A stretch of DNA of 64,000 nucleotides from Parcubacteria group bacterium (GTDB lineage Bacteria; Patescibacteriota; Minisyncoccia; Phycocordibacterales; WO2-35-19): positions 32,283-96,282 of the forward strand of contig JAAZAU010000009.1 in NCBI GenBank assembly GCA_012514175.1, written 5' to 3'. The first letter of the stretch is position 1. Every line of letters starts with the position of its first letter. The notes below the pieces were generated by a model. That model was not told where the DNA came from and ran no database searches. It saw nothing but the letters and a program-made list of their open reading frames with translations. This document shows positions 1 through 64,000 of this stretch, piece by piece. The position numbers and the translations under genes are program-made.

Positions 1-628
1 TAATGTCTAAAACATCGTTTAATACGCCATCTAACCTGTATCTTAATCGGACTACTCCGTCTTCTGGTTCTATATGAATATCTGATGCATCAATAGAAAT
101 AGCTCCGGCTAATATTATTTCTAAAACTTTAGATACGCGATAATTTTTTTGAGAAAGAATTGTTTCTAGAGATTCTTTGATGTCTGCAATACTTTTGACT
201 GACGCAACCAAGCTTTCAATCTCTTGGTTTTCAATATCTACAGCCCCGCTTTTGGTTTCCATAGAGTGCGACAAATCTTTGTAGCGTTCCCAAACTTTGT
301 CTAAACTTTGGTGTGACGCCATAAAAATATTTGGCACATAACCTCGTTTTTTTAGATCTTCAATAACCGCAATGGTTTTTTCATTATGAGGGGAAATAAT
401 CGCTAAGGAAACTCTTTTGTTAACTATATTAAAAGGCGCTACCTTAGCTTCCCGAGCTTCTGATTCTTTGATGGTGCGCAAAGCGTCTATGTTTACCAAA
501 CTGACGGATAAATCAACGTAAGGCAAACCATATTTTTGAGACATAATTTGAACAAGACCTTCCTCTTCTTGTTCCCGAAGTTCTTTAATTCTTTGTCTTT
601 GTTTGTCTTCGTTAAATTGAACGGTCAT
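1..628 (-). CDS. pilB: Type IV pilus / type II secretion assembly ATPase PilB/GspE, N-terminal part (3' end runs off window)
   Basis: Reverse-strand ATG at 628-626. The translation MTVQFNEDKQRQRIKELREQ...ASDIHIEPEDGVVRLRYRLDGVL contains the GspE/PilB 'ASDIHIEP...R.DGVL' signature. No stop before the window edge. Confidence 0.6.
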   Translation of the reverse strand, partial: MTVQFNEDKQRQRIKELREQEEEGLVQIMSQKYGLPYVDLSVSLVNIDALRTIKESEAREAKVAPFNIVNKRVSLAIISPHNEKTIAVIEDLKKRGYVPNIFMASHQSLDKVWERYKDLSHSMETKSGAVDIENQEIESLVASVKSIADIKESLETILSQKNYRVSKVLEIILAGAISIDASDIHIEPEDGVVRLRYRLDGVLNDVLDI

Positions 629-707
629 AGTTTAAGTATAGCAAATTTTTAATTTTTAATTCACAATTTTTACACAAGTTTCAACGTTTTATTTTAGAAT
701 TGTTAGC

Positions 708-735
708 TTGACAAATTCTGTATATTTGCTATAAT
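708..735 (+). promoter_or_regulatory. sigma70-like promoter (TTGACA-16-TATAAT) for the GC-rich ORF
   Basis: TTGACA at 708-713 and TATAAT at 730-735, 16-nt spacer. A strong SD (AGGAGGG, 776-782) lies 5 nt upstream of the ATG at 787. Confidence 0.5.
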
Positions 736-786
736 TAGGGGTAGGTGGTGTTCTATTAAATTTAAATTAAAAAACAGGAGGGCGAG

Positions 787-1356
787 ATGGGAAAAAAGAG
801 TTTGTCGGTCATTTTGTGGCTCTTCTTCTTCGCTTTTTTGGCAGTTTTTTCCGCGCTTGGTCAGGAAACCAAGGCGGAAAAGGCGGAAAGAAAGGCCATT
901 GAAAAGGCCGAAAAGATCTTCCGCCAGCAGGAAAAGTGGAAGATCCAAGCCGGCCTCTCGTGCCCCTTGGGTGGGTACGAGGAAGTTTTTATCCACCCAA
1001 GCTTCGGACGCCAGCTCCTGTATTGGAACGGAGCCGGCGTCCACGGGTTCTTTGCTAGCAGGTACGTCTTTGTCATTGAGGCAAAGAACCCGTACTCCAA
1101 CCTCACTCTAGAAATCAAGAGGGGTGGGGAAAAAGCGGTTGAGAACATGTGCCCCGGCGGCTCAATCGCTTTAGTAGATAGCGCTCCTTTCGGGAGTCGC
1201 TATAAACGGGTGGTCTGGACCGCCCAGGGGGTAGTTGAGGGCCGGATGGCCTTCGGCTACAGCAATCCCGGCTCAGTCTACGTCGGGGGCAGAGAAGGGG
1301 TTAGAGTGTCCTACCCCTGGCTGATGACCCTGGACAGGGTCGACGTCGAATTTTAG
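787..1356 (+). CDS. Secreted hypothetical protein, GC-rich (~57% GC) foreign-looking gene
   Basis: 189-aa ORF with an N-terminal signal-peptide-like hydrophobic stretch (LSVILWLFFFAFLAVFSALG). Its codon usage and GC content differ sharply from neighbours. It is flanked by a consensus promoter and a compound hairpin terminator. Confidence 0.6.
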   Translation: MGKKSLSVILWLFFFAFLAVFSALGQETKAEKAERKAIEKAEKIFRQQEKWKIQAGLSCPLGGYEEVFIHPSFGRQLLYWNGAGVHGFFASRYVFVIEAKNPYSNLTLEIKRGGEKAVENMCPGGSIALVDSAPFGSRYKRVVWTAQGVVEGRMAFGYSNPGSVYVGGREGVRVSYPWLMTLDRVDVEF

Positions 1357-1357
1357 T

Positions 1358-1411
1358 CAGTCCCGTTGGATAAAATCTTAAAAAGATTTTGTTCAACGGG
1401 ACTTTTTGGTT
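1358..1411 (+). terminator. Rho-independent terminator (compound hairpin GTCCCGTTG...CAACGGGAC + T-run)
   Basis: A 9-bp GC-rich outer stem encloses an inner AAAATCTT/AAGATTTT palindrome, followed by TTTTTGGTTT. Confidence 0.6.
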
Positions 1412-1448
1412 TATGGCAGAAGTGTGGCGGTAATGATAATATCAATAT

Positions 1449-1940
1449 ATGGAATTTATATCTAAAAATTTGACAGAAACTTCAAAAATAACCTTTGATT
1501 TTATTGATAATTTGAAACCTGCGACTGGTGGAGCAACTGTGGTTGGACTTTATGGAGACCTGGGTGCAGGCAAGACTACTTTTATGAAATATTTAGCGGA
1601 AGCGCTTGGTTTAGAAGAGGTGATTCAAAGCCCCACTTTTGTTATTATGAAATTTTTTAACCTTGCTGAGCAATCTGAAAACGCAAGATTTCCAAAAACT
1701 GAAAATCCGAAAATAAAAGGTTTTCAAAAATTGATTCACATTGACGCTTATCGTATAGAAGAAGTGAACGAAATGCTTGTTTTAGGTTGGGATAATATCG
1801 TTTCTGATCCTAAAAATCTGGTTTGTGTAGAGTGGCCAGAGAAAATCACTTCTATTATGCCTCCGCATATCAAAATATTTTTTGAACACCTTTCTGAAAA
1901 CGCAAGAAAAATAAAAATAAAATTTAATGAAGAAAACTGA
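1449..1940 (+). CDS. tsaE: tRNA threonylcarbamoyladenosine biosynthesis ATPase TsaE (YjeE)
   Basis: P-loop GDLGAGKTTF and the SPTF motif typical of TsaE. 163 aa. The TGA stop overlaps the polA start. Confidence 0.7.
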   Translation: MEFISKNLTETSKITFDFIDNLKPATGGATVVGLYGDLGAGKTTFMKYLAEALGLEEVIQSPTFVIMKFFNLAEQSENARFPKTENPKIKGFQKLIHIDAYRIEEVNEMLVLGWDNIVSDPKNLVCVEWPEKITSIMPPHIKIFFEHLSENARKIKIKFNEEN

Positions 1941-4338
1941 AAACAAAAAAAGAGTGGTGCTTTTAGATGCTCACGCGATTATTCATCGGGCGTATCATGC
2001 TCTACCTGATTTTGTGACCAGTAAAGGTGAGCCGACGGGAGCGCTTTATGGGTTGGTAACTATGATTTTGAAAATTGTGACAGATTTGAAACCTGACTAT
2101 GTAATTGCTTGTTATGATTTACCAAAACCAACTTATCGTCATGAGGTTTATGAAGGCTATAAAGCTGGTAGAGCCAAAAGCGATGATGTTTTATCAATAC
2201 AACTGGAAACATCAAAAGAAATTTGTTTGGCTTTAAATATCCCAATCTATTCTAAAGAAGGTTTTGAGGCTGATGATATGTTGGGCACCATTGTTGAGAA
2301 ACTAAAAAATTCTAACGTGGACATAGTGATTGCTTCTGGAGATATGGATACTATGCAACTTGTTTCTGACGGTAAAAAGGGGAGTGTTAAGGTTTATACT
2401 TTAAGAAAAGGTATAAAAGATACTATTTTATATGACGAAAAAGGTGTAAAAGAAAGGTTTGGGTTTGAACCTAAGTTTTTGGTGGATTTCAAAGGTTTGC
2501 GAGGCGATCCGTCTGACAATATTATCGGTGTCGCTGGTATTGGAGAGAAGAGCGCCACCGATTTGATAAAAAACTTTGGCACGATTGAAAACATTTATAA
2601 AGTTTTAAAAAAGAATCCAGAAAAATTTGAGGAAGCGGGTATAAGAAAAGGGATTGTGGAACTTTTAAAAAACAACGAAGAAGAAGCGAAATTTTCTAAA
2701 ATGCTCGCAACCATTAGAAGAGATGCGCCGATTGATTTTGTTTTACCTGAGCAAAAATGGAAAGAAAATTTAGATTTAAAAAAAGCTGAGTCTCTATTTC
2801 AAAAATTGGAGTTTAGAAATATGAAAGCAAGATTGAAACAAGTGATTGAGGGTTCTCAGAGTGGTTCTGATTCAACAAAAAACCCTTCTGCTGGTTATGA
2901 TACAAAAATTGCTTCTGGTGATAGTTTGGAGAAAAGTGAAACTAATCAAGAAATAGAAGAAACCAAATTGGCGCTTTGGGTAGTTGATTCAAACATAACT
3001 GATCCAAGCATAGAAGATGTTTTAAATTTTGCTAACGATGATTCGTTTGAAAAATCTAAAGAAATTATTTTTCGTGAGCTTAAAAAAAGACAAAGTGAAA
3101 AAGTTTTTGAAGAAATAGAAAAACCGCTTATGTCAGTAATTAAAGATATGGAAGAGCGTGGAGTTTTAGTTGATAAAGATTTTTTAAAGGAATTAAATAA
3201 AAAATATTCTGAAGAGCTTGAAAAAATAAAAGAGAAAATTTGGCAGGAAGCTGGTATGCAATTTAATATTTCTTCACCAAAACAACTTGGAGAAGTGCTT
3301 TTTGAAAAGTTAGGTCTTAGTGTAAAAAATCAGAAAAAAACTAGCACTGGAGCTAAATCTACCAGAGAATCAGAATTGCAAAAAATGGTTGATTTGCACC
3401 CCATTATTCCAATGATTCTAGAATATCGGGAGCTTTCAAAACTTATTTCTACTTATATAGAACCCATTCCTAAAACAATAGATAAAGAAGGTCGGTTGCA
3501 TGCGAGATTTATTCAGGCAGGCACTACCACCGGCAGGATGTCTTCTACTAATCCAAATTTGCAAAACATTCCCACTAGTTCGGTACGAGGCTCTGCTATA
3601 CGCAACGCTTTTGTGGCTCCTCAAGGGTTTAAACTTGGGGCTTTTGATTATTCTCAAATAGAATTACGCATCGCAGCTTTTTTGTCTGGTGATGAGAAAT
3701 TAATTCAAATTTTTAAATCAGGTCAAGATGTGCACACCAGTGTTGCTTCACAGGTTTTTAAAGTGCCGTTTGAGAAAGTTGATAAGGAAATGCGGAGACG
3801 TGCCAAGGTTATTAACTTCGGTATCCTTTATGGTATGGGAGTTAACGCGCTTTTACAAAATTTAGGTTCAGATAGAAAAACAGCTCAAGAATTTTATAAT
3901 ACTTATTTTCAAAATTTTGAAGGTTTGGCGCAATATCTTGATAAAACTAAAGTAGATGCAACCAAAAAAGGATTTACAGAAACACTTTTTGGTAGACGTA
4001 GATATTTTGAGGGTTTGAAATCTAAAATACCTTTTATTAAAGCTGCCGCTGAGAGAATGGCTATCAATGCTCCCATTCAAGGAACCGAGGCGGATATTAT
4101 AAAAATGGCTATGAGTAAAGTTGATCTTTTTCTAAAAAACAACAATTTAAAAAACAAAGTTTTTTTGATTATGCAAATACATGACGAGCTGATTTATGAA
4201 ATAAAAGAAGAAGTTATAAACACAGTGGTTCCTCAGATAACAGACATAATGCAAAATATAATTTCTTTGGAAGAAACCAAAGGTGTGCCGATAGTTGTAA
4301 ATTTTAAGAGTGGTTACAATTGGGGTGAGATGAAATAA
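1927..4338 (+). CDS. polA: DNA polymerase I (5'-3' exonuclease + polymerase domains, reduced 3'-5' exo region)
   Basis: N-terminal FEN-like region (LLDAHAIIHRAYHAL, GDMDTMQL). C-terminal family-A polymerase motifs (RRRAKVINFGILYGMG, QIHDELIYE). 803 aa. Confidence 0.9.
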   Translation: MKKTENKKRVVLLDAHAIIHRAYHALPDFVTSKGEPTGALYGLVTMILKIVTDLKPDYVIACYDLPKPTYRHEVYEGYKAGRAKSDDVLSIQLETSKEICLALNIPIYSKEGFEADDMLGTIVEKLKNSNVDIVIASGDMDTMQLVSDGKKGSVKVYTLRKGIKDTILYDEKGVKERFGFEPKFLVDFKGLRGDPSDNIIGVAGIGEKSATDLIKNFGTIENIYKVLKKNPEKFEEAGIRKGIVELLKNNEEEAKFSKMLATIRRDAPIDFVLPEQKWKENLDLKKAESLFQKLEFRNMKARLKQVIEGSQSGSDSTKNPSAGYDTKIASGDSLEKSETNQEIEETKLALWVVDSNITDPSIEDVLNFANDDSFEKSKEIIFRELKKRQSEKVFEEIEKPLMSVIKDMEERGVLVDKDFLKELNKKYSEELEKIKEKIWQEAGMQFNISSPKQLGEVLFEKLGLSVKNQKKTSTGAKSTRESELQKMVDLHPIIPMILEYRELSKLISTYIEPIPKTIDKEGRLHARFIQAGTTTGRMSSTNPNLQNIPTSSVRGSAIRNAFVAPQGFKLGAFDYSQIELRIAAFLSGDEKLIQIFKSGQDVHTSVASQVFKVPFEKVDKEMRRRAKVINFGILYGMGVNALLQNLGSDRKTAQEFYNTYFQNFEGLAQYLDKTKVDATKKGFTETLFGRRRYFEGLKSKIPFIKAAAERMAINAPIQGTEADIIKMAMSKVDLFLKNNNLKNKVFLIMQIHDELIYEIKEEVINTVVPQITDIMQNIISLEETKGVPIVVNFKSGYNWGEMK

Positions 4339-4345
4339 AAATAAT

Positions 4346-4807
4346 ATGAATCAAGATAGTTTGTTTAAACAATATAAAGGTGTCTTTGAAAGTAAAGAAA
4401 AGGTTGCAAGACCGGAAAATGAAAATCTTTCTAGGTATGCTTACAATCCTTTTGCTTTGCAAGACGCTTTAGGGGAGAAAGATAAGAAAAAAATCTGGAT
4501 AGAATATGTAAAACTTAGACTACAAGGTGTTAAAACAGAAGAAATTATTCATATAGTTATAAGTAAAATAAAAAATATGTCCGCCATATCTGCTGGAGCC
4601 AAAAAAGAAAATCTTGGCTTGAAAGATTACCCTTATAACAAATCAAAACGTGATGTAAAAAATTGGTCGGAGATTAAACTTAAAGATTTTTATAACAAAT
4701 TAGTTTTTCTTTACCACGAATCAAGAGGTGCTCGCCTGAATGGTTATTCAGACGGAGAAAACAAAGACCTAGATACGGTTTTAGAAAAAATATTACTCCA
4801 AGTTTAG
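4346..4807 (+). CDS. Hypothetical protein
   Basis: 153-aa ORF directly downstream of polA. No recognisable motif. Confidence 0.4.
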   Translation: MNQDSLFKQYKGVFESKEKVARPENENLSRYAYNPFALQDALGEKDKKKIWIEYVKLRLQGVKTEEIIHIVISKIKNMSAISAGAKKENLGLKDYPYNKSKRDVKNWSEIKLKDFYNKLVFLYHESRGARLNGYSDGENKDLDTVLEKILLQV

Positions 4808-4852
4808 GTTTTTTCTGAAAATGAACAGGTGTCTTCTTATTAAAATCTCTAT

Positions 4853-5461
4853 TTAAATCCAGTTTTGGTTAATTAGAAAAGTTTTTACTTGTTTAAATAT
4901 TTTTTCGTGACCAAGGGTGTTTGGGTGCAAACCGTCATCTAAATCTTTTGGTTCTAAAATTCCAAAAACATTTAAATATGGAACATTAAATTCCGAACAA
5001 ATGTTTTTTGTGAAATTATTGTATTTTTTTATTTCCGAATTTGTATAGTAAATATCTTCCCACAAGATCGGCGCTGTTTTTTGTTCGTCTACGTTTGTAA
5101 ATCCTATAAAAATTATATTCCCTGTTATTTTTTGGGCTCTTGTTATTATTTCTCTAACATTATTTTCAAATTGTTCTACGGAAACATTGTTCTCTCCATT
5201 TCTGCTTATCAAACAAGAATCATTTCCTCCGCTTTGAAATATAAAAGCATCAGCTTCTCTGGTTTGGGCTTCACTTTCAAATCTCTCTAAAATTGCACTG
5301 GTGGTTCCCCCTGGAAGACTTAAATTGTAAATTAAACATTCACCACCGGTTCTTTTTGCGGTTTCTAACCATAAACGATTTACCCAACCACCCATTTCCA
5401 TATCTGACGCTCCCCAGGCTGTGCTGTCTCCAAAGATACAAATTGATGTTGGTTTTTGCAT
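4853..5461 (-). CDS. SGNH/GDSL-family hydrolase (lipase/esterase-like)
   Basis: GDS motif near the N-terminus (IFGDSTAWG), a GGND block (QSGGNDS) and a DGLHP..GH block consistent with SGNH catalytic blocks I, III and V. Confidence 0.6.
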   Translation of the reverse strand: MQKPTSICIFGDSTAWGASDMEMGGWVNRLWLETAKRTGGECLIYNLSLPGGTTSAILERFESEAQTREADAFIFQSGGNDSCLISRNGENNVSVEQFENNVREIITRAQKITGNIIFIGFTNVDEQKTAPILWEDIYYTNSEIKKYNNFTKNICSEFNVPYLNVFGILEPKDLDDGLHPNTLGHEKIFKQVKTFLINQNWI

Positions 5462-5561
5462 AATTAATTTAGTTTAGATATTTATATTGTTAAACAACTA
5501 AAAATAAATATCGTGAAATTAAAAAACAAAAAGGTTTCGCAGACTATTGATAAATGATACT

Positions 5562-5638
5562 TGGTCCGCTCGGGGGGAATCGAACCCTCGACCATCTCCT
5601 TAAAAGGGAGCTGCTCTACCGACTGAGCTACGAGCGGA
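5562..5638 (-). tRNA. tRNA-Lys (anticodon UUU), CCA encoded
   Basis: The reverse complement folds as a cloverleaf: acceptor TCCGCTC/GAGCGGA, D-arm GCTCAGTCGGTAGAGC, anticodon loop CUUUUAA, T-arm GGTTCGATTCC. Confidence 0.75.
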
Positions 5639-5671
5639 TTAAACAAACATTAAAAAATATAACATAAAAAA

Positions 5672-6076
5672 TTATAACGGCAAATCTAAAGCGAAGGCGC
5701 CCGCACCAGAAAACAGAAGAGAGACTACAATAGCGAGAAGCATTACATAAAAAACTAAATTTCTTTTCAGAAGGTCTGGTTCTTTGTATTCAATATAAGT
5801 TTCTGCAAAAGTTAATAAAGCTAAGACTAAAGCTGCAATTTGAGTATAAAATCCCAACAAAAACATTACACCACCAACTATTTCTATGCCTCCTAATATT
5901 TTAAGAGCAATTTCTGGCTTAGGGATTTTCAAAGCAGAAAAAGAAGACAACCAATGATCTTTCTCGTGTTTAAAAGCTAAAAAACCTAAATTTATAAATA
6001 TGAACCCAGCGACTATTCTTAAAATAAAAGGCGCTAATAGTGAATAAGTTAAAAGGTCTGGAAATGGATTTAACAT
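5672..6076 (-). CDS. DoxX-family membrane protein
   Basis: 134 aa with four predicted TM helices and a hydrophobic pattern typical of DoxX. Confidence 0.45.
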   Translation of the reverse strand: MLNPFPDLLTYSLLAPFILRIVAGFIFINLGFLAFKHEKDHWLSSFSALKIPKPEIALKILGGIEIVGGVMFLLGFYTQIAALVLALLTFAETYIEYKEPDLLKRNLVFYVMLLAIVVSLLFSGAGAFALDLPL

Positions 6077-6094
6077 ACGTGTAGTATAACAATT

Positions 6095-6574
6095 ATGGAA
6101 AAGGTTGTCATTTTGAATAATATAAGAAGCAATGAAAACGTCGGCTCCATTTTTCGGACAGCAGATGGTGCAGGTGTTTCTAAAATAATACTTTGTGGTT
6201 ATACACCAGCGCCTTTAGATAGATTTGGCAGAGAAAACAAAGGGCTTGTTAAAGCGTCATTAGGTGCAGAGAAATCGGTGGTGTGGGAAAAGTTTGAGAA
6301 TTTAAAAGAAGCGATTAAGAATGCTCGCTCAAAAAATTTTGTGATAGTTGGAGTTGAGCAAGACAAACAGGCTATTGATTATAGAAAGATAAAACAAATA
6401 GCAACCAACAACCAACATTTAGCATTGGTGTTTGGTAACGAAGTAGAAGGTTTATCAAAAACCGATTTAAAACTTTGTGATGTTGTCGCGGAATTGCCAA
6501 TGAAAGGCAAAAAAGAATCTCTCAATGTTTCTGTTTGTGCTGGGATTGTTTTATATTCTTTAATAACGGATTGA
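6095..6574 (+). CDS. SpoU/TrmH-family RNA 2'-O-methyltransferase
   Basis: Motifs NVGSIFRTADGAG, LVFGNEVEGLS and a C-terminal SLNVSV...AGIVLY are typical of the SPOUT (SpoU) MTase family. Confidence 0.6.
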   Translation: MEKVVILNNIRSNENVGSIFRTADGAGVSKIILCGYTPAPLDRFGRENKGLVKASLGAEKSVVWEKFENLKEAIKNARSKNFVIVGVEQDKQAIDYRKIKQIATNNQHLALVFGNEVEGLSKTDLKLCDVVAELPMKGKKESLNVSVCAGIVLYSLITD

Positions 6575-7531
6575 GTCTACAACCAGATTGTTTTCATCAT
6601 AAAGACTTATGGTGTCATGTTCTTTGTGCCAAAGAGCGCTACTAAATTTATTTAAGTAAATACGATATTCGTTACCTGGAAAATCGGTGTCTCCAAAATG
6701 ATTCGCGACACAAGTGTTATAGTTTATTTGAGTGGTTATGTAATTTTTACAAGAACTAGACACAGTGTCAGGCAAATTTCTTATAAACTCACTGCCTTTG
6801 GTAGTGCAACGTCCTATCCTTTCTATAACATCCAAACACTCACTATTTCTTTCGGGAACACTGGAAAAAATTGGCAACTTTTCATCTTTGGGTTTTGGGC
6901 ACTGGAGCGATAATCCTGGGTAAAAAGTTCGGTTTTCTTCAAAAAAACCGGTGCATTTATTGGTGCGAAACGACGTGCCAATAGGGGAGAAGCCTTTGGT
7001 GATATAAACTTTGTCTCCTTTTTGAAGAATAACATCACTTTCGTTTTTGGTAGAGGGGAAAGGCAACAGAGATGCTCCACCTATAACTGCAGAATAACCC
7101 GTAACTTCGCTTTTGAGATACCAGCCGGTTATTTTTAAAACCTCGTCATCTTTCAAATTGGTGTAAAGAGAAACATATTGTCTGTCGGGATTGTCGCTGT
7201 AAAAACCTGACACACTGGATATCCTTATTTTTCCATAATAAGGTGAACGTTTGCTTTCTTCAATTTGTTTGTTTATTTCTTTTTCTATTTTTTTCAGTTC
7301 TTTTTCAACCTTTTTTATTTCTTTAGCTATACTTTTGTTTGCTGAATATGATTGGTTGGCGAGATGTTTTTGATTAGTTGAGTTTGAAATATTTTTTGAT
7401 GATCCACTAAACGAAGAAGCGCTGTTCAATTCACTTTTTCTATTGAAGGCGGAATTCTTCAAAGGCTCAAAAGCGAAACCTATGATAATAAGCAGAGCCA
7501 GAAATATAAGAGCTGGTTTTGGACCTTTCAT
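6560..7531 (-). CDS. Secreted protein with coiled-coil segment and lamin-tail-like (LTD) domain
   Basis: Signal peptide (KPALIFLALLIIIGFA) and a KE-rich coiled coil. An LTD-like block (VSLYTNLKDDEVLKITGWYLKS) and a cysteine-rich C-terminus follow. Confidence 0.45.
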   Translation of the reverse strand: MKGPKPALIFLALLIIIGFAFEPLKNSAFNRKSELNSASSFSGSSKNISNSTNQKHLANQSYSANKSIAKEIKKVEKELKKIEKEINKQIEESKRSPYYGKIRISSVSGFYSDNPDRQYVSLYTNLKDDEVLKITGWYLKSEVTGYSAVIGGASLLPFPSTKNESDVILQKGDKVYITKGFSPIGTSFRTNKCTGFFEENRTFYPGLSLQCPKPKDEKLPIFSSVPERNSECLDVIERIGRCTTKGSEFIRNLPDTVSSSCKNYITTQINYNTCVANHFGDTDFPGNEYRIYLNKFSSALWHKEHDTISLYDENNLVVDSIRY

Positions 7532-7532
7532 T

Positions 7533-8393
7533 TTATTTGTATATTAATTGATGTTTAGGACAAAAGTGGGCGCTTCGACCTTTTATTACTATTCTTTCTA
7601 TTGTGCCTGAGCAGTTAGTTTTTAAACATTTTTCTCCTTTGCGCCCGTAAACTTTATGAAAATTTTGAAAATTACCTTTTTTGCCAAAAGCGTTAAGATA
7701 GTCTGATTTAGAATCACCACCTTCTTTAATAGAAAGTTTTAAAATTTTTTGCATCGCTTTGAAAATTTCTCCGAATTTGCGTTGAGGAATTTTGTTTGTC
7801 ACTGAAACAGGATGGATTCCAGTTTGCCAGAGTATTTCATCTGAATAAATATTGCCAATGCCAGACAAAAATTTTTGTTCCATTAAGGCTGATTTTATGG
7901 GTAATTTTTTGCTGTGAAAAATTTCAAAAAGATTTTTAGCACTGAATTTTGGATCCAAAGGTTCTGGCCCTAATTGACCAATTCGTTTGTGTAGATGCAA
8001 TTCATTGGTTTTAAAAAATTCTACTGAAGCAAACTTTCTCATATCGGCTAAGACCAAATTTTTACCATCTGATAATTTGAAGATAAGATGAACAAATTTA
8101 TTATTTGGATATAACCCATACATCAAATTACCAGTCATTTTCATATGCACAATGATGGTGTAATCATTAGAAAGTTTGATTAAAATATTTTTCGCTTTTC
8201 TTTCTATGTTTTTTATGGTGCTACCCGTAATTATTTTTTTAAATTGCTCAAGATATTTTTTATTTTTGATGTTTTGTTTATTATTGTGTTTGGCGCCAAT
8301 ATGAAAATCTGACCAGACATCTTTAATCGTCTTGCCGATAATAACTTTTTTCAGACCTTTTACGGTTGTTTGTACTTCAGGTAATTCGGGCAT
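7533..8393 (-). CDS. mutM: Formamidopyrimidine-DNA glycosylase (Fpg/MutM)
   Basis: N-terminal MPELPEV catalytic motif, H2TH region and a C-terminal zinc-finger (CxxC...CPKHQ). 286 aa. Confidence 0.8.
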   Translation of the reverse strand: MPELPEVQTTVKGLKKVIIGKTIKDVWSDFHIGAKHNNKQNIKNKKYLEQFKKIITGSTIKNIERKAKNILIKLSNDYTIIVHMKMTGNLMYGLYPNNKFVHLIFKLSDGKNLVLADMRKFASVEFFKTNELHLHKRIGQLGPEPLDPKFSAKNLFEIFHSKKLPIKSALMEQKFLSGIGNIYSDEILWQTGIHPVSVTNKIPQRKFGEIFKAMQKILKLSIKEGGDSKSDYLNAFGKKGNFQNFHKVYGRKGEKCLKTNCSGTIERIVIKGRSAHFCPKHQLIYK

Positions 8394-8448
8394 TGAAAAT
8401 CATTTATGGCTAATGGAGTATGTATTATACAAGAAAATACAAAAAATA

Positions 8449-9750
8449 TCAAGTTCTGTTTATGATTTTTTGGAGTTCTTCGCGAACCACAGTAGCATCA
8501 TCCCAAGGGGTTTTTTTGCCATTGGCTTCCATAATGTAGGGGTCTGTGCCTTTACCAGTGATCAAGACAGCAACATTTTTGTTGTCTGGTTCAAGGGAGG
8601 CGATTTTAAGAGCTCGGTTTATGGCTTCGCGCCTGTCTATAATTATTTCTGCTGATTTTTTGGTGATGCCTTTTTTAATATCTTCCAATATTTTCATCGG
8701 GTCTTCGTCGTAAGGATCTTCGTTGGTTAGAATTATTTGATCACAATATTTCTCAGCAATTTTACCCATTTCTGTTCTTTTCCATTTGTCTCTGCCACCA
8801 CCAGTGTTACCAAGCACGCAAATATTTTTATACCTATGGTAAGTTTCGTAAACTGCTTTAAGTGAATCGGGTGTGTGAGCATAATCAACTACTACCTCAA
8901 AATTTTGACCCGCGTTTATTTTTTCCATTCTGCCTCTTATAAAGTCTATATTTTCAAGACCTTTTTTTATGGTTTCGTCTTTTACTCCAAAAAATTTGGT
9001 GCAGTATATGGCGCCAAGCATATTTGATACATTAAATATACCAGGTAATTTGCTATGAATAACTAATTTACCAATTTGAAACGAGGAACTTTTTTCAGTG
9101 GTTTTGGTGCCGATTGTGTCGTTAAGAGAATAGGGGATTTTGTTTTTTATATTTAATGCTAAAAACTTTTCTCCTTCTTTGTCATCGGCGTTGACAATAA
9201 TTGCCAAATCCTTTTTAGGACTTTTTTCAAGTTCTTTGGCGATGTCTAACTTAGCTTTCAAATATTTTTCGTAAGAACCGTGTGATTCTATGTGTTCTGG
9301 TGCTAAATTAGTAAAAATTAAGGCGTTGAGAAAAAGAAATTTATGGCGAGACTGAGGCACACCTTCAGAACTAAGTTCAATAATTGCGTAATTACAACCT
9401 TCGTTTACCGCGTTGCTTAAAAATTTTTGTGTGAAAAACCGACCCCGTAAAGTCATCTTAAACATATTGCGCCATTCTTTTTCTCCAATTTTGTATCGGA
9501 TGGTGCTAGCTAGAGCGGTTTTTTTGCCATCTGCTTCAAGTATGGCGTTTACTAATTCAGTGGTGGTGGATTTGCCTTTAGTGCCAGTTACTCCTATAAC
9601 AGCTATTTTTTTAGCTGGAAATTTATAGATAAACGCTCCCAGTAAAGCCAGAAAATAATGATATATGGGTTGGCTAAGTTTAAAAAATTTTTTAGGAATT
9701 ATTTTTCTGCCGATATTTAATATTGTCTCTAAAAATTTTGATTCTTTCAT
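8449..9750 (-). CDS. Mur ligase family protein (MurE-like UDP-N-acetylmuramoyl-tripeptide synthetase)
   Basis: Mur ligase ATP-binding motif VIGVTGTKGKSTT and middle/C-terminal domain blocks (DYAHTPDSL, GNTGGGRD). The N-terminal hydrophobic segment is unusual. Confidence 0.55.
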   Translation of the reverse strand: MKESKFLETILNIGRKIIPKKFFKLSQPIYHYFLALLGAFIYKFPAKKIAVIGVTGTKGKSTTTELVNAILEADGKKTALASTIRYKIGEKEWRNMFKMTLRGRFFTQKFLSNAVNEGCNYAIIELSSEGVPQSRHKFLFLNALIFTNLAPEHIESHGSYEKYLKAKLDIAKELEKSPKKDLAIIVNADDKEGEKFLALNIKNKIPYSLNDTIGTKTTEKSSSFQIGKLVIHSKLPGIFNVSNMLGAIYCTKFFGVKDETIKKGLENIDFIRGRMEKINAGQNFEVVVDYAHTPDSLKAVYETYHRYKNICVLGNTGGGRDKWKRTEMGKIAEKYCDQIILTNEDPYDEDPMKILEDIKKGITKKSAEIIIDRREAINRALKIASLEPDNKNVAVLITGKGTDPYIMEANGKKTPWDDATVVREELQKIINRT

Positions 9751-9751
9751 T

Positions 9752-20500: not shown

Positions 20501-21611
20501 ATCAGGTGGAGAGTTGGCAGGTGAGCAATCCCATGAACAATTTCAACAAGGAGGCAAAACACACAAGGGACCAGTTGAGAGTTTGTTTGGTAAACCGAAC
20601 GAGAATCTCTTAGAACAATTACGACAATCAGAGGAGATGATTGGTAGTAAATTTTCAACCAAAGATGAAAGCGGTAATCTTGTAGCAAGAGATATGAGTC
20701 AAAACGTTAGAGATAGGCTACAAAATGAGACATCTGTCATTGATCAAGCTCAAGCCCATCAGTTAGAAACTCTTGATGAGATCAGACGCCAACAACAGAC
20801 AAAGATGGAGGCGGTGTATAGAGAGATGTCTGGATTGGATGGTGAAGCGCTTCGGGTTTATGTAGATTATATGGAATCAACAAAAGAATTTATCACCGAT
20901 TTAACACAATTCTTTATTGACAAATTCAAACTTGATAAAGAGTATCTTCGTGAACGTAATCAAAGACGCGGTGCAAGATTACAAAGAGGATTTACCCAAA
21001 ATATTCTTGGGCAAAGAGAAGGGACTACTGTTATAAATCCCCGTTCCTTTGAACGTAAACGTCCACCAGAAAAACCGCAATTTGCTTGGACGCTTGTTAT
21101 AGACAATTCTGGTTCTTGTGGTGGTGAAATTATTGAACAAGAAAAGAAATTGGCTGTAGCTCTGGTTGAAGTGGCTAAGAAATTAGATATACCATTTGAA
21201 ATCGTTACTTTTGGAGGTCCTAATGAATTTACCTTTCTTAAGCAATTTGAACAAGATATGTTTGGAGATGATCTTCAAAAAATGGTATTATTACGGGCAG
21301 ACCAAGGCACTCCTGATGTAATAACCTTGGATGCGGCTTGTACAAGTATGAAAAAATATACTGACAAGTTTAGACGGTCGTATAATTTTGTGTATTTTAT
21401 GACTGATGGTGAATCTGGTGAAGGATCAATTCAGGAAGTTATAGAAAGACACAAGAAAGATATGGTTATTACTGGCATTGGCTTGGCCGAAGCGGCTCAA
21501 ACCATAGGGCAAACATGGGGCAAAAACGCAGTTGAAGTTCCTGATATAAAAAAACTATCTGACATTTTTATTAGAAAAATTGAAGAGCAGATAGATTCAA
21601 CATTTGATTAA
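17520..21611 (+). CDS. Giant (1363 aa) protein with N-terminal domain, ~900-aa E/Q/K/G-rich low-complexity acidic linker, and C-terminal von Willebrand factor A (MIDAS) domain
   Basis: C-terminal WTLVIDNSGSCGG...T..G...D...MTDGESGEG carries the DxSxS...T...D MIDAS pattern. The central region is a coiled-coil/disordered EQK-rich stretch plus a Gly-rich segment (GEGSGGEPGQPGSSGQGQGG...). Confidence 0.7.
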   Translation: MLTEPRDMQFTPEKPKTPEISQIEKDLNEIIPILAHGLVRRIEQKGFSGKVRVQAIAGDAWGVAKSPDNLTDVPNVIIYPRESLSGDLRLVNARLRHEIGNINYPIDVELNALRGWCYENEVAPELLTSLVEATHEASVNFLEMRNSHSSNPEENFRALYEQEINTQQIADNIPQYAPYKQVVDLTLLYSLSQTGLVPVEQFEQALSVAHPAVQEVFDKQTRSILDQSVRMAVPKAQVQLVRDFLWPKFSGLVALSCPAEGDKGKAETGEDLNTHSKQKELSPEAQVCAEKAKELQKKIQQMMQKMHQQAKDSKKPSLEKTDKQKKESPKRQEQQLSPAEKQERKEEEDLLAQNLQEQLQQAREKFEQLQKPDAKPEVPKPQEKPSSMQDIGKQAEQMRQEAERAMQEAQESGVQDEVTEEQLQQLKEQLEQLEEVAKQIAESGALEEELAKPEEEPIVYNIKEIGINEAELTPEQLETLQKTRAFAQNTSKVYRTAIRLLMKGYQEGNPKFTDEIMRKMMERSYDVPNFSIYGSQAGQEFLSQREELGVDGFSDNFLVNFQLPKPLARFWYKGGGGKKSVSVKEGEIEWGHFYRMCMPVIYSGVDRAQMSGLYLNRLNQFGQHDPKKYYYLWETINLWQEREKIEQEREKQKEEALKEMQEQLQQMREKLGEMRDQASGESEDQETDDQKSEKQGQQQGEQSGEKSNTQQAESSKQPAQSGEKHQNAEQKSGEQKQAGQEQQSSEQGSEKLSAQELQKQIEELKEQVNDMTKDAEERGDQAMADQLKEMKEQLEEMVEKLEQGEQGEKQGEDGGEGSGGEPGQPGSSGQGQGGDEGLGEGEGLGEGGQEQSQGGQPGKGVGQSKGAGQSGGQSGEMGGEGGEPGGMESGDGGMPSVQEMQEFLQQIQDALNQVKGQGGSGQEVTDQLIEQLSQMQESLESGATPQEMTRQMQDMMRKLSEAMSDMQSKEQEEDQGEGQPSEQSGESSGSESGESGGELAGEQSHEQFQQGGKTHKGPVESLFGKPNENLLEQLRQSEEMIGSKFSTKDESGNLVARDMSQNVRDRLQNETSVIDQAQAHQLETLDEIRRQQQTKMEAVYREMSGLDGEALRVYVDYMESTKEFITDLTQFFIDKFKLDKEYLRERNQRRGARLQRGFTQNILGQREGTTVINPRSFERKRPPEKPQFAWTLVIDNSGSCGGEIIEQEKKLAVALVEVAKKLDIPFEIVTFGGPNEFTFLKQFEQDMFGDDLQKMVLLRADQGTPDVITLDAACTSMKKYTDKFRRSYNFVYFMTDGESGEGSIQEVIERHKKDMVITGIGLAEAAQTIGQTWGKNAVEVPDIKKLSDIFIRKIEEQIDSTFD

Positions 21612-22092
21612 AAAATATATGAGCAAAAACTTAGAACCAGGGTTTAGTAAAATAGATGATTTACTCAGTGATGTTGAGCAATCAACTGGTAGTGAAAAAT
21701 TATTAACAGAGATAGATGAACTCTGTGGAGAAATTGATGATAGTTTGGAACACCGAAAAAAAGAAATCACAGAATGGTCAATTGAAAGAAAAAGAAAAGA
21801 AGCAACTGACGCTGATGATCCATTCGTTTTAAATTTATTGTCAATGGATGAAAGTTTCAATGTCCGAATCCTTTCCGCCTGCAATCCGAATACACCAGAA
21901 GCCTCTTTACGTAGACTTGCTGAGGACGCTGATGATTATGTAAAAATGGTTATGGCTAACAATCCTAATTGCACTTCCGACCTTCTTGATAGAATATCAG
22001 AAACCAGTAGAGAGCAAGAAGTGTTGGATGCTGTAAAGAATCACCCCAACACCTCGGTAGCCACAAGGCACAAGATAAAAAACAGGATGTAA
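21604..22092 (+). CDS. Small protein with LRV (leucine-rich repeat variant)/HEAT-like repeats
   Basis: Three repeats with the NPNTP / NPNCTS / NHPNTS signature (VRILSACNPNTPEASLRRLAEDADDYVKMVMANNPNCTSDLL...NHPNTS). Overlaps the upstream stop by 8 bp. Confidence 0.5.
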   Translation: MIKKYMSKNLEPGFSKIDDLLSDVEQSTGSEKLLTEIDELCGEIDDSLEHRKKEITEWSIERKRKEATDADDPFVLNLLSMDESFNVRILSACNPNTPEASLRRLAEDADDYVKMVMANNPNCTSDLLDRISETSREQEVLDAVKNHPNTSVATRHKIKNRM

Positions 22093-22127
22093 AAATTGGC
22101 AATAAAAACTAATTCTAATAAAGGTTT

Positions 22128-22160
22128 TTGTTTATCCAGATAAACACTTGTTTTTTTTTT
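22128..22160 (+). terminator. Putative rho-independent terminator closing the operon
   Basis: GTTTATC..GATAAAC hairpin followed by a T10 run. Confidence 0.4.
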
Positions 22161-22183
22161 GCAAAAGCTATACTCAAGTGAGT

Positions 22184-22256
22184 GGCGGAGTAGTTTAATT
22201 GTTAAAATGTGATTTTTCATTAAGTCAAGATAGAGGTTCAAATCCTTTCTCCGCCA
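22184..22256 (+). tRNA. tRNA with atypical anticodon arm (anticodon UCA under canonical numbering; CAU if register shifted)
   Basis: Perfect 7-bp acceptor stem (GGCGGAG/CTCCGCC) and a T-arm AGAGGTTCAAATCCTTT. The D-loop lacks GG. The anticodon region GUGAUUUUUCAUUAAGUC pairs perfectly only with a 6-nt loop. Confidence 0.55.
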
Positions 22257-22261
22257 CCCGG

Positions 22262-22333
22262 AAGGACCTAGTCTAATTGGTAAAACATCATCATTACATG
22301 ATGAAGTTGGAGGTTCGAATCCTTCGGTCCTTA
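22262..22333 (+). tRNA. tRNA-Val (anticodon UAC)
   Basis: Acceptor AAGGACC/GGTCCTT. Anticodon stem TCATC/GATGA with loop ATTACAT. T-arm GGAGGTTCGAATCCTTC. Discriminator A. Confidence 0.65.
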
Positions 22334-22335
22334 CT

Positions 22336-23874
22336 ATGAATACACAAGAATACACAAAAATTGCAAAAGAGATTGGTGTAAAACTTAACCAGTTTTTTAA
22401 TGAGTTTTGTTCTAAATATCCAGAATACCAATCTATAAAAAATGATTATTTAAAAAAAGAGGTTCATCTTAACGGTATTCAGTTTTATGCTGGTTTTATG
22501 AGTGGTAAAAACAAAAACTGGGAAGACTACATAGAAATCCCGATAGCAATAGAGTTGGTTATGATTTGGGCATACAAAACAAATCGCATCTTAGATAAAA
22601 AACAGGATGTGTGGTCCAAAGAGGAAAATTTGCAAAATACAACTCTGGAGCACGATTTAATACTCGCCTGCATTTTTAGTCTTTTAAATTCATATTCCGC
22701 AAAGAATCTTGGTCATAATGAAAAAATAAAGGATATTATTGGTCACCTCTTATCATGTCTTGCTTATGGTTTTTGGAAAGAAAGGAGTATTATGGTTAAA
22801 TTTACACCTTTAGAAAATATTCTAACCGATTGGGAGTCAAGACATTTGGATAGAAATATTAATTTTAATCTTGTTTATGATTATGCCCCACTTGTGGGTT
22901 GCGCTATCTCAAACAATGATTTTTCAATTATTGAAAAATACGAAAAAGAAATTGAACCCAATGATCGTTTTTCACATGTTGGACAAATAATAAATGATTT
23001 GGGTGATTTTGGAAATGATGTAGATAAACATGTGAAAGTGTATCAAGATCTTTTTTCGGATATAAGAAACAGTATCGTTACGTATCCTGTATACTCACTT
23101 ATTAAAGAAAAAGTTGTGTTGAAAGCTTTGGAAAAACCAAAAGTAACTTTTTCAAAATCTTGGCAACAAAAAATGAGAAAATTGATTGCGGTTAGCAGTC
23201 TTAATGAAGATGTTCTTCGTCTTTCTGAAAACGCATATTATGCTCATAAAAATTTTTACGAAAAACATGTCCCAGGTGCAGGTCCGTTATTGTTGAGAAT
23301 ATATGGAATATTTATAAACAACAAATATTTTGATCAAGAAATAGTAAAAGCAAACAGTAAAATTTTAAGAAATAGAGTTGTGCTTTGTAATATTCGCGGT
23401 AAAGAACTGGGGAATTACGATAAATTAGAGGCACACAAGGAGGGTAAATTACATAAGGCTTTTTCAATATTTGTTTTTAACAACAAAGAGGAATTTTTGA
23501 TACAGAAACGGGCTGAAGGAAAATATCACTCAGGGGGTTTGTGGTCTAATACATGTTGTAGTCATACACTTTCTGGTGAGAATTTAATAGTTTCAGCTAA
23601 AAAAAGACTCAAAGAAGAAATGGGGTTTGAATGTGAGTTAAATAAAAAGTTTAGTTTTGTTTATAATTTGGATGTTGGAAATGGGTTAACAGAACACGAA
23701 TTTAATTCAGTTATTTTTGGAGAATATACAGGAGAAGTCAAACCAAACCCAGAAGAGGTTGGTGATTGGAAATGGATTAAGAAAGATGAACTAGTTAAAG
23801 ATGTTAAAGCTAATCCGAATAAATATACTAGTTGGTTTAAGGTTATATTGGAACGAATGGGTTATTTGAAATAA
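22336..23874 (+). CDS. idi: Fusion protein: N-terminal isoprenoid-synthase-like alpha-helical domain + C-terminal type 1 isopentenyl-diphosphate delta-isomerase (Nudix)
   Basis: C-terminal ~170 aa carry IDI-1 signatures (HKAFSIFVFNNKEEFLIQKRAEGK, WSNTCCSHTL, EHEFNSV). The N-terminal 340 aa has an Asp-rich INDLGDFGNDVDK segment reminiscent of terpene/prenyl synthase metal-binding motifs. Confidence 0.6.
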   Translation: MNTQEYTKIAKEIGVKLNQFFNEFCSKYPEYQSIKNDYLKKEVHLNGIQFYAGFMSGKNKNWEDYIEIPIAIELVMIWAYKTNRILDKKQDVWSKEENLQNTTLEHDLILACIFSLLNSYSAKNLGHNEKIKDIIGHLLSCLAYGFWKERSIMVKFTPLENILTDWESRHLDRNINFNLVYDYAPLVGCAISNNDFSIIEKYEKEIEPNDRFSHVGQIINDLGDFGNDVDKHVKVYQDLFSDIRNSIVTYPVYSLIKEKVVLKALEKPKVTFSKSWQQKMRKLIAVSSLNEDVLRLSENAYYAHKNFYEKHVPGAGPLLLRIYGIFINNKYFDQEIVKANSKILRNRVVLCNIRGKELGNYDKLEAHKEGKLHKAFSIFVFNNKEEFLIQKRAEGKYHSGGLWSNTCCSHTLSGENLIVSAKKRLKEEMGFECELNKKFSFVYNLDVGNGLTEHEFNSVIFGEYTGEVKPNPEEVGDWKWIKKDELVKDVKANPNKYTSWFKVILERMGYLK

Positions 23875-23916
23875 AAAATAGATGTGTCAGATTTTCATTC
23901 CAAAGATTTTTTAATG

Positions 23917-23988
23917 TGCTCCCAGTAGGAATCGAACCTACATTTTAACTTCCGCAAAGTTATGTCCTATCCATTGAACGATGGGAGC
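23917..23988 (-). tRNA. tRNA-Arg (anticodon read as GCG)
   Basis: The reverse complement folds as GCTCCCA acceptor, D-arm GTTCAATGGATAGGAC, anticodon stem TAACT/AGTTA with loop TTGCGGA, and T-arm GTAGGTTCGATTCCTAC. Confidence 0.6.
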
Positions 23989-24012
23989 GGTTTAGAATAC
24001 TCAAAGATTAAC

Positions 24013-24041
24013 AAAAAAGTGGCTTTTTAGCCACTTTTTAT
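24013..24041. terminator. Bidirectional hairpin terminator between convergent units
   Basis: AAGTGGCT tttt AGCCACTT with flanking A-run and T-run. Confidence 0.55.
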
Positions 24042-24511
24042 TTAGAGATAATTTTATCAAACCATTTATGAAAAATAGATTCAGTTAGAAATTCCTCTTC
24101 CAAAAACTCTAAAAGAACATCTCTGACATCGTTTAAATCAACCTCGTCGTTTATAGGTATGGTTACCATTGTTTGAATGAAGCCTGCAGGATAAAGCAAA
24201 ATGCGAGGACCGTTTATGTGTTCGTCTTCAATCCAAAATGATTTGTAACTTATCCAGGGATAAAGCGAGCGTCCAAAAATTATACCTTTAGGAGTTATTT
24301 TCACAGAAACTTTTTTTGTTTCGCGATAGGAAAGCATTCCAATGGTTAAACCGGCAATAATAATGAAGACACCAAAAAGAAAATTACCAAAATAAAAAGC
24401 TAATACTGATGCACCAACCACAATCACGCCAAGTATCCAATACCAGTCATTGGTTTTTCTGTTGAAATAATGTTGTGGGGAATCCCACTCTAAAATAGCT
24501 TCGTGCTTCAT
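24038..24511 (-). CDS. Hypothetical membrane protein (two TM helices)
   Basis: 157-aa ORF. Hydrophobic segment WYWILGVIVVGASVLAFYFGNFLFGVFIIIAGLTIGML. Confidence 0.5.
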   Translation of the reverse strand: MKHEAILEWDSPQHYFNRKTNDWYWILGVIVVGASVLAFYFGNFLFGVFIIIAGLTIGMLSYRETKKVSVKITPKGIIFGRSLYPWISYKSFWIEDEHINGPRILLYPAGFIQTMVTIPINDEVDLNDVRDVLLEFLEEEFLTESIFHKWFDKIISK

Positions 24512-24568
24512 TGGATATATTTTATCACATTCATTTGATGAGAGGGGACAAAATATAAAAGGTGTGGA

Positions 24569-24910
24569 TTATTTTACTTGAGCGCCCGGGGTTACAGTTT
24601 CAGGAACTTTAAGCAGGGAAAAGAAACCTTCTTCAGTTTCAGTTTTGTTTTTTGAAAAAGCCATTATCATCGCTTCACTTTTAAGACCCATTATTTCTCT
24701 GGGTTCTAGGTTGGTGACGAAAGCGCAAGTAACTCCAACAAGTTCTGAGGTGGAGACAAATTTAGCGATACCAGATATAACTTGGCGAGGATTTTCCTCA
24801 TTAAAGTCTACTGACAGTTTAAGTAATTTTTCAGAACCCTCTATTGGTTCCGCACTCAAAATTTTTCCAGCTTTTATTTCTACTTTTGCAAAATCATTTA
24901 TAGTTATCAT
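24569..24910 (-). CDS. tRNA-binding protein (Trbp111/CsaA / MetRS C-terminal-like OB-fold domain)
   Basis: 113 aa. The pattern VGKILSAEPIEGSEKLLKLSVDFNEE...ISGIAKF matches the tRNA-binding (EMAP-like) domain. Confidence 0.55.
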   Translation of the reverse strand: MITINDFAKVEIKAGKILSAEPIEGSEKLLKLSVDFNEENPRQVISGIAKFVSTSELVGVTCAFVTNLEPREIMGLKSEAMIMAFSKNKTETEEGFFSLLKVPETVTPGAQVK

Positions 24911-24943
24911 AATTTGAAATATTTTATGTGTTTCTGTTTGTTT

Positions 24944-25033
24944 TGGCGGAGGAGGTGAGATTCGAACTCACGGTACCCTTTCGGATACGACAGTTTTCAA
25001 GACTGTTCCTTTAAACCACTCAGGCACTCCTCC
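24944..25033 (-). tRNA. tRNA-Ser (anticodon UGA), type II with long variable arm, CCA encoded
   Basis: The reverse complement GGAGGAGTGCCTGAGTGG...ACAGT CTTGAAA ACTGT...GTGAGTTCGAATCTCAC CTCCTCC G CCA folds as a type II cloverleaf. Confidence 0.75.
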
Positions 25034-25207
25034 ATATCTTTTTGTTCCAACCTTAAAATAATCGCATATTTTTTGTGTTTTTTCAACCTTTTTTAAGATT
25101 TTTAGGTTTGTTAGATCAAAACTAAACCGTTCTTGGTAAAGCGTGTTAATATTATTGTGTGAGAAATATTAAGAAATTTGAAATTGAAATAAGTTGGTAA
25201 AAATAAA

Positions 25208-25591
25208 ATGAAATATTTAGGAATTGATTTTGGGAGTAAAAAAGTGGGATTTGCTGTCTCTGACGATACGGGCAAGATGGCTTTTCCGCACTCTGTAATT
25301 TTAAACAGTGGAAAACTTTTAGAAGAAGTTCAAAAAATAGTAGATAAAGAAAAAGTAGAAGCAATCGTGATAGGGGAATCTAAAAATTTCAAAGGCGAAC
25401 CAAATAAAATAATGCTTGCAATAGAAAATTTCAAAAAAGAATTGGAAGAAAGATTAAAAATAAAAGTTTGGTTTGAACCAGAATTTATGACATCACAACA
25501 AGCCAAACACATTCAAGGAGAAACAGGATTACACGATGCTTCTGCTGCCACCATTATCCTCCAATCTTACCTAGATAAAAATAATATGTGA
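25208..25591 (+). CDS. ruvX: Holliday-junction resolvase-like protein RuvX/YqgF
   Basis: N-terminal LGIDFGSKKVGFAVSD motif (RNase H-like). 127 aa. Confidence 0.7.
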   Translation: MKYLGIDFGSKKVGFAVSDDTGKMAFPHSVILNSGKLLEEVQKIVDKEKVEAIVIGESKNFKGEPNKIMLAIENFKKELEERLKIKVWFEPEFMTSQQAKHIQGETGLHDASAATIILQSYLDKNNM

Positions 25592-25604
25592 TATTATTTA
25601 TAGT

Positions 25605-26564
25605 ATGAAATTTGGATTTCTCATTAAACATTTTCCACCCGAAAAATTTTTAGATCCACCTCGTATTGGAATTTCTTTTTCGGATTCAAACATCAAAGCT
25701 ATTTTCTTTGATAAAGAAACAAAAAACCCCCAACTGCAAAGTGCAATTTTATCTTTGGAGAAAGGGGCTATAGTAAACGGCAGTATTTCGGATATGAATG
25801 AAGTGGTAAAAAAATTATCTGTTATCAAAAGAGATTTTAAATCACCGTTTGCTTTTTTCACCCTGCCAGATGAGTTAGCGTATGTTTTTACGACCACCGT
25901 TGCGGTTGCTAGTGGAAGCAGTGCCACAGAAAGTGTAGCTTTTATCATAGAAGAAAATGTGCCGACCGCTTTAGTTGATACGGTTTTTGATTTTGTTCCG
26001 ACCGAAATTAAAAAAACTGAAAATGGATACGACGCTGAAGTGGTGGTGGTGGCTTCTCTTAAAAAAGAAGTAAACAAATTTTTAGAAGCTATGAGGCTAG
26101 GTGGTTTTGAACCTTTGGGTTGTATTCATGAATCACAAGCTATAGCAAACTCACTTTTGACCGAAAAAGAGTTGGGTTTGATTTGCATAGTTCACGCCAG
26201 AGAAAACAGAATTGGTATATATTTAGTAAAAGATGGTTTGGTAGTTTTTTCTACTCTAAGATCGGTAACAGGGGATGATTATAAAAAACAATTTTTAGAT
26301 GAATATAAAAAATTTTTTGAATATTGTAATAAAAATTATGTTGAAGGAGATGAATTAATCAAATCCACTTTAGTTTGTGGAGATTTCCAATACGCTAAAA
26401 GAGTGGTGGAAATACTTGCTGACCAAAACAATGTTAAAGATGTTAAATTATCAAATGTGTGGGCTGATGTTTTTGAAATAGATAAACATTTGCCCGGGAT
26501 GCCTTATGAGCAATCCCTTAGTTTTGCTGGTCCTATTGGAGCAGTTTTATCTGAAATAGAATGA
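25605..26564 (+). CDS. pilM: Type IV pilus assembly protein PilM-like (actin-like ATPase fold)
   Basis: N-terminal IGISFSDSNIKAIFF and LEKGAIVNGSISD blocks resemble PilM. Followed by two small single-TM proteins, as in pilMNO. Confidence 0.5.
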   Translation: MKFGFLIKHFPPEKFLDPPRIGISFSDSNIKAIFFDKETKNPQLQSAILSLEKGAIVNGSISDMNEVVKKLSVIKRDFKSPFAFFTLPDELAYVFTTTVAVASGSSATESVAFIIEENVPTALVDTVFDFVPTEIKKTENGYDAEVVVVASLKKEVNKFLEAMRLGGFEPLGCIHESQAIANSLLTEKELGLICIVHARENRIGIYLVKDGLVVFSTLRSVTGDDYKKQFLDEYKKFFEYCNKNYVEGDELIKSTLVCGDFQYAKRVVEILADQNNVKDVKLSNVWADVFEIDKHLPGMPYEQSLSFAGPIGAVLSEIE

Positions 26565-27103
26565 ACCTATTACCAAGCACAGAAAAAGAAAATTTGAAAA
26601 AAGGTCTCAGACTTCGTTTTTTGATATTAATCTCTTTTATTGTTTCTGGGGTTTTTTTGGTAAGTATCGTTATGTTGGTCCCTGCATACTTGGTTAGTGT
26701 TGGTAATTTTTCAAGATTAAGTTTTGAAAATAACTCTCTGCACGTTGAAACTCCTGCTTCTGATACGCAACTTTTGAGCTTGCCTGCAGAAATAGAAACG
26801 AAGTCCAGATTTTTACAAAACTACAACAGTAGTGTGAAAGTGATGGATTCTTTTGTAGAGGTTGTGAAGTTTTTGCCAGAAGAAGTAAAATTGGATTCAA
26901 TTAATTTTATGAGAGGACAATCTTTTGATAATAAAAAAAGTGCTTCAATGAGAGTTTCTGGTGTTGCGTCAAATCGTGAAATGCTCATTTCTTTTTCAAA
27001 TGCGCTTAAAAATTCTGGCAAGTTTTCAAATGTTGAAGTTCCGGTCTCAAGTTTAACTAAAGACAAAGATTTACCTTTTACTATGAATATATTTATAGAA
27101 TAA
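26561..27103 (+). CDS. PilN-like single-pass membrane protein
   Basis: 180 aa with an N-terminal TM helix (LILISFIVSGVFLVSIVMLV). The 4-bp overlap with pilM suggests translational coupling. Confidence 0.4.
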   Translation: MNLLPSTEKENLKKGLRLRFLILISFIVSGVFLVSIVMLVPAYLVSVGNFSRLSFENNSLHVETPASDTQLLSLPAEIETKSRFLQNYNSSVKVMDSFVEVVKFLPEEVKLDSINFMRGQSFDNKKSASMRVSGVASNREMLISFSNALKNSGKFSNVEVPVSSLTKDKDLPFTMNIFIE

Positions 27104-27630
27104 TGAATAGTTGGATTCCAAAAAACATAATTGTTAAATTAACCGTGGGAATGGTGGTTTTGAGTGTTTTGCTTTATTTAACCAGCTTGTTTTTTGTTAC
27201 CAGACAGACTAAAAAAGTTGAAAATCTTTATGTTGATATGAAATCCAAGTCTTTTGAAAGTGAAAAAATTCAAGCGATAAAATCAACTCTTGGCTCCTAT
27301 AATTCAAATTTGCAAATACTTAGAGATTTCTTTGTTAAAAAAGGCGATGAAGTTAAATTTATAGAGGAAATAGAAAGAGTAGCTAAAGATGCTGATGTTA
27401 AATTTGAAATCTCTGCAATAAATGTGAAAAGTGGTGACGAACAATCTTTAAACGATGATATTGACGTTAGAATGGAAATTGAAGGCCCTTGGAATGATGT
27501 TATAAAAACCATAGACAATTTAGAAAGGTTACCTTTTGGGGTTTTGGTGGATAATCTAAATATTAATACTGTGGGTGGCGAAGGATATTGGTCTGGGTCT
27601 ATAAGTTTTAGAGTTTTTAAAGAAAAATAA
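27103..27630 (+). CDS. PilO-like single-pass membrane protein
   Basis: 175 aa with an N-terminal TM helix, directly adjacent to the PilN-like gene. Confidence 0.35.
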   Translation: MNSWIPKNIIVKLTVGMVVLSVLLYLTSLFFVTRQTKKVENLYVDMKSKSFESEKIQAIKSTLGSYNSNLQILRDFFVKKGDEVKFIEEIERVAKDADVKFEISAINVKSGDEQSLNDDIDVRMEIEGPWNDVIKTIDNLERLPFGVLVDNLNINTVGGEGYWSGSISFRVFKEK

Positions 27631-27631
27631 A

Positions 27632-27940
27632 ATGAAGTTATTTTTATCAAAACTAAATAGTAAAGAAAGTCTACCTTCTTTGAAGTCCCTAAGGCCGAAA
27701 ATTTTTGATATTGATAAATCTTGGTTTATGGGTTTGGGTTTGTGTTTCTTAATTTTGTTTGTAGCTGCTTTTATAGGGTTTAAAATTTTTTATAATCAAT
27801 ATTTTGAAACTTATAAAAATGTTAAATCATCAGAAAGTTATGACAACATTATAAACGTTTCTAGGCTTGATAACGTTGTAAACAAAAGACTATATTTTAT
27901 AAATCGGGAGACGGTTTCTCTAGAAGATCCTTCGTTGTAG
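27632..27940 (+). CDS. Small membrane protein (102 aa), possibly additional pilus assembly component
   Basis: Single TM helix (FMGLGLCFLILFVAAFIGFKIF). Starts 2 bp after the previous stop. Confidence 0.35.
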   Translation: MKLFLSKLNSKESLPSLKSLRPKIFDIDKSWFMGLGLCFLILFVAAFIGFKIFYNQYFETYKNVKSSESYDNIINVSRLDNVVNKRLYFINRETVSLEDPSL

Positions 27941-28062
27941 TTACATCATTTAATATAAAAGTTGGCAGAAAAAGGGTTTTCTGGTAAACTCGTTTTATTA
28001 TTTATTTTGCCTTTATTTTGGCCAATAAGGTGGTCTGAATTTAGGATAGTATTATTACAAAT

Positions 28063-30114
28063 ATGATAGGAACAATTTTTGTTATAAGTATACTAGGTAT
28101 AGTCACTGCTTATTTTTTAGCTAGAAGTGTCTTGAAATTGCCTACTGGCACTGAAAAAATGCGCAATGTTGCTCGCGCCATTCAGGAAGGCGCAGAAGCT
28201 TTTCTTAAAAGACAATACACAACCATTACCATTTTGTCTGTATCTTTGGCAGTTTTGATTTTTTTGGTTTATTACTTCATTGGTAATGTTGATCTTGGTT
28301 GGAAGACTTCTTTTTCTTTTATTTTGGGAGCTTTTGCTTCAGGGCTTGCGGGTTATATTGGTATGTATGTTTCTGTTAGAGCTAATATTCGCACTGCAGC
28401 AGCGGCAGAAACAAGTTTAAACAAAGCTCTTAGAACCGCTCTTAGAGGGGGTGCAGTTTCTGGTATTTTAGTGGTTGCTCTGTCTCTTTTGGGTGTGGCT
28501 GGTCTTTTTGTTTTGTTTGATGGTTTGAATAATCCTTTGCTTGTTCCGCTTGAAATTGTCGGCTTTGGTTTTGGTGCAAGCTTCGTGGCTCTTTTTGCTC
28601 AACTTGGAGGTGGTATTTATACCAAAGCAGCTGACGTTGGCGCTGATTTAGTAGGAAAAGTGGAAGCTGGAATTCCCGAAGACGATCCTCGTAACCCAGC
28701 TGTTATTGCGGATTTGGTTGGGGATAACGTTGGCGATTGTGCTGGTCGTGGCGCAGATTTGTTTGAATCTACCGCGGCGGAAAATATTGGCGCTATGATT
28801 TTGGGTATCGCACTTTTTCCAGTCTTTGGAATTTCCGGTATTATTTTCCCGCTTGTGGCTAGAGCTTTTGGACTCATTGCTTCTGTTATAGGTATTTTCT
28901 CAGTAAAGGCTAAAGAAGATGAAGACCCTATGAAAGCTCTCAATCGTGGGTATTATTTAACTACAGCTTTGGCTATTCTCGGACTCTTTGGCGCTACTTA
29001 TTATCTCTTACATGATCATTGGTTGTATTTGTTCTTAGCGGGAGTTGTTGGTGTTATCACTAGTCAAATATTCGTATTTCTTACTCAGTATTATACTGAA
29101 TATAAATATCGTCCAGTGAAAGATATTGCTGAAGCGAGCCAGACTGGGCCAGCTACCAACATTATTACCGGTTTTGCTGTTGGGCTTGAGTCTTCAGCTT
29201 TACCGATAATAGTTATTTCAGCTGCGCTTGCTGGTTCTTATTACTTGGGGAAATTAACCGGTATTGATGGTGGGGGACTTTATGGAACTGCTGTAGCCAC
29301 TATGGGTATGCTTGCCACCGCTGCTTATATTTTAGCTATGGATAATTTTGGTCCAATTACTGATAACGCTGGAGGGATAGCAGAGATGTCTGAATCCTCA
29401 AAAGAGGTGAGAGAAAAAACCGATAGACTAGACGCCGTTGGAAACACCACTAAAGCTTTGACTAAAGGATACGCTGTTGGTTCCGCAGCTTTAGCTGCAT
29501 TCTTGCTTTTCTCCGCTTATTTACAAGATGCTCATTTAACTTCTGTTGATTTGGCAAAACCAATGGTCTTTATTGGAGGTCTCTTAGGGGCAATGCTCAT
29601 CTTTTGGTTCTCGGCTTTGGCTATTAAAGCTGTGGGCAAAGCTGCTTACTATATTATTAATGATGTTCGGGCCCAGTTTAAAGAAAATCCAGGTATTATG
29701 GCTGGCACTTCAAAACCAGATTATGGTCGCTGTGTTGACATTGCTACTCGCGGAGCACTCAAGCAAATGATTTTACCTGGCGTTATTACTGTCGCTACTC
29801 CGGTTGTGGTGGGCTTTATCTTTGGTCCGGAAGCAGTTGGAGCCACTTTAATGGTTGGAACTATTGCGGGTGTTATTTTGGCTTTGGTGTTAAATACTGG
29901 AGGAGGTGCATGGGATAACGCAAAGAAATATGTTGAAACTGGCGCATTTGGAGGCAAAGGTTCTGATACTCATAAAGCTGCTGTGGTAGGTGACACCGTT
30001 GGCGATCCATTCAAGGATACAGCTGGACCTTCGCTTCATGTTCTTATAAAACTGCTTTCAACTTTGACTCTTGTTTTAGCTCCAATGTTTCTTGCTTGGA
30101 ACTTACTCGGATAA
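28063..30114 (+). CDS. hppA: Membrane-bound proton/sodium-translocating pyrophosphatase (V-type H+-PPase)
   Basis: Multi-TM 683-aa protein with H+-PPase signatures (GGIYTKAADVGADLVGKVE, DNVGDCAGRGADLFES, GDTVGDPFKDTAGPS). Confidence 0.85.
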   Translation: MIGTIFVISILGIVTAYFLARSVLKLPTGTEKMRNVARAIQEGAEAFLKRQYTTITILSVSLAVLIFLVYYFIGNVDLGWKTSFSFILGAFASGLAGYIGMYVSVRANIRTAAAAETSLNKALRTALRGGAVSGILVVALSLLGVAGLFVLFDGLNNPLLVPLEIVGFGFGASFVALFAQLGGGIYTKAADVGADLVGKVEAGIPEDDPRNPAVIADLVGDNVGDCAGRGADLFESTAAENIGAMILGIALFPVFGISGIIFPLVARAFGLIASVIGIFSVKAKEDEDPMKALNRGYYLTTALAILGLFGATYYLLHDHWLYLFLAGVVGVITSQIFVFLTQYYTEYKYRPVKDIAEASQTGPATNIITGFAVGLESSALPIIVISAALAGSYYLGKLTGIDGGGLYGTAVATMGMLATAAYILAMDNFGPITDNAGGIAEMSESSKEVREKTDRLDAVGNTTKALTKGYAVGSAALAAFLLFSAYLQDAHLTSVDLAKPMVFIGGLLGAMLIFWFSALAIKAVGKAAYYIINDVRAQFKENPGIMAGTSKPDYGRCVDIATRGALKQMILPGVITVATPVVVGFIFGPEAVGATLMVGTIAGVILALVLNTGGGAWDNAKKYVETGAFGGKGSDTHKAAVVGDTVGDPFKDTAGPSLHVLIKLLSTLTLVLAPMFLAWNLLG

Positions 30115-30159
30115 ATTAAAAACTTTATCAATAAAAAATCCCGACTAGTCGGGATTTTT
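30109..30159 (+). repeat. 51-bp direct repeat X, left copy (contains hppA stop + terminator hairpin)
   Basis: ggataaattaaaaactttatcaataaaaaatcccgactagtcgggattttt is identical to 32558-32608. It contains the terminator hairpin TCCCGACTA/GTCGGGA plus a T-run. Confidence 0.85.
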
Positions 30160-30225
30160 TATCTTTAAACAAGAAAAGGATTTATGTTTCAATTGAGTCT
30201 AACAAAGCTTTTTGCAAAGCTTTAC
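30148..30225 (+). repeat. ~78-bp direct repeat Y, left copy
   Basis: cgggattttttatctttaaacaagaaaaggatttatgtttcaattgagtctaacaaagctttttgcaaagctt matches 31564-31640 with 1 mismatch. Confidence 0.8.
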
Positions 30226-30300
30226 CACCTCTTTCTTTTGAGGTGTCTGCAATAATGTAGCTTTCTGTTCCTGCAATTTCTAGATTGTTTATGATACACT
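30182..30300 (-). pseudogene. Gene remnant: C-terminal ~40 codons paralogous to the 3' end of ORF 31595-31888, no start codon
   Basis: The reverse-strand frame reads ...IIADTSKERGGKALQKALLDSIET*. Its last 12 aa and 3' UTR are identical to the 97-aa minus-strand ORF downstream. An in-frame stop upstream comes before any ATG. Confidence 0.4.
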
Positions 30301-30337
30301 TAATTAAGTTTTTTATAAATTATAAATTAATATTTTT

Positions 30338-30685
30338 ATGCAGAATCAAGAGTTACATAATTTTTTGTTTAAGCTGTACGACTTTACAGACCACGTAGCA
30401 GACGAAGCTGAGTCTGACCCCTCTCAGGAGAGTGTTAGAATTCTGACATTGATTTTTATAGAGCAATACTTTGACAGTATAGGTCGGGGTGAAATTAGCC
30501 AAGCGGCAAGAGAAAGTGGTGCTGATGCACAACAAGCACTTTCTGAAGCTCATAAAAGAATTGATGAATTGCGAAGTCGAATAAAATCACTTGTCACAAC
30601 AATTGAAAACACTGAACATCTAGAAAAGTGCGCCAGAGAGACGGTGGCTCAGTGGCTTAAAAAGAATGAAGCGTATGGCAAGTAA
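30338..30685 (+). CDS. Hypothetical protein (115 aa) in repeat-bounded islet
   Basis: ORF with an AT-rich upstream region. No recognisable motif. Confidence 0.45.
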   Translation: MQNQELHNFLFKLYDFTDHVADEAESDPSQESVRILTLIFIEQYFDSIGRGEISQAARESGADAQQALSEAHKRIDELRSRIKSLVTTIENTEHLEKCARETVAQWLKKNEAYGK

Positions 30686-31394
30686 TGATGGTGATCGAGA
30701 ATTTAAATTAATAAGTCTTGTTGATGCTGATAAAGAATTTGAATTGATAAGTTTTGTCGATCTTGTTAAACATACCCTTCTAGATATGTTTGAATTCAGT
30801 GCACACTCATTGGAAAGTGTTCAAGGTCCTTACTACTGGAATGGTCTCGGGTTTGATTTTATGACTCCAGTACCAATTAAGGAAATTTTGAAGCATGCCA
30901 AGCAAGAAGGTGTTAAGAAGGTGTTTCTTGCTCACACCCACCCTTTATCAAATGACGATGTATGTAAGTTTCTAAATACAAAAGTTGATCCTCGTGAGGA
31001 AATGGCGCTTGGTTATAGGGCGCTACCTTTAGGAAATAAACCTTCATCGGATGATGTTTTATTTCTTAGTAAATTTCAGAAAGATTTTGAAGACGCTGGC
31101 ATAGAGGTGTTTGGTGTTGTGTTTTCTGCAACGGGATTGTGGGAATTTGGTATAGCCGACACCCTAAACTTCAACTTAGATAAATTTGTGGAAGCGTATG
31201 ATATCACTTTCCCAATTAAAAATAGTGAATTTTTTAAAGAACTTTCTGCTAAAGACGCTTTCCCTAACTATTTTATGGAATTACAGAAGCCAAAGATGAG
31301 AGGTAACTCATACCAGATACAACTTGACGATAAACAAGACGTTGTCCCCACAGACTACAGTGAAGATATTGAGTCAATTGTAAAATTCTTTTAG
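30666..31394 (+). CDS. RadC-like / JAB (MPN) domain protein
   Basis: VFLAHTHPLSNDDV resembles the RadC/DUF2466 JAB motif (LAHNHPSG..PS..D). 242 aa. Overlaps the upstream ORF by 20 bp. Confidence 0.4.
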   Translation: MKRMASNDGDREFKLISLVDADKEFELISFVDLVKHTLLDMFEFSAHSLESVQGPYYWNGLGFDFMTPVPIKEILKHAKQEGVKKVFLAHTHPLSNDDVCKFLNTKVDPREEMALGYRALPLGNKPSSDDVLFLSKFQKDFEDAGIEVFGVVFSATGLWEFGIADTLNFNLDKFVEAYDITFPIKNSEFFKELSAKDAFPNYFMELQKPKMRGNSYQIQLDDKQDVVPTDYSEDIESIVKFF

Positions 31395-31563
31395 CAAGAA
31401 CGGTGTCAGGCTTAAATTTTATCCGTATTCAAACTTTAATATTGATTCACAACAAATCATGGCTGAGACTATTGATCAATGGTCGAGCCAGTTCGCAACT
31501 TAGAAAACAAACTCCACGATTTTACCAGCTGCTACATAGATAATGTTGGTGTTGTTATATTTC

Positions 31564-31640
31564 GGGATTTTTTATTTTTAAACAAGAAAAGGATTTATGT
31601 TTCAATTGAGTCTAACAAAGCTTTTTGCAAAGCTTCATCA
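31564..31640 (+). repeat. Direct repeat Y, right copy (overlaps 3' end of minus-strand ORF 31595-31888)
   Basis: See the left copy 30148-30225. Confidence 0.8.
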
Positions 31641-31888
31641 ACCATTTTGTTTGCCTTTGCCTTCTGTTTTTTTTCGAGTTCCACCCAAGCACTGTTTTGT
31701 TGCTCATCAAAATTTTTTAGAAGCTCATTTAAAGTGACCAGTTCAAGAGTTTCTCTTTCTAATGAGCTAATGATCTGATCTAACTGGCTTTCTGTTATTT
31801 TGTCCATATTTTCAATAACAGTATTTTTGATCTCTTCATCTAACGGTGATTGAGCTAGAAGAGTTCCACTATAAAAGAAAAACCCCAC
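31595..31888 (-). CDS. Hypothetical small acidic helical protein (97 aa)
   Basis: ORF ending ...EALQKALLDSIET. Its 3' end lies in repeat Y. Confidence 0.45.
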   Translation of the reverse strand: MGFFFYSGTLLAQSPLDEEIKNTVIENMDKITESQLDQIISSLERETLELVTLNELLKNFDEQQNSAWVELEKKQKAKANKMVDEALQKALLDSIET

Positions 31889-31941
31889 ACCAATGAAAGC
31901 TTAAAGCTTTTTCGGTGTGGGGTTTTAGGTTTGAGTGGTGA

Positions 31942-32400
31942 CTACCTTTTTACTGCCTCATACTGCTCAAAAGTAGCAGTCATGGTGTCAAGGAAGTCAA
32001 TCAAAGCCTTGGGTCCATTAGCCGATACGGCTTTGGATCTAAGCTTTGCGAGTTCATCGACGCTCTGCTGAGATACGAAAATGTTTTTCTGGATCAGAAA
32101 CATTTCGTATTCAAAAAGACTTTTTAAAAACTTAAGAGTTTCTGAAAGATTTTCGGTCGCCACATCAGCCAAAGTCAGACCAAAATCGGTGAGCGTCGCG
32201 TCGAGATCGTAAAGGGCAAGACCTCCTTTTCCGGTATTCAACGCCTCAATCATTGACTTCTGTGGTTTTGAGACGTAGTGTGACATGAACCAAGTGTCAC
32301 CAATTTTTGTTAGGGCGCTGGGTCGGCCACCAATTTCATTGTGACTGCCTAAAATAATTGAGCCCTTACCAGTGAAAGACGTGGGTTTTGGGATAGACAC
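31942..32400 (-). CDS. Hypothetical protein (152 aa)
   Basis: ORF with moderate coding potential. No recognisable motif. Confidence 0.45.
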   Translation of the reverse strand: MSIPKPTSFTGKGSIILGSHNEIGGRPSALTKIGDTWFMSHYVSKPQKSMIEALNTGKGGLALYDLDATLTDFGLTLADVATENLSETLKFLKSLFEYEMFLIQKNIFVSQQSVDELAKLRSKAVSANGPKALIDFLDTMTATFEQYEAVKR

Positions 32401-32557
32401 GCAATTTCTCCTTTCTTTTTAAATTAGATAAAAACTTAACTTCTGTCAGTCCACCAACACAGCGTTGATGAACTAAGTCCAGATCTACCAACATTAGAGC
32501 AAATCTGTGTAATTTGTCAACCCATTGTAATGGTTCTGTGCTGGGTTATGAAGTGTT

Positions 32558-32608
32558 GGATAAATTAAAAACTTTATCAATAAAAAATCCCGACTAGTCG
32601 GGATTTTT
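32558..32608 (+). repeat. 51-bp direct repeat X, right copy (terminator-like hairpin abutting tRNA-Arg 3' end)
   Basis: Identical to 30109-30159. Confidence 0.85.
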
Positions 32609-32611
32609 GTT

Positions 32612-32686
32612 TGGTGCCCCTGCTAGGAATCGAACCTAGATTTAGAGATTAGAAGTCTCTTGTTCTATCCATTGAACTACAAGGGC
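32612..32686 (-). tRNA. tRNA-Arg (anticodon UCU), CCA encoded
   Basis: The reverse complement GCCCTTG TA GTTCAATGGATAGAAC...AGAGA CTTCTAA TCTCT...AGGTTCGATTCCT..CAGGGGC A CCA folds as a cloverleaf. Confidence 0.75.
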
Positions 32687-32690
32687 ATAG

Positions 32691-32763
32691 TGCGCGATAC
32701 AGGACTTGAACCTATGACCTTCCCGGTGTAAACGGGTTGCTCTACCAACTGAGCTAATCGCGC
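32691..32763 (-). tRNA. tRNA-Val (anticodon UAC)
   Basis: The reverse complement is GCGCGAT TA GCTCAGTTGGTAGAGC A ACCCG TTTACAC CGGGA AGGTC ATAGGTTCAAGTCCTGT ATCGCGC A. Confidence 0.75.
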
Positions 32764-32817
32764 GATGATTTACAACAAGGACTATACCATATTATTTTTT
32801 TATGAGATAGTGTTGGT

Positions 32818-33585
32818 ATGGAAATAAACGTTTTATACGAAGATAATTATATTTTAGCACTAAATAAGCCGAGTGGGCTTTTGGTGCATAGTGATGGTAG
32901 AAACAAAGAGAAAAATTTGTCTGATTGGATAAACGAAAATTATCCGAAATTGAAAGAAGTTGGAGAGGAGCAAATTTTGCAAAATGGTGAGATTATAAAA
33001 AGGCCAGGAATTGTGCATCGTTTGGACAAAGATACAAGTGGAGTGATTGTTGTGGCTAAAACCAAAGAATCTTACAAATTTCTTAAAAAACAATTTCAAA
33101 ACAGGGAAGTTCAAAAAATCTATCACGCTGTGGTGTGGGGTAAATTTTTAGAGGACAAAATGGAGGGGGTGATAGAAAAACCCATTGGTCGGAGCGCTAG
33201 TGATTTTAGAAAATGGTCAGCAGAATTTGGTGCAAAAGGTGAACTTCGGGAAGCGGTAACGGAATATAAAGTTCTTGCTCAACGAAGTTTTAGGGGAGAT
33301 AAATCGGGACAAAATAAAGAATTTGCTTATGTTGAAGTGAAGCCAAAAACCGGAAGAACTCATCAGATTAGGGTGCATCTGAAATCCATTTCGCACCCTG
33401 TGGTTTGTGACAAACTTTACTCATCTAAAAAATGTATTCCAGATGAATGTTTAGGATTTAGCCGATTGGCTTTGCATGCGCTTTCTGTAAAACTTAAACT
33501 TCCAAATGACACTTCTATTACTGTAGAATCTTCTTTACCAAAAGAATTTGAAGAAGCAAAGATTATTTTGTCTCAATCTAAATAA
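32818..33585 (+). CDS. RluA-family 23S/tRNA pseudouridine synthase
   Basis: Catalytic HRLDKDTSGVIVVAKT motif and the N-terminal LNKPSGLLVH block. Confidence 0.8.
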   Translation: MEINVLYEDNYILALNKPSGLLVHSDGRNKEKNLSDWINENYPKLKEVGEEQILQNGEIIKRPGIVHRLDKDTSGVIVVAKTKESYKFLKKQFQNREVQKIYHAVVWGKFLEDKMEGVIEKPIGRSASDFRKWSAEFGAKGELREAVTEYKVLAQRSFRGDKSGQNKEFAYVEVKPKTGRTHQIRVHLKSISHPVVCDKLYSSKKCIPDECLGFSRLALHALSVKLKLPNDTSITVESSLPKEFEEAKIILSQSK

Positions 33586-33638
33586 ATTAAAACTTCAGTT
33601 TTTTGAAAAAAGCTCTAAATGGTGATATATTTTTGATT

Positions 33639-36600
33639 ATGGCAGAAGAAAAAACTAATAAATCTCGGATTGCTGAAAAAGAAGAAGAGATACTTAAGTT
33701 TTGGCAAGATAACAAAATTTTTGAAAAAAGTTTAGAAAAACCAGCACCAAATGGCGATTTTGTTTTTTATGATGGACCTCCTTTTGCAACAGGTTTGCCT
33801 CATTATGGACATATTTTACCCGGAACTATTAAAGATGTAATTCCGCGTTTTGAGACAATGCGTGGCAAGAAAGTGGTTCGTAAGTGGGGTTGGGATTGTC
33901 ACGGTCTTCCGGTAGAAAATTTGATTGAAAAAGAGCTTGGGCTTTCTTCAAAAAAAGATATTGAAACTTATGGTATTAAAAAGTTTAATGAAGCGGCGCG
34001 CAATTCAGTGATGCGTTATGCGGATGATTGGAAAAAAATTATTCCTAGAGTGGGTAGGTGGGTGGATATGGAAAACGATTACAAAACCATGGATACTACT
34101 TATACCGAATCGGTCTGGTGGGCTTTCAAGAATTTATTTAATAAAGGTTTGGTCTACAAAAGTTTTAAAGCAATGCATCTTTGCCCACATTGTGAGACCA
34201 CACTTTCTAATTTTGAGGTGAACCAGGGTTATAAAGACATTACCGATATTTCGGTTTATGTGAAGTTTAAAGTGGTGGGTGAAGAAAATACATATTTTCT
34301 AGCTTGGACCACTACACCATGGACTCTTCCCGGAAATGTTGCTTTGGCAGTAAATAAAGAAGTTGAATACGTTAAAGTGAAAAAAGATGGGCTATTTTTG
34401 ATAATAGCTAAAGAGTTAGCGGAGAAAGTTTTGAAAGACAATTTTGAAATTGTGGAAGCTTTCCTGGGGAAAAATATTATAAACAAAAAATACGAACCTC
34501 TATTTTCTTATTATAACAATGAGAAATTAGAAAATAGAGAAAAAGGTTTTAAAGTTTATCATGGAGATTTTGTGACCACCGAAGATGGCACTGGTATAGT
34601 GCATATTGCGCCAGCTTTTGGTGAAGATGATATGAATTTGGGCAAACAAGAAAATTTACCATTCATTCAGCACGTAAACATAGACGGGACTTTCAAAAAA
34701 GAAGTAACAGATTTTGCGGGAGAAAAAGTCAAACCCAAAGACGATCATCAAAAAGCTGACGTGGAAATTATAAAATTTTTAGCTAAAGCGGGCACACTTT
34801 TTGAAAAAGAAAAAATGATTCACTCGTATCCACATTGTTGGCGTTGCGAGACTCCGCTTTTGAATTACGCTACCACTTCTTGGTTCGTGAAAGTGACGGA
34901 TTTGAAAGACAAGCTTATTAAAATAAATGAAAAGATTTCCTGGGCTCCAGAAGATATAGGTCAAGGTCGTTTTGGTAAATGGCTTGAAGGTGCGAGAGAT
35001 TGGGCGATTTCTCGTTCACGTTACTGGGGAGCGCCTTTGCCGGTTTGGCAAAATGAAAAAGGCGATCCTACTGTTATTGGCAGTATTGAAGATTTGAAAA
35101 AATATCTTCCTCAAAGCGGAAACAAATACTTTTTAATGCGTCATGGTCAATCAGTTTCAAATACAAAGCGCCAGATTAGTGTTTTTGCTTCTGGAAATGA
35201 TCCACTTACAGAAAAGGGGAGAGAACAAACCATAAAAGCTGCTAAAGATTTAAAAAAAGACAGGATAGATGTAATTATTACCTCTCCATTTATGAGAACT
35301 AAACAGACAGCGGAAATAGTCGGAGAGGAAATAGGTTTCCAAGGTAAAATAGAAGAAGATGCTAGATTGGAAGAATTAAAAATTCCGGGTTGGCACGGTA
35401 GGAAATGGGGTGAGTTTCAGAGTAAATTTTCTAATAAAGAACGTTTTGAAATGCGTTTAGAAGATTCAGAAAACTGGGAAGATGTTCGCAGACGAATTTC
35501 TGAATTTATGTTTGAGATTGATAAAAAATATCAAAATAAAAATATTTTACTTGTAAGTCATGGTGGTTCGTTAGCTCTATTGTTGTATGCTTCTCGAGGT
35601 TTGTCGGTTAAACAAATGATGAATGTTAAGCAAGATGGTTTATTTAAAAACGCAGAAGTAAAGAAAGTTGATTGGTGGCAATTTCCACATAATGAAAATT
35701 TTGAAATAGATTTACACAGACCCTATATTGATGAAATAAAATTAATAAACGAAAAAGGTGAACCTCTAAAAAGAGTTCAAGAAGTTTTTGATTGTTGGTT
35801 TGAGTCTGGTTCAATGCCTTATGCGCAATTTCATTATCCGTTTGAAAATAAAAAATCTTTTGAAAAGAAAAATTTTCCTGCGGAATTTATCGCTGAAGGT
35901 TTAGACCAAACCAGAGGGTGGTTTTATACACTCTTAGTTTTAAGTGTGGGGCTTTTCAAAAAGAGTCCTTTTAAGAGTGTGGTGGTAAACGGTATGGTTT
36001 TGGCCGAAGATGGTCGCAAGATGTCCAAAATGTTGAAAAATTACCCAGAGATTTCTTACATTGTAGATAAGTATGGTGCTGATAGTTTGCGCTACTACCT
36101 TATGTCTTCTCCAGCGGTAAAAGCTGAAGATTTAAATTTTTCTGAAAAAGGAGTAGATGAGGTTTCTAAAAAAATTATTTTGAAACTTGAAAATGTGCTT
36201 TCTTTTTATGAAATGTATGCCGATAAAGACGCGATCAATAAAATAAAAAGAGAAAATCCTGAACACATCTTGGACAAATGGATTTTAGCAAGATTTGGTG
36301 AGCTTCAAAAAAATATAACAGAATCACTTGAGGCACGTCGTATTGATAGTGCTTCAAGGCCGATTTTAGGTTTTATTGATGATTTTTCTACTTGGTATAT
36401 TCGGCGCTCTAGAGACAGATTTAAATCCGAAAATCTAGAAGACAAGAATAACGCTTTAGTTAACACAAGATTTATTTTGGTGGAGTTGGCTAAGTGTATG
36501 GCGCCTTTTATGCCGTTTTTCGCAGAATCAATATATTTAAGATTAAGAACAGAAGAAGATCTTGAAAGTGTGCATCTTTGTGATTGGCCTAAAGAATTAA

Positions 36601-37097
36601 AAGTTGACAAGGGGATATTGAAAAATATGGAAGAAGTTAGAAAGGTTGTTTCTTTAGCATTAGAAAAAAGAATGACTGCTAACATAAAAGTTAGACAACC
36701 TTTAAACGAGTTGAGTATCAAGAATTTTGAATTAAAAGGCAAAGAAGAATATTTAGAACTTATTAAGGATGAGGTGAATATAAAAAATATTTCTTTTGAT
36801 GAAAAATTGGAAACAGAAGTTTTACTTGATACTGAAATAACTCCTGGGCTACAAAAAGAGGGAAATGTCAGAGAGTTTGTAAGAGCTGTTCAAGAACTTC
36901 GTAAGAACAAAAATTTGAAACCTCAAGATAGCATAAAACTTTTAGTTGAGACAAATGAACTGGGTAAGGAGTTTTTGAGAAGTGTTGAAAATGAAATTGT
37001 AAAACCCACAAATATTTCTGAAATTGTATTTGAGAATACTGAAGGGGAAGAAATTAAAATCGGTAATTTAGAGTTTAAAGTAAAAATTGAAAATTAA
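33639..37097 (+). CDS. ileS: Isoleucyl-tRNA synthetase (eukaryote-like/type 2) carrying an internal ~200-aa histidine-phosphatase (PGAM-like) domain insertion
   Basis: HIGH region PPFATGLPHYGHIL, editing-domain blocks, FDCWFESGSMPYAQ and KMSKML. Residues ~505-700 (nt ~35115-35703) read YFLMRHGQSVSN...ITSPFMRTKQTAE...LVSHGGSLALL, which are RHG and SHG histidine-phosphatase signatures. This segment lies between IGSIEDLKK and DLHRPYIDEI, which are normally ~15 aa apart. Confidence 0.85.
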   Translation: MAEEKTNKSRIAEKEEEILKFWQDNKIFEKSLEKPAPNGDFVFYDGPPFATGLPHYGHILPGTIKDVIPRFETMRGKKVVRKWGWDCHGLPVENLIEKELGLSSKKDIETYGIKKFNEAARNSVMRYADDWKKIIPRVGRWVDMENDYKTMDTTYTESVWWAFKNLFNKGLVYKSFKAMHLCPHCETTLSNFEVNQGYKDITDISVYVKFKVVGEENTYFLAWTTTPWTLPGNVALAVNKEVEYVKVKKDGLFLIIAKELAEKVLKDNFEIVEAFLGKNIINKKYEPLFSYYNNEKLENREKGFKVYHGDFVTTEDGTGIVHIAPAFGEDDMNLGKQENLPFIQHVNIDGTFKKEVTDFAGEKVKPKDDHQKADVEIIKFLAKAGTLFEKEKMIHSYPHCWRCETPLLNYATTSWFVKVTDLKDKLIKINEKISWAPEDIGQGRFGKWLEGARDWAISRSRYWGAPLPVWQNEKGDPTVIGSIEDLKKYLPQSGNKYFLMRHGQSVSNTKRQISVFASGNDPLTEKGREQTIKAAKDLKKDRIDVIITSPFMRTKQTAEIVGEEIGFQGKIEEDARLEELKIPGWHGRKWGEFQSKFSNKERFEMRLEDSENWEDVRRRISEFMFEIDKKYQNKNILLVSHGGSLALLLYASRGLSVKQMMNVKQDGLFKNAEVKKVDWWQFPHNENFEIDLHRPYIDEIKLINEKGEPLKRVQEVFDCWFESGSMPYAQFHYPFENKKSFEKKNFPAEFIAEGLDQTRGWFYTLLVLSVGLFKKSPFKSVVVNGMVLAEDGRKMSKMLKNYPEISYIVDKYGADSLRYYLMSSPAVKAEDLNFSEKGVDEVSKKIILKLENVLSFYEMYADKDAINKIKRENPEHILDKWILARFGELQKNITESLEARRIDSASRPILGFIDDFSTWYIRRSRDRFKSENLEDKNNALVNTRFILVELAKCMAPFMPFFAESIYLRLRTEEDLESVHLCDWPKELKVDKGILKNMEEVRKVVSLALEKRMTANIKVRQPLNELSIKNFELKGKEEYLELIKDEVNIKNISFDEKLETEVLLDTEITPGLQKEGNVREFVRAVQELRKNKNLKPQDSIKLLVETNELGKEFLRSVENEIVKPTNISEIVFENTEGEEIKIGNLEFKVKIEN

Positions 37098-37109
37098 AAA
37101 TTTATTAAC

Positions 37110-37706
37110 GTGTATCACAAACATCACACTAAAGGTATTATTATTTCAAACAAAATAGAAGCATCTGACAGTTGCAGGGTTTCTATTTTTACTGAGGATT
37201 TTGGTGTTATTTCTGCCAGAGCGCAAGGAGCTAGAACGTTACATAATAAATTTCGTGGGGGCGTGCAGGAGTTTTGTGTGGGAGAATTTTCTTTAGTGCG
37301 TGGTAAGACTGGTTGGCGAGTTGTTGGCACAAGGGCTGAAAAAAACTTGTTTGAAGATTTTAAACATTCTCCGGAAAAATTGAAAATTGTTTTTAATGTT
37401 CTCAACCTTATAAAAAAATTAGTGGCTGAAGATTTGCCCACACAAGCAGAAGAGAAACATAGCCTACTTTTTGATACAATTGCTAAATTCTTTGTTTTTT
37501 TACAACAAGTTAAAGAAAATGAAATAGCTTTAGCAGAATGTTTAACGTTGATGCGCGTTTTACATATCTTAGGTTATATGAGGTATGATCCGGAGTTAGC
37601 CGTCCCACTTTCGTCTTCAGAGATAGCAATGAAAGATTTGGAAACTATTGCTCCGTGTCGTTTTAAAATAGTGACACTGATAAACGAGTCACTCAGAGCG
37701 GTTTGA
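37110..37706 (+). CDS. recO: DNA repair protein RecO-like (short form)
   Basis: N-terminal OB-fold pattern (GIIISNKIEASDSCRVSIFTEDFGVISARAQGARTL..F) resembles the RecO N-terminus. 198 aa. Confidence 0.45.
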   Translation: MYHKHHTKGIIISNKIEASDSCRVSIFTEDFGVISARAQGARTLHNKFRGGVQEFCVGEFSLVRGKTGWRVVGTRAEKNLFEDFKHSPEKLKIVFNVLNLIKKLVAEDLPTQAEEKHSLLFDTIAKFFVFLQQVKENEIALAECLTLMRVLHILGYMRYDPELAVPLSSSEIAMKDLETIAPCRFKIVTLINESLRAV

Positions 37707-37743
37707 TTTTTTTAATCTAAAACTTAATGATATAATTCCTTTA

Positions 37744-39684
37744 ATGAAGTTTGATGGTCAAAAATTAGAAAAATTGGAGAAAAAACTCTATTCCAGAGAA
37801 GCGTTAGATGTTCCCGAGACCGATCGGTCAGAATTTAAAAGTGATAAAAAAGACGATTTTAATTTAAAAGAAAGTTGGCAAGATTCTCAAAAAAGCAATT
37901 TTGATGAGCTGGCTATGAAAGTTTCAAAAATGGCTCGTAATAAACACAGTTTTGTAAAGAAAATTTTTATTGCTTCAATACTGTTTTTCTTGGTGGCTGC
38001 TGGCGTAGCCGCCTTTGTGTTTTTTGGTGGTGTAAATCTTGTTTCTTCCAAAAATGTTGATATAAAAATTTTAGGACCTCTCGCCATAGGAGGTGGACAG
38101 GAAGTTTCTTTAGATATCAATGTTATTAATAGCAACAACACTGATCTCAAAGCGGTTTCTTTGTTGGTTGAATATCCAGAAGGTACCAGATCAACCACTG
38201 ATCTTTCTGATGAGTTGCATCAACAAAAATTTACATTAGGAACAATAAAATCAGGGGATAGTTGTAGTCAAAATATTCAAGCGGTATTTTTTGGTGAAAA
38301 GGACACAACTAAAGAATTGAAGATTTCTTTGGAATACAGAGTAGAGAATTCTAGCGCGTTATTTTATAAAGAAAAATTTCACGAACTCACCATTAGTTCG
38401 GCACCAATCATTATTACCCCTACTTATCCTAAAGAAGTTAATTCTGGCCAAAACTTTAATTTCAATATAGAAATTGCTTCAAATTCAAAAGACAAAATAA
38501 ACGATTTTTTGGTTAGTGTTGATTATCCGTTTGGTTTCGTTTTTGCTGGTAGCTCACTGAGTCCTTCATATGGTGATAATATTTGGAGATTTTCAAATAT
38601 AACACCAGGAGAAAAGAAAACGATATCCATAAAAGGGAGTATTATTGGTCAAGACAATGAAGAACGGGTTTTCAAAATAAATGCTGGAACAGCTGACGAA
38701 AATGATGAACGAAGAATCGCTGTTCACTTTTCAGATTTAATGGAATCAATTATGGTGAAAAAGCCTTTTATTGGGTTGAATGTTTTAATTGATGGTCAAA
38801 GAGGCAATTTGGCTGTTCGGGGAGGTAGACAGGTTTTGACTGAAGTGTTTATAGTAAATAATTTACCTACAAGGCTTTTTGATGCTAATGTTAAAGTTTC
38901 TCTTAAAGGGGAGGCTTTTGATAGACTTTCAGTGTCGCCTAGCAACAACGGATTTTTTCAATCCCTGGACAATACAATTTTTTGGGACAAAAGAGCAGTG
39001 TCTGCGTTTTCCGATATGGCTCCAGGATCTCAAGAAAAAATTTATTTTAGACTAGAACCACTTCCTCACAATAAGATATCTAGCGGAGCTAAACCAGAAA
39101 TAGAAATGGTTATAACTGCCAGCGGAGAAAGGGTGTTAGAATCTGGTTCGGTTGAAACAGTTTCTTTCTCAGAAACTAGAAAAATGGTTTTGGCTACGGA
39201 TTTAACTTTAATTTCAAAGATAGTAAGGTCTATTGGTAATATTGAAAACTCTGGTCCAATACCCCCAAAAGCGGATGTACCAACCACTTACACTGCAATT
39301 TGGGGTCTAATCAACACTTTTAATCAAATGAGCAATGTTGAAGTTAGGGCAACCTTACCTCCGTATGTTAAATGGACTGGAGTTAAAAGTCCAACAGGTG
39401 AAGCGCTCTCTTTTAATCGGGTTACCAACGAAATTGTTTGGAATGTTGGCTCTGTTTTGCCTAACACCGGTTTGGGATCTTCTCAAAAAGAAGTTCAGTT
39501 TCAATTAGAGTTTTTACCAAGCACAAGCCAATTAGGGACAACAGTATCTCTCTTAGGAGAAACAACGGTTTCTGGTTTTGATAAAGTCGCTGGTCAGAAA
39601 ATTGAGTTTAAAATTAATGGTTTAGATACTGGTTTTTACAACGATCCAAGTTTTCGTCAAAATGATGACAAAGTGGTTCAATAA
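37744..39684 (+). CDS. Membrane-anchored large extracytoplasmic protein (646 aa), function unknown
   Basis: Charged N-terminus followed by a single TM helix (IFIASILFFLVAAGVAAFVFFGG). The rest is beta-rich with S/T/N. Confidence 0.55.
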   Translation: MKFDGQKLEKLEKKLYSREALDVPETDRSEFKSDKKDDFNLKESWQDSQKSNFDELAMKVSKMARNKHSFVKKIFIASILFFLVAAGVAAFVFFGGVNLVSSKNVDIKILGPLAIGGGQEVSLDINVINSNNTDLKAVSLLVEYPEGTRSTTDLSDELHQQKFTLGTIKSGDSCSQNIQAVFFGEKDTTKELKISLEYRVENSSALFYKEKFHELTISSAPIIITPTYPKEVNSGQNFNFNIEIASNSKDKINDFLVSVDYPFGFVFAGSSLSPSYGDNIWRFSNITPGEKKTISIKGSIIGQDNEERVFKINAGTADENDERRIAVHFSDLMESIMVKKPFIGLNVLIDGQRGNLAVRGGRQVLTEVFIVNNLPTRLFDANVKVSLKGEAFDRLSVSPSNNGFFQSLDNTIFWDKRAVSAFSDMAPGSQEKIYFRLEPLPHNKISSGAKPEIEMVITASGERVLESGSVETVSFSETRKMVLATDLTLISKIVRSIGNIENSGPIPPKADVPTTYTAIWGLINTFNQMSNVEVRATLPPYVKWTGVKSPTGEALSFNRVTNEIVWNVGSVLPNTGLGSSQKEVQFQLEFLPSTSQLGTTVSLLGETTVSGFDKVAGQKIEFKINGLDTGFYNDPSFRQNDDKVVQ

Positions 39685-39764
39685 CAAATTATTCTAAAAC
39701 TTTTCTCTTGTTGTAAGAGAAGGCGAGGTGGGTTATCATGGGTTGTATGAAAGAAGAAAATAAA

Positions 39765-41147
39765 ATGGAGAAAATAACTTCTCTTTGCAAAAGAAGGGGA
39801 TTTATTTTCCAAGGTTCAGAGATTTATGGGGGACTTGGGGGTGTTTATGATTATGGTCATTATGGCACGTTGCTTAAAAATAACATAAGAGACGCTTGGC
39901 AAAAAAGTATGATCCAAGATAGAGATGATGTTTTTATTTTGGATAGCGCTATTTTTGTGCACCCAACCACCTGGGAAGCTTCTGGTCATATAGGTAATTT
40001 TGATGATCCTCTTATTGAATGTAGGAAATGCCACAACAGAATGAGAGCCGATAAAATCCTTGAAGATTTTGGAGTGGATGCCGATAAGATGCCTCTTGAT
40101 TTTATAAATGCAGAATTAGACAAACTTCGTGAATTAAAACATTTGAAGTGTAGTTCTTGTGGGCAGACCGATATCACTTCTGCTAAAAAGTTTTCTCTTA
40201 TGGTGAAATCAAATCTCGGTTCTCCAACAGATGAACTTAAAGAAGAAAATGTTGTTTATCTAAGACCAGAGACGTGTGGTGGGATTTATCTGCAATATAA
40301 AAATACCCTAGACTCGCTTCATCCGAAATTGCCTTTTGGTATTGCTCAAATAGGTAAAGCTTTCAGAAACGAAATTGCTGCTAGGCAGTTTATTTTTAGA
40401 ACTAGAGAATTTGAACAAATGGAGATGCAATATTTTATACGACAAAAAGACACCAAAAAAATGTATGATATGTGGAAAGAGATAAGAATGAATTGGTACA
40501 TAGAAAATGGTATTCCTGCTGAAAAATTAACCTGGTACAAGCATGAAAAGTTGGCCCATTATGCTTCTGAGGCTTACGATATTAAATACAATTTTGAATG
40601 TTTTGGGATTTTTGATGAGGTTGAAGGTCTTCACACAAGAGGCGATTGGGATTTAACACAACATAGTAAATTTTCTGGAGTTGATCTTTCTTATTTTGAC
40701 GAAGAAAGCAAAGAGAGATTTGTGCCACATATAATAGAAACATCAGCGGGACTCAACAGGTTGGTGCTTATGTTTCTTGATTTTGCTTATACCGAAGATG
40801 AGCTCGGTGGCGATAAACGCGTCTTTTTAAAAATACCAAAACATTTAGCTCCAGTAAAAGTAGCCGTGTTTCCGCTTTTGAAAAACAAACCAAAATTGGT
40901 TGAGAAAGCTAAGGAAATTTATAATTCCTTGAGAAAAGAATTTATGTGCGAGTTTGATGATAATGGTAATATTGGGAAAAGATATCGCAGACAAGATGAA
41001 ATCGGCACACCATATTGTGTTACTGTGGATTTTGATACCTTAGAAAAAAATGAAGGAGTAACAGTTAGAGATAGGGACACAGGAGAACAAGAAAGGGTTT
41101 CAGAAAAAGAATTAGTTGAATATTTGAAAGAAAGAATTTTTAAATAG
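39765..41147 (+). CDS. glyQS: Glycyl-tRNA synthetase (alpha2 dimeric type)
   Basis: The N-terminal RRGFIFQGSEIYGGLGGVYDYGHYG block and class II motifs (FRNE, GLNRLVLMFLD) are characteristic of GlyRS. The ORF-track start (39738) is probably 9 codons too early. Confidence 0.85.
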   Translation: MEKITSLCKRRGFIFQGSEIYGGLGGVYDYGHYGTLLKNNIRDAWQKSMIQDRDDVFILDSAIFVHPTTWEASGHIGNFDDPLIECRKCHNRMRADKILEDFGVDADKMPLDFINAELDKLRELKHLKCSSCGQTDITSAKKFSLMVKSNLGSPTDELKEENVVYLRPETCGGIYLQYKNTLDSLHPKLPFGIAQIGKAFRNEIAARQFIFRTREFEQMEMQYFIRQKDTKKMYDMWKEIRMNWYIENGIPAEKLTWYKHEKLAHYASEAYDIKYNFECFGIFDEVEGLHTRGDWDLTQHSKFSGVDLSYFDEESKERFVPHIIETSAGLNRLVLMFLDFAYTEDELGGDKRVFLKIPKHLAPVKVAVFPLLKNKPKLVEKAKEIYNSLRKEFMCEFDDNGNIGKRYRRQDEIGTPYCVTVDFDTLEKNEGVTVRDRDTGEQERVSEKELVEYLKERIFK

Positions 41148-41198
41148 TTCTCCTCTTTTTTACTTTCTACTTTTTCTTTTTTAATTTATACTTGTTAT

Positions 41199-42293
41199 AT
41201 GGCTATTCGTCGCTCAAGTGAAAAAATGATCCAGATAAGCACTGGGACAATAATAAAAGCTCTTCTGGTTATTTTAATTTTTGGGGCAATTTATTATTTG
41301 AGAGATATCGCTTTGGTGGTAGTGCTTTCTATTGTTATTGCCTCAGCGGTAGAGCCAGGTACACAATGGTTTTTGCGACGCAAAGTGCCAAGAGTCTTAG
41401 CGGTTCTTCTTATTTATTCTATTGTTATTTTGATTTTGGTTGGCGCGTTTTATTTTCTCTTTTTGCCTATTTTAAATCAATCGTCTTCTTTGCTGTCATC
41501 TCTGCCAGGGTATCTTGGTGAACTCCAAGTTTGGAATCCTTTACAAAATAGTTCTTTCTTTTCATCCAATCCTACAATTCAAGGATTTTCTGAAACATTT
41601 TCACTTTCTCAAATTGTAGAACAGATAAATTCTGCTATCTCAAGTTATTCTGAAGGTTTTTTCTCAACAGCCAGCACTATTTTTGGAGGTATTCTAAGTT
41701 TTATTTTGGTTATTGTTTTGTCTTTTTATTTATCAGTAGAGCCTGAGGGGATTTCTGGTTTTCTACGCATTATCACTCCCGCCAAAAACGAAGAGTATGT
41801 GTTAAGTCTCTGGAAAAGATCTCAACGAAAAATTGGTCTCTGGATGCAAGGACAAATTGTGTTGGTGGTAATTGTGAGTATGCTTGTCTTTTTGGGTTTA
41901 ACTTTGTTACGTGTTGAAAACGCTCTTATTTTAGCGATGCTTGCTGGTGCGTTTGAAATCATTCCTATTTTTGGACCTATTCTCGCCGCTATTCCGGCTG
42001 TAATTTTAGCTTTAGTGTCTGATGGTATGACTAGCGCTATTTTAGTTATTGGTCTTTATATCATAATTCAACAATTTGAAAATCAGCTTATTTATCCATT
42101 AGTGGTTAGAAAAATTGTCGGAGTTCCGCCACTGGTTTCCATTTTAGCTCTTATTATTGGAGCTAAACTTGCTGGTTTTGTGGGGGTTTTGATTTCAGTT
42201 CCGCTCGCAGCTATGCTCATGGAATTTTTGAATGATATTGAGAAAGATAAAATTGCGGAAGTGGAGCGCTTGAAAATTGCTAAGCAAAAATGA
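41199..42293 (+). CDS. AI-2E family transporter (PerM/YhhT-like, UPF0118)
   Basis: Eight TM segments and the conserved ...FEIIPIFGPILAAIPAVILALV... block. Confidence 0.6.
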   Translation: MAIRRSSEKMIQISTGTIIKALLVILIFGAIYYLRDIALVVVLSIVIASAVEPGTQWFLRRKVPRVLAVLLIYSIVILILVGAFYFLFLPILNQSSSLLSSLPGYLGELQVWNPLQNSSFFSSNPTIQGFSETFSLSQIVEQINSAISSYSEGFFSTASTIFGGILSFILVIVLSFYLSVEPEGISGFLRIITPAKNEEYVLSLWKRSQRKIGLWMQGQIVLVVIVSMLVFLGLTLLRVENALILAMLAGAFEIIPIFGPILAAIPAVILALVSDGMTSAILVIGLYIIIQQFENQLIYPLVVRKIVGVPPLVSILALIIGAKLAGFVGVLISVPLAAMLMEFLNDIEKDKIAEVERLKIAKQK

Positions 42294-42308
42294 TATCCTT
42301 CTTTTGTT

Positions 42309-43745
42309 GTGTCTAAAACATTTTATATAACTACAACTTTGCCTTATGTAAATGCCGATCCGCATGTTGGTTTCGCTATGGAGATTATTAGGGCTGATGT
42401 TATTGCGCGAACCAAAAAGATTCAAGGTTTTGAAGTATTTTTCAATACTGGCACCGACGAGCACGGAGCTAAGATTTATGAAAAAGCTAAAGAACTCGGT
42501 AAAGATCCTCAAGATTTTGTGAATGAACTAGCGGAAAAGTTTCGAGGTCTCATCTCTTTGCTTCAAATTTCTCCAGACATTCATTTTATTAGAACAACAG
42601 ACGAAGCTCACAAAAAAACAGCTCAAAAATTTTGGAGAGTTTGTAACCAAAATGGTTATATTTATAAGAAAGCTTACAAAATAAAATATTGTGTGGGTTG
42701 TGAGCTTGAAAAAACAGATTCTGAATTGGTAGATGGTAAATGCCCAATACATCCCAACAGAGAAATTGAATTCATTGATGAAGAAAATTATTTTTTTAAA
42801 TTCTCTGCTTTTCAAAAACCACTTTTAGATTTTTATAAAAAACAACCGAATTTTGTAGTGCCAGATTTTCGTTTTAACGAAATCAAAGCTTTTGTTGAAA
42901 GGGGATTAGAAGACTTTTCTATTTCTCGTGTTAAATCTAAAATGCCTTGGGGTATACCTGTGCCAAACGATGAAGATCAGGTAATGTATGTTTGGTTTGA
43001 CGCTTTAGTCAATTATATTTCAACTTTGGGTTGGCCTGATAATAAAGACACTTTTAAAAGGTTTTGGATAGAAGGTAGCCCGGTTCAGTATTGTGGTAAA
43101 GATAATTTGCGTATGCAGTCTGCTATGTGGCAAGCGATGCTTTTAGCTGCTGGTTTACCTAATTCACATCAAATAGTGATAGACGGATTTTTTACCGGTG
43201 AAGGTGGTGTGAAAATGTCTAAATCTCTTGGTAATACCGTTGATCCTTATGCAGTGGTTCAAAATTTAGGCGCTGAAGCTTTAAGATATTTTGTTTGTGC
43301 GGAAGCTTCAATGTTTGAGGACAGTCCAGTTTCTATGGGTTTAATAAAATCTGCTTATAATGCTAAGTTGGCTAATGGTTTGGGCAATCTGACTTCGCGC
43401 ATAATGAAGATGGCACAAGACCATCTCGCACTTCCAATTACTTCTCTGTCTGATGATATACCAGAACAATTTTTTGCCGAGTTGGAAAAATTTGAAATTG
43501 GAAAAGCTTGCGATTTGATTTGGAAAGAAATTGGAGATATGGACAAGTTTATCCAAGAAGCTCAGCCTTTTAAAGTAGTCAAGACAGACAAAGAAAAGGG
43601 TCAAGAAATGATTTCAAATTTAGTCAAAAGGTTATATTCGGTTGCAATAATGCTTGGTCCAATACTTCCAGAAACTTCGGAAAAAATAAAAGAACTTGTT
43701 AAAACAAACAAAACCCCCGAAAAACCTTTGTTTGAGAGAAAATAA
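42309..43745 (+). CDS. metG: Methionyl-tRNA synthetase (short form without C-terminal tRNA-binding domain)
   Basis: The N-terminal TTLPYVNADPHVGFA block (HIGH-region variant), a Zn knuckle CVGC...CPIH, KMSKSLGN, and an anticodon-binding helical domain. Confidence 0.8.
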   Translation: MSKTFYITTTLPYVNADPHVGFAMEIIRADVIARTKKIQGFEVFFNTGTDEHGAKIYEKAKELGKDPQDFVNELAEKFRGLISLLQISPDIHFIRTTDEAHKKTAQKFWRVCNQNGYIYKKAYKIKYCVGCELEKTDSELVDGKCPIHPNREIEFIDEENYFFKFSAFQKPLLDFYKKQPNFVVPDFRFNEIKAFVERGLEDFSISRVKSKMPWGIPVPNDEDQVMYVWFDALVNYISTLGWPDNKDTFKRFWIEGSPVQYCGKDNLRMQSAMWQAMLLAAGLPNSHQIVIDGFFTGEGGVKMSKSLGNTVDPYAVVQNLGAEALRYFVCAEASMFEDSPVSMGLIKSAYNAKLANGLGNLTSRIMKMAQDHLALPITSLSDDIPEQFFAELEKFEIGKACDLIWKEIGDMDKFIQEAQPFKVVKTDKEKGQEMISNLVKRLYSVAIMLGPILPETSEKIKELVKTNKTPEKPLFERK

Positions 43746-43824
43746 GTTATTGATAATTATTTGTATTGTGTTTTCTTCATCTTTTTTAAAATGGAGGGTT
43801 GGAGGATTGTGGTAAACTAAAGAG

Positions 43825-44643
43825 ATGAAATATATAGATATACACTGTCATTTAGATCGCGAAGATTATGGCACAGATTTTGAAGAAGTTTTAGCGCGAA
43901 TGAAAGAAAAAAGGATTGGAGCCATAGCGATTGGCGCAGATTTTCCAAGTTCAAAAAAAGCGGTAGCAATTGCAGAGCAAAATGAAAATATTTGGGCTTG
44001 TATTGGTATACACCCGGGATATGTTTCCGAAGCTTTTCCTTTGGCTGCAAGGGTTGAAGATGAGTTGTTGGGATTAGAAGAATTAATAAAATCTCCAAAA
44101 GTTGTTGGTGTTGGTGAATGTGGTTTGGATTGGTTTAGGTTAGATCTAGCTTCCGCTAAAACTGTAGCAAACAAACAAAAAGAATTGTTTGAGAAACAAA
44201 TAGAGTTTGCCATCAAACACAACAAACCTTTAATGCTTCATATTAGGGCGACTCAAAATAGTTTTGATGCTTATAAAGATGTTTTGGAAATTTTGAATCA
44301 TTACAAAAAAGAAGCAGGGGGTAAATTGCGAGGCAACGTTCACTTTTTTGCCGGAGATGTTGAGATAGCTAAAAAATTTTTGGATTTAAATTTTACACTT
44401 TCTTTCGCTGGAGTTATTACTTTTATTCGCGATTATGATGAAGTTATAAAATATGTTCCTCAAGAAAGACTTATGTCTGAAACAGACGCCCCCTTTGTTG
44501 CTCCAGTGCCTTTTCGGGGACAACGTAATGAGCCTAGTTTTGTGATTGAAATTATCAAAAAGCTGGCTGAAATTCGTGGCGAAGATTTTGATTCTCTAAA
44601 TAGTGCCATTTTAGCAAACGCTAAGAGGGTTTTTGGTATTTAA
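43825..44643 (+). CDS. tatD: TatD-family metal-dependent deoxyribonuclease
   Basis: N-terminal IDIHCHLD motif. 272 aa, TIM-barrel hydrolase pattern. Confidence 0.8.
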   Translation: MKYIDIHCHLDREDYGTDFEEVLARMKEKRIGAIAIGADFPSSKKAVAIAEQNENIWACIGIHPGYVSEAFPLAARVEDELLGLEELIKSPKVVGVGECGLDWFRLDLASAKTVANKQKELFEKQIEFAIKHNKPLMLHIRATQNSFDAYKDVLEILNHYKKEAGGKLRGNVHFFAGDVEIAKKFLDLNFTLSFAGVITFIRDYDEVIKYVPQERLMSETDAPFVAPVPFRGQRNEPSFVIEIIKKLAEIRGEDFDSLNSAILANAKRVFGI

Positions 44644-44649
44644 AAAGCA

Positions 44650-44681
44650 AACCTTCAAATTGTTTTGAAGGTTGTTTTTTC
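44650..44681 (+). terminator. Rho-independent terminator after tatD
   Basis: AACCTTCAAA ttgt TTTGAAGGTT hairpin + TTTTTT. Confidence 0.6.
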
Positions 44682-44779
44682 TAGGTATTATGTTAGAGTG
44701 TTTTCAGTTCAAATCAGAAGTGTCTTTATTATAACTGCTTCTATCCGCCCGAAGCGGACCCATTTGAACGATAATAATT

Positions 44780-45286
44780 ATGAAAGAAAAAGAAGACAAT
44801 TTAGATGAAATTCAGGTCTATGAAGTTGGTTTTCACATTTTACCAACGGTGCCTGAAGAGAAAGTCCAAGAAGAGCTTTCTTTAATTGAAGATGTTATTT
44901 CTAAAAATGGTGGCTCTATTATAGCTCAAGATTTTCCTAAAATGAGAACTTTGGCTTACGATGTTGCAAAAACGGTAGACACTAAACGTTTAAGTTTTAA
45001 TAAAGCTTATTTCGGTTGGATTAAGTTTGAGATTGGAAAGGAAAATATTGCTAAAATCAAAAACGCTTTAGATACCAATCTAAACATTTTGCGATTTATT
45101 ATAATCAAGACTGTTAGAGAAAACACCTTACACATTCCGAAAGCTTCAATGATTTCTAAAAATGCTCCAGAAGAATTAAAAGTTTCTAGAACTGAAGATG
45201 ACTTTGAAGAAAAGATTGAAATTTCAGAAGAGGAGATTGATAAGAGTATTGATGAGCTTTTAGTTGATGAAGAAGTTGAAAGTTAA
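44780..45286 (+). CDS. rpsF: 30S ribosomal protein S6 with acidic C-terminal extension
   Basis: YEVGFHILP...GG.I....F.KMRTLAYDVAK pattern. Position in the conserved rpsF-ssb-rpsR arrangement. Confidence 0.65.
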   Translation: MKEKEDNLDEIQVYEVGFHILPTVPEEKVQEELSLIEDVISKNGGSIIAQDFPKMRTLAYDVAKTVDTKRLSFNKAYFGWIKFEIGKENIAKIKNALDTNLNILRFIIIKTVRENTLHIPKASMISKNAPEELKVSRTEDDFEEKIEISEEEIDKSIDELLVDEEVES

Positions 45287-45319
45287 ATATTACAAAATTA
45301 AAAATTAATAATTTTTATT

Positions 45320-45766
45320 ATGTATATCAATAAAGCTATCATCTACGGTAACCTTACCAGAGATCCAGAACTTAAATCTTTACCATCAGGTTCACAAGTT
45401 TGTGAATTTGCTGTGGCCACCAATCGTGTTTGGAAAGATAAAAACGGCATCAAACAAGAATCAGTTGAATACCACAACATTGTCGTTTTTGGGAAACAGG
45501 CTGAAATTGTCAAACAATATATGCGCAAAGGTAGTGGTCTTTTGGTGGAAGGCAGGATTCAAACTAGAAGTTGGGATGCACAGGATGGCACCAAGAGATA
45601 CAGAACTGAAATTGTTGCCGATAGGATACAATTTGGTCCAAGAAGTGGGGGAGCTAGTTCTTACGAACAAAACACTTCCACTGAAAAGCCACAAAACAAA
45701 GACGAAGAGGCGCCAGCCATTGAATATCCCGAAGAGGAGATTAGCTCTGAAGATATACCATTTTAA
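45320..45766 (+). CDS. ssb: Single-stranded DNA-binding protein
   Basis: OB-fold N-terminus (NKAIIYGNLTRDPELK...), a Gly/acidic tail, and a C-terminal DIPF. Confidence 0.85.
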   Translation: MYINKAIIYGNLTRDPELKSLPSGSQVCEFAVATNRVWKDKNGIKQESVEYHNIVVFGKQAEIVKQYMRKGSGLLVEGRIQTRSWDAQDGTKRYRTEIVADRIQFGPRSGGASSYEQNTSTEKPQNKDEEAPAIEYPEEEISSEDIPF

Positions 45767-45778
45767 TCTAATAAAATT

Positions 45779-45988
45779 ATGTCAAACAAACAAAATTGTT
45801 ATTTCAAACAAAACGGAATCAAATATGTAGATTACAAGGATGTGGAACTTTTAAAAAAGTTTACCAACCCCCACGCTCGTATTCTTAGTAAAAAAAGAAC
45901 AGGTGTTTCTACTGAATATCAAAAAAAACTGGCTCTCGCTATTAAGCGTGCCCGTTTTATGGCTCTTATGCCTTATTTAAGCAGATAA
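45779..45988 (+). CDS. rpsR: 30S ribosomal protein S18
   Basis: YKDVELLKKFTNPHARILSKKRTGVSTEYQKKLALAIKRARFMALMPY matches the S18 family. Confidence 0.85.
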   Translation: MSNKQNCYFKQNGIKYVDYKDVELLKKFTNPHARILSKKRTGVSTEYQKKLALAIKRARFMALMPYLSR

Positions 45989-46016
45989 TAAATATTAAAA
46001 CTTTTCGTTATAAGTT

Positions 46017-46577
46017 TTAAACTCTAGAAACATATTCACCAGTTTGAGTATTAACAACAATGGTGTCACCCTCATTTATAAAAAGGGGAGCATTAACTGA
46101 AGCGCCAGTCTCTACTTTGACAACTTTGTTGCCTCCTTGAGCGGTATTACCTTTAATAGCAGGAGGAGCTTCAACCACTTTGAGTTCTAATTTAATAGGA
46201 ATCTGAACACCAATAATTTTTTCATCAAAAATCATTGCTTTAGCGATGGTATTCTCTTTCAAAAATTTCGCACCATAACCGATTTGCTCTTCTTTTAAGG
46301 GAAATCTTTTCGCAGGATTGCCGTCCTCATGGAACCAATATTCACCTTTGGCTTCATAAATAAATTTGATGTCTTGAAATTCCAATTCTGCCTCTTCAAC
46401 TTTTTCAGATGCATGAAAAGAAGTTTCGGTGACTCTGCCAGTGATTAGGTTGCGAAGTTTAGTGGCATTAAGGGGTTTTCTTTGCTGTTTACGAAAAACA
46501 TGAGAAGCTAAAACTTCCCAAGGTTCATCATCAAATATAATAAACTTTCCGACTGTAATTTCATTGTATTCTAACAT
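46017..46577 (-). CDS. efp: Translation elongation factor P
   Basis: 186 aa. KOW-like N-terminal domain and the conserved loop region. Typical EF-P length and pattern. Confidence 0.8.
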   Translation of the reverse strand: MLEYNEITVGKFIIFDDEPWEVLASHVFRKQQRKPLNATKLRNLITGRVTETSFHASEKVEEAELEFQDIKFIYEAKGEYWFHEDGNPAKRFPLKEEQIGYGAKFLKENTIAKAMIFDEKIIGVQIPIKLELKVVEAPPAIKGNTAQGGNKVVKVETGASVNAPLFINEGDTIVVNTQTGEYVSRV

Positions 46578-46705
46578 TTGATCAATTTAGGCTATAAAAA
46601 TGAGTAAAATAAAAACGCCGAAGCTAATCATATTGTAGCTCATATTAAGCATTTAATCAAGATTTGAAATCCTAATTGTTTTTAGAGAATCAATAGGTTG
46701 GGGGA

Positions 46706-47821
46706 TTATTCTGGATTCTCATCGGGTTCTGGCTTTTCTTTTTCAGAGACTGGGACAGTGGAACCATTATTTTCCAGAAGCTTTTTACGGATTTGTTTGA
46801 GGATTTCTTCAGATATTTTTTTATTTTCTTTGGCTTTCAAAAATTGGCGAGTAGCATCATAACCACGACCAAGTTTTATTTCTCCATAACTATAAGAAGT
46901 GCCTGATTTTTGAACGATGCCCATTTTTTCACCCAGAGCTATGAGTTCACCTTCTTTGGAAATGCCTTCGTTGTACATAAGATCAAATTCGGTTTGTTTG
47001 AACGGGGCGGCGACTTTATTTTTAACAACTTTAACTCTTACTCTACCTCCCATTACTTCATCGCCTTTTTTAATTTGAGCGATTCTTCTAATGTCTAATC
47101 TGACGCTAGTATAAAACTTTAAAGCTTTACCACCTGGAGTGGTCTCTGGATTGCCGAACATCACACCGATTTGCATTCTGATTTGATTTATAAAAATAAC
47201 CACAGTTTTTGATTTGGAGACAATTGCAGTGAGTTTTCTCAAAGCTTGAGACATAAGTCTGGCTTGTTTTCCGACGTGATAAGCTCCCATATCGCCCTCA
47301 ATTTCATCTTTGGGGGTTAGGGCGGCAACTGAATCTATAACAATAACATCAAGTTTGCCGGAACGGACGAGGGAATCTACTATATCAAGTGCTTGTTCAC
47401 CATTGTCTGGCTGAGAAATAAGTAGTTCTTCTATTTTTACCCCTATTCTTTTAGAATATTCTGGATCCATGGCGTGTTCGGCGTCAATAAAAGCGCAAAT
47501 ACCCCCCATCTTTTGAGCTTCAGCTATTATGTGTAAAGAAAGGGTGGTTTTACCCGACGACTCTGGACCAAATATTTCTATGATCCTACCTCTAGGCACA
47601 CCACCGACACCTAGCGCCGCATCAAGTCCGATAGAGCCGGTCGGTATTACGTTGACATCGGTGTGCGGTTTATCACCAAGCATCATAATAGAGTCGTCTC
47701 CGAATTTAGTTTTTATTTCTCTGATAGCGTCTTGCACCTGAGAGATACCTTTTTGGGAATTATCACTTTCTTGTTTTTTCTTGCTTTTTTGTTTTGCGGA
47801 CTTGGTTTCTTTTTTTGCCAT
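46706..47821 (-). CDS. recA: Recombinase RecA
   Basis: Walker [11 protein letters not shown] and an L2-loop region. 371 aa with a charged N-terminus. Confidence 0.9.
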
Positions 47822-47824
47822 AGT

Positions 47825-48247
47825 TTATGAATTATTAGGAGTAGTGCTACTCTGTTTTGTCTCTGTAAGCACAGTATTTTGTTTATAATATATTTTTACA
47901 ACTTTTTTGGTTTCTTGTTTGAATCTGTCTTTCCCTTTAATTTCAATAGTGTTGGAACCAGGGGAGAGTAACAACTTTTCTTGAAATACCCCTTCTGTAT
48001 CTATTGAAATAGGTTTTTCGTTTAAACTTATGAAAGCGATATTTTTAGTTTTTCCACTTATAGTCAGCACGTTGCTATCCGTTTCTATTGTGTGTTTAGT
48101 TGGGCTAAATATTTCTATAGTTGGACCAATAAGCAAATCTCTGGCATTAAATAAACCATAAGAAACTAGCATTATCACCGAAAGGATAATGACAAAACGT
48201 TTTATATTAAAACCTCTTTCAAATTTATATTGATCCATCTTCTTCAT
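47825..48247 (-). CDS. Hypothetical membrane-anchored protein (140 aa)
   Basis: N-terminal TM helix (FVIILSVIMLVSYGLF). Confidence 0.45.
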   Translation of the reverse strand: MKKMDQYKFERGFNIKRFVIILSVIMLVSYGLFNARDLLIGPTIEIFSPTKHTIETDSNVLTISGKTKNIAFISLNEKPISIDTEGVFQEKLLLSPGSNTIEIKGKDRFKQETKKVVKIYYKQNTVLTETKQSSTTPNNS

Positions 48248-50399
48248 CTGTTACAAAACCACCTTCGGGCTTCACAAGAATTTCTCTTGGTTTAGCACCA
48301 TCACCTGGTCCGATAATTTCGCGCTCCTCCAACATATCCATAAGTCTGGCTGCTCTAGCGTAGCCGATACGCAATTTTCTTTGAAGATATGATGTAGAGG
48401 CTTTACCGTCTCTTATTACCGTCTCTCTAGCTTCTTCATAAAGAACGTCTTCATCTTCACTGCTGTCAACCATTGATTCAAAGATGTTATTTTTACTGTT
48501 CTCGGTTGTTATATCTATTTCGGTCGGTAGTTCATCTTCGTAATTCTTTATAAGATATTCTACCACTTTTTTTACTTCGTTTTCTGATATAAAAGGGGAT
48601 TGTAGTCTGATAGGTTTAGACATTTCGCCAGACATATAAAGCATATCTCCAGCCCCCAAAAGCTTTTCAGCTCCCGCGGTATCTAATATGGTTCGGGAAT
48701 CAAATTGAGAAGCTACTTGAAGAGCGATACGAGCGGGGATATTGGCTTTGATAAGACCGGTTATAACATTAACCGACGGTCTTTGGGTGGAAAGTATAAG
48801 ATGAATACCCACAGCGCGACTCATTTGAGCAAGGCGAATGATTGCTGCTTCAAGTTCTCTTGGGTAAGCTTGCATAATATCCGCCAATTCATCCACAATG
48901 ACGACTATATAAGGCATAGTTTCAGGCATTTCCTCTTTTTCATCTGAAGAAGGATTCTTTTTGGCTTTCTCCAAAGCAGGCAAGAGGATATTTTTATGGT
49001 AAGACTCTATATCTCTAACTCTATTTTTTTCCAAGACGTCATATCTACGATCCATTTCTTTAGCTGCCCACTTGAGGGACATTATGACTTTTTTAGCATC
49101 AGTGATAACTGGGGTTAAAAGGTGGGGGATTCTGTTGTATTGGGTGAGCTCAACTCGCTTTGGGTCTATCATAATGAATTTTAGATTTTCTGGAGAATTA
49201 CGGAAGAGTAGGGAGTTTATGAGAACGTGAATAGTTACCGATTTACCACTACCAGTAGCACCAGCGATAAGAAGGTGAGGCATCTTAGCAAGATTAGCAA
49301 AAACAGAAGTTCCCGAAATACTTTTACCAAGAGCGACATTTAAAGGCTTTTCTGAATTAGTGTAACCGCTTTGGGAAAGAAGAGAACCGAGACCAACTAC
49401 GGTTTTGGTAGAATTGGGTATTTCAATGCCGACCAGTGATTTACCTGGTATCGGTGCTTCTATACGGACTGGATGGGCTGCTAAAGCTAATTCTAAATTG
49501 TTCTGAAGACCAAGTATTTTTGAAAGCCTGACTCCTTCAGCGGGTTTGAGCGCGTATCTGGTTACTGAGGGACCGATTGACACTTCGTCCATATCTACGA
49601 CGATACCAAAGTTTTGCAGAGTTCTTTTAATGATGTTGGAGTTGGCTTTGATATCTCCAACTTCAGGTCTGCCTCTATCTTTTTCCAAAAGTGAAAGCGG
49701 GGGTGGATTGAAAGGTTTAGATAAAATATTAGTTTTGATCTTAAACTCATCATATTCTTCTGTAGTTGGCTTTTTGATGATAGGAGTAGTGGTTGGGGTT
49801 GCTTTAATTTCTTTTTGAGTATCGTTGCTGTCTATTATAGTTACTTCTTTTTCTGAAATTTCTTCCTCGTCTTTTTCCTCCCCATCTTTCTTTCTTCGGA
49901 ATATATTTGTCAGTGAAGAGAAGTTTATTGCTGTGTCAAAAATGATAAGTATGCTAATGATTATGAGTGCTCCCAAAATAACAGGAGTTCCATAACCAAA
50001 TAATTTCATTAAAGGTTTTTGTATGAAGTGACCGACCTGACCACCTTTTTCAGGGAAAGCTAAATCTAATAAAGCGAGAGAGGCAAGAAAGAAAAGACCA
50101 GACCCAACAGCTCTGGTAGTCTCAAACGGGTGCTTGATTGATTTAGCAAAGGATATAGAAAGTAGCAGTGAAAGTATAGGTAGCAATATGTAACCCCAAC
50201 CAAAAAACTTTTCTAATACTCTGTAGACCGCGTTTACTCCTCCAGCCATTTCAAAACGAGCTAAAAGCAAAATAACGAAAAAAGCAAAAAAAATTATCGC
50301 AAATATCCAAGAAGTGGTTTCATCTTTTAATCTTTTTATTTTCGTTTGTTCACCTTTTTTTTCTTTTTGGTTTTCTTTCTTGTTGTTCTTTTTGGCCAT
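48225..50399 (-). CDS. ftsK: DNA translocase FtsK
   Basis: N-terminal TM helices, a linker, Walker A GATGSGKSV, and a C-terminal gamma (winged-helix) domain. Confidence 0.9.
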   Translation of the reverse strand: MAKKNNKKENQKEKKGEQTKIKRLKDETTSWIFAIIFFAFFVILLLARFEMAGGVNAVYRVLEKFFGWGYILLPILSLLLSISFAKSIKHPFETTRAVGSGLFFLASLALLDLAFPEKGGQVGHFIQKPLMKLFGYGTPVILGALIIISILIIFDTAINFSSLTNIFRRKKDGEEKDEEEISEKEVTIIDSNDTQKEIKATPTTTPIIKKPTTEEYDEFKIKTNILSKPFNPPPLSLLEKDRGRPEVGDIKANSNIIKRTLQNFGIVVDMDEVSIGPSVTRYALKPAEGVRLSKILGLQNNLELALAAHPVRIEAPIPGKSLVGIEIPNSTKTVVGLGSLLSQSGYTNSEKPLNVALGKSISGTSVFANLAKMPHLLIAGATGSGKSVTIHVLINSLLFRNSPENLKFIMIDPKRVELTQYNRIPHLLTPVITDAKKVIMSLKWAAKEMDRRYDVLEKNRVRDIESYHKNILLPALEKAKKNPSSDEKEEMPETMPYIVVIVDELADIMQAYPRELEAAIIRLAQMSRAVGIHLILSTQRPSVNVITGLIKANIPARIALQVASQFDSRTILDTAGAEKLLGAGDMLYMSGEMSKPIRLQSPFISENEVKKVVEYLIKNYEDELPTEIDITTENSKNNIFESMVDSSEDEDVLYEEARETVIRDGKASTSYLQRKLRIGYARAARLMDMLEEREIIGPGDGAKPREILVKPEGGFVTDEEDGSI

Positions 50400-50534
50400 A
50401 GCTAAATAATATCACATCTAGTTTTTCAAAAATTGATTGAACGGTGGATTTTGAAAAAACCAGCTCCGAAAAAAGGGATTGACTTATTGTAAAAGACAGA
50501 ATATTCTTCTTATAAAGACATCAAAAATTGTGCT

Positions 50535-50568
50535 TGACTATAAAAGTCAAATAGTGTATAATATAAGA
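50535..50568 (+). promoter_or_regulatory. Consensus sigma70-like promoter (TTGACT-17-TATAAT)
   Basis: cTTGACTataaaagtcaaatagtgTATAATat. Confidence 0.6.
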
Positions 50569-50592
50569 GACAGAAGGAATATATGGGACAAA

Positions 50593-51348
50593 ATGTGTCT
50601 TAAATATTTATGTCCCTTAGATTTTAAATTAAACATAGCTATGCAAAAAAACGTTGAATTTACAGATATTTACAACAAAGCTTACAAGTTGTCGGCGGCT
50701 GTTTTTGTTGTCTCTAATATCATAAATGAGAACGAAGAATTAAAGACCAGGATAAAAAGTCTGTCTTTAAATCTTGTCTCTATGGCTATTAATTTAAAAG
50801 ACACAAATTTTGTTGATACAAAAAAAATAATAAAAGAGATTGAAAAGGTTGCTTTGGAACTTATGTCTATGCTTGATATTGCCAGGGTCTCTGAACTTAT
50901 CTCTGAAATGAATGGTTCAATTATTAAAAAAGAATTCCAATCTTTCATTGGTGAACTTGGTAAATATATAGAAAAATTTGAGACAGATAAAAGTGTTTTT
51001 GTTGATGATATGTTTACTGAACCTTTGGCAATTGAAGCAACCAAACACCTGGATCGTCATAATGTTACAGATGGTCCTGGTGTTGTAAAACCAACATCTT
51101 TGCACTCAAAAAATCAAGAGTCCATTAAATCAAATAATGGAAATGGATATAAAAGAAAAGACTTAAGGAAAAATATGATATTAGACTTTATAAAGGGACA
51201 AAACAACGAGGTTAGCATAAAAGACATTGCTTTAAGCGTAACTGATTGTAGTGAGAAAACTATCCAAAGAGAGCTTATTGCGCTTATAAAAGAAGGAAAA
51301 ATAAAAAAGACAGGGGAGAGAAGGTGGAGTAAATATTCAGTGGTGTAA
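50593..51348 (+). CDS. Hypothetical protein with C-terminal winged-helix DNA-binding domain
   Basis: The ORF-track start (50479) lies upstream of the promoter. The first in-frame ATG after the predicted TSS is 50593 (alternative 50644). The C-terminus SIKDIALSVTDCSEKTIQRELIALIKEGKIKKTGERRWSKY is wHTH-like. Confidence 0.5.
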   Translation: MCLKYLCPLDFKLNIAMQKNVEFTDIYNKAYKLSAAVFVVSNIINENEELKTRIKSLSLNLVSMAINLKDTNFVDTKKIIKEIEKVALELMSMLDIARVSELISEMNGSIIKKEFQSFIGELGKYIEKFETDKSVFVDDMFTEPLAIEATKHLDRHNVTDGPGVVKPTSLHSKNQESIKSNNGNGYKRKDLRKNMILDFIKGQNNEVSIKDIALSVTDCSEKTIQRELIALIKEGKIKKTGERRWSKYSVV

Positions 51349-51661
51349 ATTAGCACTCCTCTTTTTTTAGAGAAACAAGTATTGTAATTGACGTTAAATC
51401 TATAATATGCAATACTTAATGTAGTATCGTCTTATCCACATATTGTCTTTTGCAAGAGCTGGATTTGGCGGTAAAATCTTTATGTTACTAAGACTATGGT
51501 TTCTTGTCGATTACAGAAACCGTAGATTTAGTTAAATAATATTTATTAGTCGATTTAGTTTATTAGTGAGTAAGTCTGCGAATTCTGAAAATTTATTAGT
51601 CTCAGAGTTTAAAGATTTACTTGATAACCTTCTGGATACTTCTCAAAAATTTTAATAAGTA

Positions 51662-53572
51662 ATGAAGTTTTCAGTGGGATTCAAAATTATGAAATTAAAA
51701 AACAAATTGTTCGCAAGCGCTGTAGCTTTCACAATGGTGTTGAGCTTGGTTGCAGTTCCTGCTTCCGCTCAAACTACTGCTGAACTTACAGCTCAGATCA
51801 ATAGCTTGCTTGCTATGATCGCTCAGCTTCAAGCACAAATCGCTAGTATTACTACTGGTGGTTATGCTGCTACAACCTTTACTAAAGACTTGACCGTTGG
51901 TTCTACCGGTGCAGAAGTATCTGCCCTTCAACAGTTCTTGGTCTCCAAAGGTTTCCTCACTATGCCAGCTGGCGTAGCTTACGGTTACTTTGGTTCTTTG
52001 ACTAAGGCTGCTTTGGCTGGATACCAAGCTTCAGTTGGTATTGCTCCAGCTGCTGGTTACTTCGGTCCTATCACCAGAGCTCACCTTAACGCTTTGACAC
52101 CTACTACTACTCCTGGTAGCACCACTGTTGGCGCTATCACCACTCCAGGTGTTGAAGGCACCCTTTCAGTAAGTTCAAACAACTCTGGTTTGGTCTCAAC
52201 CATCTATGAAGGTGATGAGAACGTAGCTATCTTGGGCTTCAATGTTGAAGCTAAAAACTCTGACATTGCTGTTCAAAGAGTTAAGTTAGATTTGGGTGAT
52301 ACCACTCAGATTTACAACAAGATTTATTCTAAGATTTACGTCACTGATGGTTCCAACGTTTTGGCTTCATCTGACTTAAATTCTTCTACTGTTGTGAAAG
52401 ATAATGGTAGATACTACATTACTTTGACCGGTTTCAACTTTGTTGTCTCAAAAGATGCTAAAAAACAAGTTGTTATCAAGGCTGATGTAATGCCTACTAT
52501 TGACTCAACACTCATTAGCCAAACTTACACTGTAAGATTGGCCGAAAACGGAGTAAGAGGTGTTGACGGTGCTGGTATTGATCAATACGCCGGAGGAACT
52601 TCTATAACTAAGAGTGTTACTACAGCTAAGAGTTTAACTGACAGTGCTGCTTTGAAGATGTCTTTGAATAATTCATCTCCAAAGAAATCTGAAGTAGTGG
52701 CTTCTGAAGGTTCAAACAACAATGAACTTGATAAGCTTTCAGTTTTGGTTTTTGATGTCAAGGCTGAAAAAGACAATGTCACTCTTAATGATTTGAAAGT
52801 CAATTTTGTTGTGGCTGGCGGTAATGCAGATGTTTCTACTGTTTACCTCTATGAAGGTTCTACTGAATTGGACAACGCTTCTCTCAATGGTAACGTTGCT
52901 TCCTTTACTGGACTTGATTACAACATCTCCAAAGATGCAACTAAAACCCTTACTGTTAAGGTTGATGTAAGGAATGCTGGAGAGGCTGTTACTACAATTA
53001 CCGCTTCTTCTTCTGCTTCTGATCTTGTCGCTGAAAACAGTGTTGGTGATACAGTTGCAAGGAGTGGTTCTGCTAATGGTTATGATATTAGTGTCAGAAG
53101 CGCTGGTCTTGAAATCGCTTTGGTCTCAAGAAGCATTACCACCAATGGCGTAACTCAAGCTAGCGATGCTACCTCCACCTTAACTGCAACCTTCAACGTT
53201 AGAGTTAAGGCTCTTGGTGATGATATCACTTTGGGTACTGTTGCTTCTTCTACCCCAATGTTCAACAACACAAACAGCTTTGCTGTATATAAGAATGGTG
53301 TTGCATGTGATCACGGATCAACTGTGGCAGTTTCTTACACTCTTCCTTCAAGTTGTACTCCTTCTGAAGCCAACAATTGTGTTTTGGCTGAAGGCAATGA
53401 GATTACCTTCCCAGTTACCTTCCAAATTTATGGAAGACAGGCTAATGGTACAGCTCTTACTTCCGGTATCTACTCTGTAGGCATTGCTCAAGTCCAATGG
53501 GGTTATAATAAATCATCAACCTTCATGGCTGGTGAAATTGATTGGAGCACTTCTGAAGTTAGCTTCCCGTAA
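51662..53572 (+). CDS. Secreted cell-surface protein with N-terminal peptidoglycan-binding (PG_binding_1-like) domain and large T/S/V-rich beta-rich region
   Basis: Signal peptide, then STGAEVSALQQFLVSKGFL...GYFGSLTKAALAGYQ...GYFGPITRAHL (PGBD repeats). GC content is higher than neighbours. Confidence 0.6.
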   Translation: MKFSVGFKIMKLKNKLFASAVAFTMVLSLVAVPASAQTTAELTAQINSLLAMIAQLQAQIASITTGGYAATTFTKDLTVGSTGAEVSALQQFLVSKGFLTMPAGVAYGYFGSLTKAALAGYQASVGIAPAAGYFGPITRAHLNALTPTTTPGSTTVGAITTPGVEGTLSVSSNNSGLVSTIYEGDENVAILGFNVEAKNSDIAVQRVKLDLGDTTQIYNKIYSKIYVTDGSNVLASSDLNSSTVVKDNGRYYITLTGFNFVVSKDAKKQVVIKADVMPTIDSTLISQTYTVRLAENGVRGVDGAGIDQYAGGTSITKSVTTAKSLTDSAALKMSLNNSSPKKSEVVASEGSNNNELDKLSVLVFDVKAEKDNVTLNDLKVNFVVAGGNADVSTVYLYEGSTELDNASLNGNVASFTGLDYNISKDATKTLTVKVDVRNAGEAVTTITASSSASDLVAENSVGDTVARSGSANGYDISVRSAGLEIALVSRSITTNGVTQASDATSTLTATFNVRVKALGDDITLGTVASSTPMFNNTNSFAVYKNGVACDHGSTVAVSYTLPSSCTPSEANNCVLAEGNEITFPVTFQIYGRQANGTALTSGIYSVGIAQVQWGYNKSSTFMAGEIDWSTSEVSFP

Positions 53573-53597
53573 TTCTAAAAATTTAAGAGCACTTGTG

Positions 53598-53648
53598 TCC
53601 GCCTTAGCGGAGCTCACAAAAAACCACCTCCCGGTGGTTTTTTGTTGG
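53598..53648 (+). terminator. Rho-independent terminator (tandem hairpins + T-run)
   Basis: CCGCcttaGCGG and AACCACCtcccGGTGGTT followed by TTTTTT. Confidence 0.6.
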
Positions 53649-53998
53649 GCGCTTTTTATTTTCTTGCTCTAATTGGGGTTTTGTAATTTATGATCCCAAC
53701 CATTCTTTAATTTAAGTTATACACAAATTATTAACAGGTTATTCCCAAAAACAATATTATAATGAGAAGGAGTTTGTTTGGGGTGTTTATTTATTGTTTA
53801 TAACAACAATCAAACCAAATTAAGTAAAATCAATAAATCTTAACAATCTGTGTATGCGTTATTTCAGTAAAACATTTTTCAAATTCGCTTTGGGTTTTTT
53901 GTGTATTGTTTGTGCCAGTCTTTTGATGATAAGTTTAGCGTCAAATTTTATAAGTGAGGATACCGATAAAATGCAAGCGGCTTCCCTGAAATGATTTT

Positions 53999-55315
53999 AT
54001 GAAAAAAATATTTAGAAAACTTCTTTTATCTTTGGCTTTGTTTTTGGTTTTTCCCACCGTTTCTTTTGCGGAAATTTCTCAAATTGTATTTATAACCGAA
54101 TCTCAAGAAATAAAACCCAACGAAATTTCTGAAGCTCTTACTTTTCAACTTCAAGATATAACTGGTAGTCCTTTTAAAACCCCAGAAACTTTAGATATAC
54201 AATTTATTTCCTCATCGCAAACTGGTCAGTTTTTGAATAATTCTGGTAATCCTGCCACGACTTATATGAGCAAAAACACTGCCAATAAAACTTTTTATTA
54301 TAAAGACTCCAGTGAAGGTGAGTTTATTATCACGGTTAATGTTAGAGGTAGAGATACTGGGATAGAGTTGGGTGCTAGTCAGCAGATTAAAGTTTCTTCT
54401 AACGCCACCTCTAATTCTTCTGGTGAAGTTTTGGGTGATTCTACCGTTACTCTTAGTTTAAGTAGTGGTAGTGCCAGTGTCTCAGGTGGAAGCACAAATC
54501 AAGCCTCTTCTTTTCTGAGCACTTCTTTAGACATCTCAGCCGGAAGCGACAGAGTGACTTCTCCTGGTAGCCCCATTTGGTTTCAAGCTAGTAGTAAGAA
54601 AAATATTTCTTCATCGGGGCTTGAATTAAGTTGGTCGTTTGGAGATGGTTTTGTGGGCTCTGGTCCCACAGTGAGTCATACCTACAAATATCCGGGGGAT
54701 TATGTGGTGGTTTTAACAGCTAGAATGGGGGATATTTTTTCAGTGAGTCGGTTGAAAGTGAAGGTGTTTGAGCCAAACATTGTTGCAGTAGACAAGGGAG
54801 AATATTTGGAAATAATAAATAACAGCAACTCAGAAATAAATTTGTTTAATTGGAAAATTGAAAATGAGGGAAAGGGTTTTGTTTTCCAACCTAACACAAT
54901 CATTTTGCCACGAGCTACTTTGAAATTAGATAAAAGTTTGTTAACTATGAAAGGCACTGACAACAGTTTGGGGCTTTCTATAAAAAATAGTTTAAAAAAA
55001 GAAGTTTTTGCTGTTGCTCCAACAAAACAAACCGATCTTCAAAAGATTTCTGGAGATCTTAAGGTTGTGGAAAAAGAATTTTCTATTATAAAAGAAAAAG
55101 CTAAAAATCTAGGACTAACTGGTGTGGGTGCATTTAATTTTGCCAATGTTCAAGCTCAAAATTATCCCGTTTCAATTTCTGAAAATAATTCTAACGAGGT
55201 TAAGCTGACTGAAGCTACTAGTAGTTCTATTTCTAATAATATTATTTACGAAGCACCAAAAAAAGAAAGTTTTTTCAAACGCACCTGGAGTTTTTTAACC
55301 GGTCTTTTTGATTAA
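53999..55315 (+). CDS. Secreted protein with PKD-like and lamin-tail (LTD) domains
   Basis: Signal peptide. PKD signature WSFGDGFVGSGPTVSHTYKYPGDYVVVLTA. LTD block EYLEIINNSNSEINLFNWKIEN. Confidence 0.55.
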   Translation: MKKIFRKLLLSLALFLVFPTVSFAEISQIVFITESQEIKPNEISEALTFQLQDITGSPFKTPETLDIQFISSSQTGQFLNNSGNPATTYMSKNTANKTFYYKDSSEGEFIITVNVRGRDTGIELGASQQIKVSSNATSNSSGEVLGDSTVTLSLSSGSASVSGGSTNQASSFLSTSLDISAGSDRVTSPGSPIWFQASSKKNISSSGLELSWSFGDGFVGSGPTVSHTYKYPGDYVVVLTARMGDIFSVSRLKVKVFEPNIVAVDKGEYLEIINNSNSEINLFNWKIENEGKGFVFQPNTIILPRATLKLDKSLLTMKGTDNSLGLSIKNSLKKEVFAVAPTKQTDLQKISGDLKVVEKEFSIIKEKAKNLGLTGVGAFNFANVQAQNYPVSISENNSNEVKLTEATSSSISNNIIYEAPKKESFFKRTWSFLTGLFD

Positions 55316-55368
55316 GTTCTGAAGGAGTTTTTATTATATAATTAAATTATTAAAATTAATTAAAAAAT

Positions 55369-55599
55369 ATGGAGGGATTAAATAAAGGAGACAATAATAC
55401 AATGGAAGGAATGGATAAAAACGTGATAGCTTTTCGTATTGAAACTCTCAGAGAAAGTTTAATGTCTGTAGAAAACCAAATTGAAAGAGCTTTAAATGAA
55501 AATCCGGCAAGAGTGAGGAGTTTGGAAACTGAAAAAGCTCGTTTAGAAAAAGAACTCTCGGAATTAGAAGAGGCGTTAGAAGATATTGACCAAATTTAG
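55369..55599 (+). CDS. Small coiled-coil protein (76 aa)
   Basis: ORF with a heptad-like ERALNENPARVRSLETEKARLEKELSELEEALEDI segment. Confidence 0.35.
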   Translation: MEGLNKGDNNTMEGMDKNVIAFRIETLRESLMSVENQIERALNENPARVRSLETEKARLEKELSELEEALEDIDQI

Positions 55600-55860
55600 A
55601 ATTTAGTTTACTATATCCACAACGGCTTCGGAGACCATGGGTTGAAGACTTTAAAGTTTTTAAAGAACTTCTATAAATCCTGTGTTAGGAGTTTATAACT
55701 CATTTCTTGCCCAGCCGAAGTTTTGGCGGGGGCCGTTTGGTCGATTTAATTTCCTCCTTTTTTATGAGAAGGGATTGGGGTTGTGAAATTAAAAAACAAC
55801 TCATCCTCAACCTTTTCTAGTTTTAAGAATAAAAAAGAGATTGGGAAAAACATTAATAAA
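55600..55860 (+). promoter_or_regulatory. Structured leader upstream of rplJ (possible L10 autoregulatory leader)
   Basis: ~250-nt GC-enriched untranslated region with several paired segments (GGCTTCGGAGACC, CCAGCCGAAG...GGCGGGGGCC) directly upstream of rplJ. Identity not verified. Confidence 0.2.
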
Positions 55861-55873
55861 TTATGTCAATATA

Positions 55874-56362
55874 ATGGCAATAACAAAAGAAAAGAAAAAA
55901 GAGATACTTGCTCGCTTGAACGATATCATTACCAAATCTAAATCAATAGTTTTTGTTAATTTCAACAAGCTTTCAGTAAAAGATGCTTCCGAAATAAGAA
56001 GAGCTTTGAGAAGTGAAAACGTTGGTTATTTAGTTGCTAAAAAAAGTCTCTTAAGAAAAACTCTTGAATCTATTGGTATCAAAGGTGAAGCTCCTGCATT
56101 GGAAGGGGAATTAGCTATAACTTTTGGAGAAGACTTGCTTTCGCCGGCTAGAGGTATTTATGATTTCCAAAAGAAACTTGAAGGCAAAGTATCTATTTTG
56201 GGCGGTATTTTTGAAGGTGAATTTAAATCTAAAGATGAAATGGTGAGTATTGCTTCCATACCTTCTATGGATGTGTTGCGAGGAATGTTTGTTAACATTA
56301 TCAATTCACCAATACAAAGATTCGCCGTGGCTCTTGGTCAAATAGCTGAAAAGAAAAATTAA
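55874..56362 (+). CDS. rplJ: 50S ribosomal protein L10
   Basis: MAITKEKKKEILARLNDII...VFVNFNKLSVKDASEIRRAL matches the L10 family. Followed by rplL. Confidence 0.8.
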   Translation: MAITKEKKKEILARLNDIITKSKSIVFVNFNKLSVKDASEIRRALRSENVGYLVAKKSLLRKTLESIGIKGEAPALEGELAITFGEDLLSPARGIYDFQKKLEGKVSILGGIFEGEFKSKDEMVSIASIPSMDVLRGMFVNIINSPIQRFAVALGQIAEKKN

Positions 56363-56398
56363 TAGTAATTTGAAAATTGTAAATTAATTAAAAATATT

Positions 56399-56803
56399 AT
56401 GTCAGAAGAAACAAAAGTTGAGGCAGTAGAAGTGCCTGCAAAGTTCGCTAAAATAGTTGAAGAAATAGAAAAGATGTCTGTTTTAGAGCTGAATGAATTA
56501 GTAAAAATATTTGAGAATAAGTTTGGTGTTTCAGCAACCGCGGTTGCTGCCGGTCCTGCAGTCTCTGCTACCGGTTCTGCTACTGAAGAAAGCTCAACTT
56601 ACAACGTAGAGTTAACTGATGGTGGCGCTCAAAAGATTGCCGTCATTAAAATTATCAAAGAAGCTTTGGCTTTGGGCCTCAAAGACGCTAAAGACAAAGT
56701 TGATGCTGCCCCAGTTATGCTTATGGAAAATATGAAGAAGGAAGAGGCTGAGGCTCTCAAAAAACAAATTGAAGAAGCAGGAGGTAAAGTAACATTTAAA
56801 TAA
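56399..56803 (+). CDS. rplL: 50S ribosomal protein L7/L12
   Basis: N-terminal dimerisation region, an Ala/Gly hinge, and a C-terminal KIAVIKIIKEALALGLKDAKDKVD...GGKVTFK. Confidence 0.9.
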   Translation: MSEETKVEAVEVPAKFAKIVEEIEKMSVLELNELVKIFENKFGVSATAVAAGPAVSATGSATEESSTYNVELTDGGAQKIAVIKIIKEALALGLKDAKDKVDAAPVMLMENMKKEEAEALKKQIEEAGGKVTFK

Positions 56804-56851
56804 AGTTGGATTTACTTCTTATTTGACGAAATAACTTAGAAAATTATCAAA

Positions 56852-56878
56852 AAAGCTCCTAAAAAGGAGCTTTTTTGA
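56852..56878 (+). terminator. Rho-independent terminator after rplL
   Basis: AGCTCCTaaaaaGGAGCT + TTTTTT. Confidence 0.65.
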
Positions 56879-56912
56879 TTTATTTTAAGGAATTGTATAA
56901 AATGGCTTCAAT

Positions 56913-57530
56913 ATGGATATCTTAGAAAAACTTTTCGGAAGTGCGGCAAAAGTCAAAATTATCAAACTGTTTCTCTTTAATCCTGACGACGCTTTTGATG
57001 TTGCTCAGACAGCAGAAAGATCTAAAGTTTCTATTGGAGTAGCAAGAAAGGAAATATCAGACTTAGAAAAGATAGGTTTTCTGAAACCTAAAACTTACAC
57101 CAAAGAAATTAAAAAACAAAAAAACCGAACAATTGTATTGTCGCGAAAAAGAGTTAATGGTTGGACTCTGGATAGAAAGTTTCCTTATGTGGAAGATATT
57201 ACCTCTTTCCTTTCAAATATAAATCCTTTCAAGCATAAAGATATTATTGATAAGATTTCTCGAGCAGGTAAAATTAAACTTCTCATTATTGCTGGTGTTT
57301 TCATAAAAGATCCAGATAGCAGGATAGATTTGTTAGTGGTAGGGGATGAGCTCAAAAATACACAACTTGATAATATAATAAAAATTATTGAATCTGAGAT
57401 TGGTAAAGAAATTCGTTACGCGGTTTTTGAAACTAAGGAATTTAATTATCGTCTTTCAATGTTTGACAAGCTAATTCGCGATCTTTTGGATTATCCCCAT
57501 GAAAAAATTATCAATAAATTGGGGCTATAA
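56913..57530 (+). CDS. Hypothetical protein with N-terminal winged-helix-like and C-terminal nucleotidyltransferase-like region
   Basis: 205 aa. ..KLLIIAGVFIKDPDSRIDLLVVGDE is weakly reminiscent of a minimal nucleotidyltransferase fold. Low certainty. Confidence 0.4.
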   Translation: MDILEKLFGSAAKVKIIKLFLFNPDDAFDVAQTAERSKVSIGVARKEISDLEKIGFLKPKTYTKEIKKQKNRTIVLSRKRVNGWTLDRKFPYVEDITSFLSNINPFKHKDIIDKISRAGKIKLLIIAGVFIKDPDSRIDLLVVGDELKNTQLDNIIKIIESEIGKEIRYAVFETKEFNYRLSMFDKLIRDLLDYPHEKIINKLGL

Positions 57531-57621
57531 TTTGCCTTGACTATCCACAAAAAGTATTGATAACTTATGTAAATATGTTATATTTTAGATGTAATTATTA
57601 ATTAATATTAATTAAAATCTT

Positions 57622-58308
57622 ATGGTAATAAGCACTTGGGGTGAGATTATCTCCTTATCTTTCAAGAACCTTTGGGTGGGGGTGATTGGTTTTATACCAA
57701 ACCTTGTAGCCGCTTTAATTTTGGTGCTCTTAGGTTGGGGTATTGGAGTTTTGTTTGGTAAAGTAGTCGCTCAAATTATAAAATCTATAAAGATAGATGA
57801 AGCTTTGACTCGCGCCGGGGTTGAGAGTTTTTTGAATAGAGGTGGTATAAATCTCAATTCTGGAAAATTTTTGGGAGGCTTGGTTCGTTGGTTTTTCATT
57901 TTAGTCTTTTTGATTGGAGCTCTTGATGTTTTGCATCTTTCACAAGTTACACTGTTTCTTAAAGACATCTTGAATTATTTGCCTAGAGTTATTGTGGCTG
58001 TTCTTATACTTATAGCAGCTGGTTTGGTTGCTGATGCTATGAGAAAATTGGTTTTGTCTTCAGCAATGTCTGCTAATATTTCTTCAGCACCATTTTTAGC
58101 TACTGTTACTAAATGGACCATCTGGATCTTTGCTATTTTAGTCGCACTTTCTCAACTTGGTATCGCGGCGGGATTTATTCAAACCATTTTTACTGGTTTA
58201 GTGGTTGCTCTTTCTTTGGGTCTTGGTTTGGCTTTCGGTCTTGGTGGGCAAGAAGCGGCTTCCAGAACCATTGAAAAAATTGGTAAAGAAATATCTGGCA
58301 AAAAGTAA
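57622..58308 (+). CDS. Membrane protein of the conserved 'TM helix' repeat family
   Basis: Four to five TM segments with repeated GxxxG-rich helices. 228 aa. Confidence 0.5.
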   Translation: MVISTWGEIISLSFKNLWVGVIGFIPNLVAALILVLLGWGIGVLFGKVVAQIIKSIKIDEALTRAGVESFLNRGGINLNSGKFLGGLVRWFFILVFLIGALDVLHLSQVTLFLKDILNYLPRVIVAVLILIAAGLVADAMRKLVLSSAMSANISSAPFLATVTKWTIWIFAILVALSQLGIAAGFIQTIFTGLVVALSLGLGLAFGLGGQEAASRTIEKIGKEISGKK

Positions 58309-58334
58309 AAATAAATTATTGAAAACCTAAACAA

Positions 58335-58359
58335 AAAGCTCCTTTTTAGGAGCTTTTTG
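58335..58359 (+). terminator. Rho-independent terminator
   Basis: AAAGCTCCtttttAGGAGCTTT + TTT. Confidence 0.6.
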
Positions 58360-58362
58360 TTG

Positions 58363-58390
58363 TTGACAGTTTTTTGTGAACGTGTATACT
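58363..58390 (+). promoter_or_regulatory. sigma70-like promoter (TTGACA-16-TATACT) upstream of 23S-5S unit
   Basis: TTGACA at 58363-58368 and TATACT at 58385-58390. A possible internal hairpin terminator at ~58458-58488 and a second weaker promoter-like TTGACA at ~58518 follow. Confidence 0.45.

Positions 58391-64000: not shown

Follow-up and report, generated by a model that had tools for sequence, protein, structure and literature searches.

A GC-rich gene beside a pilus-type ATPase gene of Paceibacteria, its composition probably explained by selection on mRNA folding

The stretch of Parcubacteria DNA analysed here (64,000 nucleotides, hereafter the window) carries, between a pilB-like ATPase gene and tsaE, a small gene, X, whose odd, GC-rich composition is probably explained by the folding of its mRNA. 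On balance, we favour the view that X is a long-resident, mainly vertically inherited gene, and that selection has favoured extensive pairing in its message, which is probably long-lived and highly expressed. Under the mechanism we propose, X would be a monocistronic gene in a conserved "expression slot"; selection acting at the RNA level would choose synonymous sites that pack the coding sequence with local hairpins, and GC-richness would be actively maintained together with them. Since stable hairpins need G:C pairs, a gene under such selection would become a GC island in a genome drifting towards AT. A heavily paired message of this kind may resist RNases and have a long half-life. Such a long-lived, high-output mRNA would be in keeping with the consensus extended -10 promoter, with the 21-bp terminator and with a ribosome-binding site that is strong and lies in an AU-rich leader left unpaired; its product is predicted to be an abundant envelope protein located at the cell surface.

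The slot is bordered on the left by the 5' portion of the pilB-like ATPase gene of the T2SSE family (1-628, minus strand), which is transcribed divergently, reads ATG ACC GTT CAA on the minus strand from 628 and whose T2SSE domain (PF00437) was called in an identical locus, L002. Its right border is tsaE (1449-1940, plus strand; Pfam TsaE, E = 4e-27; GC 33%, GC3 0.25). All elements between them lie on the plus strand. A putative sigma-70-type promoter at 708-735 consists of TTGACA (708-713), a 16-nt spacer and TATAAT (730-735), matches at 12/12 positions, has a TG extended -10 at 727-728 and is the only perfect TTGACA-N16-18-TATAAT in the window. The Shine-Dalgarno sequence AGGAGG (776-781) stands in an AU-rich leader 5 nt before the ATG of gene X (787-1356), an ORF for a 189-aa protein with a signal-peptide-like hydrophobic N-terminus. 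Shortly downstream, an intrinsic terminator (1359-1408) combines a 21-bp hairpin, with 21-nt arms at 1359-1379 and 1383-1403 that are 90% complementary, and a following TTTTT; it folds at -29.5 kcal/mol (z = -8.4 against shuffles). These signals suggest a monocistronic unit, which we call cassette 1, whose promoter, ribosome-binding site and terminator are all strong, and it is from them that high expression of X is inferred. The GC-rich ORF, the promoter, the Shine-Dalgarno sequence, the secreted nature of the ORF and the terminator are thus all present at or near the places where the original prediction had put them. The terminator, described there as compound, is indeed a strong hairpin, but one that is long and continuous, with no outer stem around a separate palindrome. 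A single DnaA-box-like site occurs at 668. A replication origin at the slot was considered and set aside, the cumulative GC-skew minima that fall near the slot in some loci being inconsistent.

Gene X has a GC content of 54.6% (GC1/2/3 = 0.54/0.42/0.68), which upholds its GC-richness at a value somewhat below the roughly 57% first given, while the whole window stands at 36.7% and the neighbours tsaE and polA at 33-34%. Among 56 long ORFs of the window the median GC3 is 0.28, and only X (0.68) and the ORF at 62957-63754 (0.62) reach extreme values. Other genes of the window that are presumably well expressed, such as those for ribosomal proteins, are not GC-rich, a point against the preferred reading. 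The GC-rich block corresponds to the body of the coding sequence only (847-1356, 56% GC). GC falls to 26% in the intergenic segment with promoter and leader (629-786) and to 40% in the 60 nt that open the coding sequence.

The second ORF of extreme GC3, ORF Y, belongs to a comparable unit, cassette 2 (62790-63814, plus strand), in which a promoter (62790-62818; TTGACA-17-TATACT with TG) is followed by a candidate hammerhead-like ribozyme (62826-62911), ORF Y itself (62957-63754) and a terminator hairpin (about 63767-63814). The candidate ribozyme has the CUGAUGA and GAAA cores, a GUC triplet and pairing helices I-III, the loop of helix II being enlarged by an insert of 34 nt; its score with the hammerhead type III family of Rfam, 34.2 bits (E = 3e-5), is below the gathering score of 48.5. 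ORF Y has no signal peptide. That the two units share an architecture, as had been proposed, is borne out by several measures: they hold the only perfect -35/-10 promoter of the window and its only other TTGAC plus extended -10, both terminators are among the four strongest hairpin-plus-T-run sites, and both coding sequences combine the two extreme GC3 values with extreme mRNA structure. The proposed CCCGnTTG terminator signature, however, is at chance level, with 8 matches where 6.4 +/- 2.6 are expected, and half of these (4/8) are the two terminators' own arms.

From these features the original prediction had inferred a recently acquired foreign cassette, brought in from a high-GC donor (a host or partner) as one of several by a common mechanism. 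Such an origin would account for the strongly atypical composition, for a self-contained unit with its own promoter and terminator, for a second unit with similar signals in the same window and for the relative of the ORF Y protein found in a phage-like contig of 56% GC. Nevertheless, the gene order T2SSE (minus strand), X (plus strand), tsaE, polA is common to 25 related Paceibacteria loci, and in 24 of these X exceeds the GC content of the rest of its own locus by 0.07 to 0.24, so that similarly GC-rich homologues exist in AT-rich relatives, a finding that the original prediction had itself named as counter-evidence and that applies here to cassette 1. X occupies the slot wherever an examined context is long enough (L001, L005, L006, L011, L013 and 12 GTDB representative genomes), and of 80 related loci about 55 have the T2SSE neighbour; among named organisms the nearest relatives are Ca. 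Zambryskibacteria (Paceibacteria; Parcubacteria). When 1.84 billion representative proteins were searched exhaustively with a profile, a family of only 32 clusters emerged, and in the contexts examined, which cover part of these clusters, no X homologue was found outside the slot of this clade. Native, AT-rich composition is seen in the promoter, in the leader and in the coding sequence up to its 60th nt. No direct repeats flank cassette 1, no tRNA gene lies within 4 kb, and no mobility gene or recombinase was found among the flanking genes, which are housekeeping genes. An integron-type cassette was likewise rejected: X has its own consensus promoter, the flanks encode no integrase, and the hairpin with its T-run is terminator-like, the absence of attC being judged by eye. 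Misassembly at cassette 1 is excluded because the identical X gene has been read in identical context on 24 contigs of up to 195 kb, the loci shown coming from different samples. Together with the saturation of synonymous sites between orthologues described below, these observations largely refute a recent foreign acquisition, which we now hold to be very improbable.

A transfer into the ancestor of the clade is a different matter, since the GC-richness of X might then be a fading, functionless relic of incomplete amelioration. The X family is confined to one clade, with no detectable relatives elsewhere, which is compatible with a single ancient gain as well as with an origin de novo, and one AT-adapted orthologue, in L025 (GC 0.29), shows that the GC excess can be lost entirely. 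Yet identity at four-fold sites between X orthologues is only 0.15-0.32, where 0.23-0.30 is expected by chance, and these completely turned-over sites still have a GC4 of 0.39-0.75. If X were a neutral relic, its GC4 should meanwhile have come down to that of its neighbours, which ranges from 0.12 to 0.36 in the lineage of the window. Since the four-fold sites are saturated while GC4 is high, the GC content of X is maintained rather than left over from a donor. A relic would also leave unexplained both the excess of structure over codon-preserving shuffles and its correlation with GC, and we consider this origin improbable.

The GC content of X goes together with this excess of structure. In separate runs against synonymous-codon permutations, the minimum free energy of the window's X gave z = -5.5, -6.1 and -6.8; over all synonymous-shuffle tests z ranged from -5.3 to -8.0, the value of -5.3 being obtained when codon swaps were limited to blocks of 20 codons, and the whole X mRNA reached z = -12 against dinucleotide shuffles. 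About 70% of the bases of the coding sequence are predicted to be paired, with a folding energy 25% stronger than in synonymous-shuffled controls, and in the centroid structure the transcript stays unpaired over roughly its initial 100 nt, which take in the leader and ~55 nt at the start of the coding sequence. Five predicted internal hairpins illustrate this packing: 839-898 (arms 839-854 / 883-898), which runs from the last part of the signal peptide across the linker, 966-1001 (966-977 / 990-1001), 1006-1042 (1006-1018 / 1030-1042), 1043-1093 (1043-1055 / 1081-1093, complementary at 13/13 positions) and 1132-1172 (1132-1143 / 1161-1172). In comparison, 48 other genes of the window have a mean z of -0.33 (sd 1.1, minimum -3.3), and neighbour genes in other loci as well as GC-rich phage genes fall mostly between -2 and +2. 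Among 24 X orthologues, which are not statistically independent, the median z is -5 and the mean -4.7, with 18/24 below -3; four show little excess (L001, -1.2; L017, -1.9; L022, -0.1; L025, -1.6). GC excess and z are correlated (Spearman -0.58), and the AT-adapted orthologue of L025 is among those with little excess of structure. The feature extends beyond the X family, with a mean z of -3.1 for 30 unrelated occupants of the slot (29/30 negative) and z = -8.8 to -9.7 against synonymous shuffles for ORF Y, whose energy excess, like that of X, is 24-25%. An excess of this size is comparable to the values given for viral RNAs that are highly structured.

Several results bear on what kind of structure may be selected. 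The sense strand is more stable than the antisense strand in 9/10 genes tested and its z more negative in 8/10, which favours an effect at the RNA level, but the antisense excess is also strong in some genes (-6.9 for the window's X, -7.0 for that of L011), which may point to a DNA-level cause such as inverted repeats as such. No local pair is common to at least 5 of 12 sequences, and the consensus fold of nine codon-aligned X orthologues is weak (-22 kcal/mol), on which grounds a specific conserved RNA fold was rejected. As hairpin positions are not conserved, they offer no proof by covariation, only a recurring excess of generic structure. The pairing could also serve a role other than longevity: it could slow or gate translation for co-translational export, block Rho loading on a poorly translated message, or give the RNA a second role as scaffold, decoy or source of processed small RNAs. 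The structure excess is real and sense-biased, which such roles would accommodate; its size in both X and ORF Y is very large, every slot gene encodes an exported protein, and the hammerhead-like ribozyme of cassette 2 suggests processing at the RNA level. Export coupling is nevertheless not a general cause, ORF Y being equally structured without a signal peptide, and a specific RNA machine is at odds with hairpins that change position as well as with the lack of any Rfam family match within 600-1500, where sub-threshold, miRNA-like hits to the 839-898 hairpin were the only ones obtained. We regard these roles as unlikely. Even under the preferred reading of a long-lived message, heavy structure could lower rather than raise the translation of X.

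The occupants of the slot change between lineages. In more distant relatives it is filled by GC-elevated genes for small lipoproteins (with a lipobox) unrelated in sequence to X, at least five sequence-unrelated protein families are represented, and a near-consensus TTGAC...TATAAT promoter stands upstream of 16/28 unrelated occupants, just as TTGAC(A/T)-17-TGnTATAAT promoters stand upstream of X orthologues. Profile-profile comparison of the other occupants with X aligned the signal peptides alone. Only in a few loci (e.g., L034, L038, L072 and L090) is the slot shorter than 300 bp. Such turnover raises the question of a hot spot at which variable surface lipoprotein genes recombine or are exchanged as cassettes, and where GC would rise through GC-biased conversion or because genes are replaced again and again from a GC-rich gene pool. 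This would suit a slot whose unrelated families often share a similar promoter and whose occupants are all GC-elevated, and would also suit the sharp discordance between X and housekeeping identity in some pairs (L073-L075, PolA 88% and X 35%; L005-L011, PolA 80% and X 37%). Overall, however, X identity rises with PolA identity across pairs (Spearman 0.52, p = 5e-13), and cassette 1 has no recombinase or att-like repeats. Biased conversion would lift GC without arranging synonymous sites into hairpins, leaving the structure excess unexplained, and conversion tracts would hardly produce a GC block so sharply confined to the body of the coding sequence. We therefore see an exchange hot spot as a distinctly unlikely source of the composition of X, and retain vertical inheritance with selection on folding.

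The X protein is best read as a fast-evolving, probably secreted protein that would be a lipoprotein in most relatives. In the AlphaFold2 model (pLDDT 91), the signal peptide is joined by an extended helix rich in K, E and A (residues 29-54), a charged linker, and by a beta-sandwich domain of ~130 aa. In a 30-sequence alignment C59, C122, W144 and W178 are invariant, and the family shares the motifs NPY, CPGGSI(T)L and WTA. A hydrophobic N-terminus is found in all members and a lipobox cysteine in 17/30; in the window's X the signal peptide is a plain one that lacks this cysteine. X has no match in Pfam, NCBIfam, PHROGs or PADLOC, and a sequence profile search against the PDB gave noise at the level of signal peptides only. 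The best Foldseek matches (E 0.07 in the PDB, 0.003 in BFVD, TM below 0.3) gave nothing usable beyond "beta-sandwich".

Atypical GC content is routinely read as horizontal transfer, and a strong GC island that is better explained by selection on mRNA folding calls for caution with transfer calls based on composition only in AT-rich reduced genomes. More tentatively, one may imagine that the Paceibacteria slot beside the pilus ATPase gene expresses interchangeable, fast-evolving surface lipoproteins from extremely base-paired messages, that the GC islands of these AT-rich, ultra-small bacteria are "armoured" mRNAs and not foreign DNA, and that selection on the RNA likewise shapes at least one unrelated gene behind a hammerhead-like ribozyme; taken as a whole, we consider this picture possible but doubtful. 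If true, armoured mRNAs would be nature's equivalent of therapeutic mRNAs optimised for structure, and might be an adaptation to cells with very few ribosomes or to attack by RNases while the cell interacts with a host. A slot next to pilus machinery that holds a conserved, probably highly expressed and rapidly diversifying surface protein would in any case offer a candidate factor for host attachment in Paceibacteria, organisms that are mostly not culturable.

Several known systems resemble the X unit in part. Horizontally acquired islets of atypical GC share with it a sharp compositional break and a self-contained transcription unit; X differs from them in its clade-wide slot, its saturated synonymous sites with GC kept, its native flanks and its lack of mobility signatures. 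The slot also recalls the expression loci of variable surface proteins, such as pilin and surface-antigen sites, in that a strong promoter and the position are conserved while the exported proteins of related lineages diverge greatly or are unrelated, and in that it adjoins a type IV pilus-type ATPase gene. Unlike these loci, it shows no silent copies, invertible elements or recombinases, and it varies between lineages, not within a population, the protein being identical on the 24 contigs.

The lpp gene of E. coli (Braun's lipoprotein) is similar to the X unit as a small, monocistronic envelope-lipoprotein gene in which both the promoter and the intrinsic terminator are strong. Nakamura, Pirtle and Inouye reportedly described extensive hairpins in the lpp mRNA in their sequence paper of 1980. 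In the same test as applied to X, however, the lpp coding sequence is not over-structured (z = -0.96; 44/300 shuffles fold as well), and it has no sequence or fold relationship to X and forms no compositional island in its own genome. With a half-life of ~10-11.5 min, where the average is 1.3 min, the lpp mRNA is unusually stable; it yields ~750,000 protein copies per cell (PMC5924895, PMC10260701). Since it does so without the structure excess, mRNA stability does not require this feature.

In design, X also resembles engineered "superfolder", structure-optimised mRNAs, which likewise combine an open 5' end with a heavily paired body. In these, synonymous codons are chosen to maximise pairing of the coding sequence while the start is kept open, which raises GC content and resistance to hydrolysis and nucleases, and highly structured coding regions designed in this manner led to a longer functional mRNA half-life and to more protein (PMC6883848, PMC8940940, PMC8499941). 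Engineered mRNAs are man-made and were tested in eukaryotic cells or in vitro, whereas X is a natural case from bacteria that evolution has maintained, with an effect that is so far a prediction. If structure does stabilise its message, X would be a natural, evolutionarily replicated case of a design rule of mRNA medicine, the paired body with an open start, with dozens of independent sequences from which to learn.

The window is AT-rich (36.7% GC overall) and belongs to Parcubacteria/Paceibacteria; several of the species representatives closest to it in PolA (65-72% identity) bear the name Ca. Zambryskibacteria. The original prediction placed a self-contained GC-rich unit of promoter, Shine-Dalgarno sequence, secreted ORF and terminator at 700-1412, and each of these elements was located. 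Divergently from a pilB-like ATPase gene (1-628, minus strand), the plus strand carries a promoter consisting of TTGACA, 16 nt and TATAAT with a TG extension (708-735), an AGGAGG (776-781), the 189-codon ORF of the secreted-protein gene, here called X (787-1356), a terminator made of a 21-bp hairpin and a T-run (1359-1408), and tsaE (1449-1940). The terminator is one long hairpin instead of the proposed outer stem enclosing an inner palindrome, and its CCCGnTTG-type similarity to that of the second GC-rich cassette is at chance level. The ORF has 54.6% GC, hence 55% and not the anticipated ~57%, still strongly raised over background, and a third-position GC (GC3) of 0.68, against 33-34% GC and GC3 of 0.25-0.26 in the adjoining tsaE and polA. 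Extreme GC3 is restricted, among the 56 long ORFs of the window, to X and the ORF at 62957-63754 (GC3 0.62). The GC-rich block corresponds to the coding body alone (847-1356, 56% GC); the upstream intergenic region with promoter and leader (26% GC) and the first 60 nt of the coding sequence (40% GC) look native in composition. The region between the divergent genes (629-786) contains one DnaA-box-like site (TTTTACACA) at 668, and cumulative GC skew climbs from ~600 through most of the window. Skew minima of related loci lie near this position in some cases only, so that a replication origin there is neither supported nor excluded.

A protein identical to X is deposited as 'hypothetical protein GX627_01340 [Parcubacteria group bacterium]', and X was found in identical context on 24 contigs of up to 195 kb, the displayed loci coming from different samples. 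X is a genuine protein gene, not a product of faulty assembly, which settles the concern about the cassette edges. Its family is small: a profile search run exhaustively over 1.84 billion representative proteins found 32 clusters. An alignment of 30 members reveals a signal peptide, a K/E/A-rich linker and a domain of ~130 residues, in which two Cys and two Trp are invariant and the motifs NPY, CPGGSI(T)L and WTA are present; a lipobox cysteine occurs in 17 of the 30 and is absent from the X of the window. In the AlphaFold2 model (mean pLDDT 91), a signal helix is followed by a second, long helix (residues 29-54) and by a beta-sandwich of nine strands; searches of Pfam, NCBIfam, PHROGs, PADLOC, PDB sequences, PDB folds and viral folds returned no useful match.

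To place X among its relatives, we retrieved 80 loci by a PolA scan of GTDB species representatives and then applied the X-family HMM, which detected X upstream of tsaE in 12. Judging from sequence identity between the window and the related locus L001 (PolA 70%, TsaE 61%), the loci compared for X come from genus-to-family-level relatives. The order T2SSE(-)/X(+)/tsaE/polA holds for every X homologue with readable context (L001, L005, L006, L011 and L013), the flanking genes are housekeeping genes, and no direct repeats flank the cassette. X exceeds the rest of its own locus in GC by 0.07 to 0.24 in 24 of 25 loci; such GC-rich homologues in the same slot of AT-rich relatives run counter to the suggested acquisition of this cassette from a high-GC donor. 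Under identical amino acids, four-fold sites of X orthologues are 0.15-0.32 identical, as compared with 0.23-0.30 predicted from base composition, and therefore have fully turned over. Their GC is nevertheless 0.39-0.75 versus 0.12-0.36 in the neighbouring genes of the window lineage; GC is thus maintained, which rules out a fading donor signature. Recent transfer from a foreign donor is essentially refuted by the occurrence of X in one slot across the clade, the turned-over four-fold sites, the native-composition promoter and leader and the missing flanking repeats. An ancient transfer of which the GC would be a relic is highly improbable as well, being contradicted by the saturated synonymous sites and leaving the base pairing of the message (see below) unexplained. 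The identities of X and of PolA are correlated across pairs (Spearman 0.52), and X evolves much faster than PolA, sometimes discordantly (PolA 88%, X 35% between loci L073 and L075). Rather than a recent acquisition, X is a resident gene of the whole clade, which encodes a fast-evolving secreted protein or lipoprotein and occupies a conserved expression slot.

For the predicted X mRNA (742-1405), the folding energy is -302 kcal/mol, compared with -228 +/- 6 kcal/mol in dinucleotide shuffles (z = -12, negative values meaning more pairing than in controls). Permutations preserving the protein and exact codon counts gave z = -5.5, -6.1 and -6.8 for the coding sequence in three runs, an energy excess of 25% over synonymous-codon permutations, and z remained at -5.3 with swaps confined to 20-codon blocks (~47 nt changed). 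About 72% of the bases are paired in the predicted fold, chiefly in local hairpins (median span 24 nt), several of which form almost perfect inverted repeats 12-16 nt long. In the centroid structure, the leader and the initial ~55 nt of the coding sequence stay open. By comparison, 48 other genes of the window average z = -0.33 (sd 1.1, minimum -3.3), and neighbouring genes of other loci as well as most genes of a phage contig with 56% GC range from about -2 to +2, so that high GC by itself does not account for the excess. The excess extends to 24 X orthologues (mean z = -4.7, median -5.0, 18 below -3; p = 2e-10 versus background) and scales with their GC excess (Spearman -0.58, p = 0.003), being mostly gone (z = -1.6) in the sole AT-rich orthologue, that of locus L025 (GC 0.29). 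Hairpin positions are not conserved across orthologues, and it is the amount of pairing, not one particular fold, that is maintained. The GC-richness of X accompanies exceptional mRNA secondary structure and probably stems from it. In 9 of 10 tested genes the sense strand yields the more stable fold, and in 8 of them it has the more negative z, which favours an RNA-level cause without proving it. Because antisense excess equals sense excess in some genes, the inverted repeats may also have a role at the DNA level. That the pairing instead gates translation, keeps Rho away or serves some further function of the RNA is unlikely.

The T2SSE(-)/slot/tsaE(+) synteny itself is found in ~55 of the 80 loci. 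Where no X homologue was detected, the slot mostly measures 500-2000 bp and usually holds another small gene (110-300 aa) whose product has a signal peptide and, in most cases, a lipobox. These genes form at least five sequence-unrelated families, of which only the signal peptides align with X in profile-profile comparison. They are GC-elevated as well and over-structured (n = 30, mean z = -3.1, 29 of 30 negative, p = 6e-10 versus background); 16 of 28 are preceded by a near-consensus promoter like that of X, and several of those promoters start TTGACTTTTA, a beginning shared with some X orthologues. The occupant is either replaced now and then or has diverged past recognition while its expression signals persist. 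A recombination hot spot with GC-biased conversion would fit the exchange of occupants and the cases of discordant identity but explains neither the pairing nor the sharp boundary of the coding body, and we consider it quite unlikely. Between the X terminator and tsaE, four relatives share a GC-rich conserved element, TTGCCCCGCGTAGC (L001 10698-10711, L010 1171-1184, L016 1372-1385, L022 3917-3930), which continues ...TTTAGCGAAGTGGGG in L001 and L010, differs past the core in L016 and was not found in the window. At L011 9151-9531, a PemK/MazF-type toxin gene is inserted between tsaE and polA, adjoining the slot.

The architecture predicted to be common to X and the second cassette (62790-63814) holds and extends to the RNA structure excess. 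The promoter of the latter is the sole other TTGAC promoter with extended -10 in the window, and its terminator hairpin is among the four strongest. Its GC-rich ORF Y (62957-63754, +) is more over-structured than X (z = -8.8 to -9.7 versus synonymous shuffles). Y encodes 265 aa with an 'IDHH' motif recognised by eye and no Pfam domain, and belongs to a widespread family that lacks annotation and counts at least 1376 proteins from bacteria, archaea and phage-like contigs; a homologue with 59% identity resides in a similar ribosomal-protein neighbourhood. The first 450 nt of a relative in a phage-like contig with 56% GC (L015 6001-7005) reach z = -8.2, an excess that other genes of this contig lack. 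The Y leader contains a hammerhead type III-like motif (62826-62911, +), which Rfam scores at 34.2 bits (E = 3e-5), short of its gathering threshold of 48.5. The cores of the motif are CUGAUGAG and CGAAAC, its cleavage triplet is GUC (~62831-62833), and the loop of helix II is enlarged by a long insertion; if the motif self-cleaves, the Y message would carry a 5'-OH. The two cassettes share signals and an RNA property but differ in history, and therefore probably reflect a common selective regime on RNA, not a common entry route.

A 636-aa secreted protein (51662-53572, +), Ala/Thr/Ser-rich with a peptidoglycan-binding-like segment discerned by eye, is a possible surface-layer component; a similar protein encoded beside a Y homologue matches PG_binding_1 weakly. 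Its gene has mildly raised GC (0.44) and z = -3.3, the hairpin at 53593-53652 is the strongest terminator of the window (-31.6 kcal/mol), and the gene is possibly a further example of a structured message encoding an exported protein. The 152-aa ORF at 31942-32400 (-) has the third highest GC3 outside the rRNA operon (0.46) and z = -3.1 versus synonymous shuffles, with no obvious signal peptide. A local GC bump (0.49) at 19801-20400 (+), within a 1363-aa ORF (17520-21611), is purine-rich with very strong G-over-C (0.42) and A-over-T (0.30) skews. The 23S rRNA match (58719-62519, +) spans 3.8 kb versus 2.9 kb in the model, and the gene therefore contains one or more insertions; rRNA intervening sequences and introns are common in this radiation. 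The 23S region encloses ORFs of 80-82 aa (60559-60807, 61740-61982). ARAGORN calls a tRNA at 22183-22259 (+) and gives it a four-base anticodon, 'tcat', without assignment; Rfam scores a normal tRNA there (55.5 bits). An unusual loop in a CAT-anticodon tRNA may account for this.

We propose that X is selected at the RNA level. Stable hairpins require G:C pairs. In this lineage, where mutation pressure pushes genes to GC3 ~0.25, a gene selected for a paired coding body would appear as a GC island. X would be made as a monocistronic message from a promoter of maximal strength, its open 5' end permitting initiation, its paired body and 3' hairpin shielding it from endo- and exonucleases. Such stabilisation would prolong the functional half-life of the message and give a high output of its product, presumably an abundant envelope protein located at the surface. 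Designed mRNAs support the principle that a structured coding body prolongs functional half-life and yields more protein (PMC6883848, PMC8940940, PMC8499941). In nature, lpp of E. coli encodes a small abundant lipoprotein from a very stable mRNA (PMC5924895, PMC10260701). Unlike X, which goes well beyond it, the lpp coding sequence is not over-structured by the same test (z = -0.96). We regard X as a variant of the stable structured messages for abundant envelope proteins, one in which the effect of the structure is predicted.

Follow-up and report, generated by a model that had tools for sequence, protein, structure and literature searches.

Aminoacyl-tRNA synthetases (aaRSs) are among the best-studied enzymes, and the domains appended to them have been catalogued. 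Type-2 isoleucyl-tRNA synthetases (IleRSs), which are eukaryote/archaeal-like and mupirocin-resistant and include the enzymes of Priestia megaterium (IleRS2, 8C8V), Thermus thermophilus (1ILE) and yeast (8WND), share one order of domains, consisting of the Rossmann halves, the CP core, the CP1 editing domain, CP2, CP3, the anticodon-binding domain and a C-terminal DUF5915 region, together with the HIGH and KMSKS signatures. The IleRS encoded in the 64-kb stretch of DNA analysed here (the window) has the same domain order. However, where solved IleRSs have a three-residue turn at the tip of CP3, the window enzyme carries an enzymatic domain of 195 aa, and the zinc-knuckle cysteines of CP3, which are present in the T. 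thermophilus and P. megaterium enzymes, have been lost.

The embedded domain has the same branch-1 histidine-phosphatase (HP) fold as the broad-specificity phosphatase PhoE/YhfR of Geobacillus stearothermophilus (1EBB, 1H2E), the phosphoserine phosphatase PspA (4IJ5), GpgP Rv2419c (4QIH) and the HFP of the riboflavin pathway (9MMH). It has in common with the PhoE group a length of about 190–210 aa, a short lid, the RHG motif, a second Arg, a Glu donor and a second His. No description of an aaRS–HP fusion was found in the searchable literature, and neither the AARS Online domain paper nor a 2026 preprint on IleRS evolution mentions a phosphatase among the catalogued appended domains.

An HP domain inserted in a type-2 IleRS

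The window contains one class Ia IleRS-like gene. Its main features, and the gene that follows it, are listed below with the evidence on which each was placed.

33603..37097, plus strand: ileS ORF, type-2 isoleucyl-tRNA synthetase with embedded phosphatase (continuous ORF, 1164 aa from TTG)
33801..33812, plus strand: HIGH signature HYGH, aa 67–70, synthetic site (homologue alignment)
34308..34325, plus strand: Thr-rich editing-site motif TTTPWT, aa 236–241, CP1 editing domain (conserved in homologues)
35106..35690, plus strand: HP module, aa 502–696, tip of the CP3 subdomain (Pfam, structure alignment, fold model)
35685..35735, plus strand: return junction PHNENFEIDLHRPYIDE (conserved in alignments)
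35790..35810, plus strand: DCWFESG strand, second Rossmann half (alignment)
36018..36032, plus strand: KMSKS-type loop KMSKM, aa 806–810 (conserved across homologues)
37110..37706, plus strand: recO-like gene, RecO_N (conserved downstream neighbour)

The ORF was uninterrupted, in agreement with the continuous frame described in an earlier note on this DNA, and the whole protein passed the TIGR00392 ileS equivalog cutoff (899.7 bits against 621.4). Because the public copy, NLE07275.1, has 1152 aa, translation probably begins with the ATG at 33639, which gives a protein of this length. The best PDB relatives of the whole protein were IleRS2 and eukaryotic IleRSs, with E values down to 3e-227 (8C8V), and a fold search with the full-length AF2 model (pLDDT 87, pTM 0.78) re-identified IleRS only, with target-normalised Foldseek TM-scores of 0.83 to 8C8V and 0.91 to 1ILE. 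Among 60 aligned homologues, H67, Y68 and G69 of the HIGH signature were invariant and H70 nearly so. The CP1 editing motif GTGIVH at aa 329 was likewise conserved across homologues, and the editing function is presumably retained, since the TTTPWT motif is conserved.

The Pfam scan of the ORF revealed two tRNA-synt_1 halves flanking a His_Phos_1 domain (PF00300) at aa 510–691 (35130–35675; E=4e-33), which scored 115–120 bits against a cutoff of 21.7 and covered profile positions 2–181 of 194. The insert borders were taken from the alignment to P. megaterium IleRS2, in which query residues 501 and 697 correspond to residues 477 and 481 of 8C8V, respectively; about 195 aa take the place of about three residues in the 8C8V loop. 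The earlier note had placed an in-frame HP domain inside a type-2 IleRS at 35115–35703. These coordinates were right to within a few codons, and the identification was borne out by domain scans, mapping onto solved structures, the invariance of catalytic residues, and fold prediction followed by structure search. Modelling of the structure, which the note had proposed, confirmed the HP fold. The domain lies at the tip of CP3, joined by short linkers that were modelled at pLDDT ~89–92. Within the return junction, PHN is specific to fused forms, and DLHRPYID is the segment by which CP3 normally returns; normal IleRS sequence resumes at DCWFESG, about 30 residues past the insert.

A frameshift or assembly join at the borders, named beforehand as a possible source of error, was not seen. 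The identical protein was present on 22 contigs (NCBI, JGI, ENA and Logan), and GC content was even across the insert borders. In a few ENA assemblies the gene is split into several calls, with breaks at residues 718/738 and 582/589, away from the insert borders, and one fragmented ENA gene call covers both insert junctions. The earlier statement that no intein is involved also stands: the Pfam scan of the ORF gave no Hint/intein family match, the HP domain occupies the entire insert, and the terminal residues of an intein are missing, as the insert starts with LPQSGNKYF, without an N-terminal Cys/Ser, and its terminal HN is followed by Glu instead of Cys/Ser/Thr.

Catalytic residues and phosphatase family of the insert

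The following active-site positions were located in the insert.

35139..35147, plus strand: RHG motif, Arg513 and nucleophile His514, with Gly515 (family alignment)
35295..35297, plus strand: Arg565, second phosphate-pocket arginine, SPFxRT motif (121/121)
35373..35375, plus strand: Glu591, matched in the alignment by the Glu that donates the proton in PhoE-type phosphatases (120/121)
35559..35561, plus strand: His653, second catalytic histidine, SHGG (121/121)

All motifs cited in the earlier note were present (RHGQS at aa 513–517, TSPFMRT at 560–566 and SHGG at 652–655). The catalytic His and Arg residues, the loss of which the note had considered, were retained throughout the family alignment (n = 121), with R513, H514, R565 and H653 each found in 121/121 sequences; Gly515 was conserved in 118, E623 in 121 and N520 in 120 of them, and the mean column conservation over the whole insert was 0.56. 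The catalytic residues of the insert align with the corresponding residues of PhoE, and 134 of the 169 HP copies retain the catalytic signature, among them almost every tandem copy.

The insert is a branch-1 HP domain of the small-phosphatase group (PhoE, PspA, GpgP). Its fold model (pLDDT 93, pTM 0.90) gave top PDB matches that were all HP enzymes (E ~1e-13), the best being PhoE 1H2E, PspA 4IJ5/4IJ6, GpgP 4QIH and HFP 9MMH at TM-scores of 0.74–0.80, and target-normalised TM-scores were 0.70–0.77 for small phosphatases versus 0.56–0.61 for mutases. The sequence match to the PhoE group had an E value of 1e-11 at just 22–27% identity. Of the label "PGAM/CobC-like" in the earlier note, the assignment to the HP superfamily holds, but PGAM and CobC do not, as the dPGM, CobC, PspA and SixA cutoffs were all missed. 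The dPGM equivalogs scored 83–89 bits against 225 (dPGM_arch) and 33 against 81.7 (pgm_1), and other gpmA models 23–50 bits against cutoffs of 300–420. Scores for the alpha-ribazole phosphatase CobC TIGR03162 (89 against 162.9), PspA NF045917 (66 against 350) and the phosphohistidine phosphatase SixA TIGR00249 (41 against 74.5) reflect resemblance only, and we assign no specificity from them. The HP domain, of about 185 aa, ends past its last beta-strand and has no dPGM C-terminal tail. The mutase motif after the Glu is E-R-x-Y-G, and the sequence following Glu591 is E-L-K-I-P-G. No acetyltransferase (GNAT) Pfam match was obtained in the window protein, which scored 329 bits against 1999 with the NF040702 model.

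A membrane H+-PPase gene lies 3.5 kb upstream within the window. A pyrophosphatase role of the insert was considered and is disfavoured, on weak evidence, because this membrane enzyme would already cover PPi removal.

Distribution of the fused form and the free-standing gene

Alignment with IleRSs from related genomes, a comparison suggested in the earlier note, revealed PF00300 in all 120 best homologues listed (55–100% identity), with an insert length of 191–211 aa throughout. The fused form occurred in at least 176 GTDB species-representative genomes, as counted in a scan with the junction alignment; the insert-only alignment has no conserved stretch of 7–10 columns. With the insert profile, 394 clusters defined at 50% identity were retrieved at E<=1e-30, and IleRS (103) and ValRS (2) were the only hosts in which this HP subfamily occurred in the best 150 representatives.

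In related Parcubacteria, the HP was also found as a free-standing gene of about 190 aa, which in 7/8 cases precedes an ileS lacking the insert by 2–10 bp; the remaining one (L089) does not adjoin ileS. The insert-less ileS at these split loci encodes 946–987 aa and is followed by recO, in the array order AA_kinase-argS-HP-ileS-recO. At the fused loci, exactly one HP copy was present inside the long ORF in 75 of 80 cases, and no separate HP gene was detected within 6 kb at any of the 80. The window locus is syntenic with the split HP-ileS-recO loci, and the conserved recO downstream indicates that they are orthologous. In a neighbour-joining tree of the hosts (no bootstrap), the order from split to fused was not clean, with L082 and L093 nesting among the fusions.

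The inserted HP modules are mildly acidic (pI ~6.0), whereas those encoded by separate genes are strongly basic (pI 9.8). We dropped the idea that the covalent link replaced a docking charge: the IleRSs of the split lineages are also basic (pI 8.6–9.7), so that the charge contrast is uninformative and represents a lineage-wide property of the proteome.

Insertion sites and ValRS

Mapping of the inserts, checked by eye, placed the HP at four different sites in IleRS, sometimes in two copies. A general replacement of the CP3 zinc knuckle by the HP, considered because all four knuckle cysteines are lost in the window enzyme, was ruled out: about 20 of the 73 site-A fusions keep the knuckle cysteines, which shows that the HP did not replace the knuckle. 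The cysteines are also kept in P0147 and P0156, which carry the HP at sites other than A. One IleRS (P0072) contains a GNAT domain in addition to the HP, and a TrmD-GNAT protein is another odd fusion in CPR genomes.

The ValRSs of Gracilibacteria/Peregrinibacteria contained one to four HP copies, mostly in the homologous CP3 hairpin. One of these proteins, P0215, has two HP copies and scored above the cutoff of the valS equivalog (849 > 704); the HP was present in 73 of 120 ValRS relatives, mainly in CP3. About one quarter of the single-copy ValRS inserts have no Glu donor and roughly ten also have no second His; thus catalysis is dispensable in some lineages in which the domain stays. The surroundings of two valS genes without an insert, one on CP065009.1 and one on a Gracilibacteria contig, contained no HP gene; the operon arrangement is thus recorded only for ileS.

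Discussion

The pairing between this HP subfamily and the sister synthetases IleRS and ValRS has three forms: a gene upstream of an insert-less ileS, a domain of IleRS that is present once or twice, at any of four surface sites, and a domain of ValRS in one to four copies. The CP3-tip insert in IleRS is the commonest form of this lineage-wide pairing. Gene fusion and conserved adjacency are classic signs of functional partnership, and the recurrence of the HP in or beside IleRS and in ValRS across hundreds of related species points to an undescribed phosphatase partnership with two tRNA-charging enzymes. As a whole, we consider it probable, from sequence and modelled structure, that the type-2 IleRS of this Parcubacteria bacterium (Paceibacteria/Minisyncoccia) carries in its CP3 tip an active HP that is functionally partnered with IleRS/ValRS.

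The insert is predicted to be an active phosphomonoesterase. Following the standard HP mechanism, His514 would attack a phosphate held by Arg513, Arg565 and His653, with Glu591 giving a proton to the leaving group, and the IleRS would go on charging and proofreading tRNA-Ile. The variation of attachment sites and the existence of a free-standing HP suggest that selection favours co-localisation with the synthetase, or a fixed stoichiometry, rather than a fixed active-site geometry. A phosphomonoesterase is not known to be linked biochemically to the charging of Ile or Val. The favoured class of substrate, itself rather doubtful, is a terminal phosphate on a ligand held by the synthetase, for instance a nucleoside monophosphate or a tRNA whose 3' end is phosphorylated at the 2' or 3' position; a phospho-residue on the synthetase itself may come next. 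The roles proposed in the earlier note, namely hydrolysis of (p)ppGpp, Ap4A or a nucleotide by-product, or a part in regulation, are speculative. A tentative possibility is that the phosphatase provides a third catalytic activity of the IleRS/ValRS cycle in Patescibacteria. Its target would then be the bound tRNA, which might, for instance, lose a phosphate from its 2'/3' terminus ahead of aminoacylation, or else a nucleotide product or a regulatory phospho-site of the synthetase, and the conserved HP-ileS operon would be the unfused version.

A rather unlikely alternative is that a metabolic or broad-specificity housekeeping HP has hitch-hiked in or beside the synthetase gene for co-expression, stability or genome compaction, without a mechanistic tie to aminoacylation. 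The nearest characterised relatives are indeed broad-specificity or metabolic phosphatases, the insert reaches no equivalog model, several attachment sites and a free-standing form make a fixed geometry unnecessary, and CPR genomes contain other odd fusions, including the GNAT-containing IleRS and TrmD-GNAT. Moreover, the upstream HP gene offers repeated chances for recombination into ileS, which weakens the case for selection behind the repeated IleRS insertions. However, a hitch-hiker would hardly be expected to keep to IleRS and ValRS as its only hosts among the best representatives, to enter the same CP3 site in two paralogous synthetases of two different CPR classes, to conserve its operon adjacency and spacing in seven of eight cases, and to retain intact catalytic sites in tandem arrays. 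That the HP fold serves only as a structural module, whether a rigid spacer, a substitute for CP3 and its zinc knuckle or a phosphate- or tRNA-binding pad for which catalysis is irrelevant, is improbable. Such a role would fit the missing knuckle cysteines of the window enzyme, the short and confidently modelled linkers, the conserved PHN junction motif and the ValRS inserts that persist without the Glu donor and second His. It is opposed by the IleRS inserts, in which catalytic residues are invariant or nearly so while the remainder of the domain drifts, by the site-A fusions that still have knuckle cysteines and by the free-standing version; a pad that binds RNA would also not be expected to be mildly acidic as the inserts are, but lineage confounds these pI values.

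Compounds that mimic aminoacyl-adenylates are detoxified by GNAT enzymes (MccE/RimL) and by phosphoramidases (HinT). By analogy, the phosphatase might protect IleRS/ValRS from a phosphorylated or adenylate-mimicking inhibitor, in the manner of the GNAT of some IleRSs, as suggested by the GNAT-containing NCBIfam family NF040702 and by the protein that has both GNAT and HP. We regard self-protection as very improbable, since HP enzymes require a terminal phosphate, which known aaRS inhibitors do not have, and the class-wide spread looks like that of a housekeeping function and is not patchy like a resistance trait. Even less credible is that the insert represents the cell's glycolytic cofactor-dependent phosphoglycerate mutase: despite the common fold and weak matches to dPGM models, all of these models stay far under their cutoffs, the C-terminal tail and the mutase motif are missing, and the TM-scores favour small phosphatases. 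The reading of the insert as an artefact or a selfish element, that is, a chimera, a frameshift, an intein or a mobile insertion removed from the mature protein, is effectively refuted already. The split gene calls of a few ENA assemblies and the conserved terminal His-Asn, superficially like an intein C-terminus, are outweighed by the recurrence of the same fusion on contigs from four sources and across many species, by breaks that lie away from borders of even composition, and by the lack of any intein feature in an insert that the HP fills.

A functional partnership between HP and synthetase therefore remains our preferred reading. It places a complete second enzyme inside IleRS across a whole Patescibacteria class, with a ValRS form in another class and an adjacent upstream gene in a third set of lineages, and the identity of its substrate could reveal a new tRNA or aaRS maintenance step in ultra-small, host-dependent bacteria. 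If the phosphatase were indeed a third activity, these enzymes would form a new, trifunctional class among the class Ia synthetases, and Ile/Val charging would have a need for dephosphorylation that was not known before. Note that NCBI labels the fused proteins just as "class I tRNA ligase family protein"; consequently, the essential IleRS and ValRS are under-annotated in hundreds of genomes.

Comparison with known systems

Enzymes of the PhoE group stand alone, whereas the HP described here is nested in, or coded beside, a tRNA synthetase. The GNAT-containing isoleucine--tRNA ligase (NF040702) sets a precedent, as it also has an unrelated catalytic domain within IleRS; its GNAT, which differs in fold and chemistry, lies in the region of the CP1 editing domain (after window residues ~260–280) and not in CP3. 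A small branch-1 HP joined to a nucleic-acid enzyme is also known from the bifunctional RNase H/CobC-like acid phosphatase (NF005567; Rv2228c/SCO2299 type), but there the HP and RNase H are fused end to end, in contrast to an insertion into a different partner, and the insert scored 82 bits with its model, far under the cutoff of 326. As well as the window insert, the insertion modules of class Ia synthetases, such as the CP3 zinc knuckle, the leucine-specific domain of LeuRS and the INS in ARD2 of IleRS2, are lineage-variable insertions in surface loops. These known modules are small, non-catalytic and tRNA-binding or structural, whereas the insert in the window enzyme appears, from its conserved residues, to be a complete second enzyme (a third, with editing) whose active site is intact.

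A histidine phosphatase nested in isoleucyl-tRNA synthetase

The ileS gene of the window was a single uninterrupted ORF of 1164 aa, counted from a TTG codon (the numbering used below). NLE07275.1, annotated in public databases as 'class I tRNA ligase family protein [Parcubacteria group bacterium]', matched its product identically over 1152 aa, and translation therefore probably begins at the ATG at 33639. The ORF contained the Pfam domains tRNA-synt_1 (in two pieces), His_Phos_1 (aa 510-691, E=4e-33), Anticodon_1 and DUF5915, and exceeded the cutoff of the NCBIfam ileS equivalog (899.7 vs 621.4). Alignment to P. megaterium IleRS2 (8C8V) paired residues 501 and 697 with residues 477 and 481, respectively; thus, a three-residue turn is swapped for approximately 195 aa. 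The earlier note had described a PGAM-like histidine-phosphatase (HP) domain with RHGQS and SHGG motifs, in frame within IleRS at 35115-35703, and its coordinates and motifs agreed with this alignment, the family alignment and the translation.

33603..37097, + strand: ileS ORF with embedded HP
35106-35690, + strand: HP insert, from the alignment to 8C8V

Residue 500 aligned approximately with residue 497 of Candida IleRS, and the insertion point, judged on the published boundaries of that enzyme (CP3, residues 473-534), is in the CP3 subdomain, which bears a zinc motif in T. thermophilus IleRS. GC content was level across both insert borders, and the host motifs HIGH (HYGH) and KMSKS (KMSKM), as well as the editing motifs, were all conserved among homologues. 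The full-length model (pLDDT 87, pTM 0.78) had the IleRS2 fold, with the insert and its short linkers confidently modelled.

The same protein was found, identical, on 22 contigs (NCBI, JGI, ENA, Logan). Comparison with related IleRSs, as the earlier note had proposed, revealed IleRS domains together with PF00300 in all 120 best homologues (55-100% identity), each with 191-211 aa in the segment of residues 500-700. When one genome per species was scanned for the junction, the fusion was detected in at least 176 GTDB species, labelled Nomura-, Zambryski-, Taylor-, Yanofsky-, Wildermuth- and Wolfebacteria or Paceibacterota/Minisyncoccia. The assembly join or frameshift at the borders that might have undone the claim was not seen; some ENA assemblies broke the gene at residues 718/738 and 582/589, away from these borders. 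The absence of an intein was also borne out, as the Pfam scan of the window IleRS contained no Hint/intein domain and a conserved His-Asn closes the insert, followed by Glu. These data effectively rule out both an intein and an assembly artefact and show that the IleRS of the window is real, conserved and bifunctional in appearance.

Identity and conservation of the insert

The nearest solved relatives of the insert by sequence were PhoE/YhfR (1EBB, 1H2E; E=1e-11), the riboflavin-pathway phosphatase 9MMH, PspA and CobC. The AlphaFold model of the insert alone (pLDDT 93, pTM 0.90) superposed best on PhoE, PspA and GpgP Rv2419c (TM 0.74-0.80) and more poorly on phosphoglycerate mutases (target-normalised TM 0.56-0.61), and the dPGM, CobC, PspA and SixA equivalog models all remained far under their cutoffs. 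On account of these relatives, superpositions and failed cutoffs, the insert is classified, by sequence and predicted structure, as a small branch-1 histidine phosphatase and not a mutase. A glycolytic mutase identity is effectively excluded; the histidine-phosphatase assignment stands, and the 'PGAM-like' label is to be refined towards the small phosphatases.

Arg513, His514, Arg565, Glu623 and His653 were invariant in an alignment of 121 sequences, and Glu591 and Asn520 were present in 120 of these; the catalytic His and Arg residues, whose loss would have spoken against the earlier claim, are thus retained. Mean column conservation was only 0.56 in the insert vs 0.75-0.80 in the IleRS catalytic core. 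In IleRS, the HP active site is under strong purifying selection.

Insertion sites

HP copies were placed on the window numbering and their flanks inspected by eye, which resolved four sites:

Site A, ~501-504 / 697: CP3 tip, the majority site and that of the window
Site B, ~718-724: directly after the second Cys pair of CP3
Site C, ~742-751: between DCWFESGSMPYA and FIAEGLDQTRGWFY
Site D, ~876-884: entry to the anticodon-binding domain

The combinations observed were A, A+B, A+D, B+C and C+D, and nearly all copies, including tandem ones, retained the catalytic signature. The idea that HP replaced the zinc knuckle was wrong in general: the cysteines were retained in about 20 of 73 site-A fusions, and thus the sub-lineage of the window lost them secondarily.

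One 1325-aa homologue (P0072; NCBI 'GNAT family N-acetyltransferase [Patescibacteria group bacterium]') was an IleRS with HP in CP3 and also an inserted GNAT acetyltransferase, located in the CP1 region of the editing domain, beyond window residues ~260-280; one synthetase thus combines three extra or auxiliary catalytic folds. The tRNA (m1G37) methyltransferase TrmD is another CPR case of a catalytic domain joined to an enzyme of tRNA: in Peregrinibacteria CP065009.1 (locus L090, 11462-12688, - strand) it was fused to a GNAT acetyltransferase domain.

Free-standing HP beside ileS

A search with the insert profile over 1.84 billion cluster representatives matched 394 clusters at E<=1e-30. The best 150 of these comprised 103 IleRSs (10 with two HP copies), 2 ValRSs, about 28 free-standing proteins of 185-205 aa and, for the remainder, fragments. 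Free-standing HPs were ~34% identical to the IleRS inserts, which is the level of insert-to-insert identity at this clustering; at the 90% identity level their family counted at least 325 clusters, which bore the labels Staskawiczbacteria, Parcubacteria or Patescibacteria. In seven of the eight members with contigs examined, the HP gene ended 2-10 bp ahead of an insert-less type-2 ileS (946-987 aa), within a conserved array AA_kinase-argS-HP-ileS-(x)-recO; the one away from ileS (L089, 2107-2679) had neighbours of 557 and 554 aa, neither of them annotated. The window shares ileS-recO-DUF11-like synteny with the split loci, with an RluA-type gene, not HP, as upstream neighbour.

Of the 80 fused loci, 75 carried a single HP copy, located within the long ORF, and none of the 80 had a separate HP gene within 6 kb. 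On a 13.8-kb contig of a fused-type genome (L034), HP lay in an ORF of a mere 251 aa (5524-6276); a frameshift may account for this, or ileS may truly be broken or split there. In an unbootstrapped host tree one split clade was basal, yet two split-type enzymes were nested among fusions.

Both proteins were strongly basic in five of six split loci (L082, L086, L087, L092, L093; HP pI ~9.6-9.8, IleRS pI 8.6-9.7), and in the sixth (L094) IleRS alone was basic (pI 9.0; HP 6.6), whereas both were acidic in fused lineages (pI about 5.6-6.0). Related Parcubacteria seem, on these values, to differ markedly in proteome-wide charge; the pI difference between free and inserted HP was discarded as a signal because it is confounded by a lineage-wide basic proteome.

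HP in valyl-tRNA synthetases

One homologue, P0215, was a ValRS (valS equivalog, 849 > 704) with two HP copies, the second in a hairpin homologous to IleRS site A. HP occurred in 73 of the 120 relatives closest to it (Peregrinibacteria or Gracilibacteria by label), as one copy in 58, two in 13, three in one and four in one, the majority of copies being in CP3. Paceibacteria ValRSs, such as a 931-aa Nomurabacteria protein, were without HP, and neither insert-less valS locus inspected had an HP neighbour. Unlike in IleRS, the Glu donor was lost in 17 of the 58 single-copy inserts, about ten of which had also lost the second His. The single-insert proteins P0317, P0327, P0328, P0331, P0334, P0339, P0380 and others carried the signature RHNGGRSEN (Glu donor to Ser, second His to Asn), which suggests, from sequence, a subgroup in which catalysis decayed and the domain was kept. 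The tandem arrays, with four copies in P0121 (ENA, 1161 aa, truncated), three in P0287 (1477 aa) and two in P0215 (L085, 703-5319), retained the catalytic residues in most copies. Two tandem HP domains of the same subfamily were present in P0256 (450 aa), from the EukProt transcriptome of the dinoflagellate Gymnodinium smaydae, through either bacterial contamination or eukaryotic acquisition.

Other features of the window

10828-13581, + strand: ORF of 917 aa, no Pfam match at all
17520-21611, + strand: ORF of 1363 aa, C-terminal VWA domain only
22183-22259, + strand: tRNA with four-base anticodon 'tcat' (enlarged loop around CAT; ARAGORN, confirmed as tRNA by Rfam)
22262-22334, + strand: tRNA-Val(TAC), directly downstream
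28063-30114, + strand: membrane H+-translocating pyrophosphatase (H_PPase, 898 bits), 3.5 kb upstream of ileS
32690-32763, - strand: second tRNA-Val(TAC)
39738-41147: class II tRNA-synt_2b/HGTP_anticodon enzyme
42309-43745: short MetRS, 478 aa
58719-62519, + strand: 23S rRNA
62609-62714, + strand: 5S rRNA, after 23S rRNA

The region 33603-43745 was synthetase-rich, with three synthetases, including IleRS, within 10 kb, and no more than 1 kb upstream of that ileS lay the second tRNA-Val(TAC) and a tRNA-Arg(TCT). The 'tcat' tRNA may represent an atypical tRNA for Met or Ile2 (CAU). The 23S rRNA match of 3801 nt covered the 2925-nt model end to end and therefore contains about 0.9 kb of inserted sequence (intron or insertion); such elements are common in CPR rRNA. 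No 16S rRNA match was obtained within the window.

Discussion

Fusion, repeated insertion and operon adjacency show that one HP subfamily is linked to IleRS/ValRS. We infer selection for co-localisation or stoichiometry with the synthetase, not for a fixed geometry, since HP also comes in a trans-acting form and its attachment sites vary, with the anticodon-binding domain holding one of them. Judging from residues and model, the module would act as a phosphomonoesterase via the canonical phospho-His mechanism. The substrate class that we favour, tentatively, is a terminal phosphate on a synthetase-bound ligand (a 2'/3'-phosphate at the tRNA 3' end, or a nucleoside monophosphate), and the next candidate would be a regulatory phospho-site on the synthetase. 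Both are suggested by analogy: the E. coli CCA-adding enzyme includes a phosphatase, its HD domain, that acts on tRNA ends, synthetases are phosphorylated by HipA-type kinases, and SixA, PGAM5 and Sts-1 are protein phosphatases among HP members.

The main rival is a housekeeping phosphatase merely hitch-hiking in or near the synthetase gene, for which an HP gene upstream of ileS would give repeated chances of recombination into ileS; we regard this as rather doubtful. A purely structural role is unlikely in IleRS given the invariant catalytic residues, and may apply to the decayed ValRS copies. The H+-PPase encoded in the window argues, weakly, against a pyrophosphatase role.

Public annotation of the fusions reads only 'class I tRNA ligase family protein' or 'isoleucyl-/valyl-tRNA synthetase'. 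Our full-text literature search revealed no synthetase described as having a phosphatase domain, and none is mentioned in a 2026 preprint on IleRS evolution or in the AARS Online domain paper. The nesting of an apparently active phosphatase in IleRS and, by extension, in ValRS, together with the unfused operon form, thus appears undescribed in the literature searched, and fusion, adjacency and recurrence predict a functional link not known before. The only comparable precedent found is the NCBIfam model of a GNAT-containing IleRS.
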